Shown here in pieces: positions 1 through 64,000 of a stretch of 64,000 nucleotides of DNA. Numbering within the stretch: position 1 is the first letter of the stretch; each line of letters opens with the position of its first letter. The stretch is taken from NCBI GenBank assembly GCA_965219955.1, contig OZ244799.1, positions 1,125,915 to 1,189,914 on the forward strand. The letters run 5' to 3'. The translations under genes were made by a program, and so were the position numbers. Below the pieces are notes generated by a model. That model ran no database searches. It worked only from the letters and a program-made list of their open reading frames with translations, and was not told the origin of the DNA. This DNA comes from a bacterium. Lineage in GTDB: Bacteria; UBA8248.

Positions 1-513
1 GCGGATATATATGGTAGCGTCCGTATCTTCCCCGGTTGGGAGAGAGAACGACGGGGTGAAAGGCCAAAGACAAAGGCGAAAATGGATTTCGTCGAACCCT
101 CCCGCATTGGTCGGCTCCGACACCGGAATGACGAACAAAACCACACCGTCCCATCCTGAATAGCGGCCCTTCGACAGGCTCAGGGCAGGCTCCCTCGACT
201 TCGCTCGGGACAAGCTCCGCCCCCACCTTCCTCATCCTGAGTAGCCGCCGAAGGCGGCGTATCGAAGGGCGAGGGGAGGCGAGCGCCTCGCGCCGGGCGA
301 GGGGCATCCTTCGATACGCGGCTTCGCCGCTACTCAGGATGAGGTGGAGAGAGGTTATTCAACAACCCCACAAGGGAGGGGGTAGGGGGGGGTGGTTTTC
401 AAGGCGAGAGCCTGCGCCGCCGCCCGGTTTCGGATTTTTGCCGGAATGACGGCGGAATTGGCAACGAAAGTGGGCGGACACATGGGTCCGCCCCTACAAA
501 AACATCACCCCCC
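1..513. repeat. Intergenic mosaic block of short hairpin-forming repeat modules (REP/NIME-like)
   Basis: Contains an interrupted 'aaaatggatt...ccggaatgac' module (~80-135). Long inverted repeat arms 'cctcatcctgagtagccgccgaaggcggcgtatcgaagg' (230-268) and 'ccttcgatacgcggcttcgccgctactcaggatgagg' (308-344). Palindrome 'gggcggacacatgggtccgcccctac' (~472-505). The same modules recur in at least 9 other intergenic tracts. Confidence 0.85.
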
Positions 514-1224
514 CTACTGCGGGACCTCCATGCGCCGGTAGGACTCGGCGCATTCGAGGCCGCCCGCCTCGCCCGAGCGCTTCGCCCAGTCGCGCAGGTG
601 GGTAACGAGGTCTTCAGCCGCGCCGACCTGGCTCTTGTGGCAGTGGAGCGCCTTTATTTTCAGGTCGAACGTATCGGTGATGTCCACCCAGGTGTCGGCG
701 CCGCGAATCGTCTTGAAATAGACTTCCCTGGGATGATGCGGCTCCAGGCCCTCGGCGAGGAGTTCGGGGAAATAGTTCTCGTTCCCCACGGCGGGGTAGA
801 GCGCGTCGAAGACCGCCTTGGCGACGGCGCGGTGGTCGCGGTGGTAGCCGTAGAAGCTGTCGAAGGCGTTGTTCGCCGGGTCGTCGGCGATCACGAGGTC
901 CGGCTTGCACTCCCTCATCACGTGCACGAGGTCGCGCCTGAGTTCGGCCGTGTTCCGCACCTCACCGTCCGTATGGCGCAGGAAGTGGATTTTCTCGACG
1001 CCGACGACCGCAGCCGCCGCGTGCTGTTCGCTCTCGCGGATCGCCTGTTTCTCCTGGATGGTCATGCGGCGCGATTCGGGGCCGTTCACGCCCTTGTCCC
1101 CGCTCGTGGCGAGGCAGTATTCCACATGCCGGCCCTCGCGGGTCCATTTGGCGGCCGAACCTGCGCAGCGGAACTCGATGTCGTCGGGATGCGCGCAGAT
1201 GATGAGGATGTTTTGGTGCTCCAC
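514..1224 (-). CDS. PIG-L/LmbE family N-acetylglucosaminyl deacetylase
   Basis: 236-aa ORF with N-terminal 'ILIICAHPDDIEF' motif, later 'HRDH', and a length typical of the PIG-L family. GTG start. Confidence 0.85.
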   Translation of the reverse strand: MEHQNILIICAHPDDIEFRCAGSAAKWTREGRHVEYCLATSGDKGVNGPESRRMTIQEKQAIRESEQHAAAAVVGVEKIHFLRHTDGEVRNTAELRRDLVHVMRECKPDLVIADDPANNAFDSFYGYHRDHRAVAKAVFDALYPAVGNENYFPELLAEGLEPHHPREVYFKTIRGADTWVDITDTFDLKIKALHCHKSQVGAAEDLVTHLRDWAKRSGEAGGLECAESYRRMEVPQ

Positions 1225-1289
1225 CGGTGTTCCCTTTCATGGACGATGCGGCAAGGCGACTTATAGCAGGGGGCGATGCGCATCGCAAA

Positions 1290-1670
1290 GGGGGGGAATT
1301 TGATTTGGTGATTGCATGGCCGTTTCTCGCAGGGGCGGTTGAAAAAACCGAGGAGAGAGGACCTACTCCCCCCGTGAGGCTGTTGAAAAAGCCTCGATGA
1401 ACGAGGGATGGCGAATTATGGCCGCGCTCGCCGCGGATGAAAATTTCAACCGTAGGGGCGGGCCTCCGTGCCCGCCCGTATCGGGAATGTCCATGCCCGT
1501 AAGAAACCTCGGACAGGCACGGAGGCCTGTCCCTACGGGGAACAATTCGATGATTGGGATTCCCTCTCTTCTCAGTAGGGACTTTTTCAACAACCCCCTC
1601 AAGGGGGGAGTGAAGTCCCCTCCATACTCGATCGGGTCCCCCCCTTGGTGGCAACCCCCGAAATCTGCTA
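1290..1670. repeat. Intergenic mosaic repeat block
   Basis: GTTGAAAAA-loop hairpins (~1335, ~1378). 'gtaggggcgggcctccgtgcccgccc' (~1455-1480). 'ggacaggcacggaggcctgtccctac' (~1511-1536) followed by the 'gaacaattcgatgattgggattccc' module. 'tttttcaacaaccccctcaaggggggagtgaag' (~1586-1618). Confidence 0.8.
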
Positions 1671-1730
1671 GAAATGAAGAAAACACCTGTACGGATTTCA
1701 TTGCGAACCCCGAACGACGAGGAGGCCGAG

Positions 1731-2321
1731 ATGTCGAGAATCACGCCGGTACCCGATGACGCCGCTGGCGATCACGAACCGCTCTTTGAGCAATCGAGGG
1801 AAAGATGGGGCACGGTGCCCAGCTTCTACCGCGCCCTGGCCCATTCGCCCGAAGCCCTGCGCCACATCATGAGCCTGACGGTGGCCCTGCGGAGCCAGTG
1901 GCGGACCGATTCGGCCAGGATGCGCCTGATGCAGCTTGCGATCCTGACGCCCTCGCTCATCAACGACTGCGAGATATGAACGAACCACAACGTCAAGCTT
2001 GGTCAAGCTGCCGGATTGAACGACGAACACATCGCCCTGATAGTCGATGGCTGGGAGGGGAGCGACCTGTTCGATGAGCGCGAAAAGGCGGTGATCCGCT
2101 GGGCGACGGCCCTCACGAGAAACACGGCCGCCGCGGACGACGCCTGTTTCGCGCCGCTTAAACAATTTTTCAGCGAAAAGGACATCGTGGAGCTCACCCT
2201 GTTCACCTGCCTGTTCAACGCCTGGAACCGCCTGCAGGACGGCCTCCACAACCCGGTGGAGCCGCCCGATGACATCATCGGCTGGAAGGAGTGGGAGGAA
2301 GTGGCGCAGGTGTCGGGGTAG
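1731..2321 (+). CDS. AhpD/carboxymuconolactone-decarboxylase-family protein with in-frame TGA (candidate selenocysteine, CxxU) at 1977-1979
   Basis: Track ORFs 1674-1979 and 2016-2321 share one frame and are separated only by TGA. Read-through gives 'SLINDCEI[TGA]TNHNVKLGQAAGLNDEHIALIV', which fits the AhpD core N-x-C-x-x-C-x-x-x-H ... G-L-x-x-E-x-I. ATG at 1731 is preceded by GAGGAGG. Confidence 0.7.
1996..2009 (+). promoter_or_regulatory. Candidate bacterial SECIS apical hairpin (AGCUU-GGUC-AAGCU)
   Basis: 5-bp stem capped by a GGUC tetraloop starting 19 nt after the TGA at 1977. CAA.../...UUG flanks could form a lower stem. Confidence 0.45.
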
Positions 2322-2384
2322 GGGGATAGGAATGGATTCGCAGGGGCGTCGGGCTTTCCTGAGGAAGGGAAGCCCGACCGTGGT

Positions 2385-2585
2385 CGCCCTTTGTTGGACA
2401 GGCGCAGAGGCCTGTCCCTACGGGTCGCTCCGACCGAAGAGAAATGGTTTTGATGGTTTTGTAGGGGTCAGACATATATGTCTGACTATGTGTCCGCCCT
2501 GTTCATCTATCCGCCATTTGCGCGTCGTGGTTTGAGTCGGTTTCCAAAGCGGGCGGACACACAGGTCCGCCCCTACGGAAGAGCG
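2385..2585. repeat. Intergenic mosaic repeat block
   Basis: 'ggacaggcgcagaggcctgtccctac' (~2399-2424). 'gtaggggtcagacatatatgtctgac' (2461-2486). 'gggcggacacacaggtccgcccctac' (~2551-2576). Confidence 0.8.
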
Positions 2586-2658
2586 GGATACCGGAATTGA
2601 TGAGGCAGGTATTTCATGATTCGAACGCCCCTTCACCCATTTCAATGAAAGGAAACGC

Positions 2659-3453
2659 GTGGACTTAGGCATTAAAGGAAAATCGGCTCTGGTGACGGGC
2701 GGAAGCCGCGGTATCGGCAAAGAGACGGCGAGGCGCTTCCTCGAAGAGGGCGTCCGTGTCTTCACCTGCGCGAGAAACGAAGAACCTCTGGCGGAGACCT
2801 GCGCGCAATTGGCCGATGAGACGGGCGGCGAAATCCATTGCGTCGTGGCGGACACCTCGAACGACGCGGAACTCGCGCCCCTGGTCGAAAAAGCGCAGGA
2901 AAAGCTCGGCGCCATCGACATTCTCGTGAACAACGCGGGCACCATGAGCTCGGGCCGGTTCGAGGTGCTCGATGACGCCGGTCTCCAGAAACAACTCGAC
3001 ACCAAGCTGTTCGGCTTCCTGCGCCTCATCCGCCTGGTGGAGCCCGGGATGCGTGCGAAGGGGTGGGGCCGCATCGTGAACATGATCGGCGGCGCGGGCA
3101 AGGAGCCCGACCCCTACATGTTCGGGAGCGGCATGACGAACAGCGCGCTCCTGAACATGACGAAATCGCTTTCCACCGAATTCGGCGAGGCGGGCATTCA
3201 TGTGAACGCGGTGTGCCCCGGCTGGGTGGACACCGCGCTCTGGAGAATGAACGCCGAAGGCCTGGCGGCGGAACTCGCGGCGGAGTCGGAAGAAGAGGCC
3301 CGCCGGCGCGCGGCGCGCAAGAACGCGCTGGGCCGTTTCGGCAGGCCCGAAGAACTCGCCGACGCCATCGTCTTTCTCTGCTCCGAGCGCGCGAGCTACA
3401 TCACCGGAATTTCCCTGAATCTCGACGGCGGCAGGCTCAAGTCGTTGTGGTAA
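2659..3453 (+). CDS. SDR family oxidoreductase
   Basis: 'ALVTGGSRGIGKE' Rossmann motif, 'NNAG', and typical 264-aa length. Confidence 0.85.
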   Translation: MDLGIKGKSALVTGGSRGIGKETARRFLEEGVRVFTCARNEEPLAETCAQLADETGGEIHCVVADTSNDAELAPLVEKAQEKLGAIDILVNNAGTMSSGRFEVLDDAGLQKQLDTKLFGFLRLIRLVEPGMRAKGWGRIVNMIGGAGKEPDPYMFGSGMTNSALLNMTKSLSTEFGEAGIHVNAVCPGWVDTALWRMNAEGLAAELAAESEEEARRRAARKNALGRFGRPEELADAIVFLCSERASYITGISLNLDGGRLKSLW

Positions 3454-3459
3454 GGATGG

Positions 3460-4020
3460 CGATGCTGCTCAGGTCGTCATTCCGGCAATCAATGCCGACC
3501 GAGGAGGGAGGGATTGCCCGGAATCCATTTTCAAGCAGAATGGCAATACGCTGGCTTTTCATCTCCTCGTCATCGGTGCGAATCAATAAAGAAAAAACAA
3601 AGGCAGAACAAATGGATTCCGGCTTTCGCCGGAATGACGGTGAGCGAGATATCGATTTGTAGGGGCGGTTCGCGAACCGCCCCTACGGGATACCCGACGC
3701 GAGGAGAAATCAACTCCCCCCTTGAGGGGGAGTCGAAGAGGCCGAGCGTTTTTTGCGAAGGCCGATTCGGTGGGGGGTGAAACGCGTTTTATCGCCACCC
3801 GAATTATCCCCCCCACCGAGTCAGCCTTCACCTGTCGGTTCGGCTTCCTCGACTCCCCCTCAAGGGGGGAGTGATTGGTTGGCGCTCTGCAAGGGAGGAG
3901 TAAGGTTTCATCCCTCCATGGTCGGCTCTATCTGTGGAATCACGAGATCAGGGCTTTTTCAACAGCCCCCTCAAGGGGGGAGTGAATATAAAACACCTCA
4001 AATCTTATTTCCCTCGAACC
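3460..4020. repeat. Intergenic mosaic repeat block including a variant MITE-like element (3476-3638)
   Basis: Interrupted left TIR 'gtcattccggcaatc...cccggaatccatttt' and intact right TIR 'aaatggattccggctttcgccggaatgac' (3610-3638). 'gtaggggcggttcgcgaaccgcccctac' (3660-3687). Three 'ctcccccctcaaggggggag' hairpins and one 'tttttcaacag' module. Confidence 0.8.
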
Positions 4021-4025
4021 CGACC

Positions 4026-4337
4026 TCACCCCGTCGTCGAATCGACGGCTTCGAGGAATTTCACGCCCACGGGCTCCGCGAGCAGGTCGGGCAGTTTCTC
4101 CCTGAAATTCTTGTAGTGCGGCTCTTCGCGGTGCGCGTCGAGAGCGGCCTGTGATTTCCAGCACTCGATGAAGTGGAACGCGCCCGCCTCGTCCGTCGCC
4201 CGGTAGAGGTTGTAGAAGATGCACCCCGCTTCATTGCGCGAGGGCGCGCACATGCCCCCCAGGAGTTCCGCCATCTCGTCTTCTTTGCCGGGCTTGGGCT
4301 TCAACCACGCGATCAGGAATACTCTTTCATCCGCCAT
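4026..4337 (-). CDS. Antibiotic-biosynthesis-monooxygenase (ABM) domain protein / putative quinol monooxygenase
   Basis: 103 aa. The pattern 'VFLIAWLKPKPGKEDE...AGCIFYNLY...FHFIECWKSQAALDAH...PH' is typical of the YgiN-like ABM fold. Confidence 0.75.
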   Translation of the reverse strand: MADERVFLIAWLKPKPGKEDEMAELLGGMCAPSRNEAGCIFYNLYRATDEAGAFHFIECWKSQAALDAHREEPHYKNFREKLPDLLAEPVGVKFLEAVDSTTG

Positions 4338-4471
4338 TTTCGGCCTCCGGTTTCATGGAATGAATCGCAATCGTGTCCATCGGGACGCATTCTATCCGCT
4401 CGAACGGCCCGTGGCCAGATGATCCCCCCTCATCCTCGCCTCCCGGGGGTTTGGGGTGTATAGTCCGCCCC

Positions 4472-5374
4472 ATGGTCGAGTGGATATCATCATGGGGCAG
4501 TCCCGAGTTTCTCGCCGTGGCGACCTCGTTCAGCTATTCCATCACACTCATTTCGGTGCGCCGGGCGATGACGACCGGGAGCCCCCTGATGAGCATCATC
4601 GTCCTGAATTCGCTGGTGAGCATCGCGGGGCTGGCGACCGCATGGGTGCTCGGCACCCTGGCGTCCACCAATATGCGCGCGCTCGGCTGGTTCGCGCTCA
4701 CGGGCATGGCCGGCCACGGAACGGGGAGCCTCATCTTCTTCTCGGCCATCGAACGCCTGGGCGTGAGCCGGGCCACGGCGATCCATGCCTCCTCACCTCT
4801 GTGGGGCGTGCTCCTGGCGATCATCATCCTGGGCGAGGCGCCGGGCGTCTATGTGCTGCTGGGGACGCTCGGGATCGTGGGAGGCGTCTTTCTGCTCTCC
4901 TGGCCGGAGAGAAAGCGCGCGGGAGGCGGGTCTCAAAACTACAGCCGGCAGGACTACCTCCTGCCGATTTCCTCGTCCGTGTGCTATGCGGCGGTGCCCG
5001 TGTTCGCCAAGCTGGGCCTGGCGGAGCACGAGGCGCCCTACCTGGGATTCGGCGTGGCGTTCGGCTCGGGCCTTTTGCTCATGCTGGCGGCGAGGCGCAT
5101 GATGCCGGGCGGCGGTGTGATAAGAGGGAATGCGCAGACCCTCCGCGCCCTCCTGGTGGGGCTTCCGTTCAACATCATCGCCGCTTATCTGATGTGGACG
5201 GCGTTCGTGGCGGGGATGGTGTCGAGCGTTTTGCCGCTGAGCCGGATGACGCCCCTGTGGGTCATTTTGTTCAGCTTCCTGTTTCTGGGCAAGATAGAAC
5301 GCGTTGTGCTCAAAACGGTGGTCGCGGCGTGCCTCGTCGTGGCCGGCGGGGTGATGATCACCCTGTTCCGCTAG
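4472..5374 (+). CDS. DMT (EamA) family transporter, paralog 1
   Basis: Polytopic hydrophobic protein of ~300 aa with two EamA-like halves. The ATG at 4472 was chosen over the long Pro/Ser-rich upstream extension. Confidence 0.8.
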   Translation: MVEWISSWGSPEFLAVATSFSYSITLISVRRAMTTGSPLMSIIVLNSLVSIAGLATAWVLGTLASTNMRALGWFALTGMAGHGTGSLIFFSAIERLGVSRATAIHASSPLWGVLLAIIILGEAPGVYVLLGTLGIVGGVFLLSWPERKRAGGGSQNYSRQDYLLPISSSVCYAAVPVFAKLGLAEHEAPYLGFGVAFGSGLLLMLAARRMMPGGGVIRGNAQTLRALLVGLPFNIIAAYLMWTAFVAGMVSSVLPLSRMTPLWVILFSFLFLGKIERVVLKTVVAACLVVAGGVMITLFR

Positions 5375-5425
5375 GCGCCCCGGCTGCGGGGCGATGCGTA
5401 TCATCGAGGAGCAGTCAGTCATAAT

Positions 5426-6325
5426 ATGTCGGGTCTTTTCGCACAGGCAGGCTTGGGGGAATTGCTGGCGGTAGGAGCGTCGCTTTGCTATTCGACGTCG
5501 CTCATCGCCATCCGCCAGGGGGTGCGCAGCGCGACGCCGATAGCGGGCGTGCTGATATTGAGTTCGACCGTCTCGGTCCTGGGGCTCATCATCGCGGCCG
5601 CCCGCGGCACGCTCCAGGAATCCATGCTCACGCCCGTCTTGATCTTCATGCTCGGCGGCTGCCTGGGGCAGGGCGTGGGGCAGCTCACGAACGCCATCGG
5701 CATCGAGAGGATGGGCGTGAGCCGCTCCGTGCCGATTCAATCGTCCACCCCCATCTTCTCGGTCACCTTCGCGATGATGTTTCTCGGCGAGCGGCCCGGT
5801 GTCGGCGTGGCGATGGGGACGGTTCTGATCGTGGCGGGCGTCTGCCTGCTCTCGCTGGGCGAGCGGCGCGCGGACCAGAGTTTCAAGAGCTTCTTTCAGG
5901 GCGGGCTGGTCTATCCGCTCACCTCATCGCTCTCCTATGCGCTGCTGCCCGTGCTGGCGAACGTCGCCTTCTCCTACCAGAAAACCCCCATCCTGGGCTT
6001 CGCCTGCGCCTTCACCGCCGGTACGCTTCTGCTGGCGGTAACGCGCCCCCTGCTGCCCGGCGGCGGCAAGCTCGAAGCCGACAGGAGGGCCGTCTACCTC
6101 TTTCTCGGCGCAGGCGTCACCACCACGCTCGCGGCCATCATGTTCTGGACGGCGATGAGCATCGCGCCCGTCTCGACCGTGCTGCCGCTGAGCAGGCTCG
6201 TGCCCCTGTGGGTGGTGCTGTGGACCTATCTCTTCCTGGGCGGGCTCGAGCGCATCACCTCGCGCATCGTCCTGGCGGCGGGGATGGTCGTGGCGGGCGG
6301 CGTGCTGATCACCGCCTTCAAGTAG
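5426..6325 (+). CDS. DMT (EamA) family transporter, paralog 2
   Basis: 299 aa, collinear with paralogs 1 and 3 (e.g. 'SRxxPIQxSxPIxxVxFAxxFLGExPG', 'LPLSRLVPLWVVL'). Confidence 0.8.
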   Translation: MSGLFAQAGLGELLAVGASLCYSTSLIAIRQGVRSATPIAGVLILSSTVSVLGLIIAAARGTLQESMLTPVLIFMLGGCLGQGVGQLTNAIGIERMGVSRSVPIQSSTPIFSVTFAMMFLGERPGVGVAMGTVLIVAGVCLLSLGERRADQSFKSFFQGGLVYPLTSSLSYALLPVLANVAFSYQKTPILGFACAFTAGTLLLAVTRPLLPGGGKLEADRRAVYLFLGAGVTTTLAAIMFWTAMSIAPVSTVLPLSRLVPLWVVLWTYLFLGGLERITSRIVLAAGMVVAGGVLITAFK

Positions 6326-6344
6326 ACGCCTGCGCGTGGCAAAA

Positions 6345-6397
6345 AATAATTGCGAATGCCCCGGGAAAACCTCTCGATTTCCCGGCCTTTTTCGTCC
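6345..6397. repeat. Left copy of a ~50-bp inverted repeat bracketing the histidine-phosphatase gene
   Basis: 'aataattgcgaatgccccgggaaaacctctcgatttcccggcc...' is the reverse complement, with a few mismatches, of 7118-7170. Confidence 0.8.
6361..6392 (+). terminator. Intrinsic terminator candidate downstream of DMT paralog 2
   Basis: 8-bp stem ccgggaaa/tttcccgg with a 9-nt loop, followed by 'ccTTTTT', 35 nt after the stop codon. Confidence 0.6.
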
Positions 6398-6511
6398 GGT
6401 TCACGGGAACGGGAGGCGGCGCCGGCGTTGACTGCGCTCTGTTTGACGCTCTTTCCCGGCTGAAGGACAATGACCCGCGTCGCATAAAGCCATCGTGAGG
6501 CGGACGGAGCC

Positions 6512-7027
6512 ATGAAGACCCTTTTTCTGCTGCGGCATGCCAAGTCGAGCTGGTCGGAGCCGGGGTTGGCCGATTTCGATCGCCCCCTGAACGAACGCGG
6601 CCGCCGCGCGGCGCCGCTTGTCGCCCGGCATCTTGCGCGTGGCGGCCCCTTGCCCGACCTCATCCTGTGCTCGGCCGCCCGGCGCACCCGCGAGACCCTG
6701 GCCCTGATGCTGCCCGGCCTGGCGCGCGACGCCGTCGTGCGCATCGAGAGCGGCCTCTACGGAGCGGACGCGGCAACCCTGCTGGGACGCCTCAAGCGCA
6801 TCGAAGCCGCCGTTGATTGCGTCCTGCTCATCGCCCACAACCCGGGGCTCGAAGACCTCGCCGCCGGGATTTGCGGCGGCGGACCAGAGCCGGTGCGCCG
6901 GCGTATGGACGAAAAATTCCCGACCGCCGCCCTGGCCGCGTTCGCGCTCGACGCGGCGCGCTGGTCCTCGCTGCGCGAGGGGGCGGCGGTTCTTACCGGC
7001 TTCGTCCTGCCGAAAGACCTCGCCTAG
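6512..7027 (+). CDS. Histidine phosphatase family protein (SixA-like)
   Basis: 'LFLLRHAKS...RPLNERGRR' RHG-type motif near the N-terminus, plus 'LLIAHNPG'. 171 aa. Confidence 0.8.
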   Translation: MKTLFLLRHAKSSWSEPGLADFDRPLNERGRRAAPLVARHLARGGPLPDLILCSAARRTRETLALMLPGLARDAVVRIESGLYGADAATLLGRLKRIEAAVDCVLLIAHNPGLEDLAAGICGGGPEPVRRRMDEKFPTAALAAFALDAARWSSLREGAAVLTGFVLPKDLA

Positions 7028-7117
7028 GCCCGCCGGAAACCGCGTGCGGCGCGGTACCGCTTCCGGACCGGGCCGAGGGTTTCATTGGCCGGAAACGCCC
7101 CCCGAAAAGTTGTTTTC

Positions 7118-7170
7118 AGGCGAAAACGGCCGGAAAACCGAGAGGTTTTCCCGGGGCATTCGCAATTATT
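7118..7170. repeat. Right (inverted) copy of the ~50-bp repeat bracketing the histidine-phosphatase gene
   Basis: 'ggccggaaaaccgagaggttttcccggggcattcgcaattatt' is the reverse complement of 6345-6387 with 2 mismatches. Confidence 0.8.
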
Positions 7171-7233
7171 CTTGTTTCACCACAACGCCCGCTCTTCTCG
7201 CTTAACTATTCCGGTGCGTGTATAGTCGCGCGC

Positions 7234-8139
7234 ATGAACGCGCAACCTCCTTTTTTCATGTCGGGCGAAATCCTCGCCCTCGCATCTTCGTTCATCTACT
7301 CGGGGGCGCTCATCTCCTTCCGCCGGGGATTGAGGAATGCCTCTCCCATCACGGGCGTGCTCATCACGAACGCCGTGGCGAGTATCTTGCTCCTGAGCAT
7401 CGCCTTTTCCCTGGGTACGCTGCAGACCTCTTCGCTCAAGCCCGTGTTGTGGTTCATGCTGGCGGGCTGTCTGGGGCAGGGGATGGGTCACTTGGCTTCC
7501 TACACCGCCATTCAGCGCATCGGCGCGAGCCGGACGAGTCCGGTGCAGGCATCGGCGCCGATATGGGCGGTTTTCTTCGCCGCGTTCTTTCTGGGGGAAG
7601 AGCCGGGCGTGGCGGTGGTTCTCGGCACGCTCTCCATCGTCGGCGGCGTGGCGCTCATCTCGATGGGCGAGGGCAAGGCCGTCGAAAAGGGCGGCATGGG
7701 GCCCGAATTCCGCCGCGCGCTCATCTTCCCCGTCTTCGCCTCGTTCATGTACGCCGCCATGCCGGTGATTGCGAAAATCGGCTACGCCGAGCAGAGAACG
7801 CCCTTCGCGGCGGTGGGCTTCGCCTTTCTGGCGGGTTTCCTCTTCCTGCTGGTGGCGAAGCCGTTTCTGGGCGCGAGCGGCAAGATACGGGCGGACCGGC
7901 GCGACGTTAGCTGGATACTGCTGGGCTCGGTGTTCTCCGCCACCGCCACGGGGCTTTTGTGGTTCACGCTCACGTTTTCGGACGTCACCGTCGTCTTGCC
8001 CCTGAGCCGCACCGCCCCGATATGGGTGGTGCTCCTGAGCCTCGTCTTCATGGGCGACATGGAGCGCGTGAACGCGCGCCTTTTCGGCGCGGCGGGACTG
8101 GTCGTCCTGGGGGGATTCCTGATCACGAGTTTCCGGTGA
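7234..8139 (+). CDS. DMT (EamA) family transporter, paralog 3
   Basis: The hydrophobic part of track ORF 6817-8139 starts at ATG 7234 ('MNAQPPFFMSGEILALASSF...'). The upstream 139 codons run through the previous gene and the repeat, so they are not coding. Confidence 0.8.
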   Translation: MNAQPPFFMSGEILALASSFIYSGALISFRRGLRNASPITGVLITNAVASILLLSIAFSLGTLQTSSLKPVLWFMLAGCLGQGMGHLASYTAIQRIGASRTSPVQASAPIWAVFFAAFFLGEEPGVAVVLGTLSIVGGVALISMGEGKAVEKGGMGPEFRRALIFPVFASFMYAAMPVIAKIGYAEQRTPFAAVGFAFLAGFLFLLVAKPFLGASGKIRADRRDVSWILLGSVFSATATGLLWFTLTFSDVTVVLPLSRTAPIWVVLLSLVFMGDMERVNARLFGAAGLVVLGGFLITSFR

Positions 8140-8351
8140 GGGGATTCAGAAAAGATAATTGAATGTCACAGAATGGCGTAGGGGCGGCTCGCGAGCCGCC
8201 CTGTTGTGATTCTGGTGGAATTATCCGCAAGAGCGAGAGAGAATGCCCTGTATATATTGCACAAAAGATGTATTTACAGATAGTTGATGTTATTAAATGA
8301 AGTAACACTTTAATGAAAATACTTGGAATCCCTGATAGGTTTGTGTTACCT

Positions 8352-11087
8352 CTACCGTTTCCTCGGCTTCCTCACCCGCACGGCGCAGAACTTGAACTCG
8401 GGGATTTTCCCGTAGGGGTCCAAGTCGTCCACCGTGAGCAGGTTCGCGGCGGCCTCGACGTAGTGGAACGGGATGAAGACCTGCCCGGGCCGCACCCGCG
8501 AAGAAGCCCGGGCGGGGAGGGTGATCTCCCCCCGTCTCGATTCCACCAGAACGTCCGAATCGTCTCTGATCTTCAGGCGTTTCAGGTCTTCGGGCGACAT
8601 CTCGACATAAGGCCCCGGTTCCGCGGCCTCCAGCGCCTGCGCCCTTCTGGTGATGGCCCCGGTGTGCCAGTGGTAGATGTTCCGCCCCGTGTTGAGCACG
8701 AAGGGGTAGTCGTCGTCCGGCATCTCCCTGGCGGGCGCGTACTGGACGGGAATGAGCTTGCCGGGTCCTGAGGGAAACGATTTGTCGAAGAGGATTTCCC
8801 TGCCCTTGTGATTGGGCCTTGTGCACGGCCAGACGAGTCCGTGACGCCCCAGCCGGTCGTAGGACATCCCCGCCATGAAGGGCGTCAAGGATGCGATTTC
8901 ATCGAAAATTTCAGATTCCGACCCATATTCCATCGGGTATCCGAGGCGTTCCGAGAGTTCGGCCACGATGCGCCAGTCCTCGCGCGCCTCGCCGGGCGGA
9001 TCGATGGCGCGTCTGCCGATCTGGACTCTGCGGTCGGTGTTCGTATAGGTGCCCGTTTTTTCGAAAAAAGCCGTGGAGGGGAGGACGACGTCCGCGAAAT
9101 AGGCGGTTTCCGTCAGAAAAATGTCCTGGACGACGAGGAATTCGAGGTTCGCCAGCGCGCCGCGCGAGTGGTTGAGATTGGGGTCGCTCATGGCCGGGTT
9201 CTCGCCCATGATGTACATGCCCCTTATCTCGCCCCGGTTGGCGGCGTCGGCGATCTCCATCACGGTGAGGCCGGGCTCGGGGTCGAGCTTGCGGCCCCAG
9301 GCCTTTTCGAATTTCCTGCGTATCGCGGGCGAGGCGACGTCCTGATAGGCGGAATAGACCATCGGGATGAGGCCCACGTCCGACGCGCCCTGCACGTTGT
9401 TCTGCCCGCGCAGGGGGTGGAGTCCCGTTCCCTCCCGCCCGATCTGCCCGCAGATGAGGCAAAGCGCGATGAGCGCGCGGCAGTTGTCCGTGCCGTGGGT
9501 GTGCTGGGAGAGGCCCATGCCCCAGAAGGTCATGCTGCGCGCGGAGGTCGCGTACCCCCTGGCCAGTTCCCGGAGCGTTTCGGCGGGGACGCCGGTGAGT
9601 TTGGCGACGTTCTCAGGCGTGTAGGGCTTTACGTTTTCCGCGAGTTCGGGGAATCCCTCGGTGCGCGCGGCGATGAAGTCGGCGTCGTAGAGTTTCTCCT
9701 CGATCACCACGTTCAACAGCCCGTTGAACAGCGCCACGTCCGTGCCGGGGCGGAACTGAACGAACATGTCCGCGTGGTCGACCAGGTCGATTCTCCTCGG
9801 GTCGACCACGGCCAGCGTGGCGCCAGCGCTTGCGGCCTGCTTGATGAAGGTGGCCGCCACGGGGTGGTTTTCCGTGGCGTTGGCCCCCGCCACGAGGATG
9901 AAATCGGCTTTGAGGGCATCCGAGAAGGGGTTGCTCACCGCGCTCGAGCCGATGGTCTGGAACAGGGCGGCCACCGAGCTCGAGTGGCAGAGCCGCGTGC
10001 AGTGGTCCACGTTGTTCGTCCCGAATACGGCGCGGATGAGCTTCTGGAAGAGGTAGTTGTCTTCGTTCGAGCATTTGGCCGAACCGAAGCCGGCCATGCT
10101 CGAGGGGCCGTGGGCCTCGTGGATTTTCCCCAGCGAGGCCGCCGCCAGGTCCATGGCTTCCTCCCAACTCGCCTCGCGGAACAGGGAGAGCGGCTCTCCG
10201 GGCAGTTCCCTCGTCTTGGGCGCGCCTTCCTTGCGGATGAGGGGGGTCGTGAGGCGATCCGGATGGTGGGCGTAGTCGAACCCGTAGCGCCCCTTCACGC
10301 AGAGCCTCCCCTGGTTCACGGGACTCGTCTCGTCCCCCCGGACGCTCAGGAGGGTATTGCCGGCCACCTGGTAGGAGATGGAGCAGCCCACGCCGCAGTA
10401 GGGGCAGACGGAATCCACCTCTCTGGGCTTGCCGGGGGCGATTTGCAGCGTGAGAGATTTATTGGTGAGCGCGTCCGTGGGGCAGGCGGCCATGCACTCC
10501 CCGCACGAGACGCACGTGGATTCGCCCATGGGGAGGTCCGCGTCGAACACGATTTTCGCGCTCGAACCCTTGCCGCCCCGCCCGATGACGTTGTTGCCCT
10601 GAACGTCCGTGCAGGCGCGGATGCAGCGGTCGCACAGGATGCACGCGCTGTGATCCACGGCGATGACGGCGGATGAGAAATCCTGCGCCCGCTCCGTATC
10701 CTTGGGCGGCAGGGCGCTTACGCCGTTTTTGGCTTCGAGCTGCCCGGCGAGCGCGGTGAGTTCGCAGTTCACGGATTCGGATTCCGCGCCGTGGTCCGCC
10801 ATCAGCATGGCCACCAGCGTTTTCTGGGCGCGCGCGACGCGCTCGCTGGCCGTTTGGATCACCATGCCGGGCTCGACCTTCCGGTGGCAGGAGGGAACGA
10901 GCGTCCGCGCGCCCTCGACCTCGACGGCGCACACGCGGCACACGCCCACGGGCTCCATGCCGGGCTGGTGGCAGAGCCTGGGGATCTCGACGCCCGTCGA
11001 CTGCGCCGCCTCCCAGATGGTCGCGCCGGCCCCGGCCTTTATCTTTCGGCCGTCGATGGTGATGGCGATCGTCTTGTCGTCAGGCAT
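8352..11087 (-). CDS. NAD-dependent formate dehydrogenase alpha subunit (molybdopterin oxidoreductase, FdsA/FdhA-like, Cys-type)
   Basis: N-terminal 2Fe-2S ('CHQPGMEPVGVCRVCAVEV') and two 4Fe-4S ferredoxin motifs ('CILCDRCIRAC', 'CVSCGECMAACP'). MopB 4Fe-4S motif 'CPYCGVGC'. Catalytic-site region 'VDHCTRLCHSSSVAAL'. 911 aa. Confidence 0.9.
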   Translation of the reverse strand: MPDDKTIAITIDGRKIKAGAGATIWEAAQSTGVEIPRLCHQPGMEPVGVCRVCAVEVEGARTLVPSCHRKVEPGMVIQTASERVARAQKTLVAMLMADHGAESESVNCELTALAGQLEAKNGVSALPPKDTERAQDFSSAVIAVDHSACILCDRCIRACTDVQGNNVIGRGGKGSSAKIVFDADLPMGESTCVSCGECMAACPTDALTNKSLTLQIAPGKPREVDSVCPYCGVGCSISYQVAGNTLLSVRGDETSPVNQGRLCVKGRYGFDYAHHPDRLTTPLIRKEGAPKTRELPGEPLSLFREASWEEAMDLAAASLGKIHEAHGPSSMAGFGSAKCSNEDNYLFQKLIRAVFGTNNVDHCTRLCHSSSVAALFQTIGSSAVSNPFSDALKADFILVAGANATENHPVAATFIKQAASAGATLAVVDPRRIDLVDHADMFVQFRPGTDVALFNGLLNVVIEEKLYDADFIAARTEGFPELAENVKPYTPENVAKLTGVPAETLRELARGYATSARSMTFWGMGLSQHTHGTDNCRALIALCLICGQIGREGTGLHPLRGQNNVQGASDVGLIPMVYSAYQDVASPAIRRKFEKAWGRKLDPEPGLTVMEIADAANRGEIRGMYIMGENPAMSDPNLNHSRGALANLEFLVVQDIFLTETAYFADVVLPSTAFFEKTGTYTNTDRRVQIGRRAIDPPGEAREDWRIVAELSERLGYPMEYGSESEIFDEIASLTPFMAGMSYDRLGRHGLVWPCTRPNHKGREILFDKSFPSGPGKLIPVQYAPAREMPDDDYPFVLNTGRNIYHWHTGAITRRAQALEAAEPGPYVEMSPEDLKRLKIRDDSDVLVESRRGEITLPARASSRVRPGQVFIPFHYVEAAANLLTVDDLDPYGKIPEFKFCAVRVRKPRKR

Positions 11088-11102
11088 TGTTCAGCCCCGC
11101 CG

Positions 11103-12752
11103 TCATTTCAGTCTCGTTTCGATATCCGACTCGAAGTATTCGAAAAGCGAGAGATACGGAATCGGCGCGGCCTGGCCCAGGCCGCAGATGGATGTGTCCT
11201 TCATGGCCTCGCATATCTCGCGCATGGCGGGCAGCTCAGAGGCCAGCGCCTCGCCGCTTAAGGCCCGCTCCAGAAAGGCGGTGAGCTTCTCCGTCCCCAG
11301 GCGGCAGGGCACGCACTTGCCGCAGGATTCGTCCCTGAAAAAGCGCACCACGTTGTGGGCGAGCGCCACCATGTCCACCCCCTCGGGGATGACGACGAGC
11401 GCCCCGCTGCCCAGCATGCTGCCCGCCTCCTGCAGGGAGTCGAAGTCGTATGGAATGTCGACGAGGCTCGCGGGCAGAAACCCGCTGCTGGCCCCGCCGG
11501 GCGAGAACGCCTTCAGGTGCGCGCCAGCAGTCAGGCCGCCCGCGGGGCCTTCTATAATCTCCCGGATCGGCGTTCCGAACTCCACCTCGTAGACCCCCGG
11601 TTTCCTGACCGCGCCGCTCACGCCCACCACCTTGAAGCCTTGGCTCCCGTTCCGCCCGAAGGAGGTGAACCATTCCGCTCCTTTCTTGAGCACCGCCGGG
11701 ATGAGCGCGAAGGTCTCGACGTTGTTGATGAGGGTGGGCTTGCCGAAAAGACCCGCCGTGCCTGGGAAGGGGGGCTTGTCGCGGGGCTGGGCGCGCTTGT
11801 CCTCCAGGACTTCCAGGAGCGCCGTCTCCTCCCCGCAGATGTACCCGCCGGGACTCGTAAAGATTTCGAGGCTCGGTGTTGTTTTCGTGTCGATCAAGCG
11901 CGCCTTGCGCGCGCGCTCGATGGCGCGTCCCAGCTTTCTCGCCTGCGCGCCGTATTCATGGCGTATGTAGATGATGGCGCGCCCGGCCCCCACGGCCCGG
12001 CAGGCGATGAGTATTCCCTCGACGACGAGCTCGGGGTGCGAGTCCATGATGGCGCGGTCCTTGAACGTGCCCGGCTCGCTCTCATCGGCGTTGCAGACGA
12101 CGAATTTCTCTTTGGCCTGCGCGCTCAGGACGAAACGCCACTTGAGCCCTGCCGGAAAGCCGGCCCCGCCCATGCCGCGCAGGCCGCTCTCCTTCAGGAC
12201 ATCGATGACGCTTTCCGGCTTGTCGTTTTTCATCAACGCTCGCAGGACGCCGAAGGCCCCGTTCCTGCGGTAAGGGTTGATTCGCGATGCGTGCCTGAGT
12301 TTTTGCGCTCTCGAGGCGGGGCTTGGACGTCCATTTTTCCAGGACGCGATGATGCCCTGAAATTTTTCATCCGTGAGAGAGGAATAGATGCGGCCTTCTA
12401 TCTCGGCGGCGGGACCCTTGTCGCACCGGCCCAGGCAGGCGCAGCTTTCGGGGCGGAGGTCCCGGATTCCGGCGCGGCGGGCGAGATTATTCGCGTTGTC
12501 CAGCAACGCGGCGCCGCCAGCGAGCAGGCAGCTCATGTCCCGGCAGACCTGGACTTTCGGTTTCGGGGGTTTTTCCAGGTGAAAGTGCGGGAAAAAGCTG
12601 GCGATGCCGTAGGAATCGTAGATGGGAACGCCCAGGTCTTTGGAGACCTCGGTGATCGCTTCTTTCGAGAGATAGCCTTCTTCTTTCTGGCGGGAGAGCA
12701 GGGCCTCGATTTTGGCGGGAGACTTGTAGACCGTGGAAGCGTTTTCTGTCAT
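11103..12752 (-). CDS. NADH-dehydrogenase subunit F-like protein with fused NuoE-like 2Fe-2S domain (formate dehydrogenase beta, FdsB/FdsG-like)
   Basis: 'GLRGMGGAGFPAGLKWRF' FMN/NADH site, C-terminal 'ESCGKCVPCRLG' 4Fe-4S motif, and an N-terminal thioredoxin-like 'CRDMSC...CLGRCDKGPA'. 15 bp upstream of fdhA. Confidence 0.88.
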   Translation of the reverse strand: MTENASTVYKSPAKIEALLSRQKEEGYLSKEAITEVSKDLGVPIYDSYGIASFFPHFHLEKPPKPKVQVCRDMSCLLAGGAALLDNANNLARRAGIRDLRPESCACLGRCDKGPAAEIEGRIYSSLTDEKFQGIIASWKNGRPSPASRAQKLRHASRINPYRRNGAFGVLRALMKNDKPESVIDVLKESGLRGMGGAGFPAGLKWRFVLSAQAKEKFVVCNADESEPGTFKDRAIMDSHPELVVEGILIACRAVGAGRAIIYIRHEYGAQARKLGRAIERARKARLIDTKTTPSLEIFTSPGGYICGEETALLEVLEDKRAQPRDKPPFPGTAGLFGKPTLINNVETFALIPAVLKKGAEWFTSFGRNGSQGFKVVGVSGAVRKPGVYEVEFGTPIREIIEGPAGGLTAGAHLKAFSPGGASSGFLPASLVDIPYDFDSLQEAGSMLGSGALVVIPEGVDMVALAHNVVRFFRDESCGKCVPCRLGTEKLTAFLERALSGEALASELPAMREICEAMKDTSICGLGQAAPIPYLSLFEYFESDIETRLK

Positions 12753-12889
12753 CGAAATCTCCCCGTGAGCCGCGATGCCTCGTAAGTCATTCTAAATGTT
12801 CGCGCAACGAGGTGTCCAGCAATGCTTTGGCGATGCGTCGGGGAGCGCTGTTCGGGGTTGTTGAAAAAGGCCGGTGAGTGAGTGATCGA

Positions 12890-13720
12890 CGCGAGGGGGT
12901 GTAGGGACAGGTCGCGACCTCGGACAGGCGCAGAAGCCTGTCCGCTACGGCCGATTCGTTCACCAGCGATCCGCGCGAAACCTCCTCCTCATCCTGAGTA
13001 GGCGCGCAAGCGCCGTATCGAAGGATGGAAGACGCTACTTCCTCGGAGGCAAGAATTTCGCCCTTCGACAGGCTCAGGACAGGCCCCTTCGATACGCGGT
13101 TCCGCCGCTACTCAGGGTGAGGAAGGTGGGGGGCGGAGTTTGCCCCGAGCGAAGTCGATGGGCGGCTACCCAGGGTGAGGCGGAGCGGCGGGTTGCTCAG
13201 GGGGTCAAGCGCGAGCGATGAAGGGCTGTTGAAAAACCCTATCCGACCTTCAAGATTGTTCGCCGTAGGGACAGGCCTCCGTGCCTGTCCCTGTGAAGCG
13301 CAACCACGGGGATCGACATATCCGATACGGGCGGCCACGGGGGGCAGGGCGGCCTCTGGGGATCGCCCTGCTACGGGGGCATGCGGTTTTGTTCGTCATT
13401 CCGGCGAAAGCCGGAATCCATTTCCGCCTTTGCCTTTTCGTCCCCTCGTTTCGGACGTCTTTACTTACGGGCGGGGAGGAGCGGAATCGAACACAAAAAC
13501 GAAAGGCGAATTCTCTGGATTCCGCATACGGACGCAGCGCAACAACAAGGTCTTGGCGCACCTCCCGATGAAAAGTCAAAATGGATTCCGGCTTTCGCCG
13601 GAATGACGGCGGTTCTCCCGCATGGAGGGGCGGTTGAAAAACCCGGAGAGGGAAAATTTGTTTGCGTGTATGTCGGACATGTATGTCCGACATACATGCG
13701 ACCCTGATTTTTTTAACCCA
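12890..13720. repeat. Intergenic mosaic repeat block inside the largest gene-free tract (12753-13914)
   Basis: The block is built almost entirely from modules seen elsewhere. These include 'gtagggacagg...' palindromes, a 'cctcatcctgagtagg...ctactcagggtgagg' long inverted repeat (12987-13123), GTTGAAAAA hairpins, a MITE-like element, and the palindrome 'gtcggacatgtatgtccgac' (13672-13691). Confidence 0.85.
13395..13607. mobile_element. MITE-like non-autonomous element, copy 1 (213 bp, 29-bp terminal inverted repeats)
   Basis: Left TIR 'gtcattccggcgaaagccggaatccattt' and right TIR 'aaatggattccggctttcgccggaatgac'. The internal sequence is collinear with copies at 43981-44196 and 59502-59714. 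No ORF. Confidence 0.7.
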
Positions 13721-13914
13721 CTACATGGGCCGCATGTCTGTAGCGCTCCCAAGAAGGGAGCGCTACCTACAAAAACCGCCCCTAAAACCCTCGTTCATCA
13801 AGACTCTTTCAACAGGCCCGCGCCTTGCGCCTGCGGCTTGTGAGTCGCCGGGCTTGTCGAGTACATTGTGGGCCTTCACGCCGGGACGTTTCCTGCCGGA
13901 TCGAGGAGTTCGGT

Positions 13915-14454
13915 TTGACCGCTTTGGTTCGCTCTTTTCATTTCGCCCTTCTGGTGTCGTGGCTCGCCCTCACGCTGGGCGTGTGGTGGGCCGCGACGAA
14001 CTCGTTCGAGGCGTTCAACGCGGAGAAGAACCCGGTGGCTTCGAAGCTGTTCGAACCCGCCCCGGAAGCGAAAATCAAGGGCCGCATGGCCGCGAGAGAA
14101 GTCAACACCCGCATTTTCCGCGCCTGGAACCGCCTGCAACTCATGTTCTGCGTCTTGTTGTTCTGCTTTCTCTGGTGGGCGGGACGGATGAGCGGCCTGC
14201 CGCTCGCGCTGGCCGGGTGTCTCCTCCTCATCGTGGGCGTTCACGTCTTCTGGTTCACGCCGAAAATAGAAGCGCTCGGAAGAATTCTCACGAGCGCGGA
14301 GGTTTTGGGGAATGCGCCGTCCGTGCAGAGTGAATTCGGAAGCTACCACGGGGCGTATGTCATCACGGATATCTTGAAGGCCTGCATCCTGTTCGCGGCG
14401 ATATGGATTTCTCCGTGGCGAAAGATTTTCGGGAGCGAAACGCCGCGCGGGTGA
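13915..14454 (+). CDS. Hypothetical integral membrane protein (4 predicted TM helices)
   Basis: The hydrophobic part of track ORF 13825-14454. TTG at 13915 is preceded by GAGGAG. I did not recognise a family with confidence. Confidence 0.5.
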   Translation: MTALVRSFHFALLVSWLALTLGVWWAATNSFEAFNAEKNPVASKLFEPAPEAKIKGRMAAREVNTRIFRAWNRLQLMFCVLLFCFLWWAGRMSGLPLALAGCLLLIVGVHVFWFTPKIEALGRILTSAEVLGNAPSVQSEFGSYHGAYVITDILKACILFAAIWISPWRKIFGSETPRG

Positions 14455-14586
14455 AGGTTTCTCCGCACCCGTTTCTCTCCTTCGCCTTGCGGGACTACCC
14501 ATCGGCTGGCAGGATGGTATAAAATGATACTTTTACGCCGCCGCGCTGTCGCTATCAGGTCGCAGTAATGTCGTAGCGACGCCAAT

Positions 14587-15483
14587 ATGGGGGGCTTCAT
14601 ATTGAACCCCGCCTGTGACAAGCGCCAGTCTTTCCCGCGCCGGAAAGGTCGCTTTCCGCTGCGGAGAGCTATCTTCTCGGGTTTTCTCGTCTTGTCGGCG
14701 CTCATCTTCTCGTCCACTTTTGCGTGGGCGGTCGATGGCATCTGCAAGCCGGGGATCGTCCGCCACGACGGGAGTTTCATCCCCGTCTCGATGAGGGGCG
14801 GATGGGCGAGGGTTCGGCAAGCGCGCGAGGTTCGGCTGAAGTTCCTGGGCCACTCGAGTTTCCTGATCGAGGCCCCGGGAGGCGGGCGGGCCGTCATGGA
14901 CCCCTACGTCATCCCCATCCTGGATCCGCCGCCGGATGCCGTCACCGTCAGCAATTTTCATGAGACCCACTCGATGACGGGGCCCTACCTGGGCAAGTCG
15001 GAGATTTTTTTCGGCGTGACGAAAGAGGGAAAGCCCAACGCGATCGACGAGAAATTCGGGAACCTGAGGATCGCCTCTTTCCCCCAGGTGGACGGGGACG
15101 AGAACCATCCTTTCGTCCTGAACACCATCCATGTCTTTCAGGCGGGCGGGATTTGCGTCGCCCATTTCGGCAACGCGCGCTTCGGCCCCTCGCCCGGGCA
15201 GATACGCGCGCTGGGGAAAATCCACGTCCTGCTGCTCCCGATAGACGGCTCGTTCACGGTCCCCCACGAGGTGGCGGCCAAGATCACCAAGCGCATCGGG
15301 CCCAACATCGTGATACCGATGCACTATTTTGGCCCCGAATTGACCGGCGAGTTCGAAAAGGCCCTGAAGGCGGAGGGAATCACGAGAGTCGTTCGCCCGA
15401 AGGAGACCGAACTCGTGCTCACGCGCAAAAGACTGCCGCCGCCCACGACCTATGTGGTGTTGCCCGATGTCAACGTCCCGTAA
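14587..15483 (+). CDS. Secreted MBL-fold metallo-hydrolase-like protein
   Basis: N-terminal signal-like hydrophobic segment. 'LKFLGHSSFLIE' and 'AVTVSNFHETH' resemble the UPF0173/UlaG-like beta-lactamase fold. Confidence 0.65.
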   Translation: MGGFILNPACDKRQSFPRRKGRFPLRRAIFSGFLVLSALIFSSTFAWAVDGICKPGIVRHDGSFIPVSMRGGWARVRQAREVRLKFLGHSSFLIEAPGGGRAVMDPYVIPILDPPPDAVTVSNFHETHSMTGPYLGKSEIFFGVTKEGKPNAIDEKFGNLRIASFPQVDGDENHPFVLNTIHVFQAGGICVAHFGNARFGPSPGQIRALGKIHVLLLPIDGSFTVPHEVAAKITKRIGPNIVIPMHYFGPELTGEFEKALKAEGITRVVRPKETELVLTRKRLPPPTTYVVLPDVNVP

Positions 15484-16315
15484 TTCTTTCCTGAGCCGGC
15501 GCGTGTTCATCGCCCGCGCCGCCATGGCGGCAGCCGCGCTGCTCGGCCTGCCCGGGCGGGCGAATGCGCAGTCGAATCCTCCTTTGAGCGAATGGCAAAA
15601 GAATCTTTTTCCGCGTTCCTCCGAGGAGGAAAAGACGTTTCTCCCCGATTTCACGCCGGCGCAGCTGCGCTACTCCGGCGGACGCTGGCAGGAATATCCC
15701 ACGGCGATGGCTTCCTTTCTCGATGAGGTGCAAAAGCGCACGAGCATCGAAACCGCACGGGATGCGCAGGCGGTCGACATCTCCTCGCCCGAAATTTTCG
15801 AATATCCTTTTCTCTACATGGCGGGGCGTTACGAATTCGAGATGCCCGACGCCAGGGCGATAGACAACCTGAGGCGGCACCTCACCTACGGGGGGTTTTT
15901 GCTCATCGACGACGGCTTGGGGCTCGAGGAGGAGGCCTTCGGCGGCGCGGTCAGGAAACTCATGCGCCTCGTCTTTCCCAGGAACGCCCTCGAGGCGCTC
16001 CAGCGCGAGCATGCCGCTTTCAAGAGCTATTATCTGATTCGCTCCATCGGCGGGCGCCAGGCCGTGAGCCAGGATTTGATGGGCATCAACGTAGGGATGT
16101 TCACGCCCGTCATCTTCTGCCGGAACGACCTGGGGGGCGCCTGGGCGAGGGGGCCCGGCGGCGGATGGCTGGAGGAATGCACCCCCGGCGGCGAGACGCA
16201 GCGCCTCGCGGCCTTTCAACTCGCGGTGAACATCGCCCTCTATGCGATGACGGGCAACTACAAGCAAGACCTCATCCACCACCCCTTCATCCAGCGCAGG
16301 CTGAACCAGGGCTAG
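15467..16315 (+). CDS. DUF4159-like protein with Tat signal peptide
   Basis: 'SRRVFIARAAMAAAALLGLPGRANAQ' twin-arginine signal. 'YPFLYMAGRYEFEMPDARAIDNLRRHLTYGGFLLIDD' matches the family usually found in MoxR/DUF58/BatA clusters. Overlaps the previous stop codon. Confidence 0.7.
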   Translation: MSTSRNSFLSRRVFIARAAMAAAALLGLPGRANAQSNPPLSEWQKNLFPRSSEEEKTFLPDFTPAQLRYSGGRWQEYPTAMASFLDEVQKRTSIETARDAQAVDISSPEIFEYPFLYMAGRYEFEMPDARAIDNLRRHLTYGGFLLIDDGLGLEEEAFGGAVRKLMRLVFPRNALEALQREHAAFKSYYLIRSIGGRQAVSQDLMGINVGMFTPVIFCRNDLGGAWARGPGGGWLEECTPGGETQRLAAFQLAVNIALYAMTGNYKQDLIHHPFIQRRLNQG

Positions 16316-18661
16316 ATGATGGACTGGTCCACACTCCATTGGCCCGGCGGCGCGCCCTGGTGGGTGCTCGTCATCGTTGCGGCCGGACTGGGCTGGGCGC
16401 TCGTCCGCAGGCACCGCGACTTGACCGAGAAACTCCCGCCGAGGCGCGTCTGGCTTCTTCAGGGGCTGAGGGCCCTCCTGTATGCCGCGATCGTATTTTT
16501 TCTCTCCGGCCCCACGCTGATCGACAGGCGCGAGCGCTCCCTGCCGCCCAAACTGCTCGTACTCCTCGACAGTTCGGCGAGCATGAGCGTTCAGGACGCG
16601 AACAGCAGGAAAACGCGCATCGACCTGGCGAAGGATTTCCTGCTGGTCCCGAAGAAGCCCGGACAAGTACAGGCCCCTGAAGGGGAGGAGCCGGATGATC
16701 CGCCCACGAGCCTGCTCGCGGATCTCAGAGAGCTCTACGACGTGCAGCTCGCTCGCTACGATGCCGGCAGGACCCCCATCGGTGTGAAGGATCTCGAAAC
16801 CCTCCAGGCCCGGGGCGTGGGCAGCGATCCGCTGGGCGCCATCCGGGGCGCTCTGCGCAGCGCCCGGGAGACGCGCGCTCCGGCGGGAGAGGGGAAGCAG
16901 AAAAACCAGGACGGCCCCCTCGGCATCCTGATGCTCACGGACGGAGGGGACACCACCGAAGCGGCGCTTCCGCCCGGGGACGTGAAATCCTTTCCGCCCC
17001 TCATCGGCGTGGGCTTCGGGGCGCCGGATTCCTTCCGCGACATCGCCATTCAGGATATTCAGGCCCCGCGCATCGCCTTTCAGGGAAAGGAGATGAGCCT
17101 GGAGGTCTCGCTCTCGGTCAAGGGCTTTTCCGGCCGCAAACTGCCGGTCGCCCTGACGCGCGAGGGCCGCATCATCAGAACCCGGTCGATTGACGTCAGG
17201 CGCAGCCCGTTGCGTCGTCTCGTGAAATTCCGCTTTACGCCGAGTGAGGTGGGAAGCCAGGTGTTGAGCGTGGTCACGCCCGTTCAGCGCGGCGAGATCG
17301 TGGAGTCGAACAACCGCGTCGAGATTCCCCTGGAAGTGAGGCGGGACAAGATTCGGGTGCTGACGATTACGGGTTCCCCCACGTGGAACTACCGGTTCCT
17401 GCGCATGGCGCTCAAGCGGGACCCCGCCATCGACCTCGTGTCGTTCGTCTTCCTGAGAACCTCGGAGGATGACCCGGGCGTTCCGACCCGGCACCTGAGC
17501 CTCGTGCCGTTCCCGGTGGACAAGCTGTTCCTGGAGGAACTCAAGAATTTCGAGATTGTGGTTTTCGACAATTTCTCCGCCCAGGAGTACTTCAGCAACT
17601 ACTACCTCAGGCGCGTGGAGGATTACGTCCGGAAAGGCGGGGCGCTGCTCATGTTCGGCGGCAGGCAGTCCTTCAGCGCCGGCGGATACTACCGGAGCCC
17701 CATCGAGGACCTCCTGCCCGTGCGCCTGCAGCAGGAAAGCGATTATCAGGACCAAAGGCGCCTGCTTGCTCAGCTGACGCCTGTCGGCGGGAGACATCCC
17801 ATCACGCAGCTCTCCTCGGATCTCGAGGAAAACAAGAAGTTCTGGACTTCTTTCCCCCCCTTGAGGCGCGTCAACGCAACGACGCCGTTCGGAAAAGGGC
17901 AGATTCTCGTTTCCACGAAAGAAGGGAAAACGCCTCTCCTCGCCACGAAGCGGATCGGCGAGGGAAGGGTGGTGAGTGTTTTTTCGGATGATATCTGGCG
18001 ATGGAATTTCGGGATGGTGGCCGCGGAGAAGACGAACCGTCTCTACATCCGCCTGGTCGCGCAGATGATCCGCTGGCTTTCGGGCGACCCCGGAAGTTCC
18101 CAGGTCCAGATTCTTCCCGAGGCGGAGCAGGGCAAGGACAGAACCTACGTCCTCAGGATGCAGGTGAGGGACGAATCCTATCAACCCGCCCAGACGGCGC
18201 AGGTGAAGGTGCAGCTTCGGGACCCCTATGGCGTCACCAACCATTACCGCGCGGTCTATCGCCCGGATTCCCGGGAATTCGAGGTTCGCTTCCGCCCCCG
18301 CGGCAACGGGAGTTACCGGGCGAGGATGACGGCCGTCCAGGACGGGCGGGTCATCGGCGAGGCGGTGCGGACCATCGGCATCGGCAGAGAGGCGGGCAAG
18401 GCGGAGTGGGCCGACGTCAGCCCGCGCTGGGAGAACCTGCAAACGCTGGCGAAAAACACGGGCGGACTCTTTTTCCGGGCCGACGCGGTGGGGAATGAGG
18501 ATTTGACCGCCCGCGTTCTGGAGGCCTTGAAGGGCAAGGTGCCGCACAGGGTGATGGAAGTGCGCGACGTGCGCCTCTGGAGCATTCCCTGGATCGCGAT
18601 GGCGCTCATCCTGCTGCCGGGCCTGGAGTGGACCATACGGCGCTTGTGGGGCCTGGCTTAA
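16316..18661 (+). CDS. Membrane protein with vWA-like MIDAS segment and class-I glutamine-amidotransferase-like domain
   Basis: N-terminal TM pair, 'LLVLLDSSASMSVQD' (DxSxS), central 'VVFDNFSAQEY...YVRKGGALLMFGG', and a C-terminal TM helix. The start codon directly abuts the previous stop. Confidence 0.65.
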   Translation: MMDWSTLHWPGGAPWWVLVIVAAGLGWALVRRHRDLTEKLPPRRVWLLQGLRALLYAAIVFFLSGPTLIDRRERSLPPKLLVLLDSSASMSVQDANSRKTRIDLAKDFLLVPKKPGQVQAPEGEEPDDPPTSLLADLRELYDVQLARYDAGRTPIGVKDLETLQARGVGSDPLGAIRGALRSARETRAPAGEGKQKNQDGPLGILMLTDGGDTTEAALPPGDVKSFPPLIGVGFGAPDSFRDIAIQDIQAPRIAFQGKEMSLEVSLSVKGFSGRKLPVALTREGRIIRTRSIDVRRSPLRRLVKFRFTPSEVGSQVLSVVTPVQRGEIVESNNRVEIPLEVRRDKIRVLTITGSPTWNYRFLRMALKRDPAIDLVSFVFLRTSEDDPGVPTRHLSLVPFPVDKLFLEELKNFEIVVFDNFSAQEYFSNYYLRRVEDYVRKGGALLMFGGRQSFSAGGYYRSPIEDLLPVRLQQESDYQDQRRLLAQLTPVGGRHPITQLSSDLEENKKFWTSFPPLRRVNATTPFGKGQILVSTKEGKTPLLATKRIGEGRVVSVFSDDIWRWNFGMVAAEKTNRLYIRLVAQMIRWLSGDPGSSQVQILPEAEQGKDRTYVLRMQVRDESYQPAQTAQVKVQLRDPYGVTNHYRAVYRPDSREFEVRFRPRGNGSYRARMTAVQDGRVIGEAVRTIGIGREAGKAEWADVSPRWENLQTLAKNTGGLFFRADAVGNEDLTARVLEALKGKVPHRVMEVRDVRLWSIPWIAMALILLPGLEWTIRRLWGLA

Positions 18662-18769
18662 GCGTCGGGCCGGCGCGCGCTTTTGGCTGTTACCGCCCGT
18701 TCATGTATTTTGTGTAATATACATGAAATTGTACGCTGTCGCCGTTTATCCATATGAAGGAAACGAGAG

Positions 18770-21700
18770 ATGGCCGAGCAATCTTTCAAGAAGATAAACG
18801 AGTTCCTCGATTCCGTAATTCGCGCACGCCTCAAGGTCAGGCGCCTCGAGGCGGGGATGGTGCTGCTGCTGGGCGTCCTGGCCGTTTTTCTGCTGGCCCC
18901 GGCGGCGGTGGTCGCGCAGCCCATCTATGGGTATTCCGCCATCACCTACGCCGGGACGGCGGTTCTTCTGCTGGGCGTGACGCTCATCCGCTGCTGGTGG
19001 CTGGCGACCCGCCGCCCCAGACGCGAGAGCATCGCCCTCGACATCGAGGAAACCCACCCGGACCTGGGCAGCAACCTCATCAGTTCGCTGCAGCTTTTCC
19101 CGCGCAAAGGAGAGCTCGGCGATGACGACCCCACCTCGCCCGCGCTCATCGACGCGTTGGTGAACGACACCCACCGGGAAGTGGAGCCGCTCGACCCGGA
19201 GGCTTATGTCTCCCACGCCGGCTTTCAAAGGCTCGGGCGGCTCGCCGGCGTTCTGACCATCGCGGTGCTTCTCATGGCGTTCATCTGGCCGGGGCTGTAC
19301 CCGCGCGCGGGTTACCTTCTGGCGAACGCGGCGGACCTCATGCCCTCGCGCATCACGAACCTGGAGATTTGGGCGGAGCGCACCACGGTTCTCCCCGGGA
19401 TGCCCACGGCGTTCGAGGTGAAGACCACGGGCCGTGAGACGGATGCCGTCGAGCTGGAAGTGCGGCAAGGCGCCGGGTCCGGGGCGAGCATCGCCATGGA
19501 GAAGGTGGCTCCCCACCATTTCCGCTCTCGCTGGCTGGCCGCCGGTGACCTGGCGCGCGTCACGGCCCGGACGGGCAGGTTCCGCTCGCGGACGATCGAG
19601 GTCCGCGTGGTCGCCCCGCCGAGGGTGGAATCCATCGAAGTCGTTCAGTATCCGCCCGAGTATACGAAGCTCAAACCCGGCCCGGGGAAAAACGGCGGCC
19701 ACATCCGCGCCTACATGGGTTCCGAGGTTCAACTGGCCGTGAAGACGAACAAGCCGGTTCAGGAGGCGCTCATCGCGCTGGCCGACGGCTGGCGGTTGCC
19801 GCTCAACCCCTCAGAGGAGGGCGGTTCGCTGGGCGGGAAGATGATCCTGGGCGGCGCGGGCTCTTATCAGGTGCGCTTGAAGGATGCGCACGGCTTTTCG
19901 AATCTCGCGCCCCAGCGCTACCAGATCGACATCATCCCCGACGCCTATCCCGTCGTAATGGTGACGCATCCGGAAAAGGACCTCACGGTGGAGGCCGACG
20001 AGCAGGTGACCGTGAAGTACCGGGCGTCCGATGATTTCGGGCTCAAGAGCGTATATCTCGAAATCAGGCTCGGGAGCGGCCGTCCGAGGAGAATCAGGGT
20101 GTGGGGCGGCGAGGCCCCAAAGAAGGACGTGCTCGGACGCTATGAGTTCGACCTCAGGTCCATGGGAATCAAGCCGGGGGGGATCCTCTCCTATCGCTTC
20201 ATCGCCCCTGACGTGGATACGGTGAGCGGCCCCAAGTTCGGGACGAGCAAAGTCTACCGGATCAAGATCCGCGACCGGGAAGCCGTGATAGCCGGGCTGG
20301 ACAGGAATCTGGGAGAGATTTCGAACGAACTCCTCGACCTGCTGGGCGATTACCTGGAAAAGGACCTGCCGCCGGAAGAGAAGGCGAAAGGGGCGAAGGA
20401 AACCGGCAAGCTCGCTGACTCCATCGAGGCGAAGGCCGCCGGAATCCTGGAACGCATCAAGCGCACGAGAGCGATGCTCAGGCCCAAGAACCCGCGCGAG
20501 ACGCTCTCCGACATGGATCTCTCCACGCTGCAGCGTCAACTGCGGGACGCGATTTCGCAATACCTGAAACCCCTCTCGCAACTCTCGAAATTGGGGAAGA
20601 ACGCCGGTTCGGAAAGGGAAAGGCTGAACCGCGAGATAGCCGCCCGGCAGGAAGAGGCGACGGAAACGCTGGAGCGTCTCGCCACGATGAGCGAGGAGAT
20701 ACAGCGCAACGTCCGGGTGGACAGGGCGGGCCGCACGACGGAATCGATGATCCAGAGGCAAAGGGCCATCGAGCAGGCATTAGAGAAAATGCGGAGGATG
20801 GGCGGGGACCAGGAGGCGATCAACCGGGTGGAGAAGGAGCTCGAGAAACTCAGGACGGAGCTGGGCAAGCTGATGCAGCAGATGGCTTCTCTGGCCCGGC
20901 GCATGCCCGCGGAATTCATGAACCAGCGCAGCATGCGCGAGATGCCCATGCAGGACATGATGCGCGCCTTCGAGCGGATTCGCGAGATGATGCGCCAGAA
21001 CAATTTCCAGGGCGCGCTGGAGCAGCTCAGGCGCCTCATGAGCCAGTTGCAGAGGATGCGCATGGCGTTGCGCGGCATGCAGCGCCAGCAGATGATGAGC
21101 CAGCGCGGGGGCCGGCCCATCAGGCGCCAGCAAAGCGAACTGGCGTCCATCGTGGAGGAGCAGCAGGCCATCCTGGGCGAGACGGTCGGCGTGCTGGAAA
21201 ACGTGGTGGACCGCCTCAAGAAGAAATGGCCGGGAGAGGTCGCCGCCGCGTCGCGCAGCGCCCGGGCGTACTGGAAAACAGCGAGCGAGTCGGCCGCAAA
21301 GCCGCTCCCGCCGGATTGTTTCCCGGAGGCCGAGCCCGTGAAGCAGGCCGAACCGGCGGAGCCTGAGATATCGATGCTCGGCCGGCCCGAAACGCAGAAG
21401 AAACTCTCTCCCCGGGCGCAGGCGGAGAAAATCCAGCGCGAGAAGATGCGTGCGCTCTCCGAGTTCGACACCATGCTGAAAAAGGGCGAGTGGGGGATCA
21501 TCTTCCAGAGACTGCCGGAGTGGGCGGCCAGGCTCGAGAGGTCGCCTTGCGTCCGTCCCGAGCAGATAGCGGAGAGGGAAAAAGATGCGCCGAAGGTGGC
21601 GAGGCGCGAAAAAGGGCCGGGGTCTGCGACGCAGCAGGATGCGCGGGAGGGAATCAGGCCCGAGCCCTGGGCCTGGCAAAAGGATGCGGACGTGACGCCT

Positions 21701-22537
21701 GAGCAGAAGGCGGCGAGGCGCCTGAAAGAACAGGGCGCCGCCGTCCTGACGGGAGAACTGACGAAGAGGGTGCTCGAGTTGATAGGCCCGGCTCCTTCGC
21801 CGCAGAGGCCTTCGCTTGAAATTCTGGAGAGTATGGCGTCGCTCCCGCTTGGCGGGATGAGGTTTGGGCCTGCGCCCACTGAGCCCGCCTCCCCGAAGGA
21901 ATTGGCGAAGCGCGCGGGGCGGCTTTTGGAGAAATCAGAAAAAGACGCGGGCGGCACGGAAATCGCCAAGCTCGACGGCCTGCGCCTCAGGCAGGACGCC
22001 CTGCGCAAGCGCCTGGAGGTATTCGAGCGTCACTTGCGCCAGATGATGCAGGTGTATCCGTTCATCAACCCGGGCATCGTGCGGAGAATCACCGAGGCGG
22101 GAGAAGCGATGAGGCGAGCTGCCGCTTCTTTGGGAGAGCGCAGTTCCTCGCGCGCGGTGCCCCCCGAGGAGGAGGCGATACGCAAGCTCGCCCAGGGGCA
22201 GAACTCCATGCAGCAGGCCATGCAGCAGATGGCCCAGCGGGGCAGCCTGGGAATGGGCACCCCCCGGGGCTTCGGCACCTTGGGGCCGGGCAGGGGCGGG
22301 AACAGGCCGTGGTGGTCGAGGAACCCGAATTTTCCCCAGCCGCAGGGCTCGAACCGGCGGGGACGGGAGGAGGACGGGAATCTCGGCACCCAGTTCAGCG
22401 AGGTTCTCATTCCGGATCGGGAGCAATACAAGGTGCCCGCCAAGTACCGTGAGGAGATCATGGAGGCGATGAAGGACGGCCTGCCGAGCGGGATGCGCGG
22501 TGAAATCGAGGATTATTTCGACAGGCTGACGAAATAA
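18770..22537 (+). CDS. Large (1255 aa) membrane-anchored coiled-coil protein, DUF4175-like
   Basis: N-terminal TM helices followed by beta-rich repeats. A long charged, M/Q/R-rich helical region ('MRMALRGMQRQQMMSQRGGRPIRRQQ'). C-terminus 'YKVPAKYREEIMEAMKDGLP...IEDYFDRLTK'. Confidence 0.6.
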   Translation: MAEQSFKKINEFLDSVIRARLKVRRLEAGMVLLLGVLAVFLLAPAAVVAQPIYGYSAITYAGTAVLLLGVTLIRCWWLATRRPRRESIALDIEETHPDLGSNLISSLQLFPRKGELGDDDPTSPALIDALVNDTHREVEPLDPEAYVSHAGFQRLGRLAGVLTIAVLLMAFIWPGLYPRAGYLLANAADLMPSRITNLEIWAERTTVLPGMPTAFEVKTTGRETDAVELEVRQGAGSGASIAMEKVAPHHFRSRWLAAGDLARVTARTGRFRSRTIEVRVVAPPRVESIEVVQYPPEYTKLKPGPGKNGGHIRAYMGSEVQLAVKTNKPVQEALIALADGWRLPLNPSEEGGSLGGKMILGGAGSYQVRLKDAHGFSNLAPQRYQIDIIPDAYPVVMVTHPEKDLTVEADEQVTVKYRASDDFGLKSVYLEIRLGSGRPRRIRVWGGEAPKKDVLGRYEFDLRSMGIKPGGILSYRFIAPDVDTVSGPKFGTSKVYRIKIRDREAVIAGLDRNLGEISNELLDLLGDYLEKDLPPEEKAKGAKETGKLADSIEAKAAGILERIKRTRAMLRPKNPRETLSDMDLSTLQRQLRDAISQYLKPLSQLSKLGKNAGSERERLNREIAARQEEATETLERLATMSEEIQRNVRVDRAGRTTESMIQRQRAIEQALEKMRRMGGDQEAINRVEKELEKLRTELGKLMQQMASLARRMPAEFMNQRSMREMPMQDMMRAFERIREMMRQNNFQGALEQLRRLMSQLQRMRMALRGMQRQQMMSQRGGRPIRRQQSELASIVEEQQAILGETVGVLENVVDRLKKKWPGEVAAASRSARAYWKTASESAAKPLPPDCFPEAEPVKQAEPAEPEISMLGRPETQKKLSPRAQAEKIQREKMRALSEFDTMLKKGEWGIIFQRLPEWAARLERSPCVRPEQIAEREKDAPKVARREKGPGSATQQDAREGIRPEPWAWQKDADVTPEQKAARRLKEQGAAVLTGELTKRVLELIGPAPSPQRPSLEILESMASLPLGGMRFGPAPTEPASPKELAKRAGRLLEKSEKDAGGTEIAKLDGLRLRQDALRKRLEVFERHLRQMMQVYPFINPGIVRRITEAGEAMRRAAASLGERSSSRAVPPEEEAIRKLAQGQNSMQQAMQQMAQRGSLGMGTPRGFGTLGPGRGGNRPWWSRNPNFPQPQGSNRRGREEDGNLGTQFSEVLIPDREQYKVPAKYREEIMEAMKDGLPSGMRGEIEDYFDRLTK

Positions 22538-24258
22538 TGCGTAAAAAATTACTCACAGGTCTCATTTGCGTTTTTCTGATCGCGGCTTTCGCTCCTTCCG
22601 CGTGGACGCATACCGTCAACCGTGCGGTGCCTCTCTCGAAGGCCGTGAAGCGGCCGGATGGTTACCGCGCGGTGGTGGACGAGCTCCGGGCGTGGAATCT
22701 GGCGGCCGCGAGGAAGAAAATCGCATCGCTCGAAGCCGGTTCTCCCGGCCGGGCGGAATGGCGGGCGCTCTCGGGAGCCGCGGATTACCTGGAAGGACGA
22801 TTCTCCGAGTCGATCGTCAATCTCAACGCCGCGCTCAAGAAAAAACCCGGAGACGGCGAATGGCTTGAACTCAGGCTCCACGTGCGCCAGACGCAAACCG
22901 CGGTGCAGGGATTCAAGGCGCACAAGACGGCGCATTTCGACATCTGGTACGAACCGGGCGAGGACGCCGTTCTGCTGCCTTACCTGGGCGATGCGCTGGA
23001 GAAGGCCTATGCGCGCTACGGGGAGATATTGGGCTTGCGGCCGGAGCAGCGGATTCGCGTGGAACTTTTTTCGAATTCGGTCCGCTTCCACCGCTCATCC
23101 ACGCTCTCGCGGCGGGACATCGAGGAGAAGGGCGCGGTCGGGGTCTGCAAGTTCAACAAGATAATGTTCTTATCCCCCGGCGCGCTCCTTCGGGGCTATC
23201 GCTGGCTCGATACCGCGGCGCACGAATACGTCCACTACCTCGTCGTGCTGGCGACGAAGAACCGCGCCCCCATCTGGCTGCACGAGGGAATCGCCAAATA
23301 CCTGGAGAAAAGTTGGAAGGGCGGGGAGAGGAAAGGCTATCTCCACCCGGGCGAGGAGGCCTTGCTGTTCAAGGCGAGGGAGACGAACAACTACGTTCCG
23401 TTCAAGAAGATGGAGCCTAGCCTCATCTATCTCGATACCCCGCAGGAGGTGCACCTGGCCTACGCGGAAGCGGCTTCGGCCGTGGATTTCATCTACCGCA
23501 GGATGGGTGAGGGCGCGCTCGTCCGCCTGCTGGCGGGCATCCGGGAGGCCTCGCCCGCGCAAAAGCTGCAGGGCGCGCCGGCGCTTGGAGAAGAAAACCC
23601 CGGGATGCGGCATCAAAGGCGGGCGAGCCTCGTTGAGCTCGAATCCACCGGTCCGCCCCAGAGTGCCGAGCCGGGCCTTCGACTGGTCGCCGGAGTCGAC
23701 CTGGGCGGATTCGAGAGGCTCTGGATAGAAGACCTCAAGAAACTCCCCCTGCGCGAGCAAGCGGGCTCGCAGGTCATGCTGCCGAAGCTCAAGCCCAAGG
23801 GGCCGATGGGTGAGCGCTCGATCGATTTGGCGGCGCTCAAGAGCGCCGTGGCCAGAAGGCGCATGCGGCTGGGCGACAGGCTCTCGTTCCGGGGAAGGAT
23901 GCGGGCGGCGCTGATCGAATACCGCCGCGCCTTGCGCGATGAGCCGTACTCCCAGCCCCTTCTCAACCGCGCGGCGCAGGTCGAGATACACCTGGGCATG
24001 ATTCCCCAGGCCGAGCGGCACATTAAAAGAGCGCTGGAGGTGGACCCGGATTACGCCATGACGCACGTGCACCGGGCGCTGGCGAGCGAGATGGGCGGAA
24101 ACGCGGAGAGCGCCCTCAGGGCGTGGGAGGAGGTGGTGCAGATCAATCCCTTCATTCGAGTGGTTCATGAGCGCCTGCTGGCGCATTACGAAAGAACGGG
24201 GCAGACGGAAAAGGCGAAGCGAGAGCGTGAAGTGCTTCGCGCCATGTCGTCCCGCTAA
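22537..24258 (+). CDS. Secreted peptidase-MA-like zinc metalloprotease with C-terminal TPR repeats
   Basis: Signal peptide, 'AAHEYVHYLV...WLHEGIAKYLE' (HExxH plus a downstream E), and TPR-like C-terminus. Its ATG overlaps the previous TAA. Confidence 0.65.
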   Translation: MRKKLLTGLICVFLIAAFAPSAWTHTVNRAVPLSKAVKRPDGYRAVVDELRAWNLAAARKKIASLEAGSPGRAEWRALSGAADYLEGRFSESIVNLNAALKKKPGDGEWLELRLHVRQTQTAVQGFKAHKTAHFDIWYEPGEDAVLLPYLGDALEKAYARYGEILGLRPEQRIRVELFSNSVRFHRSSTLSRRDIEEKGAVGVCKFNKIMFLSPGALLRGYRWLDTAAHEYVHYLVVLATKNRAPIWLHEGIAKYLEKSWKGGERKGYLHPGEEALLFKARETNNYVPFKKMEPSLIYLDTPQEVHLAYAEAASAVDFIYRRMGEGALVRLLAGIREASPAQKLQGAPALGEENPGMRHQRRASLVELESTGPPQSAEPGLRLVAGVDLGGFERLWIEDLKKLPLREQAGSQVMLPKLKPKGPMGERSIDLAALKSAVARRRMRLGDRLSFRGRMRAALIEYRRALRDEPYSQPLLNRAAQVEIHLGMIPQAERHIKRALEVDPDYAMTHVHRALASEMGGNAESALRAWEEVVQINPFIRVVHERLLAHYERTGQTEKAKREREVLRAMSSR

Positions 24259-24276
24259 ATCGAGAGGCGATACGCA

Positions 24277-25329
24277 ATGAACGAAGCGACGGATGATGTG
24301 AGAAACGAAGAATCGAACATGAGCGAGGTGGACGTGGAGATAGCGCGCGAGATCGGCCTGAAGCGCGACGCCATTCTCGAGCAGGTGCACAAGATCATCG
24401 TCGGACAGGCGGAGGTCATCGACCTGGTCCTGATAGCCCTGCTTTCGAAAGGCCACTCCCTTCTGGTCGGCGTGCCGGGCCTGGCGAAAACCTTGCTGAT
24501 ACGCACCCTGGCCCGCGTGCTGCAGCTTGATTTCAACCGCATCCAGTTCACGCCCGATCTGATGCCCTCGGACATCACGGGCACGGACATCCTGGATGAC
24601 ACCACCGAGGGGAGGCGCTCTTTCCGCTTCATTCGCGGCCCCATCTTCACCCAGATTCTGCTGGCGGACGAGATTAACCGCACGTCGCCCAAGACACAGG
24701 CGGCTCTTCTGCAGGCCATGCAGGAGTTGCACGTGACGGCCGGCGGGCAGGCGCACTACCTGAACCCGCCGTTTTTCGTTCTCGCGACCCAGAACCCCGT
24801 GGAGCAGGAGGGCACGTATCCGCTGCCCGAGGCCCAGCTGGACAGGTTCATGTTCGAGATCGGGGTGTCGTATCCCAGCCTCGCGGAGGAGAAGGAAATC
24901 GTCGCTCAGACGACTTCGAACTACGATCCCAAGCTCGAAGAGATCATGGACAACGAGCAGATTCTGGCCTTTCAGGGACTGGTGCGCCGGGTGCCTGCGG
25001 CTCCCTACGTGGTGGAATACGCGGTGTCGCTCGCGCGCGCATCCCGCCCCGACGACGAGAGCGCTCCTGATTTCGTCCGCCAGTACGTGGAGTGGGGCGC
25101 GGGGCCGAGGGCGAGCCAGTATCTGATTCTGGGGGCGCGGGCGCGGGCGCTGCTCCGGGGGCGCTACGCCGCCACCATCGAGGACGTGCGGGCGCTGGCC
25201 GAGCCCGTGCTGCGGCACCGGATTCTGGTGAACTTCCGCGGGCAGGCGGAAGGCCACGACTCCGTCTCGCTGATACGGCAGCTGCTCGAAGCCATCACGC
25301 CCCCGGCGGAGGCCACCGAAGCCGCGTAG
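24277..25329 (+). CDS. MoxR family AAA+ ATPase
   Basis: Walker A 'GVPGLAKT', Walker B 'ILLADEINR', '[22 protein letters not shown]'. Confidence 0.9.
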
Positions 25330-25352
25330 ACGCCTGCTCAAAGAGGATCGCC

Positions 25353-26246
25353 TTGAATTCGGACCTGTATTTCGACCCCCTCGTCATCTCGCGACTGTCC
25401 AACCTCCAGTTGCGCGCCCGTCACGTGGTCGAGGGCCTGATGAGCGGCGTGCACAGGAGCCGCTCGCGGGGGTTCAGCGTCGATTTCGAGGAGCACAGGG
25501 CGTACAGCCCCGGCGACGAACTCCGGCATGTCGACTGGAAAGCGTACGGGAAATTCGACCGCTACCTCGTGAAGCAGTACGAGGACGAGACGAACCTCTA
25601 CGCGCATCTCGTCGTCGACGCCAGCGCCTCGATGGATTTCGGCGACGGCGCCCTGAGCAAATGGGCGTATGCGGCCACGCTCTCCTCGGCGATGGCGCAT
25701 TTGCTGCTGGGCCAGTCCGATTCGGTGGGCCTGGTGGTTTCCCGTGAGACCGAGGACACGCTGGTTCCTACCAAATCCATCAGAAAACACTTGCTGACCC
25801 TGCTGGCGGGCCTTCAGGCGGCGTCGCCGGACGGGGGGACCGGAATCGCCCGTTCGATGCTTGCCCTGGCGGAGCGCCTGAAGCGAAGGGGGCTCATCGT
25901 GGTCGTTTCCGATTTGCTCGATGACCCCGAAGCCGTGGAGAAAGCGCTCAAACTCCTGTGCCTCAAGGGCAACGACGTCATCGTGTTTCACATCCTCGAC
26001 AGCGTGGAGCTCGAGTTCCCCTTCGAGGGGCTCGCCAGGATGGACGACGTCGAGACGGACAGGAACATCACCGTGGAATGCGAGGTGGTGAAGAGGCCCT
26101 ACCTCGGGCTTCTGGAGGAATTTCTCGAGCAAACGCGGGAGCAGTGTGCGGACCTGGGGGTGGATTATCATCTCGTCTCGACGGCCGAGCCGCTGGACAG
26201 GGGCCTTATCCGTTTCCTGGCGTGGCGCAGCCGCTCGAGGGTATAG
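25353..26246 (+). CDS. DUF58 domain protein
   Basis: 'SRSRGFSVDFEEHRAYSPGDELRHVDWKAYGKFDRYLVKQYEDE' is the canonical DUF58 core. TTG start assumed. Confidence 0.85.
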   Translation: MNSDLYFDPLVISRLSNLQLRARHVVEGLMSGVHRSRSRGFSVDFEEHRAYSPGDELRHVDWKAYGKFDRYLVKQYEDETNLYAHLVVDASASMDFGDGALSKWAYAATLSSAMAHLLLGQSDSVGLVVSRETEDTLVPTKSIRKHLLTLLAGLQAASPDGGTGIARSMLALAERLKRRGLIVVVSDLLDDPEAVEKALKLLCLKGNDVIVFHILDSVELEFPFEGLARMDDVETDRNITVECEVVKRPYLGLLEEFLEQTREQCADLGVDYHLVSTAEPLDRGLIRFLAWRSRSRV

Positions 26247-26270
26247 CGGAGCGCCCGGGGAGAAGAGAAC

Positions 26271-28406
26271 TTGAGTTTTCAATTCTTGCACGCAGCGCTT
26301 CTTTGGGGGATGGGACTCGTCCTGCTTCCCGTCCTGATTCACCTGCTGCGCAGGCGCCTCGTCCGCAGATACCGCCTCCCCACCTTCGAGTTCCTGCTCA
26401 GAACGCAGCGCCGCATCACGAATCGCAGCAGGCTCAGAAACTGGATACTCCTGTTTCTCCGCGTGTGCGCCGTCGGGATCATCATCTTCCTGGCGTCGCG
26501 TCCTCTCCTCGAGACCGAGGGCGGCGTGTCGGCCGTCGGATGGTTTCCCGTCCACACGGTCGCCGTGATCGACAATTCGGCGAGCATGGCGTTCGAGACG
26601 GGAAAGGGGAGCCGCTTCGACGTGGCCAAACGCGCCGCGAGGCGGATGATCGAGGACATGTCCGATGCGGACCGCATGAGCATCGCGGCGACCGCCGGGG
26701 ATGCTGCGGCCGCCGCTCCACTCAAGGAATTGAAGCGTGAGGATGCCCTCGCCGCCCTGGAGGGGGTCCGCCAGACAGACGCCAGGGGCGCGCCCGCCCG
26801 CGTCGTTCAGCATGCGCTCGAGAACGCGTCGCCCCAGGCGGGGCGGAAAAACATCGTCGTATTCAGCGATTTCGCCAAGGGGGACTGGGAGTCGTTTCAG
26901 ATTCGCAACCTCAAGCAATGGAACCCGCATGTTCATCTGCAGTTCGTGCGCGTGGCCCCCGAGGCGGGAGTGGAGGATCTGAGCCTCCGGGATGTGAAGA
27001 TGAAGCCCTGGCCGCCCAAGGCGGGTTTTTCCTTCACCATCGGGGCGCGCGTTTTCAACCGGGGAGAGGAGAAGAAATCCAAAGTACCCGTGCAGTTGTT
27101 CGTGGGCGGGGAACTGCGGGAGACGATCGAAGTGGACGTGGAGCCGGACGGGGCGAGTCCCGTGAGTTTCCGGGTGAATGCCCCTGAAAAGGGCGTGCTC
27201 AACGGGCGCATCGAGTTGCCGAAAGACAACCTTTCGGCGACGAACCGGTTCTACTTCGCGGCGGGCATCGGGAAGCGTTTGCGCGCCCTGGTGATCGATG
27301 GGGATCCCAAGCGCGGGCTCCAGGACAGCGAAACCTTTTTCATGGTCAACGCCCTGAGTGCGGCCCCTCTGGGCGGGGAATCCCCGGTGTTGACGCACGT
27401 CGTGGCGTCTTATGAGCTGGGCAACGTGCAATGGGACGAATATGACTACGTCATCGCCTGCAACGTGGGCCGCTGGCCCGGGCGGGGGGAGCAAGGCTTG
27501 AGGAGTTTCGTCGAAAAGGGCGGCGGCCTTCTCTGGGCCACGGGCGAACTGTCGAGCGACAAGGCCGCGGGGCTCGGCTGGCTTCCGGCCACGCCGGGAG
27601 AGCCCGTAACGCTGCGCCCGTCCCAAAGCCTCAAGATCGCGCAGGGCGAGGAGTCGCACCCGGCGTTCTCTTTGCTGGGGGCGTACGGGGGGCGGTTTTT
27701 CTCCGCCTTGCGCCTGGCGAGGGTTACGCCGCTCCAGCCGGCGAGAGGTGGACGGGCTTTGCTGGAGCTTCCCGACGGCACGCCCCTCCTGGTGGTCGGC
27801 TCGGTCGGCTCGGGCCAGGTGATGGTATGGGGCTCCACGTGTGATCGGGACTGGACGGACCTTGCCGTGCGGCCCGTTTTCGTTCCGCTCATCAGAGGGA
27901 TTTCCGATTATTTGGGAGGCACCAGAAAGGGCGTTTCCTCATCCGCGGACGCAGGCGACGCATTCGAAATCAGGGCGCCCATCCGGCGCGTCGGGGAGGC
28001 GATACAGATACGCGGGCCGGTAGGGGAAGAAAGTGCGCTTCAATTCATGGAGAAGACCCCCGGCCTCGAAGACGCGCCCGCCGACGGGCTCAGGCTGGGC
28101 AAGGCGGGAAGCGCCGGCGCCGTCGCCTACTACCGCGACGCCTACCGCGCGGGTTTCTACCGCGTGCTCACGCCCGATGAGAAACATTTCGTGGCCGTGA
28201 ACGCGCCAGCATCGGAAGCGAACGTTTCTCCCGTGGAGATGAGCACGCTCAAGGAAAAACTCGAGAAACTCGACGTGCGCGATTTGCCTGCGGACGACTC
28301 GGATCCGCTGCGCTCTATCTTGAGTCTCATCGACCTGGGCGCGCTCTTGTTTCTCGCACTGGGAGGGATATTCGTCGCCGAGGCGTTCCTGGCGGACAGG
28401 ACCTGA
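26271..28406 (+). CDS. BatA-N-terminal / vWA domain membrane protein
   Basis: 'FLHAALLWGMGLVLLPVLIHLLRRR' double-TM aerotolerance-regulator N-terminus, 'VAVIDNSASMAF' MIDAS motif, and a C-terminal TM helix. Confidence 0.8.
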   Translation: MSFQFLHAALLWGMGLVLLPVLIHLLRRRLVRRYRLPTFEFLLRTQRRITNRSRLRNWILLFLRVCAVGIIIFLASRPLLETEGGVSAVGWFPVHTVAVIDNSASMAFETGKGSRFDVAKRAARRMIEDMSDADRMSIAATAGDAAAAAPLKELKREDALAALEGVRQTDARGAPARVVQHALENASPQAGRKNIVVFSDFAKGDWESFQIRNLKQWNPHVHLQFVRVAPEAGVEDLSLRDVKMKPWPPKAGFSFTIGARVFNRGEEKKSKVPVQLFVGGELRETIEVDVEPDGASPVSFRVNAPEKGVLNGRIELPKDNLSATNRFYFAAGIGKRLRALVIDGDPKRGLQDSETFFMVNALSAAPLGGESPVLTHVVASYELGNVQWDEYDYVIACNVGRWPGRGEQGLRSFVEKGGGLLWATGELSSDKAAGLGWLPATPGEPVTLRPSQSLKIAQGEESHPAFSLLGAYGGRFFSALRLARVTPLQPARGGRALLELPDGTPLLVVGSVGSGQVMVWGSTCDRDWTDLAVRPVFVPLIRGISDYLGGTRKGVSSSADAGDAFEIRAPIRRVGEAIQIRGPVGEESALQFMEKTPGLEDAPADGLRLGKAGSAGAVAYYRDAYRAGFYRVLTPDEKHFVAVNAPASEANVSPVEMSTLKEKLEKLDVRDLPADDSDPLRSILSLIDLGALLFLALGGIFVAEAFLADRT

Positions 28407-28471
28407 AGGGCGCCGGAGATTTTCCGTGATTTCGCTTACCGGACTCGAATCATAACTGCTGATTGATTTGC

Positions 28472-28529
28472 GTGGTCCCGTGCCGCTCCACCCCAATCGG
28501 GGCGGAGCGGCTCGGGCGGACGGGACCAC
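28472..28529. other. Long imperfect hairpin (10+8+4 bp stems) in the intergenic region
   Basis: gtggtcccgt/acgggaccac, gccgctcc/ggagcggc and cccc/gggg pair around an AAUC loop. No U-tract on either strand. Confidence 0.5.
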
Positions 28530-28659
28530 TGGAGCTTATCCTTGGAACAATATGATTTTGAAGGCGATAGGTCGCCTGCCCTTTCTATGGTCCATTTTCC
28601 CATAAAAGCGGACATTATATCAAGCCCAAAATGCCTGAAGCGCGAGGTAGCCGCTTTTT

Positions 28660-28673
28660 CATAAGCGCTTATG
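28660..28673. promoter_or_regulatory. Perfect 14-bp palindrome (cataagcgcttatg) in an AT-rich promoter region; possible operator
   Basis: Lies ~70 bp upstream of ATG 28742 in an AT-rich stretch, next to a 'taatatat' -10-like box. Confidence 0.3.
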
Positions 28674-28741
28674 TGGTAATATATGGAGTAACCTCTCGAA
28701 AATATTATGCAAACTATTGATATTTGGAGGCTAATATCGTT

Positions 28742-29578
28742 ATGAGCATATCCCGGAGTGAGATCGTGGCTCGCCTGCGGGCCGAGAGGGACGCAGGACG
28801 CGCCGTCTACGACGCGCTGTGCGGAAGCGGCATCACGGCGAAATTCGCCGCGCGCGGCGGAGCGGACCTCGTCACCACCTTCAACCTCGCCTACTACCGG
28901 ATGCAGGGCCTGAGCTCCATGGCGGGCTATCTGCCCATCGGAGACGCGAACGCCATCACGCTCGAACTGGGCGAGCGCTCCATCCTGAGCGTGGTGAGGG
29001 AATGCCCCGTGGTCGCGGGCCTGCTGGGCGCGGATCCCACAAGGGACATGTTCAGGTTCGTCGACAGAATCGAGGCGGCGGGCTTCCACGGGGTGATGAA
29101 CTGCCCCACCGTCGCTCTTATTGACGGGAATTTCAGAAAAGACCTGGAAGAAACCGGCATGGGGTTCTCGAAAGAAGTCGACGTTCTGGGGTACGCGAGC
29201 GGGAAGGACATGTTCACCAAGGCCTTTACGACCACGCCGGATGAGGCCCTCGCCATGGCGGAGGCGGGCGTGGACAACATCATCATCCATTTCGGGAACA
29301 GTTCGGGCGGCTCCATCGGCTCGAAAACGGTGATGCCGCTCGATGAGGCGGCCCAGCGGGCGGCGGCCATATTCGACGCCCTGTTGCCGAAATACGGGGA
29401 GAGAATCTTCACCTGCCATGGGGGCGCGATAGAGACGCCCGCCGACTTCGAGCGGCTCCTCGACCTGGAGAGCCGCTTCGACGGCTACGTGGGCGGTTCC
29501 TCCGCCGAACGTTTTCCGGTGGAGGAGGCCGTGCCCAGGGCGTCGCAGGGCTTCAAGTCGGTGAGGCTTCGGAAATAG
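28742..29578 (+). CDS. Phosphoenolpyruvate-hydrolase-like TIM-barrel protein (Tm-1 C-terminal-domain family)
   Basis: The motif series 'GSGITAKFAARGGADLV...YRMQG...GLLGADP...GFHGVMNCPTVALIDG...IIIHFGNSSGG...CHGG' fits this family. ATG 28742 follows GGAGG. Confidence 0.7.
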   Translation: MSISRSEIVARLRAERDAGRAVYDALCGSGITAKFAARGGADLVTTFNLAYYRMQGLSSMAGYLPIGDANAITLELGERSILSVVRECPVVAGLLGADPTRDMFRFVDRIEAAGFHGVMNCPTVALIDGNFRKDLEETGMGFSKEVDVLGYASGKDMFTKAFTTTPDEALAMAEAGVDNIIIHFGNSSGGSIGSKTVMPLDEAAQRAAAIFDALLPKYGERIFTCHGGAIETPADFERLLDLESRFDGYVGGSSAERFPVEEAVPRASQGFKSVRLRK

Positions 29579-29639
29579 AACCCGGGCGTAATTTTTGGAA
29601 TTACATGCCTGATTCGCAATGCCCTCATCAGGAGGGACT

Positions 29640-29885
29640 GGTTCGGTTTATGGAGGCGACCGGGAAGGGACTTTACTCCCCCTCGAGGGGGCCTGTTGAA
29701 AAAGTCCTCCGCGAGAAGGGAGGGAATCCCGATCATCGAATTGTTTGCCGTAGGGACAGGCCTCCGTGCCTGTCCTGATTCGAACCATCCTGCAAAAGGA
29801 CAACCACGGAGGGTTGTCCCTACTACAACCACAACACCGACTGACGAGGGTTTTTTCAACAGCCCCTCAAGGGGGGAGTGATTAA
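29640..29885. repeat. Intergenic mosaic repeat block
   Basis: Hairpin 'ctccccctcgaggggg', a GTTGAAAAA module, 'gggaatcccgatcatcgaattgtttgccgtagggacaggcctccgtgcctgtcc', 'ggacaaccacggagggttgtccctac', and 'tttttcaacagcccctcaaggggggagtga'. Confidence 0.8.
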
Positions 29886-30110
29886 GGACTGGCGGGTGTG
29901 GCGTAGTGGCATCTCCGAGAAGTCGTTGCGGGACGGTCCCGAGGAGGGCAGGAGAATCTCAAAGGATTGTCCTGCTGCGAAATGTGATCAAACCCGACCG
30001 ATGAGGGGCCGTTGGAAAAGCCCCCCTGACAAGGGGGTTGGGAGGTTGGCTGGTCAAAGATATAATTCCCCTGATTTTTCAGAAGGTCGATTTTGTCGGG
30101 CAAGGAGAAA

Positions 30111-31355
30111 ATGTCGAATCCGGGTGTAGCCGTATTGGTGACGATGGACAGCAAGGGTGCGGAGGCGCGCTTTCTGGCGGATGTGCTCGCGGAAGCGGGC
30201 GTGTATCCCCTTCTGGTGGATTTGTCCTGCAAGCCGCATGAGACGGGCGGCGCGGACATCGGCGGGGAGGAAATAGCCGCCGCTGCGGGACGGCGTTGGG
30301 AAGAGTTGGCCGGGATGGAGAGAAACGCCGCCTCGGAAATCATGATGGAGGGCGGCAGGCGGGTTGTGGCCGAAAAATTTCAGGAGGGTGAGATACGCGG
30401 CGCGGTCGGCCTCGGCGGGGCGAACGGGACCTCGATGGCCTGCGCCATCATGCGCGCGCTGCCGCCACTCGCGCCCAAGGTGATGGTGAGCGTCGTCGCC
30501 GCCACGGCGGCCGTGCAGTGGTACGTGGCCGAGAGCGACATCATGATGTTTCCCGCCATCGGCGACTTCACCCTGAACCGCATCACGCGCGGCGTGCTCA
30601 CGAACGCCGCCCTCGCCCTCGCGGGCATGGTGAAGCGAGAGGGGGCGCCGAAAGATGGGGGCAGCGCCTCTCCGCCCCTCATCGGGGTGTCTTCTTTCGG
30701 AGGCACGGCGGCCTGCGTCGAACGGGTGGAGAGGAGACTCACCGAGGCGGGTTATGAGGTCATCTTCTTTCACGCTTCGGGGCCCGGCGGGCGAGCGCTC
30801 GAGTCCCTGGCCGGGCTTGGCGAGCTGGCCGGGGTGGTGGACGTCACCACGCACGAGCTCACGGATTTGCTGGTGGACGGCGTCTACAGCGCGGGCGCGG
30901 GGAGGCTCGAGGCTGCGGGTGCTGCGGGGGTTCCCCAGGTCGTGGTGCCGGGCGCGCTCGACCACGCGAATTTCTGGACGGGGCAGGTGCCCGGGAAATA
31001 TCAAAAAAGAGCGTTCTTCCAGTACAACGCCCAGAATCTCCTCATGCGCACGAACCGGGAGGAGTTCGAAGCCCTGGGCGTTCTGATGGCGGAAAAGCTG
31101 AACCGCGCCAAAGGGCCTCTGTCGGTTCTGGTACCCACGCGAGGCTACAGCGAACACACGAAACGAAAAGCCCACGACCTGGAAGGGCGCGATGCGGGCG
31201 ATTGGCGCCAGCCCGAGGTGGACGCCGCCTTTGAGGCCTCGCTCAGGGAACACCTGAAGACGGGGGAGATCGTCGCGCTCGATATGCACATCAACGACCC
31301 GGCTTTCGCCGATGCGTGCGCGGAGAAGATGATTCAGTTGCTGGCGCGGGGATGA
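30111..31355 (+). CDS. UPF0261 / Tm-1-like ATP-binding domain protein
   Basis: N-terminus 'VAVLVTMDSKGAEARFLADVL', 'VGLGGANGTSMA', and 'GVPQVVVPGALD'. ~414 aa. ATG 30111 follows AAGGAG. Confidence 0.7.
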   Translation: MSNPGVAVLVTMDSKGAEARFLADVLAEAGVYPLLVDLSCKPHETGGADIGGEEIAAAAGRRWEELAGMERNAASEIMMEGGRRVVAEKFQEGEIRGAVGLGGANGTSMACAIMRALPPLAPKVMVSVVAATAAVQWYVAESDIMMFPAIGDFTLNRITRGVLTNAALALAGMVKREGAPKDGGSASPPLIGVSSFGGTAACVERVERRLTEAGYEVIFFHASGPGGRALESLAGLGELAGVVDVTTHELTDLLVDGVYSAGAGRLEAAGAAGVPQVVVPGALDHANFWTGQVPGKYQKRAFFQYNAQNLLMRTNREEFEALGVLMAEKLNRAKGPLSVLVPTRGYSEHTKRKAHDLEGRDAGDWRQPEVDAAFEASLREHLKTGEIVALDMHINDPAFADACAEKMIQLLARG

Positions 31356-31464
31356 GGGCTCGGAGGCCGCGTAATCTTCAATCTATCCTTCTCATGCAGC
31401 AGTGTCGAAGCCGCGTGTCGAAGTTTGAGGAGAAAATAGAAATCCTTTGGTTTTTCGATGGCGG

Positions 31465-31872
31465 TTAGTCATTTCCGGGGTGTTCTGTGCTTTGCAAGCG
31501 CCGTCGAACTTCTTCGAGTAACGCTTCCGCGTGCCGGACGGCTGTGGCTCGGTCGAGAGGCATCGCGCTGGGATCGCCGGCGCCGTAGCGAAATTGAACG
31601 GCATACGAGGTGTATTCCACCAATCCATCGAACCGTGCGGCCTCCGCGTCGTGCTCTTTCAACATATTTATCAGCCGCGACAGATCGTGGGTAGGCGGAT
31701 ACGTCTTCCCATGTAGAGCAAGCAGGGCCTTGAGCGACTTCTCCAACGCCTGTTGCACATGAAAGCCGAATATCTCGTCGGCGAAAATGGTTGCGTCTCC
31801 CATGCCGCAAAGGGCGGAATAATCCCGTTCCGCCGCCTCCAGGAGCACGCGAGCCTGTTTAGGATCGCTCAT
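31465..31872 (-). CDS. HEPN domain protein (toxin partner of a HEPN-MNT pair)
   Basis: 135 aa. 'FHVQQALEKSLKALL' helix, 'THDLSRL', and a C-terminal Rx5H ('RATAVRH'). Overlaps the MNT gene by 14 bp. Confidence 0.8.
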   Translation of the reverse strand: MSDPKQARVLLEAAERDYSALCGMGDATIFADEIFGFHVQQALEKSLKALLALHGKTYPPTHDLSRLINMLKEHDAEAARFDGLVEYTSYAVQFRYGAGDPSAMPLDRATAVRHAEALLEEVRRRLQSTEHPGND

Positions 31873-32194
31873 AGAGCACTTCGCCTTCGCGCAGGGCGCG
31901 CGCCAGGACGTGGTTCAAGGAGTCGCGCCAGTACTCCACTTCATCGCTACTGAAGAGCAAAATATCCTTGGAAACGTCGAAACCCGCCAGCGCGCGCCAA
32001 AGCCGCGTCGTTTCGGAGCGTCTGTCCCGCCCCTCCTTAAAGGGGGCGGCTTCCACAACCACGAAATCCACGTCGGAATCCGCCCCCGCGTCGCCACGTG
32101 CGCGTGAGCCGAAGAGGATCACCTGCTCGGGATCGACCTCATCCACGATGGTCTTCACCATCCGCCGTAGAAGCGCGTCGTCTACTCGCGTCAT
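31859..32194 (-). CDS. Minimal nucleotidyltransferase (MNT) domain protein (antitoxin partner)
   Basis: 'LFGSRARGDAGADSDVDFVVV' GSx10DxD motif. 111 aa. Confidence 0.85.
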   Translation of the reverse strand: MTRVDDALLRRMVKTIVDEVDPEQVILFGSRARGDAGADSDVDFVVVEAAPFKEGRDRRSETTRLWRALAGFDVSKDILLFSSDEVEYWRDSLNHVLARALREGEVLYERS

Positions 32195-32452
32195 GGTTCA
32201 GGACTCCCTCCGTTTCCGTAAGGCCGCAGCCGGGCGATACGCCGCTATTATAAGCGCGGGTGAAGTTCGCGTCATCATCCTGGACGAAGAGGGGAGCCGT
32301 CGCCTTCACCGCCTGGAGCAGTGGCGAAGCCGCGCATCGAGGGGCCGCGGCCCGTTTGCCTCGAAACCCCGGCGCGGGGAGTCTTTTGCCCTCAAATGTT
32401 TTAAGATGCGCCCGTAAATTTTTTCTTTACAAATCATAGGCGCGAAAGGACG

Positions 32453-34183
32453 ATGCAGATGGCGGGAAACATCGCGGAAGAACGCCACGAGACCGACGTG
32501 TTGATCGTGGGCGGGGGCGCGGCGGGTACGATGGCCGCCTTCGAATGCGCGCAGGCCGGCGTGAGCGTCATCCAGGCCACCAAGGGCCGCGCTACGAGCG
32601 GCACGACGACCGTGGCGCGGGGCGGATTCGCCGCGGCCATGGCGCCGGGCGACAGCCCCGAGCTTCACCTGCAGGAAATCCTCAAATACGGCGGCGAGCT
32701 CATCGACCCCGAACTGGCGAGAACCTGGGTGTACGACATCATCGACGTCGTGCGCGACATGCGCGAGTGGGGCGCGGAGTTCATCACCGACGATGAGGGC
32801 GACCTCGACCTCAAGATGTTCCCGAGCCACACCTATCCCCGCGCCCTGCACCACCACGACACCACGGGCAACATGGTCACGAAAGTGCTCTCGAAGAGAC
32901 TCAGGGGCGACGCCCGCATCGGCCAGCATCCCCACGTGGCGGTCGTGGACCTCATCACCGAAGGTGGCCGCGTCATCGGCGCGTGGGGGGTGGACTACTC
33001 GCGAGGGTGTCTGATGGTGTACGCCGCGCGCGAGGTGATTCTCGCCACGGGAGGCGGGAGCGGCCTTTTCTACGTGAACGACAACCCCCCGCAGGTGACG
33101 GGCGACGGCTACGTGCTGGGCTTTCGGGCGGGCGCCGCACTCCTGGGCATCGAGATGATCGACTTTCAGGCCATGTGCTGCGCGCCCGAGGAGTTGTTCG
33201 GCTTCGCGCCCCATCCCACCGGCTTCATCAACGCGGGCGCCATATTCCTGAACCAGGAGGGCGAGGCGTTCCTGAAGCGCTATTTCCCCGACACGGCGGA
33301 AAAAAGCACGCGCAGCGAGGTCATCCTCGCCATGGCGAAGGAAATCCACGCAGGGCGGGCGGGCCTCACGGGCGGCATCTACATGGACGCGACGAAAATC
33401 CCCATGGAGACCATCCAGAAGCAGATCCCCCACGTATATAAAACATGCCTCTCGCGCGGCATCGACATCACCAAAACACCGCTGGAAGTCGCGCCGGGCA
33501 GCCACACCTGGCTCGGCGGTCTGGAAATCGACGTTAACGGGAAAACGCGCGTGCCGGGCCTCTGGGCCGCGGGCGAGACGGGGGGCGGCATCCACGGCGG
33601 CAACCGCATCGGCGGCTCGGCGCTTTCGGCCTCTCTGGTCTACGGAAGGCGCGCCGGGCGGGCGGTTTCTGAAGGGGTGAGAGAGAGTGGGCGGGACGAG
33701 CCGGCTGTATTCGGCGGCATTCCCGACGCGGAGCGCGCCTGGCTCGAAGCGCTCATCGACCGCGAGGAGGGCCCGCTGCAAAAGGACGTGCGCATGCGCT
33801 GCCGGATGCTCGCGCACGAGAAGCTCGGCCCCATACGAGACGCCGGGGGCTGCCGGTACGCGCTGGAAGAATATGCGCGCATCGAGAACGAGGATATCCC
33901 GGAAATGCGGCTGGATGACGGCGCGCGGGCCTCTGAGAAGACGAAAGGCCAGGAACTCGAAAGCGCGCTATCCGTCCGGAACCTGGCGCTTCTGGGGAAA
34001 CTCCTCGCCACCGCCGCCCTGAACAGGAAAGAGAGCCGGGGGGCGCATTTCCGGCTGGATTATCCCGAGACGGACGAGGCGGACTGCAGTTTCGTCACGC
34101 GCCTTACGCACGGGGCGGACGGCGGGATTTCATTCGATACGGACCCGCTCAAGACATATACGCCCGCATCGGCCCTGGAATAG
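32453..34183 (+). CDS. FAD-dependent oxidoreductase (succinate dehydrogenase/fumarate reductase flavoprotein-like)
   Basis: 'DVLIVGGGAAGTMAA' dinucleotide motif, 'GLWAAGETGGGIHGGNRIGGSALSASLVYG', and a C-terminal 'ESRGAHFRLDYP'. Confidence 0.85.
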   Translation: MQMAGNIAEERHETDVLIVGGGAAGTMAAFECAQAGVSVIQATKGRATSGTTTVARGGFAAAMAPGDSPELHLQEILKYGGELIDPELARTWVYDIIDVVRDMREWGAEFITDDEGDLDLKMFPSHTYPRALHHHDTTGNMVTKVLSKRLRGDARIGQHPHVAVVDLITEGGRVIGAWGVDYSRGCLMVYAAREVILATGGGSGLFYVNDNPPQVTGDGYVLGFRAGAALLGIEMIDFQAMCCAPEELFGFAPHPTGFINAGAIFLNQEGEAFLKRYFPDTAEKSTRSEVILAMAKEIHAGRAGLTGGIYMDATKIPMETIQKQIPHVYKTCLSRGIDITKTPLEVAPGSHTWLGGLEIDVNGKTRVPGLWAAGETGGGIHGGNRIGGSALSASLVYGRRAGRAVSEGVRESGRDEPAVFGGIPDAERAWLEALIDREEGPLQKDVRMRCRMLAHEKLGPIRDAGGCRYALEEYARIENEDIPEMRLDDGARASEKTKGQELESALSVRNLALLGKLLATAALNRKESRGAHFRLDYPETDEADCSFVTRLTHGADGGISFDTDPLKTYTPASALE

Positions 34184-34218
34184 ACGGCGGCAGCTGCGGG
34201 AAGGAGAGGAACCAGGAT

Positions 34219-35109
34219 ATGGCGCAAGTGAAAGTAGGCGTGGTGGGGTTGGGGAACATGGGGCGCGGCGTCGCGGGTAATCTGCACAAGGCGAAAATCC
34301 CCCTGATGGTGTGGGACGTGGCGCCCGAGGCGCGAAAGCCGTGGGAGAGAAAACGGGGCGTGGACGTGCTCGAGCCGGGCGAGATGGCCGCGCAGGCGGG
34401 CGTCATCATCTTCGTGGTCCCCGGCTCGCCGGAAATCGAGGAAGCCCTCAAGGGAAGAGGGGGCGTTCTGGCGAACGCGCGAAAGAATCTGGTGATCTAT
34501 GACTTCACGAGTTCGGACCCCGCGGTGAGCCGCAAGATCGCCCGCCGCGCGAAGGCGAAAGGGGTGGCGTTCTTGGACGCCGGCATGAGCGGGGGCGCTA
34601 CGGGCGCCGCGGCAGGCACGCTCACGCTCATGATAGGCGGGGATGAGCGGGCGTATCGCCGCACGAAGCGTTTTCTGGCCCCCATCGCCGACAACCTCTT
34701 CCATCTGGGCGAGAGCGGCGCGGGCCACGCCATGAAGCTTATCCACAACATGGTCTGCCACTCCATCTTCATGGCGACCTGCGAGGGGGGAAAGATCGCG
34801 GAGCGGGTGGGCCTCAAGGTCGAGGACATGATCGACGTGTTCAACGTCTCGAACGCGCGGAGCTACGCGAGCCAGTTCCGCTTTCCCAAGCATATCTTGT
34901 CTGAAAAATGGGACGGCAAATCGCGCGTCTACAACATGATAAAAGACGTCGGCATGGCCGTGGAGATGGGCAGGAAGCACAGGGCGCGGACGGTGCACGG
35001 GGAGGCCACGCTCGAGTTTCTGGAGAAAGCCGTCAAGCGCGGGATGATCGAAAAAGATTTCACCTTGTTGTATCGTGATTACGAGAAGGTTTCGAAGACG
35101 AACTTGTAG
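34219..35109 (+). CDS. NAD(P)-dependent oxidoreductase, 3-hydroxyisobutyrate/6-phosphogluconate dehydrogenase-like
   Basis: 'VGVVGLGNMGRGVA', 'FLDAGMSGG', 'GAGHAMKLIHN'. Confidence 0.85.
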   Translation: MAQVKVGVVGLGNMGRGVAGNLHKAKIPLMVWDVAPEARKPWERKRGVDVLEPGEMAAQAGVIIFVVPGSPEIEEALKGRGGVLANARKNLVIYDFTSSDPAVSRKIARRAKAKGVAFLDAGMSGGATGAAAGTLTLMIGGDERAYRRTKRFLAPIADNLFHLGESGAGHAMKLIHNMVCHSIFMATCEGGKIAERVGLKVEDMIDVFNVSNARSYASQFRFPKHILSEKWDGKSRVYNMIKDVGMAVEMGRKHRARTVHGEATLEFLEKAVKRGMIEKDFTLLYRDYEKVSKTNL

Positions 35110-35134
35110 ATTCGGCCGCGACAGGAGTATTCCG

Positions 35135-35749
35135 ATGAAACTGGTGGTGGGCGTAACGGGCGCTTCCGGCTCGATATACGGCGTGCGGCTCATGGAGGTG
35201 TTGCACGACGCGTATCCCGAAGTGGAGACGCACCTGGTCGTCTCCAGGGCGGGCATCCGCGTCCTGACCTATGAGACGGATGCGGACATCGCCAAGCTCT
35301 CATCCTGGGCGAGCGTCGTTCATCCCGAAAGCGACATCGGGGCAAGGCCCGCGAGCGGGAGCGCGGGCTTCGACGCGATGGTGATCGCGCCCTGCTCGCT
35401 CAAGACGCTCGGGCTGATTGCCACCGGCACGGGGGATAACCTCATCTGCCGCGCGGCGGACGTGATGCTCAAGGAGCAGAAAAAACTCGTTCTCCTGCCG
35501 CGCGAGATGCCGCTCTCGGCGATTCACCTGGAGAACATGCACAAACTCGCCCTGATGGGCGTTTTCATCTTGCCGGCGTCGCCGGGCTTTTATTTCAAGC
35601 CGCAGACGATGGAGGATCTGATCGATCACGTGGTGGGCAAGACGCTCACGTGCCTGGGGCTGGAGCAGAACCTCTTCGAGCGCTGGCGGGGCCAGCACCC
35701 CGAGCGCAAGAGCCTCGCGGCGCGCCAGAATGAGGAGACGAACGGATGA
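35135..35749 (+). CDS. ubiX: UbiX-family flavin prenyltransferase
   Basis: 'MKLVVGVTGASGSIYGVRL', 'MVIAPCSLKTLG', 'LVLLPREMPLS..HLENM'. ~204 aa. Confidence 0.85.
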   Translation: MKLVVGVTGASGSIYGVRLMEVLHDAYPEVETHLVVSRAGIRVLTYETDADIAKLSSWASVVHPESDIGARPASGSAGFDAMVIAPCSLKTLGLIATGTGDNLICRAADVMLKEQKKLVLLPREMPLSAIHLENMHKLALMGVFILPASPGFYFKPQTMEDLIDHVVGKTLTCLGLEQNLFERWRGQHPERKSLAARQNEETNG

Positions 35750-35940
35750 ATGAAAAAGCAGAGACCGCGGCGCAACTCGTGCGGACGGGGCGGGATGTCT
35801 TCGGTTTGGAAGATGAAGAGCGCATCGCCGGGTTCGCCGATGAAGTGGCGGAGATGATGCAGACGCTCTCGTCCGCCTCGCTCGAGAAAACGCAGGAACC
35901 TTTCCCCCCGCTCTTCGACGCTTCTCGAGAAGAAAAATAA
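35746..35940 (+). CDS. Small acidic protein, possibly GatC/AtzG-like amidase partner (tentative)
   Basis: 64 aa, ATGA overlap with the ubiX stop. The helical acidic pattern ending 'QEPFPPLFDA' resembles the GatC-type C-terminal 'vep' region. This is inference only. Confidence 0.4.
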   Translation: MNEKAETAAQLVRTGRDVFGLEDEERIAGFADEVAEMMQTLSSASLEKTQEPFPPLFDASREEK

Positions 35941-35941
35941 A

Positions 35942-37447
35942 TTGCCGCTCGCTAGGCTCGTACTGCCTTCGTTCTATCAGGATTCCGTGAAACTCATGCG
36001 CCTGGCGCGCGAGATCGGCAAGAAACCGGGCGTCTCGGAAGTCGCGGCGCTCATGGGCACGCCCGCGAACCACGAGATCCTGCTTCAGGCGGGATTAAGC
36101 GAGGAGAACGGGGTCGACGCCGGGCCGAACGATCTGGTGCTGGCCGTGGAGGCGGATTCACGAGCGCTGGCATTCGAGGCGATCGAGGAGGCGAAAGCCT
36201 TTCTCACAGAGGCGCGGGCCGGCGGTGGCGGCGCGATTGATTTTTCGCCGTCGAGCCTGGCGGGTGCGCTCGCCGCAGCGCCCGAATCCAACCTGGCGAT
36301 GATCTCCATACCCGGCGCCTATGCCGCGAAAGAAGCCATGGACGCCCTGCGGGGCGGGCTCCACGTGTTCCTGTTCAGCGACAACGTGGCGGTGGATGAC
36401 GAGGTGGCGCTCAAGCGGCAGGCCATAGAGCGCGGTTTGCTCCTGATGGGCCCCGACTGCGGAACGGCGTACATCGGGGGCGCCGGGCTCGGTTTCACCA
36501 ACGTGGTGAAGCCGGGGCGCGTGGGCTGCATCGCCGCCTCGGGCACCGGCCTGCAAGCCGTGGCCTCTCAACTCGACGCCCTGGGTGAGGGGATATCCCA
36601 CGGCATCGGGGTGGGCGGACGCGATTTGTCCGCCGAAGTCGGCGGGCTGATGACGCTCCACGCGCTCGATTTTCTCGCCGATGATCCCGATACGGAAATC
36701 GTGGCGCTCATATCCAAGCCGCCCGACGCGGAGGTGCTACCCAGGATCGAAGAAGCGCTCGAAAACTTCAACAAGCCGCACGTCGTCTGCTTTCTGGGGG
36801 CGGAGAATCCAGACTGGGCGGAGACGCTGGAGGATGCGGGCCACGCCGTGGCGGCGACTCTGAGGGGAGAGGGCTACGAGCCTGAAGATTTCTTCGCCCA
36901 GGCGTGGCTGAAAGAGAAAATCGCCTCCCTTAAGCCGGGCGGCGCGCTCGACGGCGGGGGTGTTCTGGGGTTGTTCTCGGGCGGCACGCTCGCCCATGAG
37001 AGCTATTTGATTCTCAAGGCGTTGCTCGGCGACGTATCCTGGAACGAGGATGCGGGTCGTCACCGGATTCTCGACCTGGGCGATGATCGTTATACGGTGG
37101 GCAAGCCCCATCCCATGATCGACCCGGAATCCCGCGCGGAGATGATAGCGCAGGCGGCGACGGATGAAGGCTTGGGCGTTATTCTCTTCGACCTGATGCT
37201 GGGCAGGTCGAGCGCGCAGGACCCGGCGGGTTCTCTGGCGCGGGCGATAAAAGAGGCGAGAGGCAATGCGAGAAGACCGGTTTTCGTCGCCTCCGTGGTG
37301 GGGACGGCGGACGACCCGCAAGGTCTGGACGCGCAGGTGCGGATTCTCCAGGACACCGGCGTGGTCGTGCTTCCCTCGAACGCACAGGCGGCGCGCTTCG
37401 CCGCCGCTGTGGTCCGGCCTGGGCTACTCGAAGGCGATGGATCATGA
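35942..37447 (+). CDS. fdrA: FdrA family protein (succinyl-CoA-ligase-alpha-like)
   Basis: 'YQDSVKLMRL' N-terminus, and 'MGPDCGTAYIGGAGLGFTN...GCIAASGTGLQAV...GISHGIGVGGRDLS'. Confidence 0.8.
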   Translation: MPLARLVLPSFYQDSVKLMRLAREIGKKPGVSEVAALMGTPANHEILLQAGLSEENGVDAGPNDLVLAVEADSRALAFEAIEEAKAFLTEARAGGGGAIDFSPSSLAGALAAAPESNLAMISIPGAYAAKEAMDALRGGLHVFLFSDNVAVDDEVALKRQAIERGLLLMGPDCGTAYIGGAGLGFTNVVKPGRVGCIAASGTGLQAVASQLDALGEGISHGIGVGGRDLSAEVGGLMTLHALDFLADDPDTEIVALISKPPDAEVLPRIEEALENFNKPHVVCFLGAENPDWAETLEDAGHAVAATLRGEGYEPEDFFAQAWLKEKIASLKPGGALDGGGVLGLFSGGTLAHESYLILKALLGDVSWNEDAGRHRILDLGDDRYTVGKPHPMIDPESRAEMIAQAATDEGLGVILFDLMLGRSSAQDPAGSLARAIKEARGNARRPVFVASVVGTADDPQGLDAQVRILQDTGVVVLPSNAQAARFAAAVVRPGLLEGDGS

Positions 37448-37617
37448 AAGACTTGCGCCGGAAACCGCTTCGGGTCGTGAATCTGGGTCTCGAGATATTC
37501 GCGGATGAACTGAGAGACCAGAACGTGCCCGTGACGCAGGTGCGCTGGCGGCCGCCGGCGGGGGGAAAGCCCCATCTGCTCGAAATACTGGAGAAACTCG
37601 AAGAACTCGATAGATGA
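37444..37617 (+). CDS. 57-aa ORF resembling the C-terminal tail of FdrA proteins (split or frameshifted module; absent from the ORF track)
   Basis: ATGA overlap with the fdrA stop. 'LRVVNLGLEIFADELRDQNVPVTQVRWRPPAGGKPHLLEILEKLEEL' matches my recollection of the FdrA C-terminus (INxGL..FA..L....v..v.W.P.AGG...L..LL..L). Confidence 0.5.
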   Translation: MKDLRRKPLRVVNLGLEIFADELRDQNVPVTQVRWRPPAGGKPHLLEILEKLEELDR

Positions 37618-37653
37618 ATCATGGCGAGCAATACATAAGCAAGGGAGTGAGAA

Positions 37654-39024
37654 ATGAGTGAACCTTGGCGTTTGAGCCTCTCGGATGGACTGAGAAAAAT
37701 CGCGGAAGGCGGCTTGTCCGCTACGGAATGGACGCGTTCTCTGCTGGAGCGGATCGACGCGCTGGAAGGAAAACTCCTGGCGTGGGCGCACGTGGAGGGG
37801 GAGGGCGCGCTCGCAGAAGCCGGAGCGATTGACGAGCGCCTCGCGAGCAGTGAGGGGAACGGGCCGCTCGGGGGCGCCGCCATCGGCTATAAGGACATCG
37901 TGGACGTCGCCGGCCTGCCGCGCGAGGCGAACTCGCCGCTTCTCAAAGGCGAAATAGCGGATGGGGACGCCACGGTCACGACTCGCCTGAAAGATGCGGG
38001 CGCGATTTGCCTCGGCAAGACGGTCACCACGCAGTTCGCCACCTCCGATCCCTCGCAAACGCGGAATCCGTGGAACCTGAAGCGAAGCCCCGGCGGCTCC
38101 AGCAGCGGTTCCGCGGCGGCCGTGGCCGCCGGGATGGTTCCGGCGGCCCTGGGGAGCCAGACGGGCGGCTCGACCCTGCGGCCGGCCGCGTTTTGCGGCG
38201 TGGTGGGCCTGAAACCAACCTATGGCCGTATCCCCAGGAGCGGGCTGATCACGGTGTCCTGGAATCTGGACCACGTGGGCGTCATCACCCGGTGTTCCGA
38301 GGATGCGGCGCGCGTGCTCACGGCCATCTCGGGAGCGGACGGAATCGACGCCCAGGCGCCCGACGTCGCCGTGCCCGATTACGCCGAAGCCTCCTCGCCG
38401 ATGAAACCGGAGCGAGCGTGTTTCTGGAAAGAAGACCTCCTGCCGCACGCGAGCGAGGAGGTGGCCGGGCGAATGGAGGAGTGCGTGGCGAGCCTGAAGG
38501 CCAATGGCGTGGACGTGCAGGAAGCGAAGCTGCCGGTGGACGTGGACGAGATGCACGCGGCGCACCGCATCATCATGCGCGTGGAGGCGGCCGCCTATCA
38601 CGATAAAATGTTCCTGGAGAACCAGGACGCCTATGCTTCCCATATCCGGAAAAACATCTCGACGGGCCTCATGACGCCCGCGGTTCACTACGTGAACGCC
38701 CTGCGCTTTCGCGCGCGCTTCATTCAGCGGATGGCGGATTATTTCCGGAACTTCGACCTCGTCATCCTGCCCTCCCACGTGGAGCGTCCCCCCATTGCCG
38801 AGGAATCCACCGGAAACGCCCTGTTCAACGAGCCCTTCACGCAAATCGGTTTCCCGGCCGTCAGCCTCCCGGTAGGCCGGGGGGATGAGAATCTGCCCAT
38901 CGGGATTCAACTGGGCGGACGCCGCTTCGGCGAGGCCGCGCTTCTCTCCGCCGCACGCTGGTGTGAGGCGGAACTGGGCTGGGTCGCGGAGTTTCCCGAT
39001 GTCGAATCGGGAAGGGGCTGTTGA
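37654..39024 (+). CDS. Amidase-signature family amidase (GatA/AtzE-like)
   Basis: 'GGSSSGSAAAVAAGMVPAALGSQTGGSTLRPAAFCGVVGLKPTYGR' canonical AS signature with the Ser-cisSer-Lys context. Confidence 0.9.
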   Translation: MSEPWRLSLSDGLRKIAEGGLSATEWTRSLLERIDALEGKLLAWAHVEGEGALAEAGAIDERLASSEGNGPLGGAAIGYKDIVDVAGLPREANSPLLKGEIADGDATVTTRLKDAGAICLGKTVTTQFATSDPSQTRNPWNLKRSPGGSSSGSAAAVAAGMVPAALGSQTGGSTLRPAAFCGVVGLKPTYGRIPRSGLITVSWNLDHVGVITRCSEDAARVLTAISGADGIDAQAPDVAVPDYAEASSPMKPERACFWKEDLLPHASEEVAGRMEECVASLKANGVDVQEAKLPVDVDEMHAAHRIIMRVEAAAYHDKMFLENQDAYASHIRKNISTGLMTPAVHYVNALRFRARFIQRMADYFRNFDLVILPSHVERPPIAEESTGNALFNEPFTQIGFPAVSLPVGRGDENLPIGIQLGGRRFGEAALLSAARWCEAELGWVAEFPDVESGRGC

Positions 39025-39029
39025 AAAAG

Positions 39030-39780
39030 CCCTCACATCTCTCTCATCCTGAGTAGCGGCGGAGCCGCGTATCGAAGGTCAAACGTGATTGATGAATGAG
39101 CGATTGCTCTCGTCACGGCGCAAGATCCTGGCCCTTCGATGCAAACGCTCCTTCATCGGGGTTGTTGAAAAAATCCGAGGAGAGAGGAATCACTCCCCCT
39201 CAAGGGCTTGTTGAAAAACCCCCTCATCCCGAGTAGGCGCGCTTGCGCGCCGTATCGAGGGACGAGGGAGAGCCGGGAGCCTGGCCTGAGATTGTCGAAG
39301 GGGAGCGCCCTTCGATACGCCGCCTTCGGCGGCTACTCAGGGTGAGGCAGCGTGGTTTTGTTCGTCATTCCGGCGAAAGCCGGAATCCATTTTGACTTTT
39401 GCTTTTCGCCTTGATTCATGCTCGACAAAGCCGCAATCAAACGCCTGAACGCATCCGCCCTCATCGGCTCCGGACTCCGCATTCTCTCCCGTCCCGAGCG
39501 GGGCTGACGCCGGAATAACGATCAAAGACGAAAGGCGAAAATGGATTCCGGCTTTCGCCGGAATGACGGTGGTTTTCCCGCATTGAGGGGCTTTTTCAAC
39601 AGGCCCCTCAAGGGGGGAGTGAAATTCAAAAACTTGCGCTCAACCAAAATCGCTCCACGGAACTTTTTCAACAGCCCCTCATCAGTCGCGTTTGACCTCC
39701 GGCGGCTACTCAGGGTGAAGAAAGAGACGTTGGCGATTTCCAGGGGGGGATCCATACGGTGTTTTTTCAACAACCTCGGT
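39030..39780. repeat. Intergenic mosaic repeat block including a variant MITE-like element (39364-39567)
   Basis: Within the gene-free tract 39025-39957. Contains 'ctcatcctgagtagcggcggagccgcgtatcgaagg', three GTTGAAAAA hairpins, and a long inverted repeat at 39225-39350. Also a TIR-bounded element with different internal sequence and two 'tttttcaacag...' modules. Confidence 0.85.
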
Positions 39781-39957
39781 AAGCTGAGCCGTCCTCGGCG
39801 CTATCGCGTGTCAGGCTTTGTTTTTCATCGTAAGGCCGTGAGGTTTCTTGCTTTTTGTCCTGCGGTGTGGTTTAAGGTTTTGTCATACGGATATTTTTAA
39901 TTCCAGGGGTGGTTGCGAGGCTGAGAAGGCGGGACTATTTCATTCATTTTCCCTCCC

Positions 39958-40476
39958 ATGCCCCTGCCGATGATGAACCGGGTTTTTATGTTCAAGACGA
40001 CGAAAATAGGGCACGTTGGGTTCTGGACCAAAGACCTGGACCGGATGCAGGATTTCTACACCCGCGTGCTGGGCTTCAAGGTAACGAGCAGGAGCGGACC
40101 GGGAGCGAAAGTACCCGGCGGGGCTTCGGTATTTTTACGGTGCGACGTCACCCATCATGAGGTCGTTTTCTTCCAGTCCCCGGAGGATGCCCCGGGGCTG
40201 TACCCCGCATCGGGCAATTCCATGGCGGAGGCCAAGCCGGGATTTCAGCACGTCGCTTTCGAGTTGCCGGACAGGGGAGAGTGGCTCAAGGCGCTTCGGC
40301 ACCTGAAAGAGTGCGGCGTCAGGATCGAATACGGTCCCCTGGTCCACGGCCCCGAGGGAGACGGGTTCGAGGCGGGCAGCGGGAACCGCGCTTTTTATTT
40401 CTGCGACCCGGACGGGAACTACATCGAGTTGTATTGCGACATCGACACGTTTCACGAAGAAGAGGAGAATTCCTGA
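39958..40476 (+). CDS. VOC family protein (glyoxalase/extradiol dioxygenase fold)
   Basis: 'IGHVGFWTKDLDRMQDFYTRVLGFKV', 'HHEVVF', 'FQHVAFEL', 'FYFCDPDGNYIELY'. The start codon is uncertain (39958, 39970 or 39988). Confidence 0.8.
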   Translation: MPLPMMNRVFMFKTTKIGHVGFWTKDLDRMQDFYTRVLGFKVTSRSGPGAKVPGGASVFLRCDVTHHEVVFFQSPEDAPGLYPASGNSMAEAKPGFQHVAFELPDRGEWLKALRHLKECGVRIEYGPLVHGPEGDGFEAGSGNRAFYFCDPDGNYIELYCDIDTFHEEEENS

Positions 40477-40548
40477 TTCTCGTATTTGAGTAAGTATTCC
40501 GGGAATCGTTTTTTCGTGGCATCACTATTCACCAAGGAGGAGAAACAG

Positions 40549-41526
40549 ATGAAGTACATGAAAAACGCTGCGATTGCAGCAGTCGCGTTCACGCTGGCGG
40601 TCGGCCTGTCGTTCTCGAGCGCCGAAGCCGCACGCATCAAGACCTCGGTCGCCAGCGCCGGACCCGGCGCCGCCGCCTACGTGATCTGGGGCGGTCTCGC
40701 GGCTCTGGTGTCCAAAGAATCGAAGACCGTCGAGATGAACAACCTCACCACGCGCGGCGCGGTGGAAGACATCCGGCTGGTCGAAAACGGCAAAGCCGAG
40801 TTCGCCCTCGGCGTGGCCACGCTCGTGGATTTGGCGCTCAAGGGCAAGAAAATGTTCAAGAAGCCCTACAAGAACGTATGCGGCTTCGGACCCGGAACGG
40901 TTTCGCAGTTCCACATCGCCGTTCGGAAGGACTCGGGCATCAAGACGGTCGCCGACCTCAACGGCAAGCGCGTAAGCTTCGCGCGCCGGGGCAGCAGCAC
41001 GCACTTCATGACGCGAACCATCGTGGCGCTCGCCGGCATCAAGGTGCGCGAGGAGAACCTGAACTGGAACGTGGCGGCCGACGCCGTCAAGGACGGTCGC
41101 CTCGACGCCTTCACCATCCCGAACCCGGTTCCCTCTCCGGCCGTTCTGAAGCTGGCGACCTCGCTGCCCATTACGCTGATTCCGGTGGACGGAAAAGTAG
41201 GCGACGGCCTTCTCAAGTCGAACAAGGCCTATTTCAATACCACCATCGTCAAGAACGCCTATAACGGCGTCGACAAGCCGGTGCCCACCATCGGCTACGC
41301 CGCGTGGACCATCGTGGGCTGCAACGTGCCCAACGACGTCGTGTATGAAGTGGCGCGCATCAACTTCTCGAAGAAGGGCCGCGAGTTCCTGCTCAAAGTG
41401 CACAAGGGCTGGGCTTCGGGCTTCGTGACGGCCCCGGATCTGAAAGGGATGGCCGCCATCAACCTGAAAGCGCATCCGGGCGCAGAGCGTTACTGGAAGG
41501 AAGTCGGCTACAAACTGCCGAATTAG
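40549..41526 (+). CDS. TAXI-family TRAP transporter solute-binding protein
   Basis: Signal peptide 'MKYMKNAAIAAVAFTLAVGLSFSSAEA', 'TTRGAVEDIRLVENGKAEFAL', and C-terminal 'HPGAERYWKE'. ATG follows GGAGGAG. Confidence 0.85.
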   Translation: MKYMKNAAIAAVAFTLAVGLSFSSAEAARIKTSVASAGPGAAAYVIWGGLAALVSKESKTVEMNNLTTRGAVEDIRLVENGKAEFALGVATLVDLALKGKKMFKKPYKNVCGFGPGTVSQFHIAVRKDSGIKTVADLNGKRVSFARRGSSTHFMTRTIVALAGIKVREENLNWNVAADAVKDGRLDAFTIPNPVPSPAVLKLATSLPITLIPVDGKVGDGLLKSNKAYFNTTIVKNAYNGVDKPVPTIGYAAWTIVGCNVPNDVVYEVARINFSKKGREFLLKVHKGWASGFVTAPDLKGMAAINLKAHPGAERYWKEVGYKLPN

Positions 41527-41548
41527 TAAAAAGAATCACGCTTCTTCA

Positions 41549-41580
41549 CCGGCCGGGAGGCTTGCTCTCCTCCCGGCCGG
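41549..41580 (+). terminator. Strong 12-bp hairpin between the TRAP binding-protein and permease genes (attenuator or partial terminator)
   Basis: ccggccgggagg-cttgctct-cctcccggccgg, followed by a weak U-tract 'tatcttc'. Confidence 0.55.
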
Positions 41581-41656
41581 TATCTTCAAGCGAAGCACCC
41601 GTTCTTGTTGAGGGTGCTTCGTCGGAAATGCGGCACTTCCTTCGGGGGAACATCTA

Positions 41657-43780
41657 TTGAGTTTTCGCAGCGTCCTGGACAAAATCGGCGGCTTCCTCGG
41701 TGCGGGCCTCTCCACGACGAGGACGCTGAGTGGTCATTCCCTCTGGGCGGTGCGCGTGGTGGGCTTCATATTCGCCGCATATTTTCTCTTCGGCGCCGTG
41801 AACGGGAGCTTCACCGTCTTCGGCCCGAGAAGCATGAAACTTGCGCTGCTCGAATTTCCCTACATCCCGTACTACGGGGAGCAGTTCTCCCTGCCCATAT
41901 TCATCTGCTTTACATCCGTTCTCACCTTTATGCTCTATCCCTGCAGGGAGAATTCGCCGAAAGACAGGCCCTCGGGCTTCGACGTGATCTGGTGCGTACT
42001 GAGCTTCGTCGTGATGTGCGAGTTCATGTATTACTACGACGACCGCGGCGCCCGGGCGGGCATCGTGGAGTGGAACGACGTGGTGTTCGGCTTCGCCGCC
42101 GCATGCCTCGTCTGGGAGACGTGCCGCCGCGTGCTCGGTCTCGTCTTGCCCATCGTCGCCATCGTATTCCTGTTCTACGACTGGGCGGGGCCGATATTCC
42201 CCGGTTTGCTCTCGCACAAGGGTGCGGAGTTCGGCTACGTGATGGGCTACCTCTACAGCCAGTCGGGCATCTACGGGGTCATCACCCGCGTCTACGCGCA
42301 GGTGGTTTTCATCTTCCTGATATTCGGCGCGCTGCTGCAGGCCACGCGGGTGGGGGACGTGTTCGTCGATCTCGCCTTCGCGCTCGTGGGCCGTTTCAAG
42401 GGCGGCGCGGCGAAGGCCGCCGTCGTGTCGAGCGGCCTCGTCGGCTCCATCGTGGGAAGCGGGGCGGCGAACATCGTCATCACCGGGACCTTCACCATCC
42501 CCCTCATGAAGCGCGGGGGCTTCCGGGCCACCTACGCCGCGGCGACCGAGGCGGTGGCCAGCATCGGCGGCCATCTGATGCCGCCCATCATGGCGTCGGC
42601 CGCCTTCATCCTCGCGGCGATGACCGAGACGCCCTACTACAAGGTCGCCCTCGTGAGCCTCGTGCCGGCGCTGCTCTATTATCTTTCCGTCTTCATGTCG
42701 GTCCACTACTACGCGAGCAAGAACAACTTGCAAGGCCTCTCGAAAGAAGAGCTGCCCGATTTCTGGGGCGTGATGAAAAAGGACGGGATACTGCTCCTCC
42801 CCATCGCGCTGCTCATCATGCTCCTCATCCTTCAGTTCTCGCCGTTCTTCGCGGGCTTCTGGGCCATCGTCGCTTCGGTGGTGGTGAGCACGTTCAAGCA
42901 GAAGTGCTGGTACCTGCTGGGCGTGCAGGCGGCCGTTTTCGTCGCCAGCGTCCTCTATGGCGGCGACGCAGTGTATCTCTACGTGCTGATCGGCTGCTTC
43001 CTGTCGTGGCGGCACCAGGAGGCGCGGCGTATCATGTCCGAGATCGGCGACGCGTTCGTCACGGGCTCGGTAAATTCGCTCGTCATCGGCGCGACGGCGG
43101 GCGTCATGGGTCTCGTGCTCACCGGCGTCACGCATCCCGATCTGGCGCAGAAGATGACGGCCATCATCCTCTCCTATTCGAACAACATGCTCTGGCTGGC
43201 CGTGGCCCTGGTGGCGCTCGCAAGCTACATCCTGGGCATGGGGATGACGATCACGGCGAGCTACATCCTCATCGCCATCCTGGCGGGCCCCGCGCTCATG
43301 GACTTCGGCCTCTCGATGTTCACCGCGCACATGATCATCCTCTGGCTGAGCCAGGACGCGGCCCTCACGCCGCCCTTCGCCCTGGGCGCGTTCGTGGCGG
43401 CGGGCGTCGCGCAGTGCGATCCCATGCGGACGGGCTTCATATCCCTCAAGCTGGCGAAGCCGCTCTACGTCGTGCCGCTCCTGATGGCCTACACGCCGAT
43501 ACTCATCAACGGGCCCTGGGATCAGGTGATTCTTGTATGGGTGAGCGCGGCCCTGGGCTTCATCTGCACCTCGGCGGCCCTGGAGGGTTATTTCCTGCGC
43601 ATCCTGACGACGTTCGACCGGTGCCTGATGGGTGCGGCCGGTTGCGCCCTGTTCTGGAACGGCATGTGGTACAAGACGACGGGGCTTGCGCTGCTGATCG
43701 TCTCTGTCGTCATGCAGCTCATGAGGCCGAAGGATTTCGTGACTCCGGTGCCCGTGGAGGCGGAATCTAGCGAGAGCTAG
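41657..43780 (+). CDS. TRAP transporter fused permease (TAXI-type, DctQ-DctM fusion)
   Basis: 707-aa polytopic protein. 'GGAAKAAVVSSGLVGSIVGSGAANIVITGTFTIPLMKRGGF' is typical of this family. Confidence 0.85.
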   Translation: MSFRSVLDKIGGFLGAGLSTTRTLSGHSLWAVRVVGFIFAAYFLFGAVNGSFTVFGPRSMKLALLEFPYIPYYGEQFSLPIFICFTSVLTFMLYPCRENSPKDRPSGFDVIWCVLSFVVMCEFMYYYDDRGARAGIVEWNDVVFGFAAACLVWETCRRVLGLVLPIVAIVFLFYDWAGPIFPGLLSHKGAEFGYVMGYLYSQSGIYGVITRVYAQVVFIFLIFGALLQATRVGDVFVDLAFALVGRFKGGAAKAAVVSSGLVGSIVGSGAANIVITGTFTIPLMKRGGFRATYAAATEAVASIGGHLMPPIMASAAFILAAMTETPYYKVALVSLVPALLYYLSVFMSVHYYASKNNLQGLSKEELPDFWGVMKKDGILLLPIALLIMLLILQFSPFFAGFWAIVASVVVSTFKQKCWYLLGVQAAVFVASVLYGGDAVYLYVLIGCFLSWRHQEARRIMSEIGDAFVTGSVNSLVIGATAGVMGLVLTGVTHPDLAQKMTAIILSYSNNMLWLAVALVALASYILGMGMTITASYILIAILAGPALMDFGLSMFTAHMIILWLSQDAALTPPFALGAFVAAGVAQCDPMRTGFISLKLAKPLYVVPLLMAYTPILINGPWDQVILVWVSAALGFICTSAALEGYFLRILTTFDRCLMGAAGCALFWNGMWYKTTGLALLIVSVVMQLMRPKDFVTPVPVEAESSES

Positions 43781-43799
43781 GGCTTGGGGTTGTTGGAAG

Positions 43800-44250
43800 A
43801 GTCCCTCATTGGCCGATTCGATCTGTAGGGACAATCCCTCCTCGAGGTTGTCCTGCCCTCCGTGGTTGTCCTTTGTCGGGTATCGGACAGGCACGGAGGC
43901 TTGTCCCTACGGGCAATACGGAAGCCGCACGACGCCGTTACTTCGCAACCGCAGCGTCCGCCCGCCTTTTGGTTTTGATCGTCATTCCGGCCTTGCGCCG
44001 GAATCCATTTTTGCGCCTTTTGCCTTTTCGCTTTCTCGCTCGGACGTTTTTACGCCCGGACGGGGAGGATCGGAATCGAACGCAAAAACGAAAGGCGAAT
44101 TCTCTGGATTCCGCATCCAGACACCACGCAACAACAAGGTCATGCCAGCCCGCCAGGTGAAAAGTCAAAATGGATTCCGGCTTTCGCCGGAATGACGGGG
44201 GGAGGGTTTGCGGCTTTCGTAGGGGCGGACCTGCGTGTCCGTATATGGAC
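43800..44250. repeat. Intergenic mosaic repeat block including MITE-like element copy 2 (43981-44196)
   Basis: 'gtagggacaatccctcctcgaggttgtcc...ggacaggcacggaggcttgtccctac', a 216-bp TIR-bounded element collinear with 13395-13607, and 'gtaggggcggacctgcgtgtccg'. Confidence 0.85.
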
Positions 44251-45660
44251 GCCCACGAGAATGCAAGCGGTTTTTGGGGAGGGTTCGGCGCAAAGCGGTT
44301 CGGCTCAGTCGTATATCCGGCCTCTTCGTTGCGGCGCTTTACTCTGGCCGCGGGCCCGTATGGAGATAGGTGGACCGGGTCCAAATCGCCCTCGTGAGCT
44401 CGGTGGCTCTGGACACGCATCTGGTTTTCCCGATCCCGTCTCGATGACCGTTTGCCCTTACCCTTCCTCCGGCCTGCTCACATTCCTCCCGGCTCTATCC
44501 GTGCGCCCGCCGCTCAGGCGAGGGGCGCCGGCTCCCTGTAGACATCCTTGTTCCGCATCAGCGCCCACGCGATGCGCGCCATCCGGTTCGCCAGCGCCAC
44601 CGCCACCACCTTCCTCGGCTTGCGCGCCAGCATCCGCGCCAGCCACGGACACGGCGGCTTCCGGCGACGCCCCGCCCAGCGTATCTCCGACATCGCGCCC
44701 GATATCAACAGACGCCTCACGTCGCGCTGGCCCATCTTCGACATGCCCCCCAGACGGGGCTTGCCCCCCGTGGAGTGCTGCCGGGGAACCAGACCCAGCC
44801 AGGCCGAGAAGTCACGGCCCCGACGGAAGTTCTCCACCGGCGGCGCGAACGCCCGGATCGCCGACGCCGTAATCGGACCAACACCCGGGATGCTCATCAG
44901 ACGCCGCGCCTCCTCGTCCGCGTATGCGCTCGCCCGGAGCCGTCCGGTCAACTCCCGGACCTTCGCATCGAGGCCGCCAATCTGGGCGAGCAGAATCCCG
45001 CCCAACTCGCGGACCTCCTCGGGCAGGCCCGATTCCGCTCCCCGAACCGCCGCCGCCAGCCGTGTGAGGCCCACGGGCCCTTGCCGCTCGACGACCCCGA
45101 ACTCCGCCAGGTGGCTGCGCAGCGCGTTGCGCGCCTGCGTGCGCTGACCCACCAGCAAATCCCGCGTGCGGTACTCCATCCCACACCCCTGCTGCGCTTC
45201 GCTCTTCACCGCCACGAAGCGCATCGTCGCCCGGGTGGCCGCCTCGCAAATGGCCTCCGCATCCGCCGCGTCGTTCTTGTGGCGCTTCACGTAGGGCTTC
45301 ACGTAGACCGGCGGCATGAGCCGAACCTCATGGCCGAGCTTGCCGACCTCGCGCCCCCAGTAGTGCGCGCTCGCGCACGCCTCCATCGCCACCACGCATC
45401 GAGGCTGCGACGACAGAAACTCCAGCACCTTCGCCCGCGTCAGCTTCTTGCGGAACGCGACCCGCCCGTCCGCCCACGCGCCGTGGAGTTGAAAACTGTG
45501 TTTCGCCAAGTCGACCCCGATGATGTAGACTCCTCCCATGGTCGTCTCCTTCCGGGCGGTGTGTGACGTCGTCTCGCCACATTCTAATCCGCCGGAAGGA
45601 GGCGTCCACCCCATCGCCCAATCGCTCGGACGAAAACACCGAAAGCGGGAGCACACACAG
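44240..45660 (-). mobile_element. IS110-family insertion sequence (boundaries approximate)
   Basis: The transposase CDS is flanked by unique, non-repeat sequence at 44250-44513 and 45540-45659. The right edge abuts a truncated palindromic repeat at 45660-45685. No terminal inverted repeats are expected for this family. Confidence 0.55.
44514..45539 (-). CDS. IS110 family transposase (DEDD recombinase)
   Basis: 'IIGVDLAKHSF', 'VVAMEACASAHYW', 'KNDAADAEAI', and the C-terminal 'MSIPGVGPITASAIRAF' motif. ATG 45539 follows AGGAGA. Confidence 0.9.
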   Translation of the reverse strand: MGGVYIIGVDLAKHSFQLHGAWADGRVAFRKKLTRAKVLEFLSSQPRCVVAMEACASAHYWGREVGKLGHEVRLMPPVYVKPYVKRHKNDAADAEAICEAATRATMRFVAVKSEAQQGCGMEYRTRDLLVGQRTQARNALRSHLAEFGVVERQGPVGLTRLAAAVRGAESGLPEEVRELGGILLAQIGGLDAKVRELTGRLRASAYADEEARRLMSIPGVGPITASAIRAFAPPVENFRRGRDFSAWLGLVPRQHSTGGKPRLGGMSKMGQRDVRRLLISGAMSEIRWAGRRRKPPCPWLARMLARKPRKVVAVALANRMARIAWALMRNKDVYREPAPLA

Positions 45661-45751
45661 TCAGACATATATGTCTAACCCCTACGCCGAACCACTCAAT
45701 TGGGGCTTTTACAACACCTCCCCCTATGCCGCCTGGGAAAATCTTTACCGG

Positions 45752-46501
45752 CTAGGCCAGAAAGAACCCGCCGTTCACGTCGATGGTGACGCCGGTGACG
45801 TGGCGCGCGTCTTCTGAGGCGAGGAAGGCGACGACGCCCGCGATATCCTCAGGGCTGCCGATGCGCCCCAGGGGCGTGGCGCCTTCGGTCCTTTTTCGTT
45901 GCTCATCGCTCATTTGTTCGAGGATGCGGTCGGTGCCGATGACGCCCGGCGCGACCGCGTTCACGTTGATGTTGTGGGGGCCGAACTCGCGCGCCAGGTG
46001 GCGCGTGAGGCCGATGACGGCGGCCTTGGCGCTCGAATAGTGCGGCCCCTGGAGCACGCTGGCCGAGCGGCCCGCGACGGAGGAGAAATTGACGATCTTG
46101 CCGCCCCTTCGCTCCTGCATGTGGGGCAGCACCGCCCAGCAGGCGCGATAGGTCGTTTTCACGTTCATGTCGAACATCCTGTCGAAGGCCTCTTCGTCGA
46201 TTTCCAGCGCCGTCCGGGGCAGGCCGGCCCCGACGCAGTTGACGAGGCCGTCGATGCGCCCGTGCGCCGAAATCGTATCCGTGAAAACTTTTTTCACGTT
46301 TTCCGAGTCGAGCGCGTTGTAAGCCACGGCGCTCGCGTCGCCGACGCCTCCTGCCTTGACGAGACTGACGGTTTCTTCGCGTGATTCGGCGATGTCCATG
46401 CAGACGACGTGCGCGCCCTCGCGCGCGAGCCTGAGCGCGCTCGCCCGTCCGATGCCCCCGCCCGCGCCCGTGATGATGATGGTCTTGTTCTCGAAACGCA
46501 T
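45752..46501 (-). CDS. SDR family oxidoreductase
   Basis: 'IIITGAGGGIGRA', 'YSSAKAAVIGLTRHLA', 'NAVAPGVIGT'. ATG 46501 follows AAGGAGG. The upstream 111 codons of the track ORF are non-coding. Confidence 0.88.
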   Translation of the reverse strand: MRFENKTIIITGAGGGIGRASALRLAREGAHVVCMDIAESREETVSLVKAGGVGDASAVAYNALDSENVKKVFTDTISAHGRIDGLVNCVGAGLPRTALEIDEEAFDRMFDMNVKTTYRACWAVLPHMQERRGGKIVNFSSVAGRSASVLQGPHYSSAKAAVIGLTRHLAREFGPHNINVNAVAPGVIGTDRILEQMSDEQRKRTEGATPLGRIGSPEDIAGVVAFLASEDARHVTGVTIDVNGGFFLA

Positions 46502-46692
46502 GCCTTTCCTCCTTTGGGTGATGCCGCATCCTAGCCCAGGTCGGAAAAAATGTCGCCCAAGTGTGGAGCGCTTCTCAGTCTGCGAAGAAGATGGTAATTT
46601 GCTCGTTCCATTCAACTGGAAACCCGCCCGAGGAGAAAGGTTGAAGGAAAATGAACGCACAAGGTCAGAAAGAAGATGAAGGGTAAAGTAAA

Positions 46693-47730
46693 ATGAAGTT
46701 CTCGATTTTTTACGTGATTTGCCCCGAGGGGGGCGAATCGGAAGCCGACGCCTACCAGAAGGTGATGGAGCAATGCCAGGCGGCGGATGAACTCGGCTAC
46801 CATTGCGCGTGGTTCGCGGAGCATCATTTCTCAAAGGTGGGCATGTGCCCGGACCCTTTGCTCTGGTGCGCCGCGCTGGCGCAGAAGACGAAGAACATCC
46901 GCCTCGGCACGGCGATATCGATCATGCCGTTCCACAACCCTGTGCGCCTGGCCGAGCAGGCGGCGGTGGTCGATTTGCTGAGCGGCGGGCGGCTCGAACT
47001 CGGCGTGGGCCGGGGTTCCCAGCCCAAGGAGTTCAAGACGTTCGGCGCAAGGCCTTCCGAGAGCAGAAGGCGGCTCGTCGAGGGCATGGAGATCGTCTCG
47101 AGGCTCCTGGAAGGCGAGCAGGTGACCTTCGAGGGCGAGTTCTACCGCTGCAAGGACGTTGAAATCTTCCCAAAACCCCTCCAGAAGCCGAGGCCGCCCA
47201 TCTGGCTGGCGGGCACGAGCCCCGAGACCTACACCTACGCGGGCGAGAACGGCTTCAAGATCATGGCTTCGGCCGGCTTCAAGGGACCCCAGGTCTACCG
47301 CGACAAGATGAAGCTCTACGAGGAAGCCGTGGCGGCGGCGGGCGGCGACCTGTCCGATATCGACTACACCATGACGCACCGCTTCTACGTCTGCGAGGAG
47401 GGCGAGCAGGCCGACTACCTCGAAAACTTCGAACGTGGACTGTCTTCCTACCTCGAATACCGCGCCCGGGTGAACGAGGTGGAGTTCACGGACGAGGAGG
47501 GAAGGCACCTCCAGCGCAACTGGAGCTACAAGCTCGACGTGCGCGAGTTCCTGAACGGCGGCGGCGTCATCGGCTCCGCGGAGGAGAACATTCAGGAGCT
47601 TTATCGCTTGAGGGATGATTTCGGGCTGAACCACGTGATTCTCGGCGTTTACGGCGACGGGATGAAGCACGAGGATTCTCTCAAGCTCCTTGAGAGATTC
47701 GCCAAAGAGGTCGCGCCCGCGATGGCCTGA
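46693..47730 (+). CDS. LLM-class flavin-dependent oxidoreductase (luciferase-like monooxygenase)
   Basis: 'LGYHCAWFAEHHF', 'IRLGTAISIMPFHNPVRLAEQAAVVDLLSGGRLELGVGRG'. Confidence 0.88.
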   Translation: MKFSIFYVICPEGGESEADAYQKVMEQCQAADELGYHCAWFAEHHFSKVGMCPDPLLWCAALAQKTKNIRLGTAISIMPFHNPVRLAEQAAVVDLLSGGRLELGVGRGSQPKEFKTFGARPSESRRRLVEGMEIVSRLLEGEQVTFEGEFYRCKDVEIFPKPLQKPRPPIWLAGTSPETYTYAGENGFKIMASAGFKGPQVYRDKMKLYEEAVAAAGGDLSDIDYTMTHRFYVCEEGEQADYLENFERGLSSYLEYRARVNEVEFTDEEGRHLQRNWSYKLDVREFLNGGGVIGSAEENIQELYRLRDDFGLNHVILGVYGDGMKHEDSLKLLERFAKEVAPAMA

Positions 47731-47789
47731 CGCGCCGCTCACCCGGTGCGGCCACCCCTCGCGCGCGCAAGGCCGGGGAGGGTATCCGC

Positions 47790-48215
47790 ATGACATACGT
47801 GTTCGATTGGGACGACGGCGAAAAGATCGAGATGGTCGATATAGAACTGCCCCGGGGCTGGCGCATCCTCATCGACCCCCGGAACACGAACTCCCGAATG
47901 CTCAGCATGGGGAATCAGGACATCCCCGTCGGCGGCGGCATCCCCGTCCATCTCCATGAGAAAGAAGAGGAAATCCTCTTCTTCCACGAGGGCGAAGCCG
48001 AGGTGGAGGTGGACGGCGAGGTTTATCAGGTCAAGGCGGGCATGACCGCCTTTCTGCCCGTGGGCGTGGAGCACGGCCTGAGGAACACCGGCGACGTTCC
48101 CCTGAAACTCCTGTGGATGTTCTCACCGCCGGGATACGAAGAGATCTTCCGCCACATGGCGAACATCGACACGGACCACGGCAAGTACGAAGAACTGCAC
48201 CCGAGGGAGATGTAG
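47790..48215 (+). CDS. Cupin domain protein
   Basis: 'GIPVHLHEKEEEILFFHEGEAEVEVDGEVYQVKAGMTAFLPVGVEHGLRNTG' carries the two-motif cupin signature. Confidence 0.85.
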   Translation: MTYVFDWDDGEKIEMVDIELPRGWRILIDPRNTNSRMLSMGNQDIPVGGGIPVHLHEKEEEILFFHEGEAEVEVDGEVYQVKAGMTAFLPVGVEHGLRNTGDVPLKLLWMFSPPGYEEIFRHMANIDTDHGKYEELHPREM

Positions 48216-48289
48216 GCGCGCGCGCGGAATCCCGCGCGGTCCCAAGGAAATCCCCAAGCGCCCATCCCGCGCGGACCCGAAGAAACCCT

Positions 48290-48640
48290 TAAGCGTAAGC
48301 GCCCATCCCGCGCGCAGGCCCCAGCGAATCCTCATCCCGAGTAGGCGCGCTTGCGCGCCGTATCGAGGGACGCACGCCCACAACAAGTTCAGGCCAAGTC
48401 CTTCGATACAAACGCTCCTTTCTCAGTCGCGTTTTACCTTCGGCGGCCACTCAGGGTGAGGGGTGTCGGGCAATAGCGAAGCCTGCCCCGAGCGAAGTCG
48501 AGGGGCCGCTACTCGGGGTGAAGGAGTGTTGTCCAGGGCGTAGGGGAGATTTCCTCGCTCCGGAGGGAACGCTCCAATGAATCGCCGGGCAGGCCCGGTG
48601 CCTGTCCCTGCCAGGGCGAGGACGGGGATGAGGGTGTGCA
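48290..48640. repeat. Intergenic mosaic repeat block
   Basis: 'cctcatcccgagtaggcgcgcttgcgcgccgtatcgaggg' ... 'cggcggccactcagggtgagg', 'gccccgagcgaagtcgagggg', and 'ggcaggcccggtgcctgtccctgcc'. Confidence 0.8.
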
Positions 48641-48644
48641 GGTT

Positions 48645-49019
48645 CTACTTCCCGGGTTCCTTCAAATCAATCTTCTCGATCCAGTAATACTGCGAGAGCG
48701 TCCTCAGGCCCGACGGCGTGACGGAGACGAGCTCAGCCGTGGAGCCCTTGACGCCGCGCATGCTGCCGAGGTTCTGGTAGATGCGGATGTGGAACTCCTC
48801 GGGCGGGAACTTCGCCGTGACGAGCAGGGCGAGCCTCGCGGGACCAGTCGCCAGGTGCGCCTTGAGTGCCGGCGTCAAGCGCGAGGGCGCCGTCGCGTAG
48901 CCGTATCCGTAATAGAGGGCGAACAGAAACGCCGCGGCGGCGAGGAACCGCACGGTGGGGTGCTGCGTCCAGCGGCGCTCGCTCTGGTCGCTCCCGGGAG
49001 TAGGTGTCGAGGCGTCCAT
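48645..49019 (-). CDS. Hypothetical single-pass membrane protein (last gene of the ABC operon)
   Basis: 124 aa with one TM helix ('VRFLAAAAFLFALYYGYGY'). 3 bp downstream of the permease gene. No family recognised. Confidence 0.5.
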   Translation of the reverse strand: MDASTPTPGSDQSERRWTQHPTVRFLAAAAFLFALYYGYGYATAPSRLTPALKAHLATGPARLALLVTAKFPPEEFHIRIYQNLGSMRGVKGSTAELVSVTPSGLRTLSQYYWIEKIDLKEPGK

Positions 49020-49022
49020 CTT

Positions 49023-49883
49023 CTAGTCAGGCCTCCAGACCATGCCCCACCTCTGGATGGTCCATCTCTCCAGCGGGATAAGAAGCAACCTGTCCGTGAT
49101 CATCCACATGATGGCGATGACGAGCACGCCCAGGAACACCTCTTCAATCTTGTATTCGGCGGCGGAGACGAAGATCATGAAGCCCAGGCCGCTGTCGCCG
49201 CCTATCATCTCGGCTGCGATCAGCGCGCGCCAGCCGAAGCCCATGCTCATGCGCACGCCCGTGACGATGCTGGGCAGCGCGCCGGGGATATAGACCTGGG
49301 TGATGATGGCCCATCTGTTGCCGCCCATCGTCAGGACGGAGTTTTCATACACCCGAGGTACGCCCCGCACGCCCAGGAGCGTGTTGAAGAAGATGAGCCA
49401 GAACACGGTGTTCAGCAGGATGAAGAGCGTCGTGAGCCAGCCGGTGCCGAACCACACGATGGCCAGCGGCACCCAGGCGATGCCCGATATGGCGTTCGCG
49501 AACACGCCGATGGGCTCGAGCGCATGGGCGAAGCGGCGGCTCATGCCTGCCAGCACGCCCAGGGCGATGCCCGAGGGAATGCCGATGACGAGGCTCAGTC
49601 CCACGCGGCCCAGGCTCGAGAGGATGTGGTTCGTGAACAGGCACTCGTACTGCATCGTGAGGGCGGCGCTCGCGCCCGCGCAGCCTTCCGAGAGCGTGTA
49701 AACCGCCTCCCAGATGGTTCCGATGGGCGGAATGTACACCGGCGGGAGCCATTCCATCGAGGTGTTCATCTGCCACATGACGAGCAGGACGGCGAAGGGG
49801 ATGCTTCCCAGCAATATCTTCCGCAGCCTCTGGCGGCCGAAGCGCTTCTGTAGGCCGATGGACGCCGCCTGGAGTACGCTCAT
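49023..49883 (-). CDS. ABC transporter permease (NitT/TauT family)
   Basis: BPD-type permease with 'ALIAAEMIGGDSGLGFMI'. Start at 49883 gives an ATGA overlap with the upstream permease. Confidence 0.85.
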   Translation of the reverse strand: MSVLQAASIGLQKRFGRQRLRKILLGSIPFAVLLVMWQMNTSMEWLPPVYIPPIGTIWEAVYTLSEGCAGASAALTMQYECLFTNHILSSLGRVGLSLVIGIPSGIALGVLAGMSRRFAHALEPIGVFANAISGIAWVPLAIVWFGTGWLTTLFILLNTVFWLIFFNTLLGVRGVPRVYENSVLTMGGNRWAIITQVYIPGALPSIVTGVRMSMGFGWRALIAAEMIGGDSGLGFMIFVSAAEYKIEEVFLGVLVIAIMWMITDRLLLIPLERWTIQRWGMVWRPD

Positions 49884-50704
49884 CGCTGTACGAGCCCCCA
49901 CCGCTGGATGGTGTCCGCCTCGATGGGGCGCAGGGCGAAGCGGTCGATCATGATCCAGATGACGCCGATCATCACCATGCCGAGGATGACCTGGGCGGTG
50001 AGGTCCGCGTCCTGTGAGGTGAAGATCATCCAGCCCAGGCCGCGCCTGCCCGCGAGCATCTCGCCCGCGATGACGGCCCGCCAGGCGTAGCCGATGCCCA
50101 GCCGGGCGCCTGTGGCGATGTGGGGCATGGCGCTCGGGATCAACACGTCCTTCACGATCCTGAGCCTTGAGGCTCCCAGCGTTCGCAGGGCGTTCACGAG
50201 TATCATCGGGGTGCTGCGCACGCCCGTCAGAACGTTAAAAGCTATCGGGAAAAAGCAGGTGTAGAGGATGACGACGAAGACCGTCTTCTCGCTGTTGCCC
50301 CACCAGACGACGATGATGGGAAGGATGGCGATGCCCGATATGGACTGAAAGAAGTTCATGATGGGGTAGAACATGTCCGAGACGGTGCGGTTCAGCCCCA
50401 GGGCGATGCCGAAGGGGATGCCGAGCAACAGGCCGATGGCGCTGCCGATGACGAGCCGCCACAGCGTCTGGCCGATGTAGTTGGGCAACAAACCCTTCCA
50501 GATGACGTCGTAGGAAGACAGGACGACCGAGACGGGCGAGGGCAGGTAGCGGCTCGGGTTGGGGATGTTCTGCGAGATGACGCTCCACAGGACGAGAATC
50601 CCCGCGATGAGGAGCACGAGTTCGATACCGCCGCCCCGGATGAAACTCCTCCACCTTCTTGAACGCGCTTTTCCCCTAGGAACCGCCCCGCTACTCCTCG
50701 TCAT
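49880..50704 (-). CDS. ABC transporter permease (NitT/TauT family)
   Basis: 'AVIAGEMLAGRRGLGWMIF' EAA-like loop. ATG 50704 overlaps the ATPase stop by 14 bp. Confidence 0.85.
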   Translation of the reverse strand: MTRSSGAVPRGKARSRRWRSFIRGGGIELVLLIAGILVLWSVISQNIPNPSRYLPSPVSVVLSSYDVIWKGLLPNYIGQTLWRLVIGSAIGLLLGIPFGIALGLNRTVSDMFYPIMNFFQSISGIAILPIIVVWWGNSEKTVFVVILYTCFFPIAFNVLTGVRSTPMILVNALRTLGASRLRIVKDVLIPSAMPHIATGARLGIGYAWRAVIAGEMLAGRRGLGWMIFTSQDADLTAQVILGMVMIGVIWIMIDRFALRPIEADTIQRWGLVQR

Positions 50705-51479
50705 CGAACACCTCCTCGCGCACGAGGCGGAGAATTTCATCGCGCGGGTCGGTGTAGGCCTTCTCGGAGAGCAGGTCCTTCCAGATGCGGTTTTCGCGCG
50801 GCACGTTGATCTTGACGGTGGCCTTGAGCTTCCCCGGACGGCGCGAGAAGATGAAGCACCTGTCACCGAGGAAAGCGGCCTCATCCACGTTGTGCGTGAT
50901 GAAGAGAATCGTCTTCTTCGTCGCGATGGCGATGCGGTTCAGCTCTTCCTGCAGGGTGATTCTCGTCTGGGCGTCCACGGCGGCGAAGGGCTCGTCCATC
51001 AGCATCACGACGGGGTTCGCGCAAAGCGTCCGCGCGAGGGCGCAGCGCTGCTTCATGCCGCCCGAGAGCTCGTGCGGGTAACGGTCCTCGAAACCCGAGA
51101 GGCCGACCAGGTCGACGAACTCCTGCACCCTCTGTTCCCGCTCGCTCCTGGCGACGCCCTGAATCTCCAGGCCGTGGCCGATGTTCCTCGCCACCGTGCG
51201 CCAGGGGAGGATGGCGTGTTCCTGGAACACCACGCCCCGGTCCGGCCCCGGCCCCCCCACCTCCTTGCCGTCCACCTGCACGCTGCCCTCGGTGTGGGGG
51301 AGAAGGCCCGCCAGGATGTTCAAGAGCGTGGTCTTGCCGCAGCCGCTCGGGCCGACGACGGCGGAGAACTCGCCGTCTTCCACGGAGAGGCTCACCCGAT
51401 CCAGCGCGTGCACGTCCTCGCCCGTGTATTCGTCCGGATAATGGTGCGATAGTCCCTCGACGACCAGTTTCGCAGGCAT
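50691..51479 (-). CDS. ABC transporter ATP-binding protein (NitT/TauT family)
   Basis: Walker A 'GPSGCGKTT', signature 'LSGGMKQRCALAR', Walker B 'VVMLMDEPF'. Confidence 0.92.
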   Translation of the reverse strand: MPAKLVVEGLSHHYPDEYTGEDVHALDRVSLSVEDGEFSAVVGPSGCGKTTLLNILAGLLPHTEGSVQVDGKEVGGPGPDRGVVFQEHAILPWRTVARNIGHGLEIQGVARSEREQRVQEFVDLVGLSGFEDRYPHELSGGMKQRCALARTLCANPVVMLMDEPFAAVDAQTRITLQEELNRIAIATKKTILFITHNVDEAAFLGDRCFIFSRRPGKLKATVKINVPRENRIWKDLLSEKAYTDPRDEILRLVREEVFDDEE

Positions 51480-51553
51480 GCGTATCCGTTCCTTTCCAAG
51501 CGCAATCCGCGCCCCGGCGAGACGTGCGGGGCGCGGATGTCAGGCGGCTTCGA

Positions 51554-52570
51554 CTATTTGAGGTCCTTGAACCACTCGGGGTGTTCCTTCATGGTCCGGT
51601 TGATGAACTGGAAGTCGAAGTACTTTTTGGGGTCGTAGGGACGCTTCATCTTCTTCTGGGCGATGAGCTGCTTCACCGAGAAGTTGAAGGCCTTGAGCGT
51701 GTTCTCGCCCAGGCGCGTGTCATACGTCCACCACTTGATGGTGCGCTTGATGAGGGCGGCGTCCATGCCGCGGACGTAACGCGCGCCGATTTTCGAGATC
51801 TCGTCGATGTTCTTGGGGTCGCGCACGTAGGCGGCCGCCTCGGACATGCCGTTCACGAACGCCTGGGTCGCCTTCTTGTCCTTGTAGACGCGCTCGGGCA
51901 CACCGTGCATGCCCGCGCAGAAGCACACGTAGTCGCCGCCGCGCGACACGATGGAGGAACCCTTCACCTTGTCGACCATGCGGGTGAGGTAGGGCTCCCA
52001 CGCCACCATGGCGTCCACGCCGCCCGAATCGAACAGCGAGACGAGGCTCGGCGGACGCACGTTGATGCGGCGCACGCCGCCCACGCCGATGCCGTTTCTC
52101 TCCAGCAGGGTGCGGAGGTAGAGGTCGCCGGTGGAGCCGAAGGTGGCGCCGATCTTCTTGCCCTTCAAATCCTTGATGCTCTTGATGCCCTTTCCGGGGC
52201 GCACGGCGATACCCACCATCTCGTCCGTGGTGGATTTCTTGTAGGAGCCGCCGACGTAGCCCACGACGCCGCGCACCTTGATGCCGCGCTCGAGCGCCGC
52301 CGGCAGGTTGGTGAACGCGGCGGGAGCGAAGTCGATCTGTCCGGCCTTCAAGGATTTGGTGAGCTGGGCGCCCGTGTTGCGCACGACGACTTTCCCGTCC
52401 AGCCCGTTCTTGGCGAAAAAGCCCTTGTCGACGCCGACGAAGACGATCATGCCGCCGGTGTTGCTGGCGGCGCCGAGCTTGAGCGTGGGCGCCGCCGAGG
52501 CGACCCCCGCCGCCGAGAGCGCGAAAGCAAACGCGACGGCCAGTGTGATACTGGTGAAATACCTCTTCAT
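51554..52570 (-). CDS. ABC transporter substrate-binding protein (NMT1/THI5-like, sulfonate/nitrate/taurine type)
   Basis: Signal peptide 'MKRYFTSITLAVAFAFALSAAGVASA'. 'GAQLTKSLKAGQIDFAPAAF'. ATG 52570 follows GGAGG. Confidence 0.8.
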   Translation of the reverse strand: MKRYFTSITLAVAFAFALSAAGVASAAPTLKLGAASNTGGMIVFVGVDKGFFAKNGLDGKVVVRNTGAQLTKSLKAGQIDFAPAAFTNLPAALERGIKVRGVVGYVGGSYKKSTTDEMVGIAVRPGKGIKSIKDLKGKKIGATFGSTGDLYLRTLLERNGIGVGGVRRINVRPPSLVSLFDSGGVDAMVAWEPYLTRMVDKVKGSSIVSRGGDYVCFCAGMHGVPERVYKDKKATQAFVNGMSEAAAYVRDPKNIDEISKIGARYVRGMDAALIKRTIKWWTYDTRLGENTLKAFNFSVKQLIAQKKMKRPYDPKKYFDFQFINRTMKEHPEWFKDLK

Positions 52571-52736
52571 TGCTAGCCTCCAATAATGCGAGATGAATAG
52601 AAGCGGCCACATCCGGAAGATGTCGTGGCCGTGAACGTATGATGACGAAAATTCGTATCGAATCATGGCATTGTTGAGGAAGAGCACCCGGGACGCAAGC
52701 GCCCGCGCACCCTCCGGAATCCGTGCATCCTTCGCG

Positions 52737-53573
52737 CTATTGCGCCTGCACGATGGGCGTGTCGTCGCGGTTGCCCCATTCCTTCCAGGAGCTCATGTAG
52801 TTTTTTACCCTGGGGTAGTCCAGGAGCCGCAGGGCGAAGTAACCGTGCGCCGCACGGTAGCCCGTCTGTCAGTAGGCGGTCACTTCTTTTTCGGGCGTGA
52901 CGCCGATGGCCTCGAACTGCGCGCGAAGCTCATCGGCTGGCTTCATCTCGCCCTCGGGCGTCAGGTGCTGGAGCCACTCCTGCCAGACCGCGCCGGGGAT
53001 GATGCCGCTGCGCCTGGCGCGCGTGCTGCGCCCCTCCCACTCCTCAACCGAGCGGGTGTCGAGCAGCATGTGGTTGTCGTCCTCGATGGCCGCCAGAACG
53101 TCCTCGCGCGTGGCGAGTCGGCCCGGCTCGAACGCCATCTCGAATGCGGTGGCCTTGGGCACTTCGGCGTCGCGCGTCGTCTCGTAGCCCGCCCGCTCCC
53201 AGGCGCGGTAGCCGCCGTCGAGCACGTGGACGTCCTTGTGGCCGAAAAGCTCCAGCATCCAGAAGCCGCGCACGCTCGTGTTGCCGACGAAGTCGTCGTA
53301 GAAGACGATGGTGTTCTCGAACGACACCCCGCGGTTCCCCAGCAGAAACGCCCACATGGCGAAGAAATTCCTCAAGGGCGCCTCGTCCGAATCGTCGCTG
53401 TTCACGCCGTAGACGTCGAAGTGCCGCGCGCCGGGGATGTGGCCCATCGTGTAGCGCTCGCCGGGGCGCGTGTCGATGATTCTTAAACCAGGGTCGTCCA
53501 TGCGTGTTTTAAGTTGTTCGGCCGACCAGAGCAGGCCGGGGTTCGCATACCCTTTCGGGTTGTCGCTCGTCAT
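52737..53573 (-). CDS. Two-domain rhodanese-like sulfurtransferase with in-frame TGA (candidate selenocysteine) at the active-site Cys position (codon 52869-52871)
   Basis: Track ORF 52869-53573 ends '...PEKEVTAY' at TGA. The same frame continues 'QTGYRAAHGYFALRLLDYPRVKNYMSSWKEWGNRDDTPIVQAQ' to TAG at 52737. This gives the rhodanese loop Y-[C/U]-Q-T-G-Y-R-A and a normal 278-aa length. Confidence 0.75.
52842..52858 (-). promoter_or_regulatory. Candidate bacterial SECIS hairpin (ACCGUGC-GGC-GCACGGU)
   Basis: Perfect 7-bp stem with a GGC apical loop. The stem starts 10 nt after the UGA, and the loop G residues sit at positions 21-22 counted from the U of UGA. Confidence 0.5.
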
Positions 53574-53585
53574 GGTGTTCTCCTC

Positions 53586-54332
53586 CTAGTCCGTCCAGAA
53601 GCCGCCGTTCACGTCCACCGCCTCGCCGTTGATGTGCGCGGCCTCCTCGCTCGAGAGGAACAGGACGGTGTGCCATACGTCCTCTGGCGTCGTGAGCCTG
53701 CCCATCGGGTGCGCCTTCTCGGCGTTCACGAGCATCTCGGGCGGGGACTGGAAGTGAAGGCCCGTATCGGCCGGACCCGGCTGTATGGTGTTGATCGTCA
53801 CGCCCGTTTTCGCCAATTCGCGCGCCAGGTTGAACGTCATGGCGAGCAGGCCCGCCTTGGCGGCGGAGTAGGTGAGGTTGGGGCCGATGCCCCCCATTTT
53901 CCCCGCGATGGACGCGAAACTGACGATGCGCCCCGTGCCCGAGGCCTTGAGCGCCTCGATGGTCTCCTGGATGCAGAAATAGGGCGCGAGCAGGTTCACG
54001 TTCAGCACGACGTTCCAGTCCTCTTCTTCGAGTTCCATCGGCGGGCGAATCGGCATGTAGCCGGCCACGTTGGCCAGTACGTCACAGCCGCCGAGCCACT
54101 CGAGGGCCGTTCGCATGGTCGTGCGGATGGCGTCCACGTCGGCGAGGTCGCAGGGGAGCTTGAAGAGCTGATCGGACGGGCCTTCTATCGCGTCGAAGGC
54201 CGGGCCTTCCCTGTCGGTGGCGAAAACCTTGGCGCCGGCTTCGAGGTATCCCTGCAGGATGCGGCTTCCCATCGCCCCCGCCGCGCCCGTGAGGATGACC
54301 TTCCGGTCGTGAAAATCAAAACGAATGGGCAT
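53586..54332 (-). CDS. SDR family oxidoreductase
   Basis: 'VILTGAAGAMGSR', 'YSAAKAGLLAMTFNLA', 'INTIQPGP'. 12 bp upstream of the rhodanese gene, which has an AGGAGG RBS. Confidence 0.85.
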   Translation of the reverse strand: MPIRFDFHDRKVILTGAAGAMGSRILQGYLEAGAKVFATDREGPAFDAIEGPSDQLFKLPCDLADVDAIRTTMRTALEWLGGCDVLANVAGYMPIRPPMELEEEDWNVVLNVNLLAPYFCIQETIEALKASGTGRIVSFASIAGKMGGIGPNLTYSAAKAGLLAMTFNLARELAKTGVTINTIQPGPADTGLHFQSPPEMLVNAEKAHPMGRLTTPEDVWHTVLFLSSEEAAHINGEAVDVNGGFWTD

Positions 54333-54673
54333 TGCGTCACTCCAAAATGATGTCCATGGGATGATCCGAATGTTCATATTCGGGCTTCAATACGGCGGAT
54401 GATACACCACAAACGAAAGGGGAGAAAGCGGGAGGGGGAAGCGCCTCGAAATAGGGGAGACGGGTCTCGTACGGCGATTTTAAGGGTTTTAATTTGCCTA
54501 TCGAGTTGTTATGATGGATTCATCATATGCAGGCGAAGCGCCATCGCGTTCTGTTGAATGCCGGAGGATTGCGATGCGTTCGAATCGGCATACCGATCCG
54601 ATTACCAGACAAAGGACAAGAACATAAAGACGCCCCGTGGCATGGACTCTCGCGCCGCAAACGAGTGGAGGTT

Positions 54674-56962
54674 ATGATGGCTGAACTCTCATACATCGGA
54701 AAAAGCGTGCCCCGCGTCGACGGGCCGGAAAAGGTGACGGGACGGGCCATGTTCACCCTGGACCTCCAGTTGCCCAAAATGCTCCACGGGAGGCTGCTCG
54801 GGAGTCCCCTGCCGCACGCGCGAATCAAGAACATCGATACCAGCCGCGCCGAGAGGCTCCCCGGCGTCAAGCTCGTGATGACGTCCAGGGATATCCCCGA
54901 GGGAGTGGAATGGGGCGTCGTGCCCGTTTGCTACGATCAGCATCCCCTCGCCTCGGACAAGGTGCGGCACGTGGGCGACTCGGTGGCGGCTGTTATCGCG
55001 ACTTCAGAAGACATCGCGGTTGAGGCGCTCGATCTGATCGACGTCGACTACGAGGAGCTTCCCGCCGTCTTCGACCCGAGAGAAGCGATGCAAGAGGGCG
55101 CTCCCGTCATCCACGACAGGTACCCGGACAACATCGCCTTCACCAAGCACATGGAGTTCGGCGACGTGGACCGCATGTTCGACGAGGCCCATCACGTGAG
55201 CGAGCTGGCCACCTCCTCCTCGCGCCAGATGCACGGCTCGTTGGAGGCGCACGTCTCCATCGCCGAGTGGTCGCAGAAGGGCGACGTGACGGTCTACAAT
55301 TCCTCGCAATGCCCGAGTCTTTCGAGCCAGTATTTCTCCAAACTCCTCAAGATTCCGGAGGCCCAGATTCGCGTGATCACGAACTACGTGGGCGGGGGAT
55401 TCGGCGGGAAGGCGACGAGCAAGTTCAACATCGATTTCCTCTCCATCATCGCGGCGAAAAAGCTGAACCTCCCCGTAAAATTCTACTACACGCGGGAAGA
55501 GGAGTTTCTTCTCGGGACGCACCGGACGAAGCAGTTCCACGTCTGGCGCATCGCCACCGACAAGGACGGGATGCTGCTCGCCCGAGACACCCAGATGGTG
55601 GTGGAAAACGGCGGGTATTCGGATTACAGCCCGGCGGTCGGCGGCATCACGGCGCACATGGGCGGGAGCATCTACAACTACAAGGCCTATCGCCACCACG
55701 CCGACGTCGTCTGCACGAACGTGCCGCCCGGCGGCGCGATGCGCGGAATCGGCAACGCCGGCTATGCGTTCGGCTCGGAACTCGCCATGGAGAAACACGC
55801 CGAGGAGATCGGCATGGACCCGGCGGAGTTCCGCATCAAGAATTTCGTGCGGAAGGGCGACACCACCATCATCGGGGCCAAGATCACCAGTTGCGGCGTT
55901 TCCGAATGCGTGGAAGAGGCGGTCAAGCGCGTGCCCTGGCGCCAGAAACAGCCGAGCAGCAACGGGAAAAGGCGCGGCTTCGGGCTGGCCGCTGCGGTTC
56001 ATTTCACCGGAGCGCGCGCAATGGGGCCGGAGACGGCGGGCGCGTTCATCAAAATGAACAAGGACGGCACCGTGCAGCTGCTCTCGGGCACCATCGAGAT
56101 GGGCAACGGCTCGGACACCACGCTCGCCCAGATTTGCGCCGAGGCGATAGGGATTCGCGTGGAGGACGTGCGGATCATCAACGGCGACACCGCGGTGAAT
56201 CCCTACGGCTGGGGCGTGCGCGGAAGCCGCACGACGACCATCGACGGCGAGGCGACGCGCCTGGCGTCGGTCCAGGCGAAGAACATGCTCTTCAGGGGCG
56301 CGGCGGAACTGCTCGAATGCGACCCGAACGACCTCGACGCGCGCGACGGCAGGATTTTCGTCACCAGCTCTCCCGAGCGGCAGGTGACCCACAGCGAAGC
56401 CTACATGAAACTCTACGAAAAAGAGGGCAGCGAGGCCGTCTACACGGCGTCCTCTTATGACTCGCCGAGCGAGACGCCCGACCCCGTGACGGGCTACGGG
56501 AACTGGTCCGCGGCGTATGCCTACGGCGCCAAGGTGGCGGAAGTGGAAGTGGACACCGAAACCGGCGCGTTCGAGGTGCTGCGCGTCATCAGCACGAACG
56601 ACTGCGGAACCATCGTGAATCCCGCCGGCGCGCAGGGGCAGTTGGACGGCGGCGCGGTCATGGGCGTGGGCTACGCCATGATGGAGGATTTCGAGTGCGA
56701 AGACGGACAGCCGGTGAACGCGAACTGGCTCGACTACAAGCTGCCCACCACGCAGGATTTGCCCGAACTCGAGGCCGTGCTTATCGAGACGGAAAATCCC
56801 TCGGGGCCTTTCGGCGCGAAGGGGCTGGGCGAGATGGCGCAACTGGGAACCTCGGCGGCGATAGGCAACGCGATCTATGACGCCGTGGGCGTGCGGATTA
56901 CGTCGCTGCCCATAACGCCCGAGAAGGTGCTGGCTGCCCTGAACGAGAAAAACGGCGATTAA
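54674..56962 (+). CDS. Xanthine dehydrogenase family molybdopterin-binding large subunit (aldehyde oxidase/CoxL-like)
   Basis: 'YIGKSVPRVDGPEKVTGRAMFT', 'GGGFGGK', 'GAMRGIGN', 'EMGNGSDT', 'GPFGAKGLGE'. Confidence 0.9.
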   Translation: MMAELSYIGKSVPRVDGPEKVTGRAMFTLDLQLPKMLHGRLLGSPLPHARIKNIDTSRAERLPGVKLVMTSRDIPEGVEWGVVPVCYDQHPLASDKVRHVGDSVAAVIATSEDIAVEALDLIDVDYEELPAVFDPREAMQEGAPVIHDRYPDNIAFTKHMEFGDVDRMFDEAHHVSELATSSSRQMHGSLEAHVSIAEWSQKGDVTVYNSSQCPSLSSQYFSKLLKIPEAQIRVITNYVGGGFGGKATSKFNIDFLSIIAAKKLNLPVKFYYTREEEFLLGTHRTKQFHVWRIATDKDGMLLARDTQMVVENGGYSDYSPAVGGITAHMGGSIYNYKAYRHHADVVCTNVPPGGAMRGIGNAGYAFGSELAMEKHAEEIGMDPAEFRIKNFVRKGDTTIIGAKITSCGVSECVEEAVKRVPWRQKQPSSNGKRRGFGLAAAVHFTGARAMGPETAGAFIKMNKDGTVQLLSGTIEMGNGSDTTLAQICAEAIGIRVEDVRIINGDTAVNPYGWGVRGSRTTTIDGEATRLASVQAKNMLFRGAAELLECDPNDLDARDGRIFVTSSPERQVTHSEAYMKLYEKEGSEAVYTASSYDSPSETPDPVTGYGNWSAAYAYGAKVAEVEVDTETGAFEVLRVISTNDCGTIVNPAGAQGQLDGGAVMGVGYAMMEDFECEDGQPVNANWLDYKLPTTQDLPELEAVLIETENPSGPFGAKGLGEMAQLGTSAAIGNAIYDAVGVRITSLPITPEKVLAALNEKNGD

Positions 56963-56982
56963 CGAGGAGAGGGGAGAAAAAA

Positions 56983-57849
56983 ATGGCTTTCAGGCATTTA
57001 CCCGCGAACAGCGCGGAGGAAACGCTCGCCGCCATGAAGGAGCACGGCGAAGACGGGAAAGTGTTCGCCGGCGGCGTGGCCCTCTCGATTCTCATGAAAT
57101 CGCGGGTGTACGAACCCGAGGTGCTGATAGACATCGCCGGAGCGGGGGATCTGGATTTCATCGAGGGAACCGGGAACGGCGGCCTCCGCATCGGAGCGAA
57201 GACGGTGCACCGCAAGATCGAGACTTCCCCCCTCGTGCAGGAGCGCTTCCCGCTGCTCGCGGAAATTTTTCACAACGTGGCCACGATTCGCATCCGCAAC
57301 CAGGGGACGGTGGGCGGCAATCTGTGCTTCGCGGAACCGGCCTCCGACCCGCCGGGCGCATTTCTGGCCCTCGAGGCCAGGATGAACGCCAAAAAGGCGG
57401 ACGGCTCCGAACGCGTGATTCCCGCGGCGGAGTTCTGGACGGGATATTACGAGTGCGCCCTGGATGAGGATGAACTGCTGTGTTCGATCGAAGTCGACCC
57501 GCTGCCCGATGGGTTCCGGACGGCGTGCACGCGCTTCACCACGCGCTCGAAAGAGGACAAGCCCTGCGTATCCGTCTCCACAGCGGTGCTCACCGAAGAG
57601 GACGGCAAGACGGCCAAGGAGGTGAGAATCGGCCTGGGCGGCGTGGAGGCCGTGTTCAGGCGCCTCACGGCGGTGGAAGACGGTCTTCGGGGCAAGGAAC
57701 TCAACCAGGAGAACATCGACGCCGTTCTCGCGGACGCGCTCGATGACCTGGAGCCTCTCACCGACATCCGCGCGAGCAGCGATTACAGACGTCAGGTCAC
57801 GCCCGTCCTGATCCGGCGAACCATCCTGAAGGCGCTGGGCGCGTCCTGA
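56983..57849 (+). CDS. Xanthine dehydrogenase family FAD-binding medium subunit (CoxM-like)
   Basis: 'VFAGGVALSILMK', 'IRNQGTVGGNLC', and C-terminal 'DIRASSDYRRQV'. Confidence 0.88.
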   Translation: MAFRHLPANSAEETLAAMKEHGEDGKVFAGGVALSILMKSRVYEPEVLIDIAGAGDLDFIEGTGNGGLRIGAKTVHRKIETSPLVQERFPLLAEIFHNVATIRIRNQGTVGGNLCFAEPASDPPGAFLALEARMNAKKADGSERVIPAAEFWTGYYECALDEDELLCSIEVDPLPDGFRTACTRFTTRSKEDKPCVSVSTAVLTEEDGKTAKEVRIGLGGVEAVFRRLTAVEDGLRGKELNQENIDAVLADALDDLEPLTDIRASSDYRRQVTPVLIRRTILKALGAS

Positions 57850-57874
57850 ACCGACGGGTTCGCTCTTTTTTCTT
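57848..57874 (+). terminator. Weak intrinsic terminator candidate
   Basis: gaacc-gacg-ggttc followed by 'gctcTTTTTTcTT', overlapping the stop codon. Confidence 0.4.
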
Positions 57875-58074
57875 GAATTTTCCGGGACTGATGAGGGATA
57901 CTGCGTTTCACTTGAGATATGCTTGATTGCGTCCGCGGGTAAGGATGGGGGAGGCATCCTCCCGGTAATTCACTTCACAAGGAAGCCAGAAAACGGAAGA
58001 GGTGGTTGTTCCTGCAATCGCCTCGTCATGCCCGAATGTTGTTAGTCGAACTTCTCACGGGGGGGGACAGAGAT

Positions 58075-59388
58075 ATGAAGAGAAATCGGACCAATCGTTT
58101 CGGTTTGGCGCTTCTTGGATGTGTAACAGCCCTGGCGTTGTTTGTCGCACCGGCCGCCGGGGGTGAAATCGACGATCTCAAGGCGCAGATCAAGGCGCTC
58201 ATGAATCGGCTCGAAGCTCTCGAATCCCGGGAGAAGAAGATGAAGGCCGATATGATGGCCGCCCAGGATGCCGCCCGGAAAAAGGCTGTGGCTACCGGCG
58301 ACTTCCCGGGCTCCTGGAAGATGCCGGGATCGAACACTTCCGTCTCCTTCAGCGGCTACGTCAAGCTCGACGCTATTTATGATTTAGACCAGGACCTGGG
58401 CGATTCCTTTTTCGGCTATGACTGGGCAGGCGGCGCGAGCGGCATACTCCTGGAAGGCGATGACAGTGGTCAACGCAAAGCCTCCCTGCACGCCAGGCAG
58501 ACGCGCCTGCGCTTCGACAGCCTGACGCCGACAAAAACGGGTGACCTCAAGACCCGGATCGAAACCGATTTCTACGGTGGCGGCAACGCCCTGCGCCTGC
58601 GTCACGCCTACGCCTCTCTGGGCGGGGTGCTGGCGGGACAGACCTGGACGACGTTGATGGATGCGAACACCTACGCCGACACGGTGGACTTCGAAGGTCC
58701 TGTGGGCGTGGTGGCAACGCGCCGGCCTCAAGTCCGCTACAGCCAGGCGGTGGGGAAGAATCTCACGATGCAGGTGGCGCTCGAGGATCCAAGCGCCCCG
58801 ACTATCCTGATGGGCGGCGGAAAAACGTCCTCCCAGGAGCGGATTCCGAACCTTGTGGCGGCTCTGCGAATGAAAACGAGTTGGGGCGCCATCAACGTGT
58901 CCGGGTTGCTGGGGCAGGTTCTCTACGAGGAAGGCGCGACGGAAGAAAGTGTCACAATGAGCGCTCTCCACCTCGGCGCGAACATCGGCCTGGGCAAGGC
59001 CACCCGCCTTTGGGGCACGTTCAACGTCGGCCAGGGCGGATTGGACCAGTCCATGCTGGGAGCGCCCGCCGCCGCTGTCTTGAGCGCAAACAACGAACTG
59101 GAAGCGCTGGATTCCATGGGCGGTTTCGTCGGCCTCACGCATAACTGGACCGGCGCTGTGAGTTCGGGCCTGTATTACGGCTGGGTGGAGAACGATTTTG
59201 ACGATGCCGCCAAGGCGGCGTATCCGGCCCTCAGCCAGTCGCTCCAGACGGTGCACGCCACCATCTGGTGGTCACCCGCGCCCAAGACGAGGATTGGTGC
59301 GGAGATCATTCAGGGATGGCGCGAGACGAACGGCGGCGAGGAGGGCGACGCGACGCGCCTGCAGTTGGGTTTCGTGTATAGCTTCTAG
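58075..59388 (+). CDS. DcaP-like outer-membrane porin (N-terminal coiled coil plus beta-barrel)
   Basis: Signal peptide, 'IDDLKAQIKALMNRLEALESREKKM' coiled coil, alternating beta-strand pattern, and C-terminal '...LQLGFVYSF'. Confidence 0.7.
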   Translation: MKRNRTNRFGLALLGCVTALALFVAPAAGGEIDDLKAQIKALMNRLEALESREKKMKADMMAAQDAARKKAVATGDFPGSWKMPGSNTSVSFSGYVKLDAIYDLDQDLGDSFFGYDWAGGASGILLEGDDSGQRKASLHARQTRLRFDSLTPTKTGDLKTRIETDFYGGGNALRLRHAYASLGGVLAGQTWTTLMDANTYADTVDFEGPVGVVATRRPQVRYSQAVGKNLTMQVALEDPSAPTILMGGGKTSSQERIPNLVAALRMKTSWGAINVSGLLGQVLYEEGATEESVTMSALHLGANIGLGKATRLWGTFNVGQGGLDQSMLGAPAAAVLSANNELEALDSMGGFVGLTHNWTGAVSSGLYYGWVENDFDDAAKAAYPALSQSLQTVHATIWWSPAPKTRIGAEIIQGWRETNGGEEGDATRLQLGFVYSF

Positions 59389-59394
59389 GTGATT

Positions 59395-59990
59395 CGTCCG
59401 GGGCTCGTGGGCGGAAGCCCACGGCCCCGTGCGGGTCTGTTGAAAAACCCCATCGAAGAGGAAGTTGAGCCTGCGCTTCCGCCCGGTATCGGGTCTTGGC
59501 CGTCATTCCGGCGAAAGCCGGAATCCATTTTCGCCTTTGCCTTTTCGCTTCCTCGCTCGGATACCTTTACGCCTGGGCGGGTAGGAACAGAATCGAATAT
59601 AAAATCGAAAGGCGAATTCTCTGAATTCCGCATCTGGATGCCGCGCAACAACAAGGTCGTGGCCGTCCTGCCCAATAAAAAGTCAAAATGGATTCCGGCT
59701 TTCGCCGGAATGACGGCAGTGGTCAATTCCGACCGGGGATGACTTTTTCAACTGGCCCCTATCGGGGTTGCTGAAAGTCTCCTTGGGGAAGGAGGGAATC
59801 CCGATCATCGAATTGTTTATCGTAGGGACAGGCCTCCGTGCCTGTCCTGCCCCCCGTGGTTGTCCTTCGTTAGGACAGGCACGGAGGCCTGTCCCTACAA
59901 AACCACTGCGCCTGCGCCGCGTGAACCTCCATGCCGCCGACCCCGAAAGGGCTTTTCAACAGACCCGTCGGTCAGGATTCGCCGACAGCC
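59395..59990. repeat. Intergenic mosaic repeat block including MITE-like element copy 3 (59502-59714)
   Basis: Hairpin ggggc(t)cgtgggc-ggaa-gcccacggcccc (59403-59431), a GTTGAAAAA hairpin, and a 213-bp TIR-bounded element. Also 'gggaatcccgatcatcgaattgtttatcgtagggacaggcctccgtgcctgtcc...ggacaggcacggaggcctgtccctac'. Confidence 0.85.
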
Positions 59991-60055
59991 GGATTACAGC
60001 GAAACAAGGACTTTACGCCGGATATTTTAATCGCCCCCTACGCGCCTCGCCCCGT

Positions 60056-60715
60056 TTATTTCTTCGCCTGCCGCGAGGCCAGATAATCCGCCTCCAGTTT
60101 CAATATCCCGTCGGCGATGCTCCGGGCGAATTCCCTGCGGTATTCCCGGCCCTTTCCCGGCTCCGGGGGGATGACCTCGCCCACGCGGATGACGAGCCAG
60201 GGGTCGAGGATTCCCCGCGGGCTGATCAGCGTATTCGAACCCGCGATATAGACCGGGAGAACGGGGGCGCGGCTCATGGCGGCGAGGGTGGCGACGCCCT
60301 CTTTCACTTCCACCTCGGCCGTCGAGTTCACGATGCCTCCCTCGGGAAAAATCACCACCGCGCCGCCCAGGCTCAGGAGGCTGAGCGCCATCCGGAAGGT
60401 GCTGGCGCGCGCTGTCCCCTCCCTGTCCACGGGAAAGGCGCCGTAATAGGTGATGAGCCTGGCGAACAGGGGATTGCGGAACAACTCCCGCTTGGCCATG
60501 TGAAAAACCCGCCTCGGCAGGAAGGAGGCGAGGATCACGGGGTCGAGATAGCTGCGATGGTTCGAGGCCACGATCAGCGGGCCGCCGGGCGGCACGTTGC
60601 GCATGCCCTGGACGTCGACTCCGCCGAAGGCGAGCCTGATCCCCGCCTGGAAAATCTTTTTGAGCCAGGTCGGCTGGCCGCTGGAAGGCAGGGTGGTTAG
60701 ACGCTGCTCGTTCAT
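60056..60715 (-). CDS. plsC: 1-acyl-sn-glycerol-3-phosphate acyltransferase (lysophospholipid acyltransferase)
   Basis: 'IVASNHRSYLDPVIL' (HX4D) and 'VVIFPEGG' motifs. 219 aa. Confidence 0.85.
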   Translation of the reverse strand: MNEQRLTTLPSSGQPTWLKKIFQAGIRLAFGGVDVQGMRNVPPGGPLIVASNHRSYLDPVILASFLPRRVFHMAKRELFRNPLFARLITYYGAFPVDREGTARASTFRMALSLLSLGGAVVIFPEGGIVNSTAEVEVKEGVATLAAMSRAPVLPVYIAGSNTLISPRGILDPWLVIRVGEVIPPEPGKGREYRREFARSIADGILKLEADYLASRQAKK

Positions 60716-60851
60716 ATCCGTGGTTCCGGCATTCTGGGTCCGGACGCTCCCTTCTCCGAGATGCGACCCCTCAGCGCGAACTTCATGGATTCCCTACGCT
60801 TCATGATATGAAATCCTTTGCGCCCCCTGCAAAGCATTCGGGGCGCCTGCT

Positions 60852-62615
60852 CTAGTCGGCATCGTGCCGGTGATGTTCCTGCTCGCGCCACACCTTGCCG
60901 AAGGCGTGTATCACGTCCTCGGCGGTGATGATCCCCAGAAGTTCGGTCGGGTCCTCGCGGCTCACCACGGGCAGGCGCGAGATGCGCCTGTCGCCGAGCT
61001 TGGCCATCACGGAATCGAGCGACTGGTCCGGGTGCGCGTGCATGATGTATTTTTTCTTCGCTATCTCGCCCAGGGGCTTTTGCAGAATTCCCGCGGCCTG
61101 CGCCTGGCTGAAGTCGTAGTTGCTCGCCATGCCCGAGAGTTTTCCGCCCGCGTTCAGGACGGGATATCCGGAGATGGCGCTCCCCCTCGTTCTCTCTATC
61201 GCCTCTTGTATCGTGATCTCCTCGGGCAGGGTGATGACGTCGCTGACCATGGCGTCCGATACGTGGATCTCGTGCAGGAGGTGTTCCGTCTCGTGGTCGG
61301 GCAGCGCGACGCCGTCCTGCGAGGAGAGCGCGCTGTAAATGGGCTCGGGGTGCCAGTAGCGCGCCAGGGCCAGGGATATGGCGTTGGCCACCATGAGCGC
61401 GAGAATGATGTTGTAGTCCTGCGTGAGCTCGAAAATGATGAGCACCGACGTCATCGGCGCGCGGATGACGGCCGCGAAGGCCGCGCCCATGCCCACGAGC
61501 GCGTATCCGCCCGGGTGGGCCACGAAACCGGGAAAGGCGAACTCGGCGAGTGACGCCACGGCGCCGCCCGCCATCGCTCCCATGAACAGCGTCGGCGCGA
61601 AAATGCCGCCCAGAGAACCCGTTCCGTAAGATACTGCGGTGGCGATGAGCTTCAGGACGAGCAGGCACAGGAGAAAAGGCAGCGTGTAGCTGTGCGTGAG
61701 CGCCTTGCTCACGGCGGGGTAGCCCACGGCGAACACCTCGGGGACCCAGATGCCGACCACGCCCACGAGCAGGCCGCCGAGACCCGTGGCGATGACGCCG
61801 CGGAACCCCCGCAGGCGTTTCCACCCCGAGCGGATGAAGAGCAGTCCCTTGATGAACGCCACACCCACGAGCGCGCAGACAACGCCGACGAAGGCGTAGA
61901 GGAGCAGCTCGAGAGAGTTGTCCAGAGCGTATGCCGGTACGGAGAACACGGGTTCGTTGCCGAGCATGGCGCGCGAGACGACGGAGGCGGACACCGCCGC
62001 GAATACGATGGAGCCGAGCACGCGCGCATTCAGATCGCCCACCAGTTCTTCCAGCGTAAAGGTGACGGCCGCTATCGGCGTGTTGAACGCGGCGGCCAGG
62101 GCGGCCGCGCAGCCTACCGGAACGAGCGCCTGCACGCGGCGTCTTTTCAGGGAAAACGTCTCGCCTATCCAGCTCGCCGCGCCCGAGCATATCTGCACGG
62201 TGGGGCCTTCCCGCCCCAGGCTCGAGCCCGAACCGATGTTGAGCACTCCGATGAGGAATTTGCTGATCCACACGCGCTTGTCGATGTGGCCGTTGTGGGC
62301 GACGTACGCGATTTTCGTCTGGGGGATGCCGCTGCCCCGGGCCTCGGGCGCGAAATACTGGAGGAAGAGCGCGGAGAGAAAGGCCCCTCCGGCGGGAATC
62401 AGCGCCACCAGATACCATGCCCGGTGAATCTCCGCGAGGTCGTGCGAGCCGAAGAGGACCTGGTGCGCCCAGCCCAGTGCGACGTGAAAGCACACGGCGA
62501 TGAACCCGGTGAGCGCCCCCACGATGATGGTGGTGAAATAGAAGATGCCGTCGTCTGAAAAATCGAAGTGGAGCAGCCAGCCGAGAAGCCGTATGCGAAA
62601 ATTTTTCCAGTTCAC
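60852..62615 (-). CDS. ClC-family chloride channel/antiporter with C-terminal CBS pair
   Basis: 'GSGSSLGREGPTVQ', 'GIFAPTLFMGA', and a C-terminal tandem CBS region ('VSDAMVSDVITL...', 'ISRLPVV'). Confidence 0.9.
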   Translation of the reverse strand: MNWKNFRIRLLGWLLHFDFSDDGIFYFTTIIVGALTGFIAVCFHVALGWAHQVLFGSHDLAEIHRAWYLVALIPAGGAFLSALFLQYFAPEARGSGIPQTKIAYVAHNGHIDKRVWISKFLIGVLNIGSGSSLGREGPTVQICSGAASWIGETFSLKRRRVQALVPVGCAAALAAAFNTPIAAVTFTLEELVGDLNARVLGSIVFAAVSASVVSRAMLGNEPVFSVPAYALDNSLELLLYAFVGVVCALVGVAFIKGLLFIRSGWKRLRGFRGVIATGLGGLLVGVVGIWVPEVFAVGYPAVSKALTHSYTLPFLLCLLVLKLIATAVSYGTGSLGGIFAPTLFMGAMAGGAVASLAEFAFPGFVAHPGGYALVGMGAAFAAVIRAPMTSVLIIFELTQDYNIILALMVANAISLALARYWHPEPIYSALSSQDGVALPDHETEHLLHEIHVSDAMVSDVITLPEEITIQEAIERTRGSAISGYPVLNAGGKLSGMASNYDFSQAQAAGILQKPLGEIAKKKYIMHAHPDQSLDSVMAKLGDRRISRLPVVSREDPTELLGIITAEDVIHAFGKVWREQEHHRHDAD

Positions 62616-62652
62616 AACCTCTTACCTATTGAAAACGTCATGGAGCGGCGAT

Positions 62653-63255
62653 TCAGCGTGTGAGAGACCCCGTCGGGTGCGGGCCGACGGGCGGATGCGG
62701 GGCGGGGTCGATCCCCTCCCGGCGGAGTCTGTCTTCATACCATTCCTTGTGGATGCCGTTGGCCTCGTCCATCGGGGCCAGATCGCAGAATATCTCGATG
62801 CGGTGGCCGTCGGGGTCGCAGAAATACATGGCCCTGTTCTCTCCCCAGGTGCCGTCGCCCTCCGGGTGCGTGGGGCTGTGCACGACCGGACCGCGCACGA
62901 TCTTGACCCCGCATTCTTCCAGCCAGTCCCGCCAGGCGAAGAACTCCGTGCGGTCTTTTACCCGAAACGCGAAATGATGCAACCCCAGGTCCTTCACGGG
63001 CCCTTGATCGTCGGTTCTCATCTCCATGAGGCCGGGTTGCTCGCCGATGTGGTATACTAGGTTCAAATCGTGATGAAACGCGCTGCAGCGCAGGAAGCAA
63101 AGACCCATGTTGAGGCTTGGGTGTTCGTCGGGGCCGTGACGCTCAGAGAGCGTGAAACCGAGAATCTCGGTGTAGAATTTGAGAGATTCCTCGATGTCGG
63201 ACACCTTGACGGCGACGTGTTGTAATTTTTCAAAAGAGGTTTCCGGTCGGGGCAT
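62653..63255 (-). CDS. VOC family protein (extradiol dioxygenase/glyoxalase fold)
   Basis: 'LQHVAVKVSDIEESLKFYTEILGF', 'HHFAFRV', 'MYFCDPDGHRIEIF'. Paralogous in pattern to 39958-40476. Confidence 0.8.
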   Translation of the reverse strand: MPRPETSFEKLQHVAVKVSDIEESLKFYTEILGFTLSERHGPDEHPSLNMGLCFLRCSAFHHDLNLVYHIGEQPGLMEMRTDDQGPVKDLGLHHFAFRVKDRTEFFAWRDWLEECGVKIVRGPVVHSPTHPEGDGTWGENRAMYFCDPDGHRIEIFCDLAPMDEANGIHKEWYEDRLRREGIDPAPHPPVGPHPTGSLTR

Positions 63256-63345
63256 CGTGTATTCTCCTTGATTTTTCCGGTTTCACGGCGCGCTGCGTCC
63301 GCCGGGGGTGAATATAGCGCAACTCTTCCTTGGGAGAAACGCAAG

Positions 63346-64000
63346 TTGAGTCGTTTGGACGGGAAAAGGGCGCTCGTGACGGGTGGGTCGCGCGGGATCG
63401 GCGAATGCGTGGCCCGGCGCTTCGCGGCGGAAGGTGCGAGCCTGTATCTGGCCGCCGATGGAACGCAGGATGAACTCGAAAACGTAGTGCGCGAATGCGG
63501 GGCCGCCGGAGGCGCGGCTTCTTTCGGCATCTTCGATCTGAGTGAAGAGGGCGCCGCCGAGCAAATGGTGGAGGCCGCAGCAAGCGCGCTGGGCGGCGTG
63601 GACGTTCTCGTGAACAACGCAGGAATCCGCGCCAGCCAACCCTTCGGCACGTTCTCGTATGCGGATTTCGGCCGCGTGGTCGCCGTGAACCTGCGCGCTC
63701 CGTTCTTCGCGAGCCAAGCGGTGTTGCCGCTCATGCGGGAGGCGGGCGGCGGGCGAATCATCCACGTCGCGAGCCAGTTGGGCTCCGTGGCGGCGCGCAA
63801 TACCGCGCTCTACAGCGCTACGAAGGCGGCGCTGATCCAGCTCACCCGCTCCATGGCGCTCGAACTCGCCGGCGAGAACATTCTGGTGAACGCCGTCAGC
63901 CCGGGCCCCACGGCGACGGAATATCTCAAGAAACACGCCTATAAAACGCCTGAGGAGCGCGCGCAACGTCTCGGCACAGTACCGATGGGGCGTTTCGGCG
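63346..64000 (+). CDS. SDR family oxidoreductase (3' end truncated by the window edge; not in the ORF track)
   Basis: My own translation gives 'LSRLDGKRALVTGGSRGIGECVARRF...VLVNNAG...YSATKAALIQLTRSMALE...NAVSPGP'. TTG start assumed. The ORF runs off the window. Confidence 0.8.
   Translation, partial: MSRLDGKRALVTGGSRGIGECVARRFAAEGASLYLAADGTQDELENVVRECGAAGGAASFGIFDLSEEGAAEQMVEAAASALGGVDVLVNNAGIRASQPFGTFSYADFGRVVAVNLRAPFFASQAVLPLMREAGGGRIIHVASQLGSVAARNTALYSATKAALIQLTRSMALELAGENILVNAVSPGPTATEYLKKHAYKTPEERAQRLGTVPMGRFG

Follow-up and report, generated by a model that had tools for sequence, protein, structure and literature searches.

Gene structure and reading frame of the AhpD-like locus

In the 64-kb stretch of DNA analyzed here as a whole (the window), positions 1674 to 2321 of the forward strand form a single reading frame in which the sole in-frame stop is the TGA at 1977-1979. 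The earlier note, made from the letters of the window, had described two 101-amino-acid (aa) open reading frames (1674-1979 and 2016-2321, both on the + strand) that share a frame and are parted by this one TGA, and had claimed that read-through would give ...SLINDCEI-[TGA]-TNHNVKLGQAAGLNDEHIALIVDGW...; both the arrangement and the translation hold. Within this frame we place a complete AhpD-like (COG2128/TIGR01926-type) candidate selenoprotein gene at 1731-2321 (+), with 196 codons including the proposed Sec83 and a TAG stop at 2319-2321. The true start is most likely the ATG at 1731, because an AGGAGG that resembles a Shine-Dalgarno sequence precedes it (1720-1725, +, 5 nt ahead of the ATG, as read from the sequence) and because the N terminus that begins there, MSRI or MPRI, is common to the relatives and the Cys homologues.

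The predicted active-site residues surround the interruption. The first residue of the C-x-x-U motif, Cys80, is encoded by TGC at 1968-1970 (+); the in-frame TGA at 1977-1979 (+), the proposed Sec83 codon, aligns with the second Cys of a CxxC motif; and His86, three residues past the proposed Sec, is encoded by CAC at 1986-1988 (+). Both Cys80 and His86 are invariant in the alignments. Across residue 83, the read-through product would have the peptide LMQLAILTPSLINDCEI-U-TNHNVK. Taken at the sequence level, these features support reading the two “half genes” as parts of a single gene that encodes a small redox enzyme.

Gene order around the locus is shared with a related locus of about 80% nucleotide identity (L001), the synteny comprising genes for a PIG-L deacetylase, the AhpD-like protein, an SDR, an ABM-domain protein, EamA transporters, and a molybdopterin oxidoreductase with its NuoF-like partner. 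No AhpC/peroxiredoxin gene was noted adjoining the AhpD-like gene.

Family membership and fold

For matching against family models, the U of the protein encoded by 1731-2321 was replaced by C. The best NCBIfam match is TIGR01926, “peroxidase-related enzyme” (E=1.1e-18, 67.7 bits, model positions 5-176 of 178); though the alignment is full length, the score does not reach the curated cut-off of 81.8 bits. Two further models, NF053654 (“YciW-related (seleno)protein”) and NF041238 (“alkylhydroperoxidase-related (seleno)protein,” AhpD_rel_CFYUT), gave scores of 54.6 and 19.6 against cut-offs of 310 and 175, respectively. Because these scores are far under the cut-offs, the window protein lies outside both equivalog families.

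Searches against the PDB, on the other hand, revealed significant similarity to AhpD-fold chains across the whole core domain of the AhpD/CMD superfamily, with E=1.8e-17 for the single sequence and 5.5e-26 for a profile over residues 38-179. The matches include 2gmy (Atu0492), 2o4d (PA0269), 6k40 (AhpD), 2oyo and 2pfx (both “peroxidase-related”), and Bmp8 (6ohi), and the aligned segments begin at residue ~5-40 and end at ~175-180, so that they cross the TGA. In all matched AhpD-fold structures the TGA column corresponds to the second Cys of CxxC. Likewise, the nearest full-length Cys homologues (P0002-4, ~40% identity) have CEYC or CAYC, with the second Cys at the TGA column. The window protein reads C80-E-I-U83-T-N-H86, a CxxC-type redox motif followed by the conserved His.

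The family call of the earlier note, an AhpD/CMD protein with TGA at the second redox Cys, is therefore borne out by the alignments with both Cys homologues and structures, with one correction. While the N-x-C-x-x-[TGA] core of the motif that it gave is correct, the spacing of the His is not: the motif is N-x-C-x-x-U-x-x-H, with the His at +3 and not at +4. The His is at +3 in the window protein and in its nearest Cys homologues (CxxCxxHN) and at +4 in 6k40 and 2gmy; His86 aligns with the His of CxxCxxxH in 6k40 through a one-residue gap. An alignment to the Pfam CMD model (PF02627) had been proposed for identifying the TGA column as the CxxC Cys; the homologues make this identification, but the CMD score itself stays below the gathering score (19.8 versus 23; E=7.7e-4). 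Given a TIGR01926 score under the cut-off and a CxxUxxH motif with the His one residue closer, we file the protein as a divergent new member of the AhpD-like CxxU kind rather than as a certified member.

Conservation, selection, and the split between TGA and Cys forms

We collected 24 close relatives of the gene, from 18 species-representative genomes (81-99% aa identity), 5 metagenome contigs (68-96%), and 1 short ENA scaffold found via protein search (~63%). Several of the 18 genomes bearing an orthologue are labelled Nitrospinota or Nitrospinaceae. Codon 83 is TGA in all 24 relatives (about 62-99% aa identity), and no other stop and no indel occur over 188 codons in the 23 full-length relatives and the window. 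The best nucleotide identity of the window gene to any relative is 92-96%, and none is identical. Homologues that naturally end at the TGA, which the earlier note had named as evidence that would speak against its reading, were not what we found among these relatives: they continue past it, and the independent assemblies all read TGA.

Comparing the window gene with its relatives by the Nei-Gojobori method gave dN/dS values of 0.04-0.21 before the TGA (codons 1-82) and 0.03-0.11 after it (codons 84-188). The low values past the TGA indicate that this region is translated in the same frame. No start codon 3' of the TGA is conserved among the relatives; the TTG at 2016 of the window is CTG in many of them.

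For a wider view of the family, species-representative genomes and metagenome contigs were each scanned once; this yielded 162 family loci, in which the relevant columns were read out by tblastn. The column of the second Cys is TGA in 82 loci and TGC or TGT in the other 80; TAA and TAG never occur there. The TGA forms fall into at least six sequence groups. The column of the first Cys (Cys80) is C in 158 of the 162 loci and S in the other 4. The gene shows what is used to recognize bacterial selenoprotein genes, namely, an in-frame UGA that aligns with Cys in homologues and that orthologues retain, the frame beyond it being under purifying selection.

A SECIS-like hairpin downstream of the TGA

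A SECIS-like hairpin with a 5-bp stem (AGCUU/AAGCU) and a GGUC loop lies inside the open reading frame at 1996-2009 (+), as read from the sequence and from covariation in relatives (AGCTT at 1996-2000, GGTC at 2001-2004, and AAGCT at 2005-2009). It is present as the earlier note described it, except that the distance of “nineteen nt downstream” had been counted from the U of UGA; the spacer that follows the UGA is really 16 nt up to the stem and 21 nt up to the loop. According to the rule for bacterial SECIS elements, the apical loop is found 16-37 nt from the UGA (PMC10778597), and a minimal SECIS hairpin has 5/6 bp (PMC4607533). By the published criterion (PMC10778597), the window gene has a G-containing loop at a proper distance within the open reading frame, while the stability of the single sequence is not significant.

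Indeed, as a single sequence the hairpin is unremarkable, contrary to what had been implied. Its minimum free energy is about -5 kcal/mol, no better than in shuffles (z scores of +1.4, +0.9, and -0.35 with three different cuts); the stem is weak, with 3 of its 5 bp being A-U; and a bulged U is absent. The covariance-model check that had been suggested was likewise negative: the Rfam SECIS families gave no match in the window when the gathering threshold was applied, and in 1900-2120 they gave none even at E<=10. Thermodynamic stability was dropped as evidence, and comparative data were used in its place.

Within the window, hairpins of this type are rare. Among 1,727 TGA trinucleotides, 32 are followed at 15-25 nt by a tetraloop hairpin of at least 5 bp, 2 by one with a GGNN loop, and 1, that at 1977-1979, by one with a GGTC loop. 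Across the family, 57 of the 82 TGA forms carry, 15-25 nt downstream, a GGNN tetraloop on a stem of at least 5 bp, which all 80 Cys forms lack. A hairpin of one kind or another with at least 5 bp is found in 79 of the 82 TGA forms; most TGA forms without the GGNN tetraloop have a 7-8-bp stem with a GGC or GUC triloop in the same place.

The stem changes while the pairing is retained. Within the close clade, compensatory pairs give AGCUU/AAGCU, CGGCUU/AAGCCG, GGCUC/GAGCC, and GGCUU/AAGCC, and the stems in other TGA clades are GUGCUU/AAGCAC, UCGCCU/GGGCGA, GAGCUC/GAGCUC, and CGGCUC/GAGCCG; despite these changed stems, the loop in the other clades stays GGUC, GGUU, or GGAC. In an alignment of 20 distinct sequences that was anchored on the loop by hand, which favors pairing counts, 99 of the 100 cells of the five inner pairs contain standard pairs, and one position shows four pair types. 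The score for covariation is 0.453, compared with 0.214 +/- 0.028 in shuffles, and drops when the partners are slid. A possible lower stem next to the UGA, CGAACC/GGUUUG, is not supported; it shows no covariation, and its variable positions mostly break pairs.

Two further observations concern the constraint on this region. (i) Among the close relatives, the gene reaches its lowest synonymous codon entropy at about codons 76-95 (0.15-0.25, versus a gene mean of 0.58), and the nucleotide alignment of relatives delimits a block of suppressed synonymous variation at 1980-2014 (+), which holds the SECIS-like element; in it, 4 of 12 codons vary synonymously, versus 76% elsewhere in the gene. (ii) In a betaproteobacterial clade the loop lies 17 nt from the UGA (versus 21 nt), is in another codon phase, and encodes different residues. 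Because loop phase and spacing differ in this clade, the peptide sequence does not account for the hairpin. G23 and U24 of the apical loop of the fdhF SECIS contact SelB (PMC8659212). Given its typical position and its G-rich apical loop, the recoding signal fits a SelB-bound SECIS element (PMC10778597, PMC8659212).

A second candidate selenoprotein gene in the window

The window was also scanned for interrupted genes by codon-usage log-likelihood at all in-frame TGAs; a scan based on GC3 proved too unspecific. A coding signal on both sides was found for 3 of 737 in-frame TGAs: that of the AhpD-like gene, one at 52871 (-), and one at 5739 (-). The match at 5739 (-) lies antisense to an EamA gene and was rejected, as was another scan match, at 40474 (+), which is just two adjoining genes.

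The TGA at 52869-52871 (-) interrupts a two-domain rhodanese/3-mercaptopyruvate-sulfurtransferase (3-MST)-like gene of 278 codons at 52737-53573 (-), a candidate selenoprotein gene whose product matches the NCBIfam 3-MST model with E=6e-42. As the homologue alignment shows, the TGA replaces the active-site Cys (Y-U-Q-T-G-Y-R), the full-length homologues having YCQTGYRS at this site. A SECIS-like hairpin, ACCGUGC-GGC-GCACGGU, starts 10 nt past the UGA (52842-52858, -). Relatives of 72-97% identity are all called as 234-aa truncations that end at the TGA codon. The TGA and the next 30 nt are nucleotide identical in relatives of 75-79% aa identity, and synonymous changes resume beyond. One of these relatives probably shares a genome with an AhpD-like orthologue (L016).

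Alternative readings of the in-frame TGA

If the UGA is recoded, the residue inserted might be one other than Sec, by way of a SelB-dependent Cys tRNA, near-cognate Trp/Cys read-through, or a change of the genetic code. The Sec machinery was not observed directly: neither the 64-kb window nor the fetched flanks yielded selA, selB, selD, or tRNA-Sec, Pfam identified no selA, selB, or selD among ten long window open reading frames chosen by size, and ARAGORN detected no tRNA either in the window or in any of 27 related loci. We therefore infer the identity of the inserted residue. Nevertheless, we consider insertion of another residue improbable. TGA terminates many other well-supported genes in the window, which argues for the standard genetic code and against a code change; the position of the signal and its G-rich loop are typical of SECIS elements bound by SelB (PMC10778597, PMC8659212); the family is documented as a Sec family (PMC1088965, PMC2398784); and the second gene with an active-site TGA and a conserved hairpin in the same window counts in favor of Sec.

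Alternatively, the TGA could be a true stop, so that an 82-aa piece and a C-terminal piece with a start of its own form a split AhpD-like protein, or the first piece alone is made. Both halves are open and under selection, and the TTG at 2016 could start the second open reading frame in the window. However, this TTG is replaced by CTG in many relatives and by GTG in L019 only, so that no restart is conserved, and codons 84-95, including His86, precede any candidate start and yet are strongly conserved. Moreover, the stop would sit exactly at the column of the catalytic Cys, the hairpin specific to TGA forms comes after it, and the AhpD fold runs unbroken across the site. Given the lack of a conserved restart, the His upstream of the candidate starts, and the TGA-form-specific hairpin, a gene for two polypeptides is very unlikely.

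A pseudogene, or a sequencing or assembly error that turned a Cys codon (TGC/TGT) into TGA in a gene that is dead or encodes Cys, might be suggested by public gene calls that split the orthologue into unnamed 82- and 109-aa fragments and by a short metagenome scaffold (L002) with a 2-nt deletion upstream of the TGA, but is effectively refuted by conservation across species and by selection, that is, by a TGA shared with 24 of 24 independently assembled, diverged relatives and 82 family loci, by the absence of TAA or TAG at the column and of other stops or indels in full-length relatives, and by the low dN/dS past the TGA.

Proposed mechanism and significance

We conclude, with a probability of roughly 0.88, that 1731-2321 encodes an AhpD/CMD-fold thiol-selenol oxidoreductase in which SelB/SECIS-directed Sec83 is the nucleophile of a Cys80-Sec83 pair. 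The candidate selenoprotein proposed in the earlier note is accordingly supported by the TGA/Cys alignment, the conservation of the TGA in all close relatives, the selection downstream of it, the covarying hairpin specific to TGA forms, and the literature. In the proposed mechanism, a SelB-type elongation factor with Sec-tRNA(Sec) would bind the mRNA hairpin (1996-2009) as the ribosome reaches the UGA, and Sec would be inserted at 1977-1979 in place of termination. Sec83 would take the place of the second Cys in a C80-x-x-C83 redox pair, with His86 after it. In AhpD the second Cys is the nucleophile, and it is this position that the proposed Sec holds in the window protein. By analogy, Sec83 would be the nucleophile that attacks the substrate, whether peroxide, sulfenate, or disulfide; with Cys80 as the resolving residue, the intermediate would become a selenenylsulfide, to be recycled by a cellular reductant. 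The fold suggests, by analogy, peroxide or peroxiredoxin reduction as the enzymatic role.

A different role is conceivable for the CxxUxxH clade, namely, that of a Sec-dependent reductive dehalogenase or another small-molecule reductase (similar to Bmp8 and, in its chemistry, to the Sec-dependent deiodinases) instead of a peroxide-detoxifying AhpD. The isolate names of the metagenome-assembled genomes (MAGs) of some close relatives suggest sponge metagenomes, a habitat rich in brominated metabolites. The surroundings of the window gene showed no halogen-metabolism context. We regard such a role as quite unlikely. A milder reading is that the Sec form with its GGUC-loop SECIS may have moved horizontally between phyla as a unit.

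The use of selenium in this enzyme family is not new, AhpD-like CxxU selenoproteins having been on record since 2005; the window gene is a genuine but ordinary member and leaves selenoprotein biology unchanged. Its interest lies elsewhere. (i) In the protein collection searched, the orthologues are stored as two unnamed fragments, so that function prediction sees neither the catalytic residue nor the protein as a whole. The rhodanese-like gene (52737-53573) is likewise hidden by fragment annotation. (ii) The 82 TGA and 80 Cys forms provide a clean, well-controlled comparison within a single family, in which a minimal 5-7-bp hairpin with a GGUC loop tracks the Sec codon. (iii) One selenoprotein, and probably two, is added to a lineage with an NCBI label that matches unusually selenoprotein-rich MAGs. 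In BSepDB, the ten bacteria richest in selenoproteins include MAGs named Nitrospinota, Nitrospinaceae, or Nitrospinae (GTDB phylum UBA8248), which have 48-54 such genes each (PMC13326102). If the window belongs to this phylum, as NCBI labels alone suggest, these numbers would lend indirect support to Sec decoding in its genome. As a separate observation, AhpD-like Sec genes are routinely split by gene callers.

Comparison with known systems

Sec-containing AhpD-like proteins, which the earlier note had mentioned with reference to surveys of bacterial selenoproteomes, are well documented. The Sargasso Sea data contained 27 sequences of AhpD-like CxxU proteins, which were described as a selenoprotein family new at the time (PMC1088965). 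In the GOS data, “AhpD-like 1” (COG2128, CxxU) is the fourth most abundant family, with 299 sequences versus 902 Cys homologues (PMC2398784), and a 2026 review has the entry “AhpD-like protein, TIGR01926, CxxU” (PMC13188914). The window protein shares with the family of 2005/2008 the fold, the CxxU motif with Sec as its proposed second residue, a SECIS-like element inside the open reading frame, and widespread Cys homologues. The window clade differs from it in falling below the TIGR01926 cut-off, in its CxxUxxH motif, and in being specific to Nitrospinota-labelled MAGs. The curated AhpD-superfamily models NF053654 and NF041238 also allow for Sec, and their similarity to the window protein is weak, although full length.

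Among proteins of solved structure, the AhpD of Mycobacterium tuberculosis and other AhpD/CMD folds have an all-helical AhpD core and a CxxC followed by His, as in the window protein, with an alignment that covers residues 5-179, but they have Cys instead of Sec and the CxxCxxxH spacing, and their sequence identity to the window protein is low. The tetrabromopyrrole debrominase Bmp8 (6ohi/6ohj) also has the AhpD fold and aligns with residues 12-180 of the family profile (E=8.5e-15); it uses Cys and is a weaker match than the peroxidase-related structures.

The SECIS of Escherichia coli fdhF is a minimal 17-nt upper stem-loop 11 nt past the UGA, with G23/U24 in the loop and a bulged U17. Like the window hairpin, it is short, lies in the open reading frame, and has a GGUC loop at a similar distance. 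The fdhF loop would fall at nt 22-25 when the U of UGA is 1 (the numbering alone follows PMC8659212); on this scale, the loop is at nt 25-28 in the window and at nt 21-24 in the betaproteobacterial relatives. Unlike the fdhF element, the window hairpin has only 5 bp, does not have the bulged U in the 5' strand that E. coli SelB needs, and has a lower stem that is not supported, yet both elements present the same GGUC loop.

Second Candidate Selenoprotein and Other Genes in the Window

A second candidate selenoprotein in the window is a two-domain gene resembling rhodanese/3-mercaptopyruvate sulfurtransferase (52737-53573, minus strand), in which an in-frame TGA (52869-52871) occupies the position of the active-site Cys (Y-U-Q-T-G-Y-R). 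A hairpin with a 7-bp stem and a GGC loop lies within 30 nt after this TGA (52842-52858, minus strand), and the TGA together with the 30 nt that include the hairpin is identical among relatives sharing 75 to 79% amino acid identity. In gene calls, relatives of this gene appear as 234-aa truncations.

On the minus strand at 8352-12752, an uninterrupted 911-aa open reading frame (ORF) is followed by one of 549 aa, in synteny with L001, a relative of the window at about 80% nucleotide identity. The L001 counterparts are a gene encoding a formate dehydrogenase-like molybdopterin oxidoreductase (Fer2, Fer4, and Molybdopterin domains) and a NuoF-like gene. Because the 911-aa ORF has no internal TGA, it cannot carry Sec. 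An IS110 family transposase gene (DEDD_Tnp_IS110 and Transposase_20 domains) is located at 44514-45668 (minus strand).

Intergenic Repeats

Copies of a REP-like palindromic repeat of the pattern GGACAGGC-N6-GCCTGTCC-CTACGGG exist on either side of the AhpD-like gene (1450-1478 on the minus strand, 1511-1539, 2396-2424, and 2551-2579) and in other intergenic regions of the window (13263, 29748, 43898, 59820, and 59886); its core has 8 matches in the window versus 0.13 expected. Another family of intergenic repeats, TTTTTCAACANCCCCCTCAAGGGGGGAGTGAA, which contains the palindrome CCCCCTCAAGGGGGG, is dispersed through the window in 6 copies (1579-1614, 3713-3745 on the minus strand, 3840-3875, 3951-3986, 29862, and 39603; 0 expected), several of which are grouped at 3700-4000.

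Variants within the AhpD-Like Family

The 953-bp ENA scaffold L002 retains the TGA and has a compensated hairpin. Unlike all other relatives, it has a 2-nt deletion 5' of the TGA (about 540-560), which moves the called ORF to another frame; L002 was misassembled or represents a copy in decay. In four family members (L046, L089, L090, and L092), Ser replaces the first Cys (SxxC), which makes them single-Cys variants of the redox motif.

CxxU is also present in a betaproteobacterial clade of the family (loci L048, L051, L053, L055, L058-L060, L062-L064, L066, L069, L070, and L072-L074), some of whose metagenome-assembled genomes are improbably labelled as Bordetella parapertussis, Chitinophaga pinensis, or Streptomyces sp. 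Here, the TGA lies near locus position 3250, and the SECIS-like hairpin (UCGCCU-GGUC/GGUU-GGGCGA), 17 nt from the UGA, differs in codon phase from the window hairpin.

What the first reader, a model, noticed from the sequence alone, without database searches (positions are those of the whole stretch)
12753..13914. About 10% of the window is gene-free intergenic DNA assembled from a small set of hairpin-forming repeat modules
Ten intergenic tracts are built almost wholly from recurring 20-60 bp modules in varying order and orientation. The tracts are 1-513, 1225-1730, 2322-2658, 3454-4025, 12753-13914, 29579-30110, 39025-39957, 43781-44513, 48216-48644 and 59389-60055, about 6.4 kb in total. 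Family A is 'attccggcgaaagccggaat'. Family B is 'gtagggacaggcctccgtgcctgtcc' with its mirror 'ggacaggcacggaggcctgtccctac'. Family C is 'gtaggggcggac-N-gtccgcccctac'. Family D is 'cctcatcctgagtagcNNcg...cgtatcgaagg', paired with its inverse as 110-140 bp long hairpins (230-344, 12987-13123, 39225-39350, 48322-48470). Family E is 'ctcccccctcaaggggggag'. Family F is 'gtcagacatatatgtctgac'. This density and the tract lengths of up to 1.16 kb are unusual for a bacterial chromosome. The architecture recalls Neisseria intergenic mosaic elements, where dRS3-type ATTCCC-N8-GGGAAT repeats bound variable units. Here family A is ATTCCGG-N6-CCGGAAT. The tracts separate functionally linked genes, for example the Tm-1-like pair. 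They also generate many spurious ORFs in the track, with peptides such as WIPAFAGMT, VIPAKAGIH and FFNSPLKGGV.
Basis: seen in the sequence. Interest (0 to 1): 0.62.

Follow-up and report, generated by a model that had tools for sequence, protein, structure and literature searches.

The report
Hairpin-seeking MITEs build intergenic mosaics
The gene-free tracts are piles of small transposon relics: MITEs that share the ends of a resident IS1182-family insertion sequence which inserts into DNA hairpins, layered with REP-like GTAGGG hairpins; this is real, genus-restricted selfish DNA in an uncultured sponge-associated bacterium, and a rich variant of a known kind of element.

Summary
The modules are real, intergenic and genome-wide: short-module DNA makes up at least 4.1% of a 4.28-Mb single-contig genome. 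The focal tract is supported by contigs from an independent sponge metagenome.

GGGGYTGTTGAAAAA (725 core copies, against 4-31 for controls) is the terminal inverted repeat of a resident IS1182-family IS with four intact copies. There are 176 inward-facing end pairs against 20 outward-facing. The units sit in hairpin loops and carry short target duplications, so hairpin-rich elements nest into one another.

A second layer is a GTAGGG+palindrome (REP-like) superfamily with 713 copies. RAYT-like genes with such hairpins beside them exist in congeners, but none exists in this genome.

All families are confined to one genus, at 0-413 copies per species. The ends and the transposase co-occur.

Orthologous spacers show the growth. 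The focal one is 106-221 bp and repeat-free in all six short ones examined, but about 1.1 kb here. The Tm-1-pair spacer is 36-51 bp in 13 of 15 congeners, but 514 bp here.

The comparison with Neisseria NIME/dRS3 elements does not hold as membership. Interest is moderate.

The parts
12753..12853 (.). Unique nuoF-proximal leader/promoter block; the ancestral part of the spacer
   Evidence: Not repeated in the genome. The 'cattctaa...gtgtccagc' block is conserved in relatives, including those with repeat-free spacers.
12854..12868 (+). IS1182-type terminal repeat GGGGTTGTTGAAAAA (left-end orientation)
   Evidence: Matches the ends of the four resident IS1182-family copies. Annotated.
12900..12951 (.). 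Degenerate pair of GTAGGG-type (REP-like) hairpins
   Evidence: BLAST depth up to 96 copies. Belongs to the GTAGGG+palindrome superfamily.
12987..13123 (.). Family D foldback: CCTCATCCTGAGTAGG...CGTATCGAAGG paired with its inverse
   Evidence: D1+/D2+/D2-/D1- annotated; depth above 150. D-pair cores sit inside 34 units bounded by GTTGAAAAA ends.
13165..13180 (-). Extra solitary D arm
13223..13236 (+). IS1182-type terminal repeat GGGCTGTTGAAAAA
13265..13290 (+). Family B hairpin GTAGGGACAGGCCTCCGTGCCTGTCC (REP-like; cargo of IS1182-type MITEs)
   Evidence: 278 copies, 212 of them exact. 40% lie between inward-facing ends, against 26% for random repeat DNA.
13395..13607 (.). 213-bp A-unit (subfamily L1) with 30-bp inverted ends GTCATTCCGGCGAAAGCCGGAATCCATTTT
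   Evidence: 108 inward pairs against 4 outward; size classes of about 135 and 213 bp. Ends are 99.3% identical and interiors 84.9%.
13627..13641 (+). IS1182-type terminal repeat (GGGGCGGTTGAAAAA, one mismatch); opens a unit of about 190 bp
13667..13694 (.). F-type palindrome GTATGTCGGACATGTATGTCCGACATAC; core of that unit
13805..13819 (-). Degenerate IS1182-type terminal repeat (TCTTTCAACAGGCCC); the only closing end in the focal tract
13820..13914 (.). Unique DUF4149-proximal block; ancestral
   Evidence: Contains 'cttgtcgagtacattg', which is conserved in relatives with short spacers.
230..344 (.). D foldback, followed by an IS1182-type end at 355-364 (-)
1337..1612 (.). Two opening IS1182-type ends (1337, 1381), a GTAGGGG hairpin, B (-) at 1511, a closing end at 1583 and an E hairpin at 1594
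3712..3873 (.). E/U80 unit: inverted E hairpins enclosing the 80-bp U80 core
   Evidence: Consensus of 22 such units.
29675..29880 (.). One B-core MITE (ends at 29,694 and 29,852) sitting in a split E hairpin: ACTCCCCCTCGAGGGGG | element | CCCCTCAAGGGGGGAGTG
   Evidence: The whole tract is absent from all 15 congeners compared; 13 of them have a 36-51 bp spacer.
39163..39772 (.). Nest: two opening ends, a D foldback (39,222-39,347), an A-unit (39,364-39,567) and three closing ends
44240..45685 (-). IS110-family element (8 copies in the genome) abutting an F-type palindrome
Evidence: NCBIfam NF033542, 302 bits. Multi-copy segment whose copies abut F-type GTAGGGG...CATACATG palindromes.
48330..48461 (.). 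Solitary D foldback with no IS1182-type end nearby
59438..59753 (.). A-core MITE: IS1182-type end, A-unit (59,502-59,714), closing end. A B doublet (59,822-59,898) and another closing end (59,952) follow.

Best explanation
The tracts are graveyards and nests of non-autonomous mobile DNA. They were built by at least two mobilisation systems, and both revolve around DNA hairpins.

**System 1 (shown).** A resident IS1182-family insertion sequence is about 1.55 kb long and present in four intact copies. It encodes a 470-aa DDE transposase. Its ends are GGGGYTGTTGAAAAA and TTTTTCAACARCCCC. The same ends bound several MITE subfamilies of 120-500 bp. Each subfamily carries one kind of hairpin core:
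- a B doublet;
- a D foldback;
- an A-unit;
- E/U80.

**Targeting (shown statistically; mechanism inferred from IS1272).** The IS and its MITEs insert into hairpin loops and duplicate the loop plus the inner stem. The preferred target is a C6-loop-G6 'E' hairpin. Every inserted element brings new hairpins, so insertions attract further insertions. A short ancestral spacer therefore grows into a mosaic.

**System 2 (shown in congeners, inferred for this genome).** The GTAGGG+palindrome hairpins are REP/REPIN-type elements of a RAYT (Y1 HUH transposase). The families involved are B, C, F and the perfect palindromes 11 and 12. Congeners still encode the RAYT, but this genome has lost it.

**Family B (inferred).** B appears to have been captured as MITE cargo and amplified by the DDE system.

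**Other players.**
- IS110 elements also land in F-type palindromes.
- A-units keep near-perfect ends of their own. Their mobilising enzyme was not found.

**Persistence.** The elements survive where they do least harm. They sit between genes, most often between convergent genes, and show no preferred orientation.
For: **The IS ends are the abundant motif.**
- Conserved sequence of the four IS copies starts at GGGG(C/T)TGTTGAAAAACCCC and stops at GGGCTTTTTCAACAGGCCC.
- The transposase scores 347 bits on NCBIfam NF033551 (IS1182 family; cut-off 270). It has the DUF772, DDE_Tnp_1_6 and DDE_Tnp_1 domains.
- GTTGAAAAA occurs 725 times, against 4-31 for composition-matched controls.

**MITE signature.**
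- Inward-facing end pairs at 100-1000 bp number 176, against 20 outward-facing.
- Units carry single core types: B 42, D 34, A 15, E+U80 20. Their clustered consensus sequences are clean.

**Target duplication and hairpin targeting.**
- Flanking direct repeats of at least 8 nt occur at 24% of units, against 4.5% for mismatched ends.
- Explicit cases include CTCATCGG, GAGAAAGG, CGTAGGC and CGAAAG.
- Hairpins on the left flank average C5.5/G3.9 and on the right C3.1/G4.9. Informative loops are direct in 12 cases and inverted in 4.
- Reconstructed empty sites are hairpins. Stems of at least 5 bp lie outside the duplication at 14% of sites, against 1.5% at random non-coding positions.
- IS1272, of the same IS family, is documented to target stem-loops. 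Its published model includes duplication of the loop or of the whole stem-loop (PMC5678879).

**Comparative evidence.**
- The ends are confined to one genus: 338 copies here, 31-413 in 16 of 22 congeners, none in 6, and at most 2 in other genera.
- All 6 end-free congeners lack any trace of the transposase.
- Of the 17 end-bearing genomes (16 congeners plus this one), 14 have a match, ranging from up to 33 copies down to single fragments. The other 3 are assemblies of 190-470 contigs.
- In two other genera of the same class, 3 of the 4 end matches lie within about 60 bp of a match to this transposase. The fourth lies about 810 bp from the nearest match. Full-length homologues there are 63-65% identical.
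- B and D occur in exactly the same 16 congeners. Spearman rho between end counts and A, B and D counts is 0.89-0.93.

**Insertion polymorphism.**
- The focal spacer is 106-221 bp in 8 relatives; all six of those examined are repeat-free. It is 355-896 bp in 9 relatives, and the four examined carry different module sets. It is about 1.1 kb here.
- The SDR|ABM spacer ranges from 92 to 575 bp.
- The Tm-1-pair spacer is 36-51 bp in 13 of 15 congeners and 514 bp here.

**Selfish-DNA pattern.** More than 93% of copies are intergenic. Repeats hit 39% of convergent gaps, against 17% of tandem gaps. No family shows strand bias.

**REP layer.**
- 713 GTAGGG sites are followed by a perfect hairpin of at least 7 bp, in at least 12 stem classes.
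- RAYT-like genes in G001, G007 and G012 score E=5e-20 on NF047646 and pass the PF01797 cut-off. The same kinds of hairpin lie next to them.
- Families 11 and 12 are solitary: only 3-14% lie between IS ends. They also occur in G001 and G007, which lack the IS.
Against: - Only 30-40% of B, D and A copies lie in intact end pairs. Many ends are solitary or degenerate, so much of the mosaic may have been reshaped by deletion or recombination, or arose in other ways.
- A recognisable target duplication is seen at only 24-36% of units. Its exact length is ambiguous, because the G/C runs of the ends overlap the target stems.
- The direct-versus-inverted loop test rests on 16 informative cases. The fixed-window version gave 89 against 57 (p=0.01).
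- No autonomous element with A-type ends was found. A ends occur at low numbers in two congeners that lack the IS1182 system, so at least that family is not explained.
- D foldbacks can stand alone, as at 48,330-48,461.
- About 230 bp of tract 29,579-30,092 is unique DNA of unknown origin.
- Three end-bearing congeners (G004, G006, G016) hold only degraded transposase fragments.
- No transposition has been observed. Everything is inferred from sequence.
Confidence: 0.75

Rival explanations
1. A pure REP/BIME-type system. On this view all modules are REP or REPIN elements made and moved by a RAYT (Y1 HUH transposase), and the mosaics are BIME-like clusters.
For: B, C, F and families 11 and 12 are GTAG+palindrome elements. 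They are extragenic and often form inverted doublets. Congeners have RAYT-like genes with such hairpins beside them.
Against: - This genome has no RAYT, by profile search and by tblastn with the congeners' proteins. Yet it has the largest B population of the genus, 76% identical to the master sequence. That is the opposite of the decay reported after RAYT loss (bioRxiv 10.1101/2021.07.10.451892).
- B counts follow the IS1182 ends, not RAYT presence. B is absent from the RAYT-bearing G001 and G007 and abundant in the RAYT-less G000, G014 and G020.
- A-units, D foldbacks, U80 and the GTTGAAAAA ends have no GTAG signature.
Confidence: 0.1
2. A mosaic of the Neisseria NIME/dRS3 type. Family A hairpins would be recombination sites that bound exchangeable units and serve as attachment sites for a dedicated integrase or phage.
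For: ATTCCGG-N6-CCGGAAT resembles ATTCCC-N8-GGGAAT in form. The outer flanks of A-units come from a small set of recurring 17-40-mers in several combinations. IS110-family recombinases are present.
Against: - A ends occur as inward-facing pairs (108 against 4) at two fixed spacings. They enclose only about five interior types, not arrays of diverse units.
- The recurring outer flanks are explained as parts of larger end-bounded MITEs.
- The IS110 copies abut F-type palindromes, not A.
- The sequence does not match the dRS3 consensus.
Confidence: 0.05
3. Host-selected regulatory elements. The hairpins would be terminators, mRNA-stabilising or processing sites, or small-RNA genes kept because they benefit the cell.
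For: - Repeats are enriched between convergent genes, where terminators lie.
- The modules appear in metatranscriptome contigs from sponges and corals.
- The A ends and the B master sequence are very well conserved.
- U80 contains a TATAAT-like hexamer.
Against: - No family shows orientation bias relative to transcription.
- Six congeners do without any of them.
- Orthologous spacers are short and repeat-free in many relatives.
- No Rfam family matches.
- The metatranscriptome contigs are undirected and cannot be assigned to a locus, and DNA carry-over cannot be excluded.
Confidence: 0.07
4. An assembly artefact: collapsed or chimeric repeats in a metagenome-assembled genome.
For: The genome is a MAG with an estimated 5% contamination. 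Short-read contigs break inside the modules.
Against: - The modules are spread over the whole single-contig genome.
- The same families occur in 16 independently assembled congeners.
- Contigs at single-copy depth from an independent sample cover several junctions of the focal tract.
Confidence: 0.01

Closest known systems
IS1182-family insertion sequences that target stem-loops (IS1272 of Staphylococcus; PMC5678879) and MITEs derived from DDE insertion sequences in general
   Same: - The transposase passes the curated IS1182-family model.
- It has terminal inverted repeats.
- Insertion goes into palindromic/hairpin targets.
- Short non-coding derivatives carry the same ends, in high copy number and in intergenic positions.
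   Different: - IS1272 is reported to replace the target stem-loop without a target duplication. Here the loop and inner stem appear duplicated on both sides. The IS1272 paper draws that pathway as an alternative but does not report observing it.
- No MITE superfamily with several unrelated hairpin cores is described there. My literature searches turned up no report of one for an IS1182-family IS.
REP / REPIN elements with their RAYT (Y1 HUH) transposase; BIME clusters of enterobacteria
   Same: - A GTAG-type 5' signature followed by an imperfect or perfect palindrome.
- Extragenic position, inverted doublets and several stem classes per genome.
- RAYT-like genes with matching hairpins beside them in congeners.
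   Different: - This genome has no RAYT, yet has the largest and most homogeneous B population of its genus.
- B travels inside DDE-type MITEs.
- The RAYT-like proteins of the congeners score just below NCBI's equivalog cut-off (72 bits against 80).
Correia elements (CREE/NEMIS) of Neisseria
   Same: The A-units share the architecture: 100-200-bp units with inverted ends of about 26-30 bp, two size classes that differ by an internal segment, hundreds of intergenic copies and no known resident transposase. (The Correia features are from my own knowledge and were not looked up here.)
   Different: The sequences are unrelated. No TA target duplication was seen. The A ends are themselves perfect hairpins. 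A-units are often embedded in larger MITEs.
Neisseria intergenic mosaic elements (NIMEs) bounded by dRS3 repeats
   Same: Intergenic mosaics of short repeat units, and a 20-bp palindromic module of similar form.
   Different: The consensus is different. The A modules are paired ends of a few unit types, not boundaries between many exchangeable units. There is no evidence of site-specific recombination at A.
IS110/IS621-type elements that insert into REP-like palindromes
   Same: The eight IS110-family copies here abut F-type GTAGGG...CATATATG palindromes.
   Different: They are a minor contributor to the tracts, and I did not analyse them further.

Membership tests
MITE (non-autonomous derivative of a DDE insertion sequence) | Short (under about 600 bp), non-coding, multi-copy | tested here: met
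   176 end-bounded units of 100-700 bp, totalling 50.4 kb; clusters of 34, 22 and 18 related copies.
MITE (non-autonomous derivative of a DDE insertion sequence) | Terminal inverted repeats identical to those of an autonomous IS in the same genome | tested here: met
   The IS copies begin and end with GGGGYTGTTGAAAAA / TTTTTCAACARCCCC. The units carry the same ends. A unit in relative L002 also shares about 35 bp of subterminal IS sequence.
MITE (non-autonomous derivative of a DDE insertion sequence) | Target-site duplication | tested here: met
   Direct repeats of at least 8 nt at 24% of units, against 4.5% for the null. Individual 6-10-nt duplications are listed. The exact length is not fixed.
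MITE (non-autonomous derivative of a DDE insertion sequence) | Presence/absence polymorphism at orthologous sites | tested here: met
   Three spacers compared across up to 17 relatives.
IS1182 family | Transposase matches the curated family model above its cut-off | tested here: met
   NF033551: 346.9 bits, cut-off 270. PF05598, PF13751 and PF01609 also match.
IS1182 family | Insertion into palindromic/stem-loop targets, reported for some members | tested here: met
   All four IS copies and most units lie in C-run/loop/G-run hairpins. Reconstructed empty sites are hairpins. Literature.
IS1182 family | Catalytic activity on these ends | not testable with these tools
   Needs a transposition or binding assay.
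REP/REPIN-RAYT system | GTAG-type 5' motif followed by a palindrome; extragenic; hundreds of copies | tested here: met
   713 GTAGGG sites followed by a perfect hairpin of at least 7 bp. More than 93% of GTAGGGGCGG copies and 96% of B copies are intergenic.
REP/REPIN-RAYT system | Inverted doublets (REPINs) | tested here: met
   The B-core consensus holds two inverted GTAGGG hairpins. B+/B- at 59,822/59,873. A doublet lies downstream of the G001 RAYT-like gene.
REP/REPIN-RAYT system | A cognate RAYT gene in the same genome | tested here: not met
   No PF01797 match at E<=0.001, while the control genomes did match. tblastn with the congeners' RAYT-like proteins gave no real hit.
REP/REPIN-RAYT system | RAYT gene flanked by its own REPs | tested here: met
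   Met in congeners only. GTAGGGG hairpins lie on both sides of the gene in G007 and G012, and downstream of it in G001. The proteins score 72 and 63 bits on NF047646 (cut-off 80) and pass the PF01797 cut-off.
Neisseria NIME/dRS3 | dRS3 consensus ATTCCC-N8-GGGAAT | tested here: not met
   Family A is ATTCCGG-N6-CCGGAAT inside GTCATTCCGGCGAAAGCCGGAATCCATTTT.
Neisseria NIME/dRS3 | The repeats bound many different exchangeable units arranged in arrays | tested here: not met
   108 inward pairs at two fixed spacings, with about five interior types.
Neisseria NIME/dRS3 | Use as an integration site by a phage or recombinase | not tested
   No prophage junctions at A were looked for.
Correia element (CREE) | Sequence homology to the Neisseria element and a TA target duplication | tested here: not met
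   The A-unit ends and flanks show no TA duplication. The resemblance is in architecture only. No alignment to a Correia sequence was made, because none is held here.

The most novel reading that the evidence does not exclude
REP/REPIN-type hairpins (family B) have escaped dependence on their RAYT. They were captured as cargo inside MITEs of an IS1182-family element. A DDE transposase that targets hairpins therefore both amplifies them and uses them as landing pads. This makes a self-reinforcing 'hairpin begets hairpin' process that inflates short spacers into kilobase mosaics, in a genome that has lost its RAYT.
Probability: 0.45. Interest if true: 0.6.

Novelty: new variant of a known kind. 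Interest (0 to 1): 0.42.

Why it matters
- **Annotation.** About 4% of this genome, and comparable amounts in 16 sister species, can now be labelled as defined element families. Without that, the tracts are left as orphan ORFs such as '...VIPAKAGIH...' and unexplained gaps.
- **IS1182 biology.** The lineage offers a natural data set of hundreds of insertions for the little-studied hairpin-directed insertion of IS1182-family transposases. In particular it illustrates the 'loop/stem-loop duplication' outcome, which the IS1272 paper only drew as a possibility.
- **REPIN theory.** If family B really is amplified as MITE cargo in a RAYT-less genome, it is a counter-example to the view that REPIN populations decay once their RAYT is lost. 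It would also be a case of one mobile-element system rescuing another.
- **Symbiont genome evolution.** Counts run from 0 to about 400 copies among congeners, and genomes average about 3.2 Mb without the ends against 4.0 Mb with them. That makes the genus a usable model for how selfish DNA inflates symbiont genomes and splits operon-like gene pairs.

Tried and rejected
- **RAYT as mobiliser in this genome.** Rejected: there is no Y1 transposase.
Rejected. The left 'stem' GGGG is 85-89% conserved, and the motif is the IS end.
- **An autonomous IS with A-type ends.** All A-end pairs 0.5-4 kb apart enclose ordinary genes or further A-units. One encloses an IS1380 plus a second IS1182-type IS that had landed inside a short A-unit. 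No parent was found.
- **E hairpins as part of the element's inverted ends rather than target.** Disfavoured: loops are direct more often than inverted (12 against 4; 89 against 57), and the C/G runs are asymmetric. The numbers are small.
- **A paralogous empty site for the MITE at 29,694.** The outer sequence of that tract is unique in the genome, so there is none.
- **Rfam and tRNA scans of the window.** Nothing found.
- **RNA evidence.** Only undirected metatranscriptome contigs from related organisms were available, so this was uninformative about function.
- **Literature on these elements in sponge symbionts.** None found.
- **Correction to my own notes.** They state 10 short and 7 long focal spacers. 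Recounting one search gives 8 short (106-221 bp) and 9 long (355-896 bp).
Full report
**Setting**

The window is bases 1,125,915-1,189,914 of a 4,283,615-bp single-contig genome with 60.9% G+C. The closest public records, at 75-93% identity for the NuoF-like protein, are uncultured MAGs. Several are labelled 'Nitrospinota bacterium' and have sponge-metagenome bin names. Many are single-chromosome long-read assemblies. The sequencing runs that hold the focal tract are sponge, coral and marine metagenomes.

**Observation**

Their edges coincide with my rough gene calls.

The families are real and genome-wide:
- A: 284 copies;
- B: 278 copies, 212 of them exact;
- D1: 412 copies;
- D2: 278 exact copies;
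- F: 17 copies.

14-mers present at least 8 times cover 4.96% of the genome, and the window lies at the 89th percentile. After removing long multi-copy segments, short-module DNA is 174 kb, or 4.06% of the genome. Long multi-copy segments, mostly IS elements, add 243 kb, or 5.67%.

In the focal tract only the two gene-proximal ends are unique: 12,753 to about 12,850 and about 13,820-13,914.

An independent sponge metagenome supplies contigs at single-copy depth over several junctions of the tract. It is therefore not an assembly artefact.

**Family A**

A copies occur as inward-facing pairs 108 times and outward-facing only 4 times. Their spacings fall in two sharp classes, about 110 and 187 bp. 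Once oriented, they are units of about 135 and 213 bp with about five interior types. All share the end GTCATTCCGGCGAAAGCCGGAATCCATTTT. In subfamily L1 the ends are 99.3% identical and the interiors 84.9%.

The sequence outside the ends is also recurrent for 40 nt or more. Several flank classes run out to a GTTGAAAAA motif.

**The organising motif**

De novo seed-and-extend clustering showed that GTTGAAAAA-containing families are the most numerous. The 9-mer occurs 725 times, against 4-31 for shuffled controls. It usually appears as GGGGYTGTTGAAAAAGCCC.

Among the long multi-copy segments, one family of four copies of about 1.55 kb is conserved exactly from GGGG(C/T)TGTTGAAAAACCCC to GGGCTTTTTCAACAGGCCC. 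It encodes a 470-aa protein with DUF772, DDE_Tnp_1_6 and DDE_Tnp_1 domains. That protein scores 347 bits on NCBI's IS1182-family equivalog model, whose cut-off is 270. The four copies are 96-100% identical and have open frames.

The abundant motif is therefore the terminal inverted repeat of a resident, apparently intact, IS1182-family IS.

**MITEs**

Inward-facing GTTGAAAAA...TTTTTCAAC pairs at 100-1000 bp number 176, against 20 outward-facing. The 176 strict units total 50.4 kb and usually carry one kind of core:
- B: 42 units;
- a D pair: 34;
- an A pair: 15;
- E+U80: 20.

They cluster into families with clean consensus sequences. Within the genome, copies that have both inward-facing ends within 250 bp are enriched for three cores: B 40%, D 35% and U80 49%, against 26% for random repeat DNA.

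The window's tracts resolve into such units:
- a single B-core MITE at 29,694-29,861;
- an A-core MITE at 59,438-59,753;
- a nest at 39,163-39,772;
- in the focal tract, three opening ends (12,854; 13,223; 13,627) and one degenerate closing end (13,805), around a D foldback, a B hairpin, a 213-bp A-unit and an F-type palindrome.

**Insertion sites**

All four IS copies and most units are embedded in C-run/loop/G-run hairpins. The runs are asymmetric: C5.5/G3.9 on the left and C3.1/G4.9 on the right. That is the pattern expected if insertion into the loop of a C6-loop-G6 hairpin duplicates the loop and the inner stem. Where loops are informative, they are direct repeats in 12 cases and inverted in 4. 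A fixed-window edit-distance test gives 89 against 57, p=0.01.

Insertions into ordinary sequence show plain duplications, such as CTCATCGG, GAGAAAGG, CGTAGGC and CGAAAG. Direct repeats of at least 8 nt flank 24% of units, against 4.5% when ends are mismatched.

Reconstructed empty sites are mostly hairpins. Even outside the duplicated segment, stems of at least 5 bp occur at 14% of sites, against 1.5% at random non-coding positions.

This agrees with the literature. IS1272, an IS1182-family member, targets stem-loops in a structure-dependent way. Its authors' model includes pathways in which the loop or the whole stem-loop is duplicated. ISfinder's curators are also cited there as noting that some IS1182 members target palindromes (PMC5678879).

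Each MITE carries several hairpins, so insertions create new targets. This explains the nesting. The step from 'hairpin targets' to 'self-reinforcing growth' is inference.

**Distribution relative to genes**

More than 93% of the copies of every family are intergenic. Repeats occupy 39% of convergent gaps, 24% of divergent gaps and 17% of tandem gaps. No family shows strand bias relative to transcription. This fits tolerated selfish DNA, not strand-specific RNA elements.

**Comparative evidence**

Across 41 genomes the IS end is confined to one genus:
- 338 copies here;
- 31-413 copies in 16 of 22 congeners;
- none in 6 congeners;
- at most 2 in any other genus, and none for the reversed-pattern control.

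The six end-free congeners have no trace of the transposase. Of the 17 end-bearing genomes, counting this one:
- 9 have full-length open copies, up to 33;
- 2 have copies cut by contig ends or carrying a stop;
- 3 have only degraded fragments (G004, G006, G016);
- 3 have none, and these are assemblies of 190-470 contigs.

In G030 and G032, which belong to other genera of the same class, 3 of the 4 end matches lie within about 60 bp of a match to this transposase. The fourth, in G032, lies about 810 bp from the nearest match. Full-length homologues there are 63-65% identical.

B and D occur in exactly the same 16 congeners. Spearman rho between end counts and A, B and D counts is 0.89-0.93. Genomes with the ends average 3.96 Mb. 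Those without average 3.16 Mb, leaving out one 8-Mb bin.

**Orthologous spacers**

Synteny around the focal tract is conserved. The nuoF|DUF4149 spacer is 106-221 bp in 8 relatives and 355-896 bp in 9, against about 1.1 kb here. All six short spacers I examined are repeat-free and keep only the two promoter-proximal blocks. The four long ones I examined hold different combinations of the same families.

By that mapping, the three shortest spacers belong to three of the repeat-free genomes (G010, G019, G001).

The convergent SDR|ABM spacer runs from 92 bp with no repeats to 575 bp.

The Tm-1-like pair is 36-51 bp apart in 13 of 15 congeners. That includes the closest one, which has a 98% identical neighbour gene and a 41-bp spacer. 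Here the pair is 514 bp apart.

**The REP layer**

B, C, F and the perfect palindromes I call families 11 and 12 all begin with GTAGGG and continue as a hairpin. The genome has 713 such sites, in at least 12 stem classes.

This genome has no Y1 transposase. Congeners G001, G007 and G012, among others, encode RAYT-like proteins of 180-290 aa. These carry an HUH-like MPNH(L/V)HG motif and a WQRSFYDR(I/V)IR motif. They best match NCBI's 'REP-associated tyrosine transposase' model (E=5e-20; 72 bits, against a cut-off of 80) and pass the Pfam Y1_Tnp cut-off. GTAGGGG hairpins of the same kinds lie on both sides of the gene in G007 and G012, and downstream of it in G001. tblastn with these proteins finds nothing real in the window's genome.

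Families 11 and 12 behave like classical REPs:
- only 3% and 14% of their copies lie between IS ends, and 70% and 58% have no end nearby;
- family 11 also occurs in G001 and G007, which lack the IS1182 system.

Family B behaves differently:
- it is absent from G001 and G007 although they have a RAYT-like gene;
- it is most abundant in this RAYT-less genome, at 278 copies with 76% identical to the master sequence;
- its counts track the IS ends.

The REPIN literature reports shrinkage and decay after RAYT loss (bioRxiv 10.1101/2021.07.10.451892). The simplest reading is that B doublets were captured in an IS1182 MITE and are amplified by the DDE enzyme. This is inference, and I give it about 45%.

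**Unresolved**

- The enzyme that moves A-units is unknown. Their ends are far better conserved than their interiors. A few copies exist in two IS1182-free congeners, and no A-ended autonomous element exists here.
- D foldbacks can be solitary.
- About 230 bp of the Tm-1 tract is unique DNA of unknown origin.
- Only a minority of cores sit in intact end pairs, so deletion and recombination have probably reshaped many tracts.

**Comparison and verdict**

The elements are MITEs of an IS1182-family IS plus REP-type hairpins. These are known kinds. Three things go beyond what I could find described:
- one IS end bounds several unrelated hairpin cores;
- hairpin-loop insertion with loop duplication occurs on a scale of hundreds of copies;
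- REP doublets are apparently carried as MITE cargo in a RAYT-less genome.

The NIME/dRS3 analogy fails its defining tests. The architecture of A-units is closer to Correia elements, which I recall from general knowledge.

I rate this a new variant of a known kind, of moderate interest.

Noticed in passing
window 44240-45685; genome copies listed: Eight copies of an IS110-family element (NCBIfam 'IS110 family RNA-guided transposase', 302 bits). The copies abut F-type palindromes such as TGTAGGGGCCGCATACATGCGGCCC, which suggests REP-targeted insertion.
   Followed up: partly
genome 944476-947970 (outside the window): A short A-unit holds a 3.36-kb insert made of an IS1380-family IS (403 bits; 13 copies in the genome) and a second, different IS1182-family transposase gene (327 bits). 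This is another case of an IS landing inside the small repeats.
   Followed up: partly
L056 (G012:C1:982700-984600), ORF 804-1400: The RAYT-like ORF of this congener contains a low-complexity insert, ...GTGPRACPDAGQPRGAGQPRGVGQPRGV.... In tblastn this insert matches several sites in the window's genome. It may be REP-derived sequence within, or fused to, the RAYT gene.
   Followed up: no
window 29597-29690 and about 29880-30010: About 230 bp flanking the B-core MITE in the Tm-1-pair spacer is unique in the genome. It is absent from the 36-51 bp spacers of 13 congeners. Its origin is unexplained.
   Followed up: partly
G006:C8, spacer of the Tm-1-like pair (L072): In this congener the same spacer is 579 bp. 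It holds unrelated, AT-richer sequence that seems to encode a small membrane-like ORF, not the repeat modules.
   Followed up: no
genome-wide; consensus (families 10 and 33): The 80-bp 'U80' core (113-116 copies) contains GGTGGGGGGTATAATG, which has a perfect TATAAT hexamer. It might act as an outward or internal promoter.
   Followed up: no
genome-wide; consensus (family 18): An AT-rich 53-bp repeat, ATTTATCGAAAAACCCCGTGAATTTATCTAATTTTATCGAATTTTTCGGAAAT, has about 51 copies. It lies far from the IS1182-type ends (median 1.5 kb; none inside units) and is unlike the other families.
   Followed up: no
G015 (same genus, 8.0 Mb, 70 contigs): This is the largest genome of the genus by far, yet it has none of the repeat families. 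It may be a merged bin or a genuinely different lineage.
   Followed up: no
window 12500-14200 in runs X24-X26: Sponge and coral metatranscriptome assemblies contain A ends, D arms and B hairpins at high word depth. One contig runs from the nuoF 5' end to the first IS-type end (12,684-12,869). The strand and the locus of origin cannot be determined.
   Followed up: partly
window 1731-2321 and 52737-53573: Earlier notes of this scan report two selenoprotein genes (AhpD-like and rhodanese) that are split by gene callers. The first one borders tract 1225-1730. I did not re-examine them.
   Followed up: no

Follow-up and report, generated by a model that had tools for sequence, protein, structure and literature searches.

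Does the rhodanese gene at this locus end where its open reading frame first stops, or is the TGA at that point read as selenocysteine (Sec)? On the minus strand of the window (the whole stretch of DNA that we analysed, 64 kb in length), the frame opens with an ATG at 53573, runs for 234 codons to ...EVTAY and meets a TGA at 52871-52869, beyond which it continues for another 43 codons, QTGYRAAHGYFALRLLDYPRVKNYMSSWKEWGNRDDTPIVQAQ, and ends with a TAG at 52739-52737. These coordinates, like those of a hairpin behind the TGA, had already been given in a sequence-only reading and were all reproduced from the sequence. At 63% G+C, we estimate the chance of an open stretch of 43 codons at ca. 30%, so the openness of the frame alone is unremarkable. 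The decisive evidence that more than chance is at work is comparative and consists of the alignment of the extension to homologs and the preservation of TGA, reading frame and hairpin in all 31 related TGA loci that we examined. Based on these comparisons, gene 53573-52737 very likely encodes a 278-residue, two-domain rhodanese-type sulfurtransferase with Sec as its nucleophile at residue 235 (U-Q-T-G-Y-R). The gene and its parts are as follows:

52737 to 53573, minus strand: complete predicted Sec-rhodanese gene, 278 sense codons (234 + UGA/Sec + 43) followed by TAG
53580 to 53586, minus strand: Shine-Dalgarno-like GGAGGAG, 6 nt 5' of the ATG at 53573-53571 (read from the sequence, presumed function)
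53193 to 53525, minus strand: N-terminal rhodanese domain, residues 17-127 (best Pfam stretch and alignments)
52758 to 53096, minus strand: C-terminal catalytic rhodanese domain, approximately residues 160-272, boundaries approximate (PDB alignments covering query residues 8-276)
52869 to 52871, minus strand: in-frame UGA, codon 235, predicted Sec codon, next base C (alignment to the catalytic Cys)
52854 to 52871, minus strand: codons of the active-site loop U-Q-T-G-Y-R, six-residue C-X4-R type, motif UxxG (sequence and alignments)
52740 to 52868, minus strand: 43-codon extension 3' of the UGA, remainder of the catalytic domain (entropies, dN/dS)
52737 to 52739, minus strand: true stop codon TAG (sequence)

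The read-through product contains two rhodanese domains (Pfam PF00581, 117 bits in two stretches, E 4.8e-34) and aligns end-to-end with the rhodaneses of PDB entries 1uar, 1e0c, 1urh and 1rhd. Its N-terminal domain is non-catalytic, with YDD in place of the active-site Cys in the alignments, and only read-through of the UGA yields a complete C-terminal domain. The closest structural parallels are Thermus thermophilus rhodanese (1uar) and Azotobacter vinelandii RhdA (1e0c), which match the window protein in fold and length (E 4e-41 and 2e-40, residues 8-276), in having an inactive N-terminal domain and in the position of an active-site loop of six residues; the RhdA loop also shares its C/U-Q-T-x-x-R pattern. 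They differ from it in the codon of the catalytic residue, TGC where the window gene has UGA, and in the rest of the loop, which reads QTGYR in the window protein compared to QTHHR or RIAER.

The sequence-only reading had placed the TGA at the catalytic Cys of a C-x-x-G-x-R loop, and alignments to solved structures and Cys homologs bear this out. In these alignments, the TGA column coincides with the Cys of the active-site motifs YCRIAERS (1uar) and HCQTHHRS (1e0c) and with the catalytic Cys of ca. 90 Cys homologs, of which the full-length ones (276-280 residues) carry Y/F-C-[QNH]-TGYR. The six-residue C-X4-R loop therefore starts, as in other rhodaneses of this type, with the catalytic nucleophile, here a predicted Sec in place of Cys. 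Cys orthologs whose alignment spans the TGA, which the same reading had proposed to look for, do exist, and the codon at the UGA position is TGC or TGT in 30 Cys loci. Downstream of this position, the residues of the extension match the C-terminus of the Cys homologs and of the PDB rhodaneses residue by residue; that the extension restores a normal protein length, as had been suggested, holds true at ca. 279 residues. No full-length Sec form was present among the homologs listed in our protein-database search.

The 31 TGA loci that we examined come from 26 species-level genomes and from metagenome contigs and share 72-97% amino-acid identity. In 31 of 31, the TGA is followed by C and by an in-frame extension that runs to a real stop codon. 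The TGA forms are monophyletic, with the Cys forms P0009 and P0013 as their sister group, and by this tree they have a single origin. The Cys orthologs in this sister position share the upstream short-chain dehydrogenase/reductase (SDR) gene with the TGA clade.

Directly behind the UGA lies a hairpin whose geometry the sequence-only reading had judged suitable for a Sec insertion element (SECIS), a view upheld by comparison with the published model of the bacterial SECIS (bSECIS). Two features describe it:

52842 to 52858, minus strand: predicted bacterial SECIS core ACCGUGC-GGC-GCACGGU, 17 nt, 7-bp stem, loop GGC, -9.7 kcal/mol on its own
52842 to 52877, minus strand: near-invariant synonymous block, codons 233-244 (12 codons), from third-position entropy across the Sec clade

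The hairpin starts after a gap of 10 nt, and 17 nt separate the UGA from the first loop G. The published model calls for a loop of 3-9 nt that has a G within its first two positions, an upper stem of 4-16 bp, 16-37 nt from UGA to loop, and a minimum free energy (MFE) of at most -7.5 kcal/mol; the window element agrees on all four counts with a 3-nt loop starting with GG, 7 bp, 17 nt and -9.7 kcal/mol. Its stem is perfect in 27 of the 31 TGA loci and keeps six of seven pairs in the other four, while only two to five of the seven pairs form in the Cys loci (n = 30). The hairpin is also missing in the Cys ortholog L068, though this gene has the same SDR neighbour.

A second line of evidence comes from synonymous sites. 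Codons 233-244 have the lowest third-position entropy of any 12-codon stretch in the gene (0.10, with 0.71 as the gene-wide mean; p < 1e-5 by permutation), and synonymous-site conservation is confined to them. In Cys homologs from Vicinamibacterales, the codons for the same peptide, GYRAAHGY, vary at their third positions (mean ca. 0.62), and there is no hairpin. Furthermore, the GC3 of the Sec-rhodanese gene is 89%, and the hairpin needs codons that end in U (CGU, GGU). Its folding energy is modestly better than that of shuffled sequences (z of -1.3 to -2.4), which is unremarkable at this G+C content, and we did not use it as a main argument because of this weak significance in a G+C-rich context. 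Among the Sec-clade loci we found no compensatory stem changes, only variants that weaken the hairpin (C.A in L026 and L027, a terminal A.C in L024 and L028). An absence of covariation is expected here, since in each pair one partner is a wobble base and the other sits at a non-synonymous position of a conserved codon. The MFE fold has a further, lower stem (GGGC/GCCC), which we considered as part of the element and rejected, given that its 3' arm varies among relatives and that some of the changes would break a pair. A scan of the 64-kb window at Rfam gathering thresholds matched no family and hence no curated SECIS family.

In its geometry, the predicted element resembles that of E. coli fdhF, which in its minimal form lies 11 nt from the UGA and consists of a stem-loop of 17 nt. 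The two have in common a hairpin in the coding region just 3' of the UGA, an apical stem-loop of 17 nt at a similar distance (10 compared to 11 nt) and a G at the start of the loop. The predicted element differs from that of fdhF in that it has no bulged U, a GGC loop instead of a GU-containing one, and an unconserved lower stem.

Does the UGA need Sec decoding at all? It might be read through without SelB or selenium, by a near-cognate tRNA for Trp or Cys or by Cys-tRNA(Sec) when selenium is scarce, leaving an enzyme with Cys or Trp at this position. UGA followed by C is a leaky termination context, which counts in favour of such a reading, as does the negative outcome of our search for the Sec machinery across the 64-kb window: scans with Pfam and NCBIfam detected no selA, selB, selD or selU among its ca. 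45 gene models, and ARAGORN and Rfam detected no tRNA-Sec (selC). We nevertheless consider it very unlikely. A hairpin of SECIS geometry accompanies every TGA and no TGC or TGT, and a leaky stop codon would not need one. The same pattern of Cys or TGA with a hairpin recurs in a second TGA-interrupted gene of the window, an AhpD-like gene with a CxxU motif at 1674-2321, in line with the earlier claim that two TGAs in the window occupy catalytic Cys positions. Both the TGA and the hairpin of this gene are kept in genome OZ244906.1, where the hairpin shows a compensatory change from A-U to G-C. Reassignment of UGA does not apply because TGA is the ordinary stop codon of 15 of the 45 gene models in the window. 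Finally, a similarly named lineage of metagenome-assembled genomes (MAGs) has SelA, SelB and SelD together with dozens of selenoproteins. Sponge-associated "Nitrospinae" of the GTDB phylum UBA8248 were reported to encode 48-54 selenoprotein genes. SelA, SelB and SelD are present in one of them, bin107, in contrast to Nitrospina gracilis with none; we link the Sec-rhodanese clade to these selenoprotein-rich MAGs by record names and habitat.

Another possibility would be that the annotated product of 234 residues is real, a non-catalytic protein of rhodanese fold, with the hairpin in some other role, such as mRNA stability or attenuation ahead of the downstream ABC transporter genes. Every public gene call ends at 234 residues, and we found no terminator-like site between the rhodanese gene and the transporter genes, both of which speak for this view. 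Yet such a protein would miss the active-site loop and about one-third of the catalytic domain, the remainder of which, as known from solved structures, aligns with the extension; nor is there a separate start codon close to where the extension begins. Its 43 codons also show a protein-coding pattern of substitution in the rhodanese frame: entropies at codon positions 1, 2 and 3 are 0.23, 0.24 and 0.81, resembling the upstream part of the gene, and dN is smaller than dS in eight of eight pairs tested, as it is upstream of the TGA. Judged by these patterns, the extension is under purifying selection, and a genuine end of the protein at residue 234 appears highly improbable.

One MAG of a relative has a second copy of the gene that bears a 1-nt insertion (L035). 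A pseudogene in which a nonsense mutation struck the Cys codon, or a TGA arising from sequencing or assembly error, would require just one change from TGC to TGA and could point to the insertion in L035, but is barely credible with the same TGA in 31 loci at 72-97% identity across independent short-read and long-read assemblies, an intact frame with dN below dS downstream, and a monophyletic clade. The sequence-only reading had itself named a pseudogene with a degraded frame in relatives and an assembly error as outcomes to watch for, and both are contradicted by relatives that keep the TGA and an intact frame under selection.

Sec-containing sulfurtransferases of COG2897 have been reported before, from the Sargasso Sea (2005), Olavius symbionts (2007) and the GOS dataset (2008) as well as in a review (2026), with one to three sequences in each of the earlier surveys. 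Going by its sequence, the window gene belongs to this already described selenoprotein family, "Sulfurtransferase COG2897" or rhodanese form 4 with the motif UxxG, for which AACY01016424 and MCY3690685.1 are the published exemplars. Shared features are the two-domain SseA/COG2897 type, a single Sec in place of the catalytic Cys, the U-x-x-G motif (U-Q-T-G) and a bSECIS-like hairpin directly after the UGA. We found no feature that sets the window gene apart from this family, with the match made by family definition and identity at the level of the subclade being presumptive. Compared to the earlier surveys, the clade described here is larger, with at least 26 species-level genomes, and has an invariant SECIS. 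One Sec-clade member, MCY3824267.1, has an accession number close to that of MCY3690685.1; a common submission batch is our guess.

Other rhodanese selenoproteins likewise place Sec within the active-site loop or adjacent to it, including forms 1-3 of COG0607 (UxxS, UxxG and CxU) and the rhodanese/DsbD fusion TsoB. These are single-domain proteins or fusions, whereas the window protein has two domains. The rhodanese selenoprotein models NF041203 (35.9 bits, cut-off 115) and NF045694 (13.6 bits, cut-off 805) were rejected. The best NCBIfam match is to SseA (NF008557), a 3-mercaptopyruvate sulfurtransferase (3-MST), which aligns over residues 17-277 to positions 8-280 of the 281 in the model. 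The active-site loop of 3-MST is of the CG[ST]GVTA type, from which that of the window protein differs. We rejected an assignment as SseA equivalog because the score of 143.6 bits lies below the cut-off of 250 and because of this difference in the loop.

The genes on either side are the following:

53586 to 54377, minus strand: SDR gene, upstream (Pfam, synteny)
54504 to 54477, minus strand: promoter-like site ahead of the SDR gene
49023 to 52687, minus strand: NitT/TauT-type ABC importer, downstream (Pfam and NCBIfam, with all NCBIfam scores under the family cut-offs)
51554 to 52687, minus strand: SsuA-like binding protein of this importer, probable start near 52570
50691 to 51479, minus strand: ATPase of the importer (Pfam/NCBIfam)
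ca. 49880 to 50701 and 49023 to 49901, minus strand: permeases of the importer (Pfam/NCBIfam)

The SDR gene, which adjoins both Sec and Cys orthologs of the rhodanese gene, is apparently co-transcribed with it, and its stop codon overlaps the Shine-Dalgarno-like GGAGGAG of the rhodanese gene. The importer is arranged in the same way in L002 and L007-L009. We rejected its assignment as a Sec-assisted organometallic (SAO) ABC transporter, with SaoA at 239 bits (cut-off 360) and SaoP at 123 bits (cut-off 295); at the level of sequence, these matches are generic similarity within the NitT/TauT family only. Together, the SDR and the SsuA/TauA-like importer hint at organosulfur metabolism without defining it.

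How would the Sec-rhodanese be made and work? In the mechanism that we propose, the UGA in its weak-termination context UGA-C would be recoded during translation, with the 17-nt hairpin 10 nt further 3' acting as a bacterial SECIS that recruits SelB-GTP-Sec-tRNA(Sec) to the approaching ribosome. After insertion of Sec, translation of the remaining 43 codons would finish the catalytic domain. The enzyme would presumably act like a Cys rhodanese, taking a sulfane sulfur onto its selenolate to form an Se-S intermediate and passing it on to an acceptor, and both acceptance and transfer of sulfur would be aided by selenium, which has the lower pKa and is the stronger nucleophile. We infer SelB dependence, selenium incorporation, enzymatic activity and substrate alike.

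For databases, the consequence is that at least 25 public protein clusters with hundreds of sequences end at residue 234, short of the catalytic residue. These truncated clusters are named "sulfurtransferase" or "rhodanese-like domain-containing protein" and come from MAGs of Nitrospinota or Tectomicrobia. None of the NCBIfam selenoprotein models covers the two-domain Sec-rhodanese form, and the truncation error will therefore recur.

The locus reveals no new kind of system. It shows a predicted SECIS overlapping active-site codons and frozen at the nucleotide level. A more far-reaching thought, which we regard as unlikely, is that the Sec-rhodanese may be a dedicated chalcogen-trafficking enzyme with an Se-S or Se-Se intermediate, fixed beside the SDR and the SsuA/TauA-like importer across a selenoprotein-rich, apparently sponge-associated lineage. 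It could then, for example, process imported organosulfur or organoselenium compounds or feed selenium to SelD; we know of no Cys rhodanese with a role of that sort. On the same view, the invariant recoding block of 36 nt would in addition be an unusually frozen SECIS, locked by its overlap with the active-site codons. The Sec and Cys orthologs, which share a neighbouring gene, form a clean natural pair for examining what selenium contributes to the chemistry of persulfide transfer.

The minus-strand gene at 53573-52737 very probably is a genuine rhodanese gene encoding selenocysteine (Sec), as the conservation of its TGA, of the frame beyond it and of an adjacent hairpin among relatives suggests. 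The sequence-only reading had proposed this from the window itself, and its observation was confirmed, with all coordinates correct when we re-read the sequence:

53573 to 52869, minus strand: rhodanese open reading frame, ATG at 53573 and 234 codons, ending ...PEKEVTAY, up to the TGA at 52871-52869
From the TGA to 52737, minus strand: frame read from the sequence, 43 codons (QTGYRAAHGYFALRLLDYPRVKNYMSSWKEWGNRDDTPIVQAQ) to a TAG at 52739-52737
52858-52842, minus strand: hairpin ACCGUGC-GGC-GCACGGU, 10 nt after the UGA and within the minimum-free-energy fold

With Cys at the TGA, the read-through product contains two PF00581 rhodanese domains (Pfam, E 4.8e-34), and its residues 8-276 align with two-domain rhodaneses in a search of solved structures (1uar, E 4e-41; Azotobacter RhdA 1e0c, 2e-40; also E. 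coli SseA 1urh and bovine rhodanese). The TGA column coincides with the Cys of the active-site motifs YCRIAERS (1uar) and HCQTHHRS (1e0c), and the full-length Cys homologs spanning the TGA that had been called for do exist (276-280 aa, 55-71% identity), all with Y/F-C-[Q/N/H]-T-G-Y-R-S-A-H-A-Y at this site, which bears out the placement of the TGA at the catalytic Cys of the rhodanese loop. The N-terminal rhodanese domain carries YDD in place of Cys, and lack of the Cys is the usual state of this inactive domain. Truncation at residue 234 would remove the active-site loop together with the final third of the catalytic domain. By our own estimate, a 43-codon open frame arises by chance in about 30% of cases in DNA of 63% G+C and is unremarkable alone, and the folding energy of the hairpin shows only a modest gain over shuffles that is not significant alone (z -1.3 for 76 nt, -2.4 for the 17-mer); with each of these weak by itself, the case is built on comparative evidence.

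The 25 closest protein-database clusters (72-97% identity), named "sulfurtransferase" or "rhodanese-like domain-containing protein" and derived from Nitrospinota or Tectomicrobia MAGs, are each exactly 234 aa long, and gene callers halt at the same TGA in every case. At the DNA level, we compared 31 TGA loci, taken from metagenome contigs and from the representative genomes of species, in short-read as well as closed long-read assemblies; in all of them C follows the TGA, and the frame stays open for another 42-50 codons before it reaches a real stop. Codon-position entropies across 26 distinct sequences are 0.23/0.24/0.81 for extension codons 245-277 and 0.29/0.20/0.73 for the upstream part, and dN is below dS in 8/8 pairs tested; because of this likeness and the dN deficit in every pair, the stretch after the TGA must be translated and under purifying selection. 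An assembly error, or a pseudogene with a degraded downstream frame, is thus contradicted by a TGA and intact extension kept in 31 loci across independent assembly types and by the selection downstream. The long-read MAG that holds locus L024 contains a second Sec-rhodanese copy (L035:3001-3832, CBDCRP010000003.1) in which one extra nucleotide is inserted behind nucleotide 197, with TGA, hairpin and extension otherwise intact; a strain duplicate, a recently formed pseudogene or an error in sequencing could each account for it. A neighbour-joining tree built on 112 homologs places all 26 TGA forms in one clade, with the Cys forms P0009 and P0013 as its sister group, which points to a single Cys-to-Sec switch. 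Four Cys homologs (P0053, P0057, P0062, P0103) are 434 aa long, with an additional N-terminal region of ~160 residues rich in His/Asp motifs that looks cupin-like by eye.

The hairpin is present in 31/31 TGA loci (27 perfect, four with 6/7 pairs) but in 0/30 Cys-codon loci, and is absent from P0009/L068, the Cys ortholog nearest the Sec clade with the same short-chain dehydrogenase/reductase (SDR) gene upstream. Third-position entropy over codons 233-244 (52877-52842) is 0.10 against a gene mean of 0.71, the lowest of any 12-codon window in the gene and a minimum reached by 0 of 100,000 permutations, whereas 29 Vicinamibacterales control homologs with TGC or TGT and the same peptide G-Y-R-A-A-H-G-Y have free third positions (mean ~0.62) and could form just 2-5 of the seven pairs. 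The stem needs two invariant U-ending codons (CGU, GGU) in a gene with a GC3 of 89%. Across the TGA loci we saw no compensatory changes, and the sole stem variants (CGU to CGC in L026 and L027, GGU to GGC in L024 and L028) each lose one pair, because the stem couples constrained codon positions: each pair puts a wobble base opposite position 1 or 2 of a conserved codon, or two such positions opposite each other. As had been suspected from its geometry, the hairpin fits the published bacterial SECIS model that served as our set of criteria.

Published bacterial SECIS model and the rhodanese hairpin
Apical loop: model 3-9 nt; hairpin 3 nt (GGC)
Upper stem: model 4-16 bp; hairpin 7 bp
G in the first two loop positions: model, required; hairpin GG
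UGA-to-loop distance: model 16-37 nt; hairpin 17 nt
MFE: model <= -7.5 kcal/mol; hairpin -9.7 kcal/mol

Its geometry also comes close to that of the minimal E. coli fdhF element, whose stem-loop of 17 nt is 11 nt away from the UGA, but the rhodanese hairpin is without the bulged U and has the loop GGC rather than a GU-containing one. On the opposite strand, a terminator-like pattern at 52862-52879 (plus) overlaps the UGA region and is probably chance, because the region scanned holds just as many such matches as shuffled sequence is expected to give.

The other TGA at a catalytic Cys position that had been proposed for the window also held up, in a selenoprotein-type gene:

1674-2321, plus strand: AhpD/CMD-like gene with TGA at 1977-1979, reading ...LINDCEI-TGA-TNHNVKLGQAAG...

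When Cys is put in for the TGA, the product of this gene matches TIGR01926 (peroxidase-related/AhpD-like) at 1e-18 with 67.7 bits, short of the 81.8 bits set as cut-off, and two "(seleno)protein" models match less strongly. Cys homologs read N-x-C-E-Y-C-x-x-H-N where the window gene has C-E-I-U, so that its motif is CxxU; public gene calls show the gene as two separate short ORFs of 82 and 109 aa. Its hairpin is weak (AGCUU-GGUC-AAGCU, loop 21 nt after the UGA), and the ortholog in OZ244906.1 (L069), a genome that also carries a Sec-rhodanese (L025), keeps the TGA, with an A-U to G-C compensatory change in its downstream hairpin.

Of the 45 gene models in the window, 15 end in TGA, so there is no general reassignment of UGA. 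We found no tRNA gene, Rfam match or sel gene within these 64 kb. MAGs named Nitrospinota or Nitrospinae but placed in GTDB phylum UBA8248 have 48-54 selenoprotein genes, and bin107, a member of this set from a sponge, has SelA, SelB and SelD, unlike Nitrospina gracilis. From record names and sources, we infer that the window belongs to this selenoprotein-rich lineage; the second TGA gene, the same gene in a relative and the literature MAGs give good, if indirect, support for a Sec-decoding host. An NAD-linked formate-dehydrogenase-like pair at 8352-12752 (minus) comprises a NuoF-like subunit and a 911-aa molybdopterin oxidoreductase (2Fe-2S and 4Fe-4S domains) whose ORF is uninterrupted and therefore without a Sec codon. 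Elsewhere lie a cluster at 15452-28406 (plus; DUF4159, GATase1-like, 1255-aa DUF4175, TPR/peptidase-MA, MoxR AAA+ ATPase and BatA/VWA genes) resembling a Bat/MoxR-type aerotolerance operon, a HEPN/nucleotidyltransferase pair at 31465-32194 (minus) resembling a toxin-antitoxin module, and an IS110-family transposase gene at 44514-45668 (minus), between TRAP transporter genes and a luciferase-like monooxygenase, that is not at the corresponding place in relatives L001 or L002.

The SDR gene precedes the rhodanese by 12 nt, with a ribosome-binding site (GGAGGAG) before the rhodanese ATG that overlaps the SDR stop codon, and this pair is conserved in all relatives examined, the Cys ortholog included. 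Downstream follows a NitT/TauT-type ABC importer (SsuA-family-like binding protein, ATPase and two permeases, all scoring under NCBIfam cut-offs), conserved in several relatives, with no terminator-like site found between it and the rhodanese. The importer operon ends with a 124-aa ORF (48645-49019, minus) that has no match in Pfam or NCBIfam; a 122-aa ORF occupies the same site in L002 and L007-L009. Upstream, and syntenic in several relatives, is a divergent block:

54527-59388, plus strand: xanthine-dehydrogenase-family molybdoenzyme large subunit, FAD-binding subunit and DcaP-like porin, upstream of the SDR-rhodanese operon

The top NCBIfam matches of its large subunit, 4-hydroxybenzoyl-CoA reductase alpha and XdhA, are both under cut-off. 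These neighbours only suggest an organosulfur role. Assignment as an SseA equivalog was rejected, as the 143.6 bits scored fall short of the required 250, and the loop UQTGYR is nearer the RhdA type; the chemistry would likely be rhodanese-like sulfane-sulfur transfer via an Se-S intermediate.

All public gene calls for the Sec clade (P0001-P0040 and members) end at residue 234 (e.g., MYA98022.1, MDE0330720.1, MCY3824267.1, MBI2177116.1), and none of these records annotates the full-length Sec form. MCY3824267.1 is numerically close to MCY3690685.1, the exemplar given in a published review, and our guess is that both come from a shared submission batch. Rhodanese-domain selenoproteins are already well catalogued. 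A "Rhodanese-related sulfurtransferase, COG2897" was described from the Sargasso Sea in 2005 (three sequences, predicted SECIS) and again from Olavius symbionts (three sequences) and GOS (one sequence). The window gene shares architecture and the motif U-Q-T-G with this family, and by these features we place it in a kind that is already known. With no NCBIfam selenoprotein model covering the clade, it is possibly useful to note that this clade is large and that public records uniformly give its truncated form.
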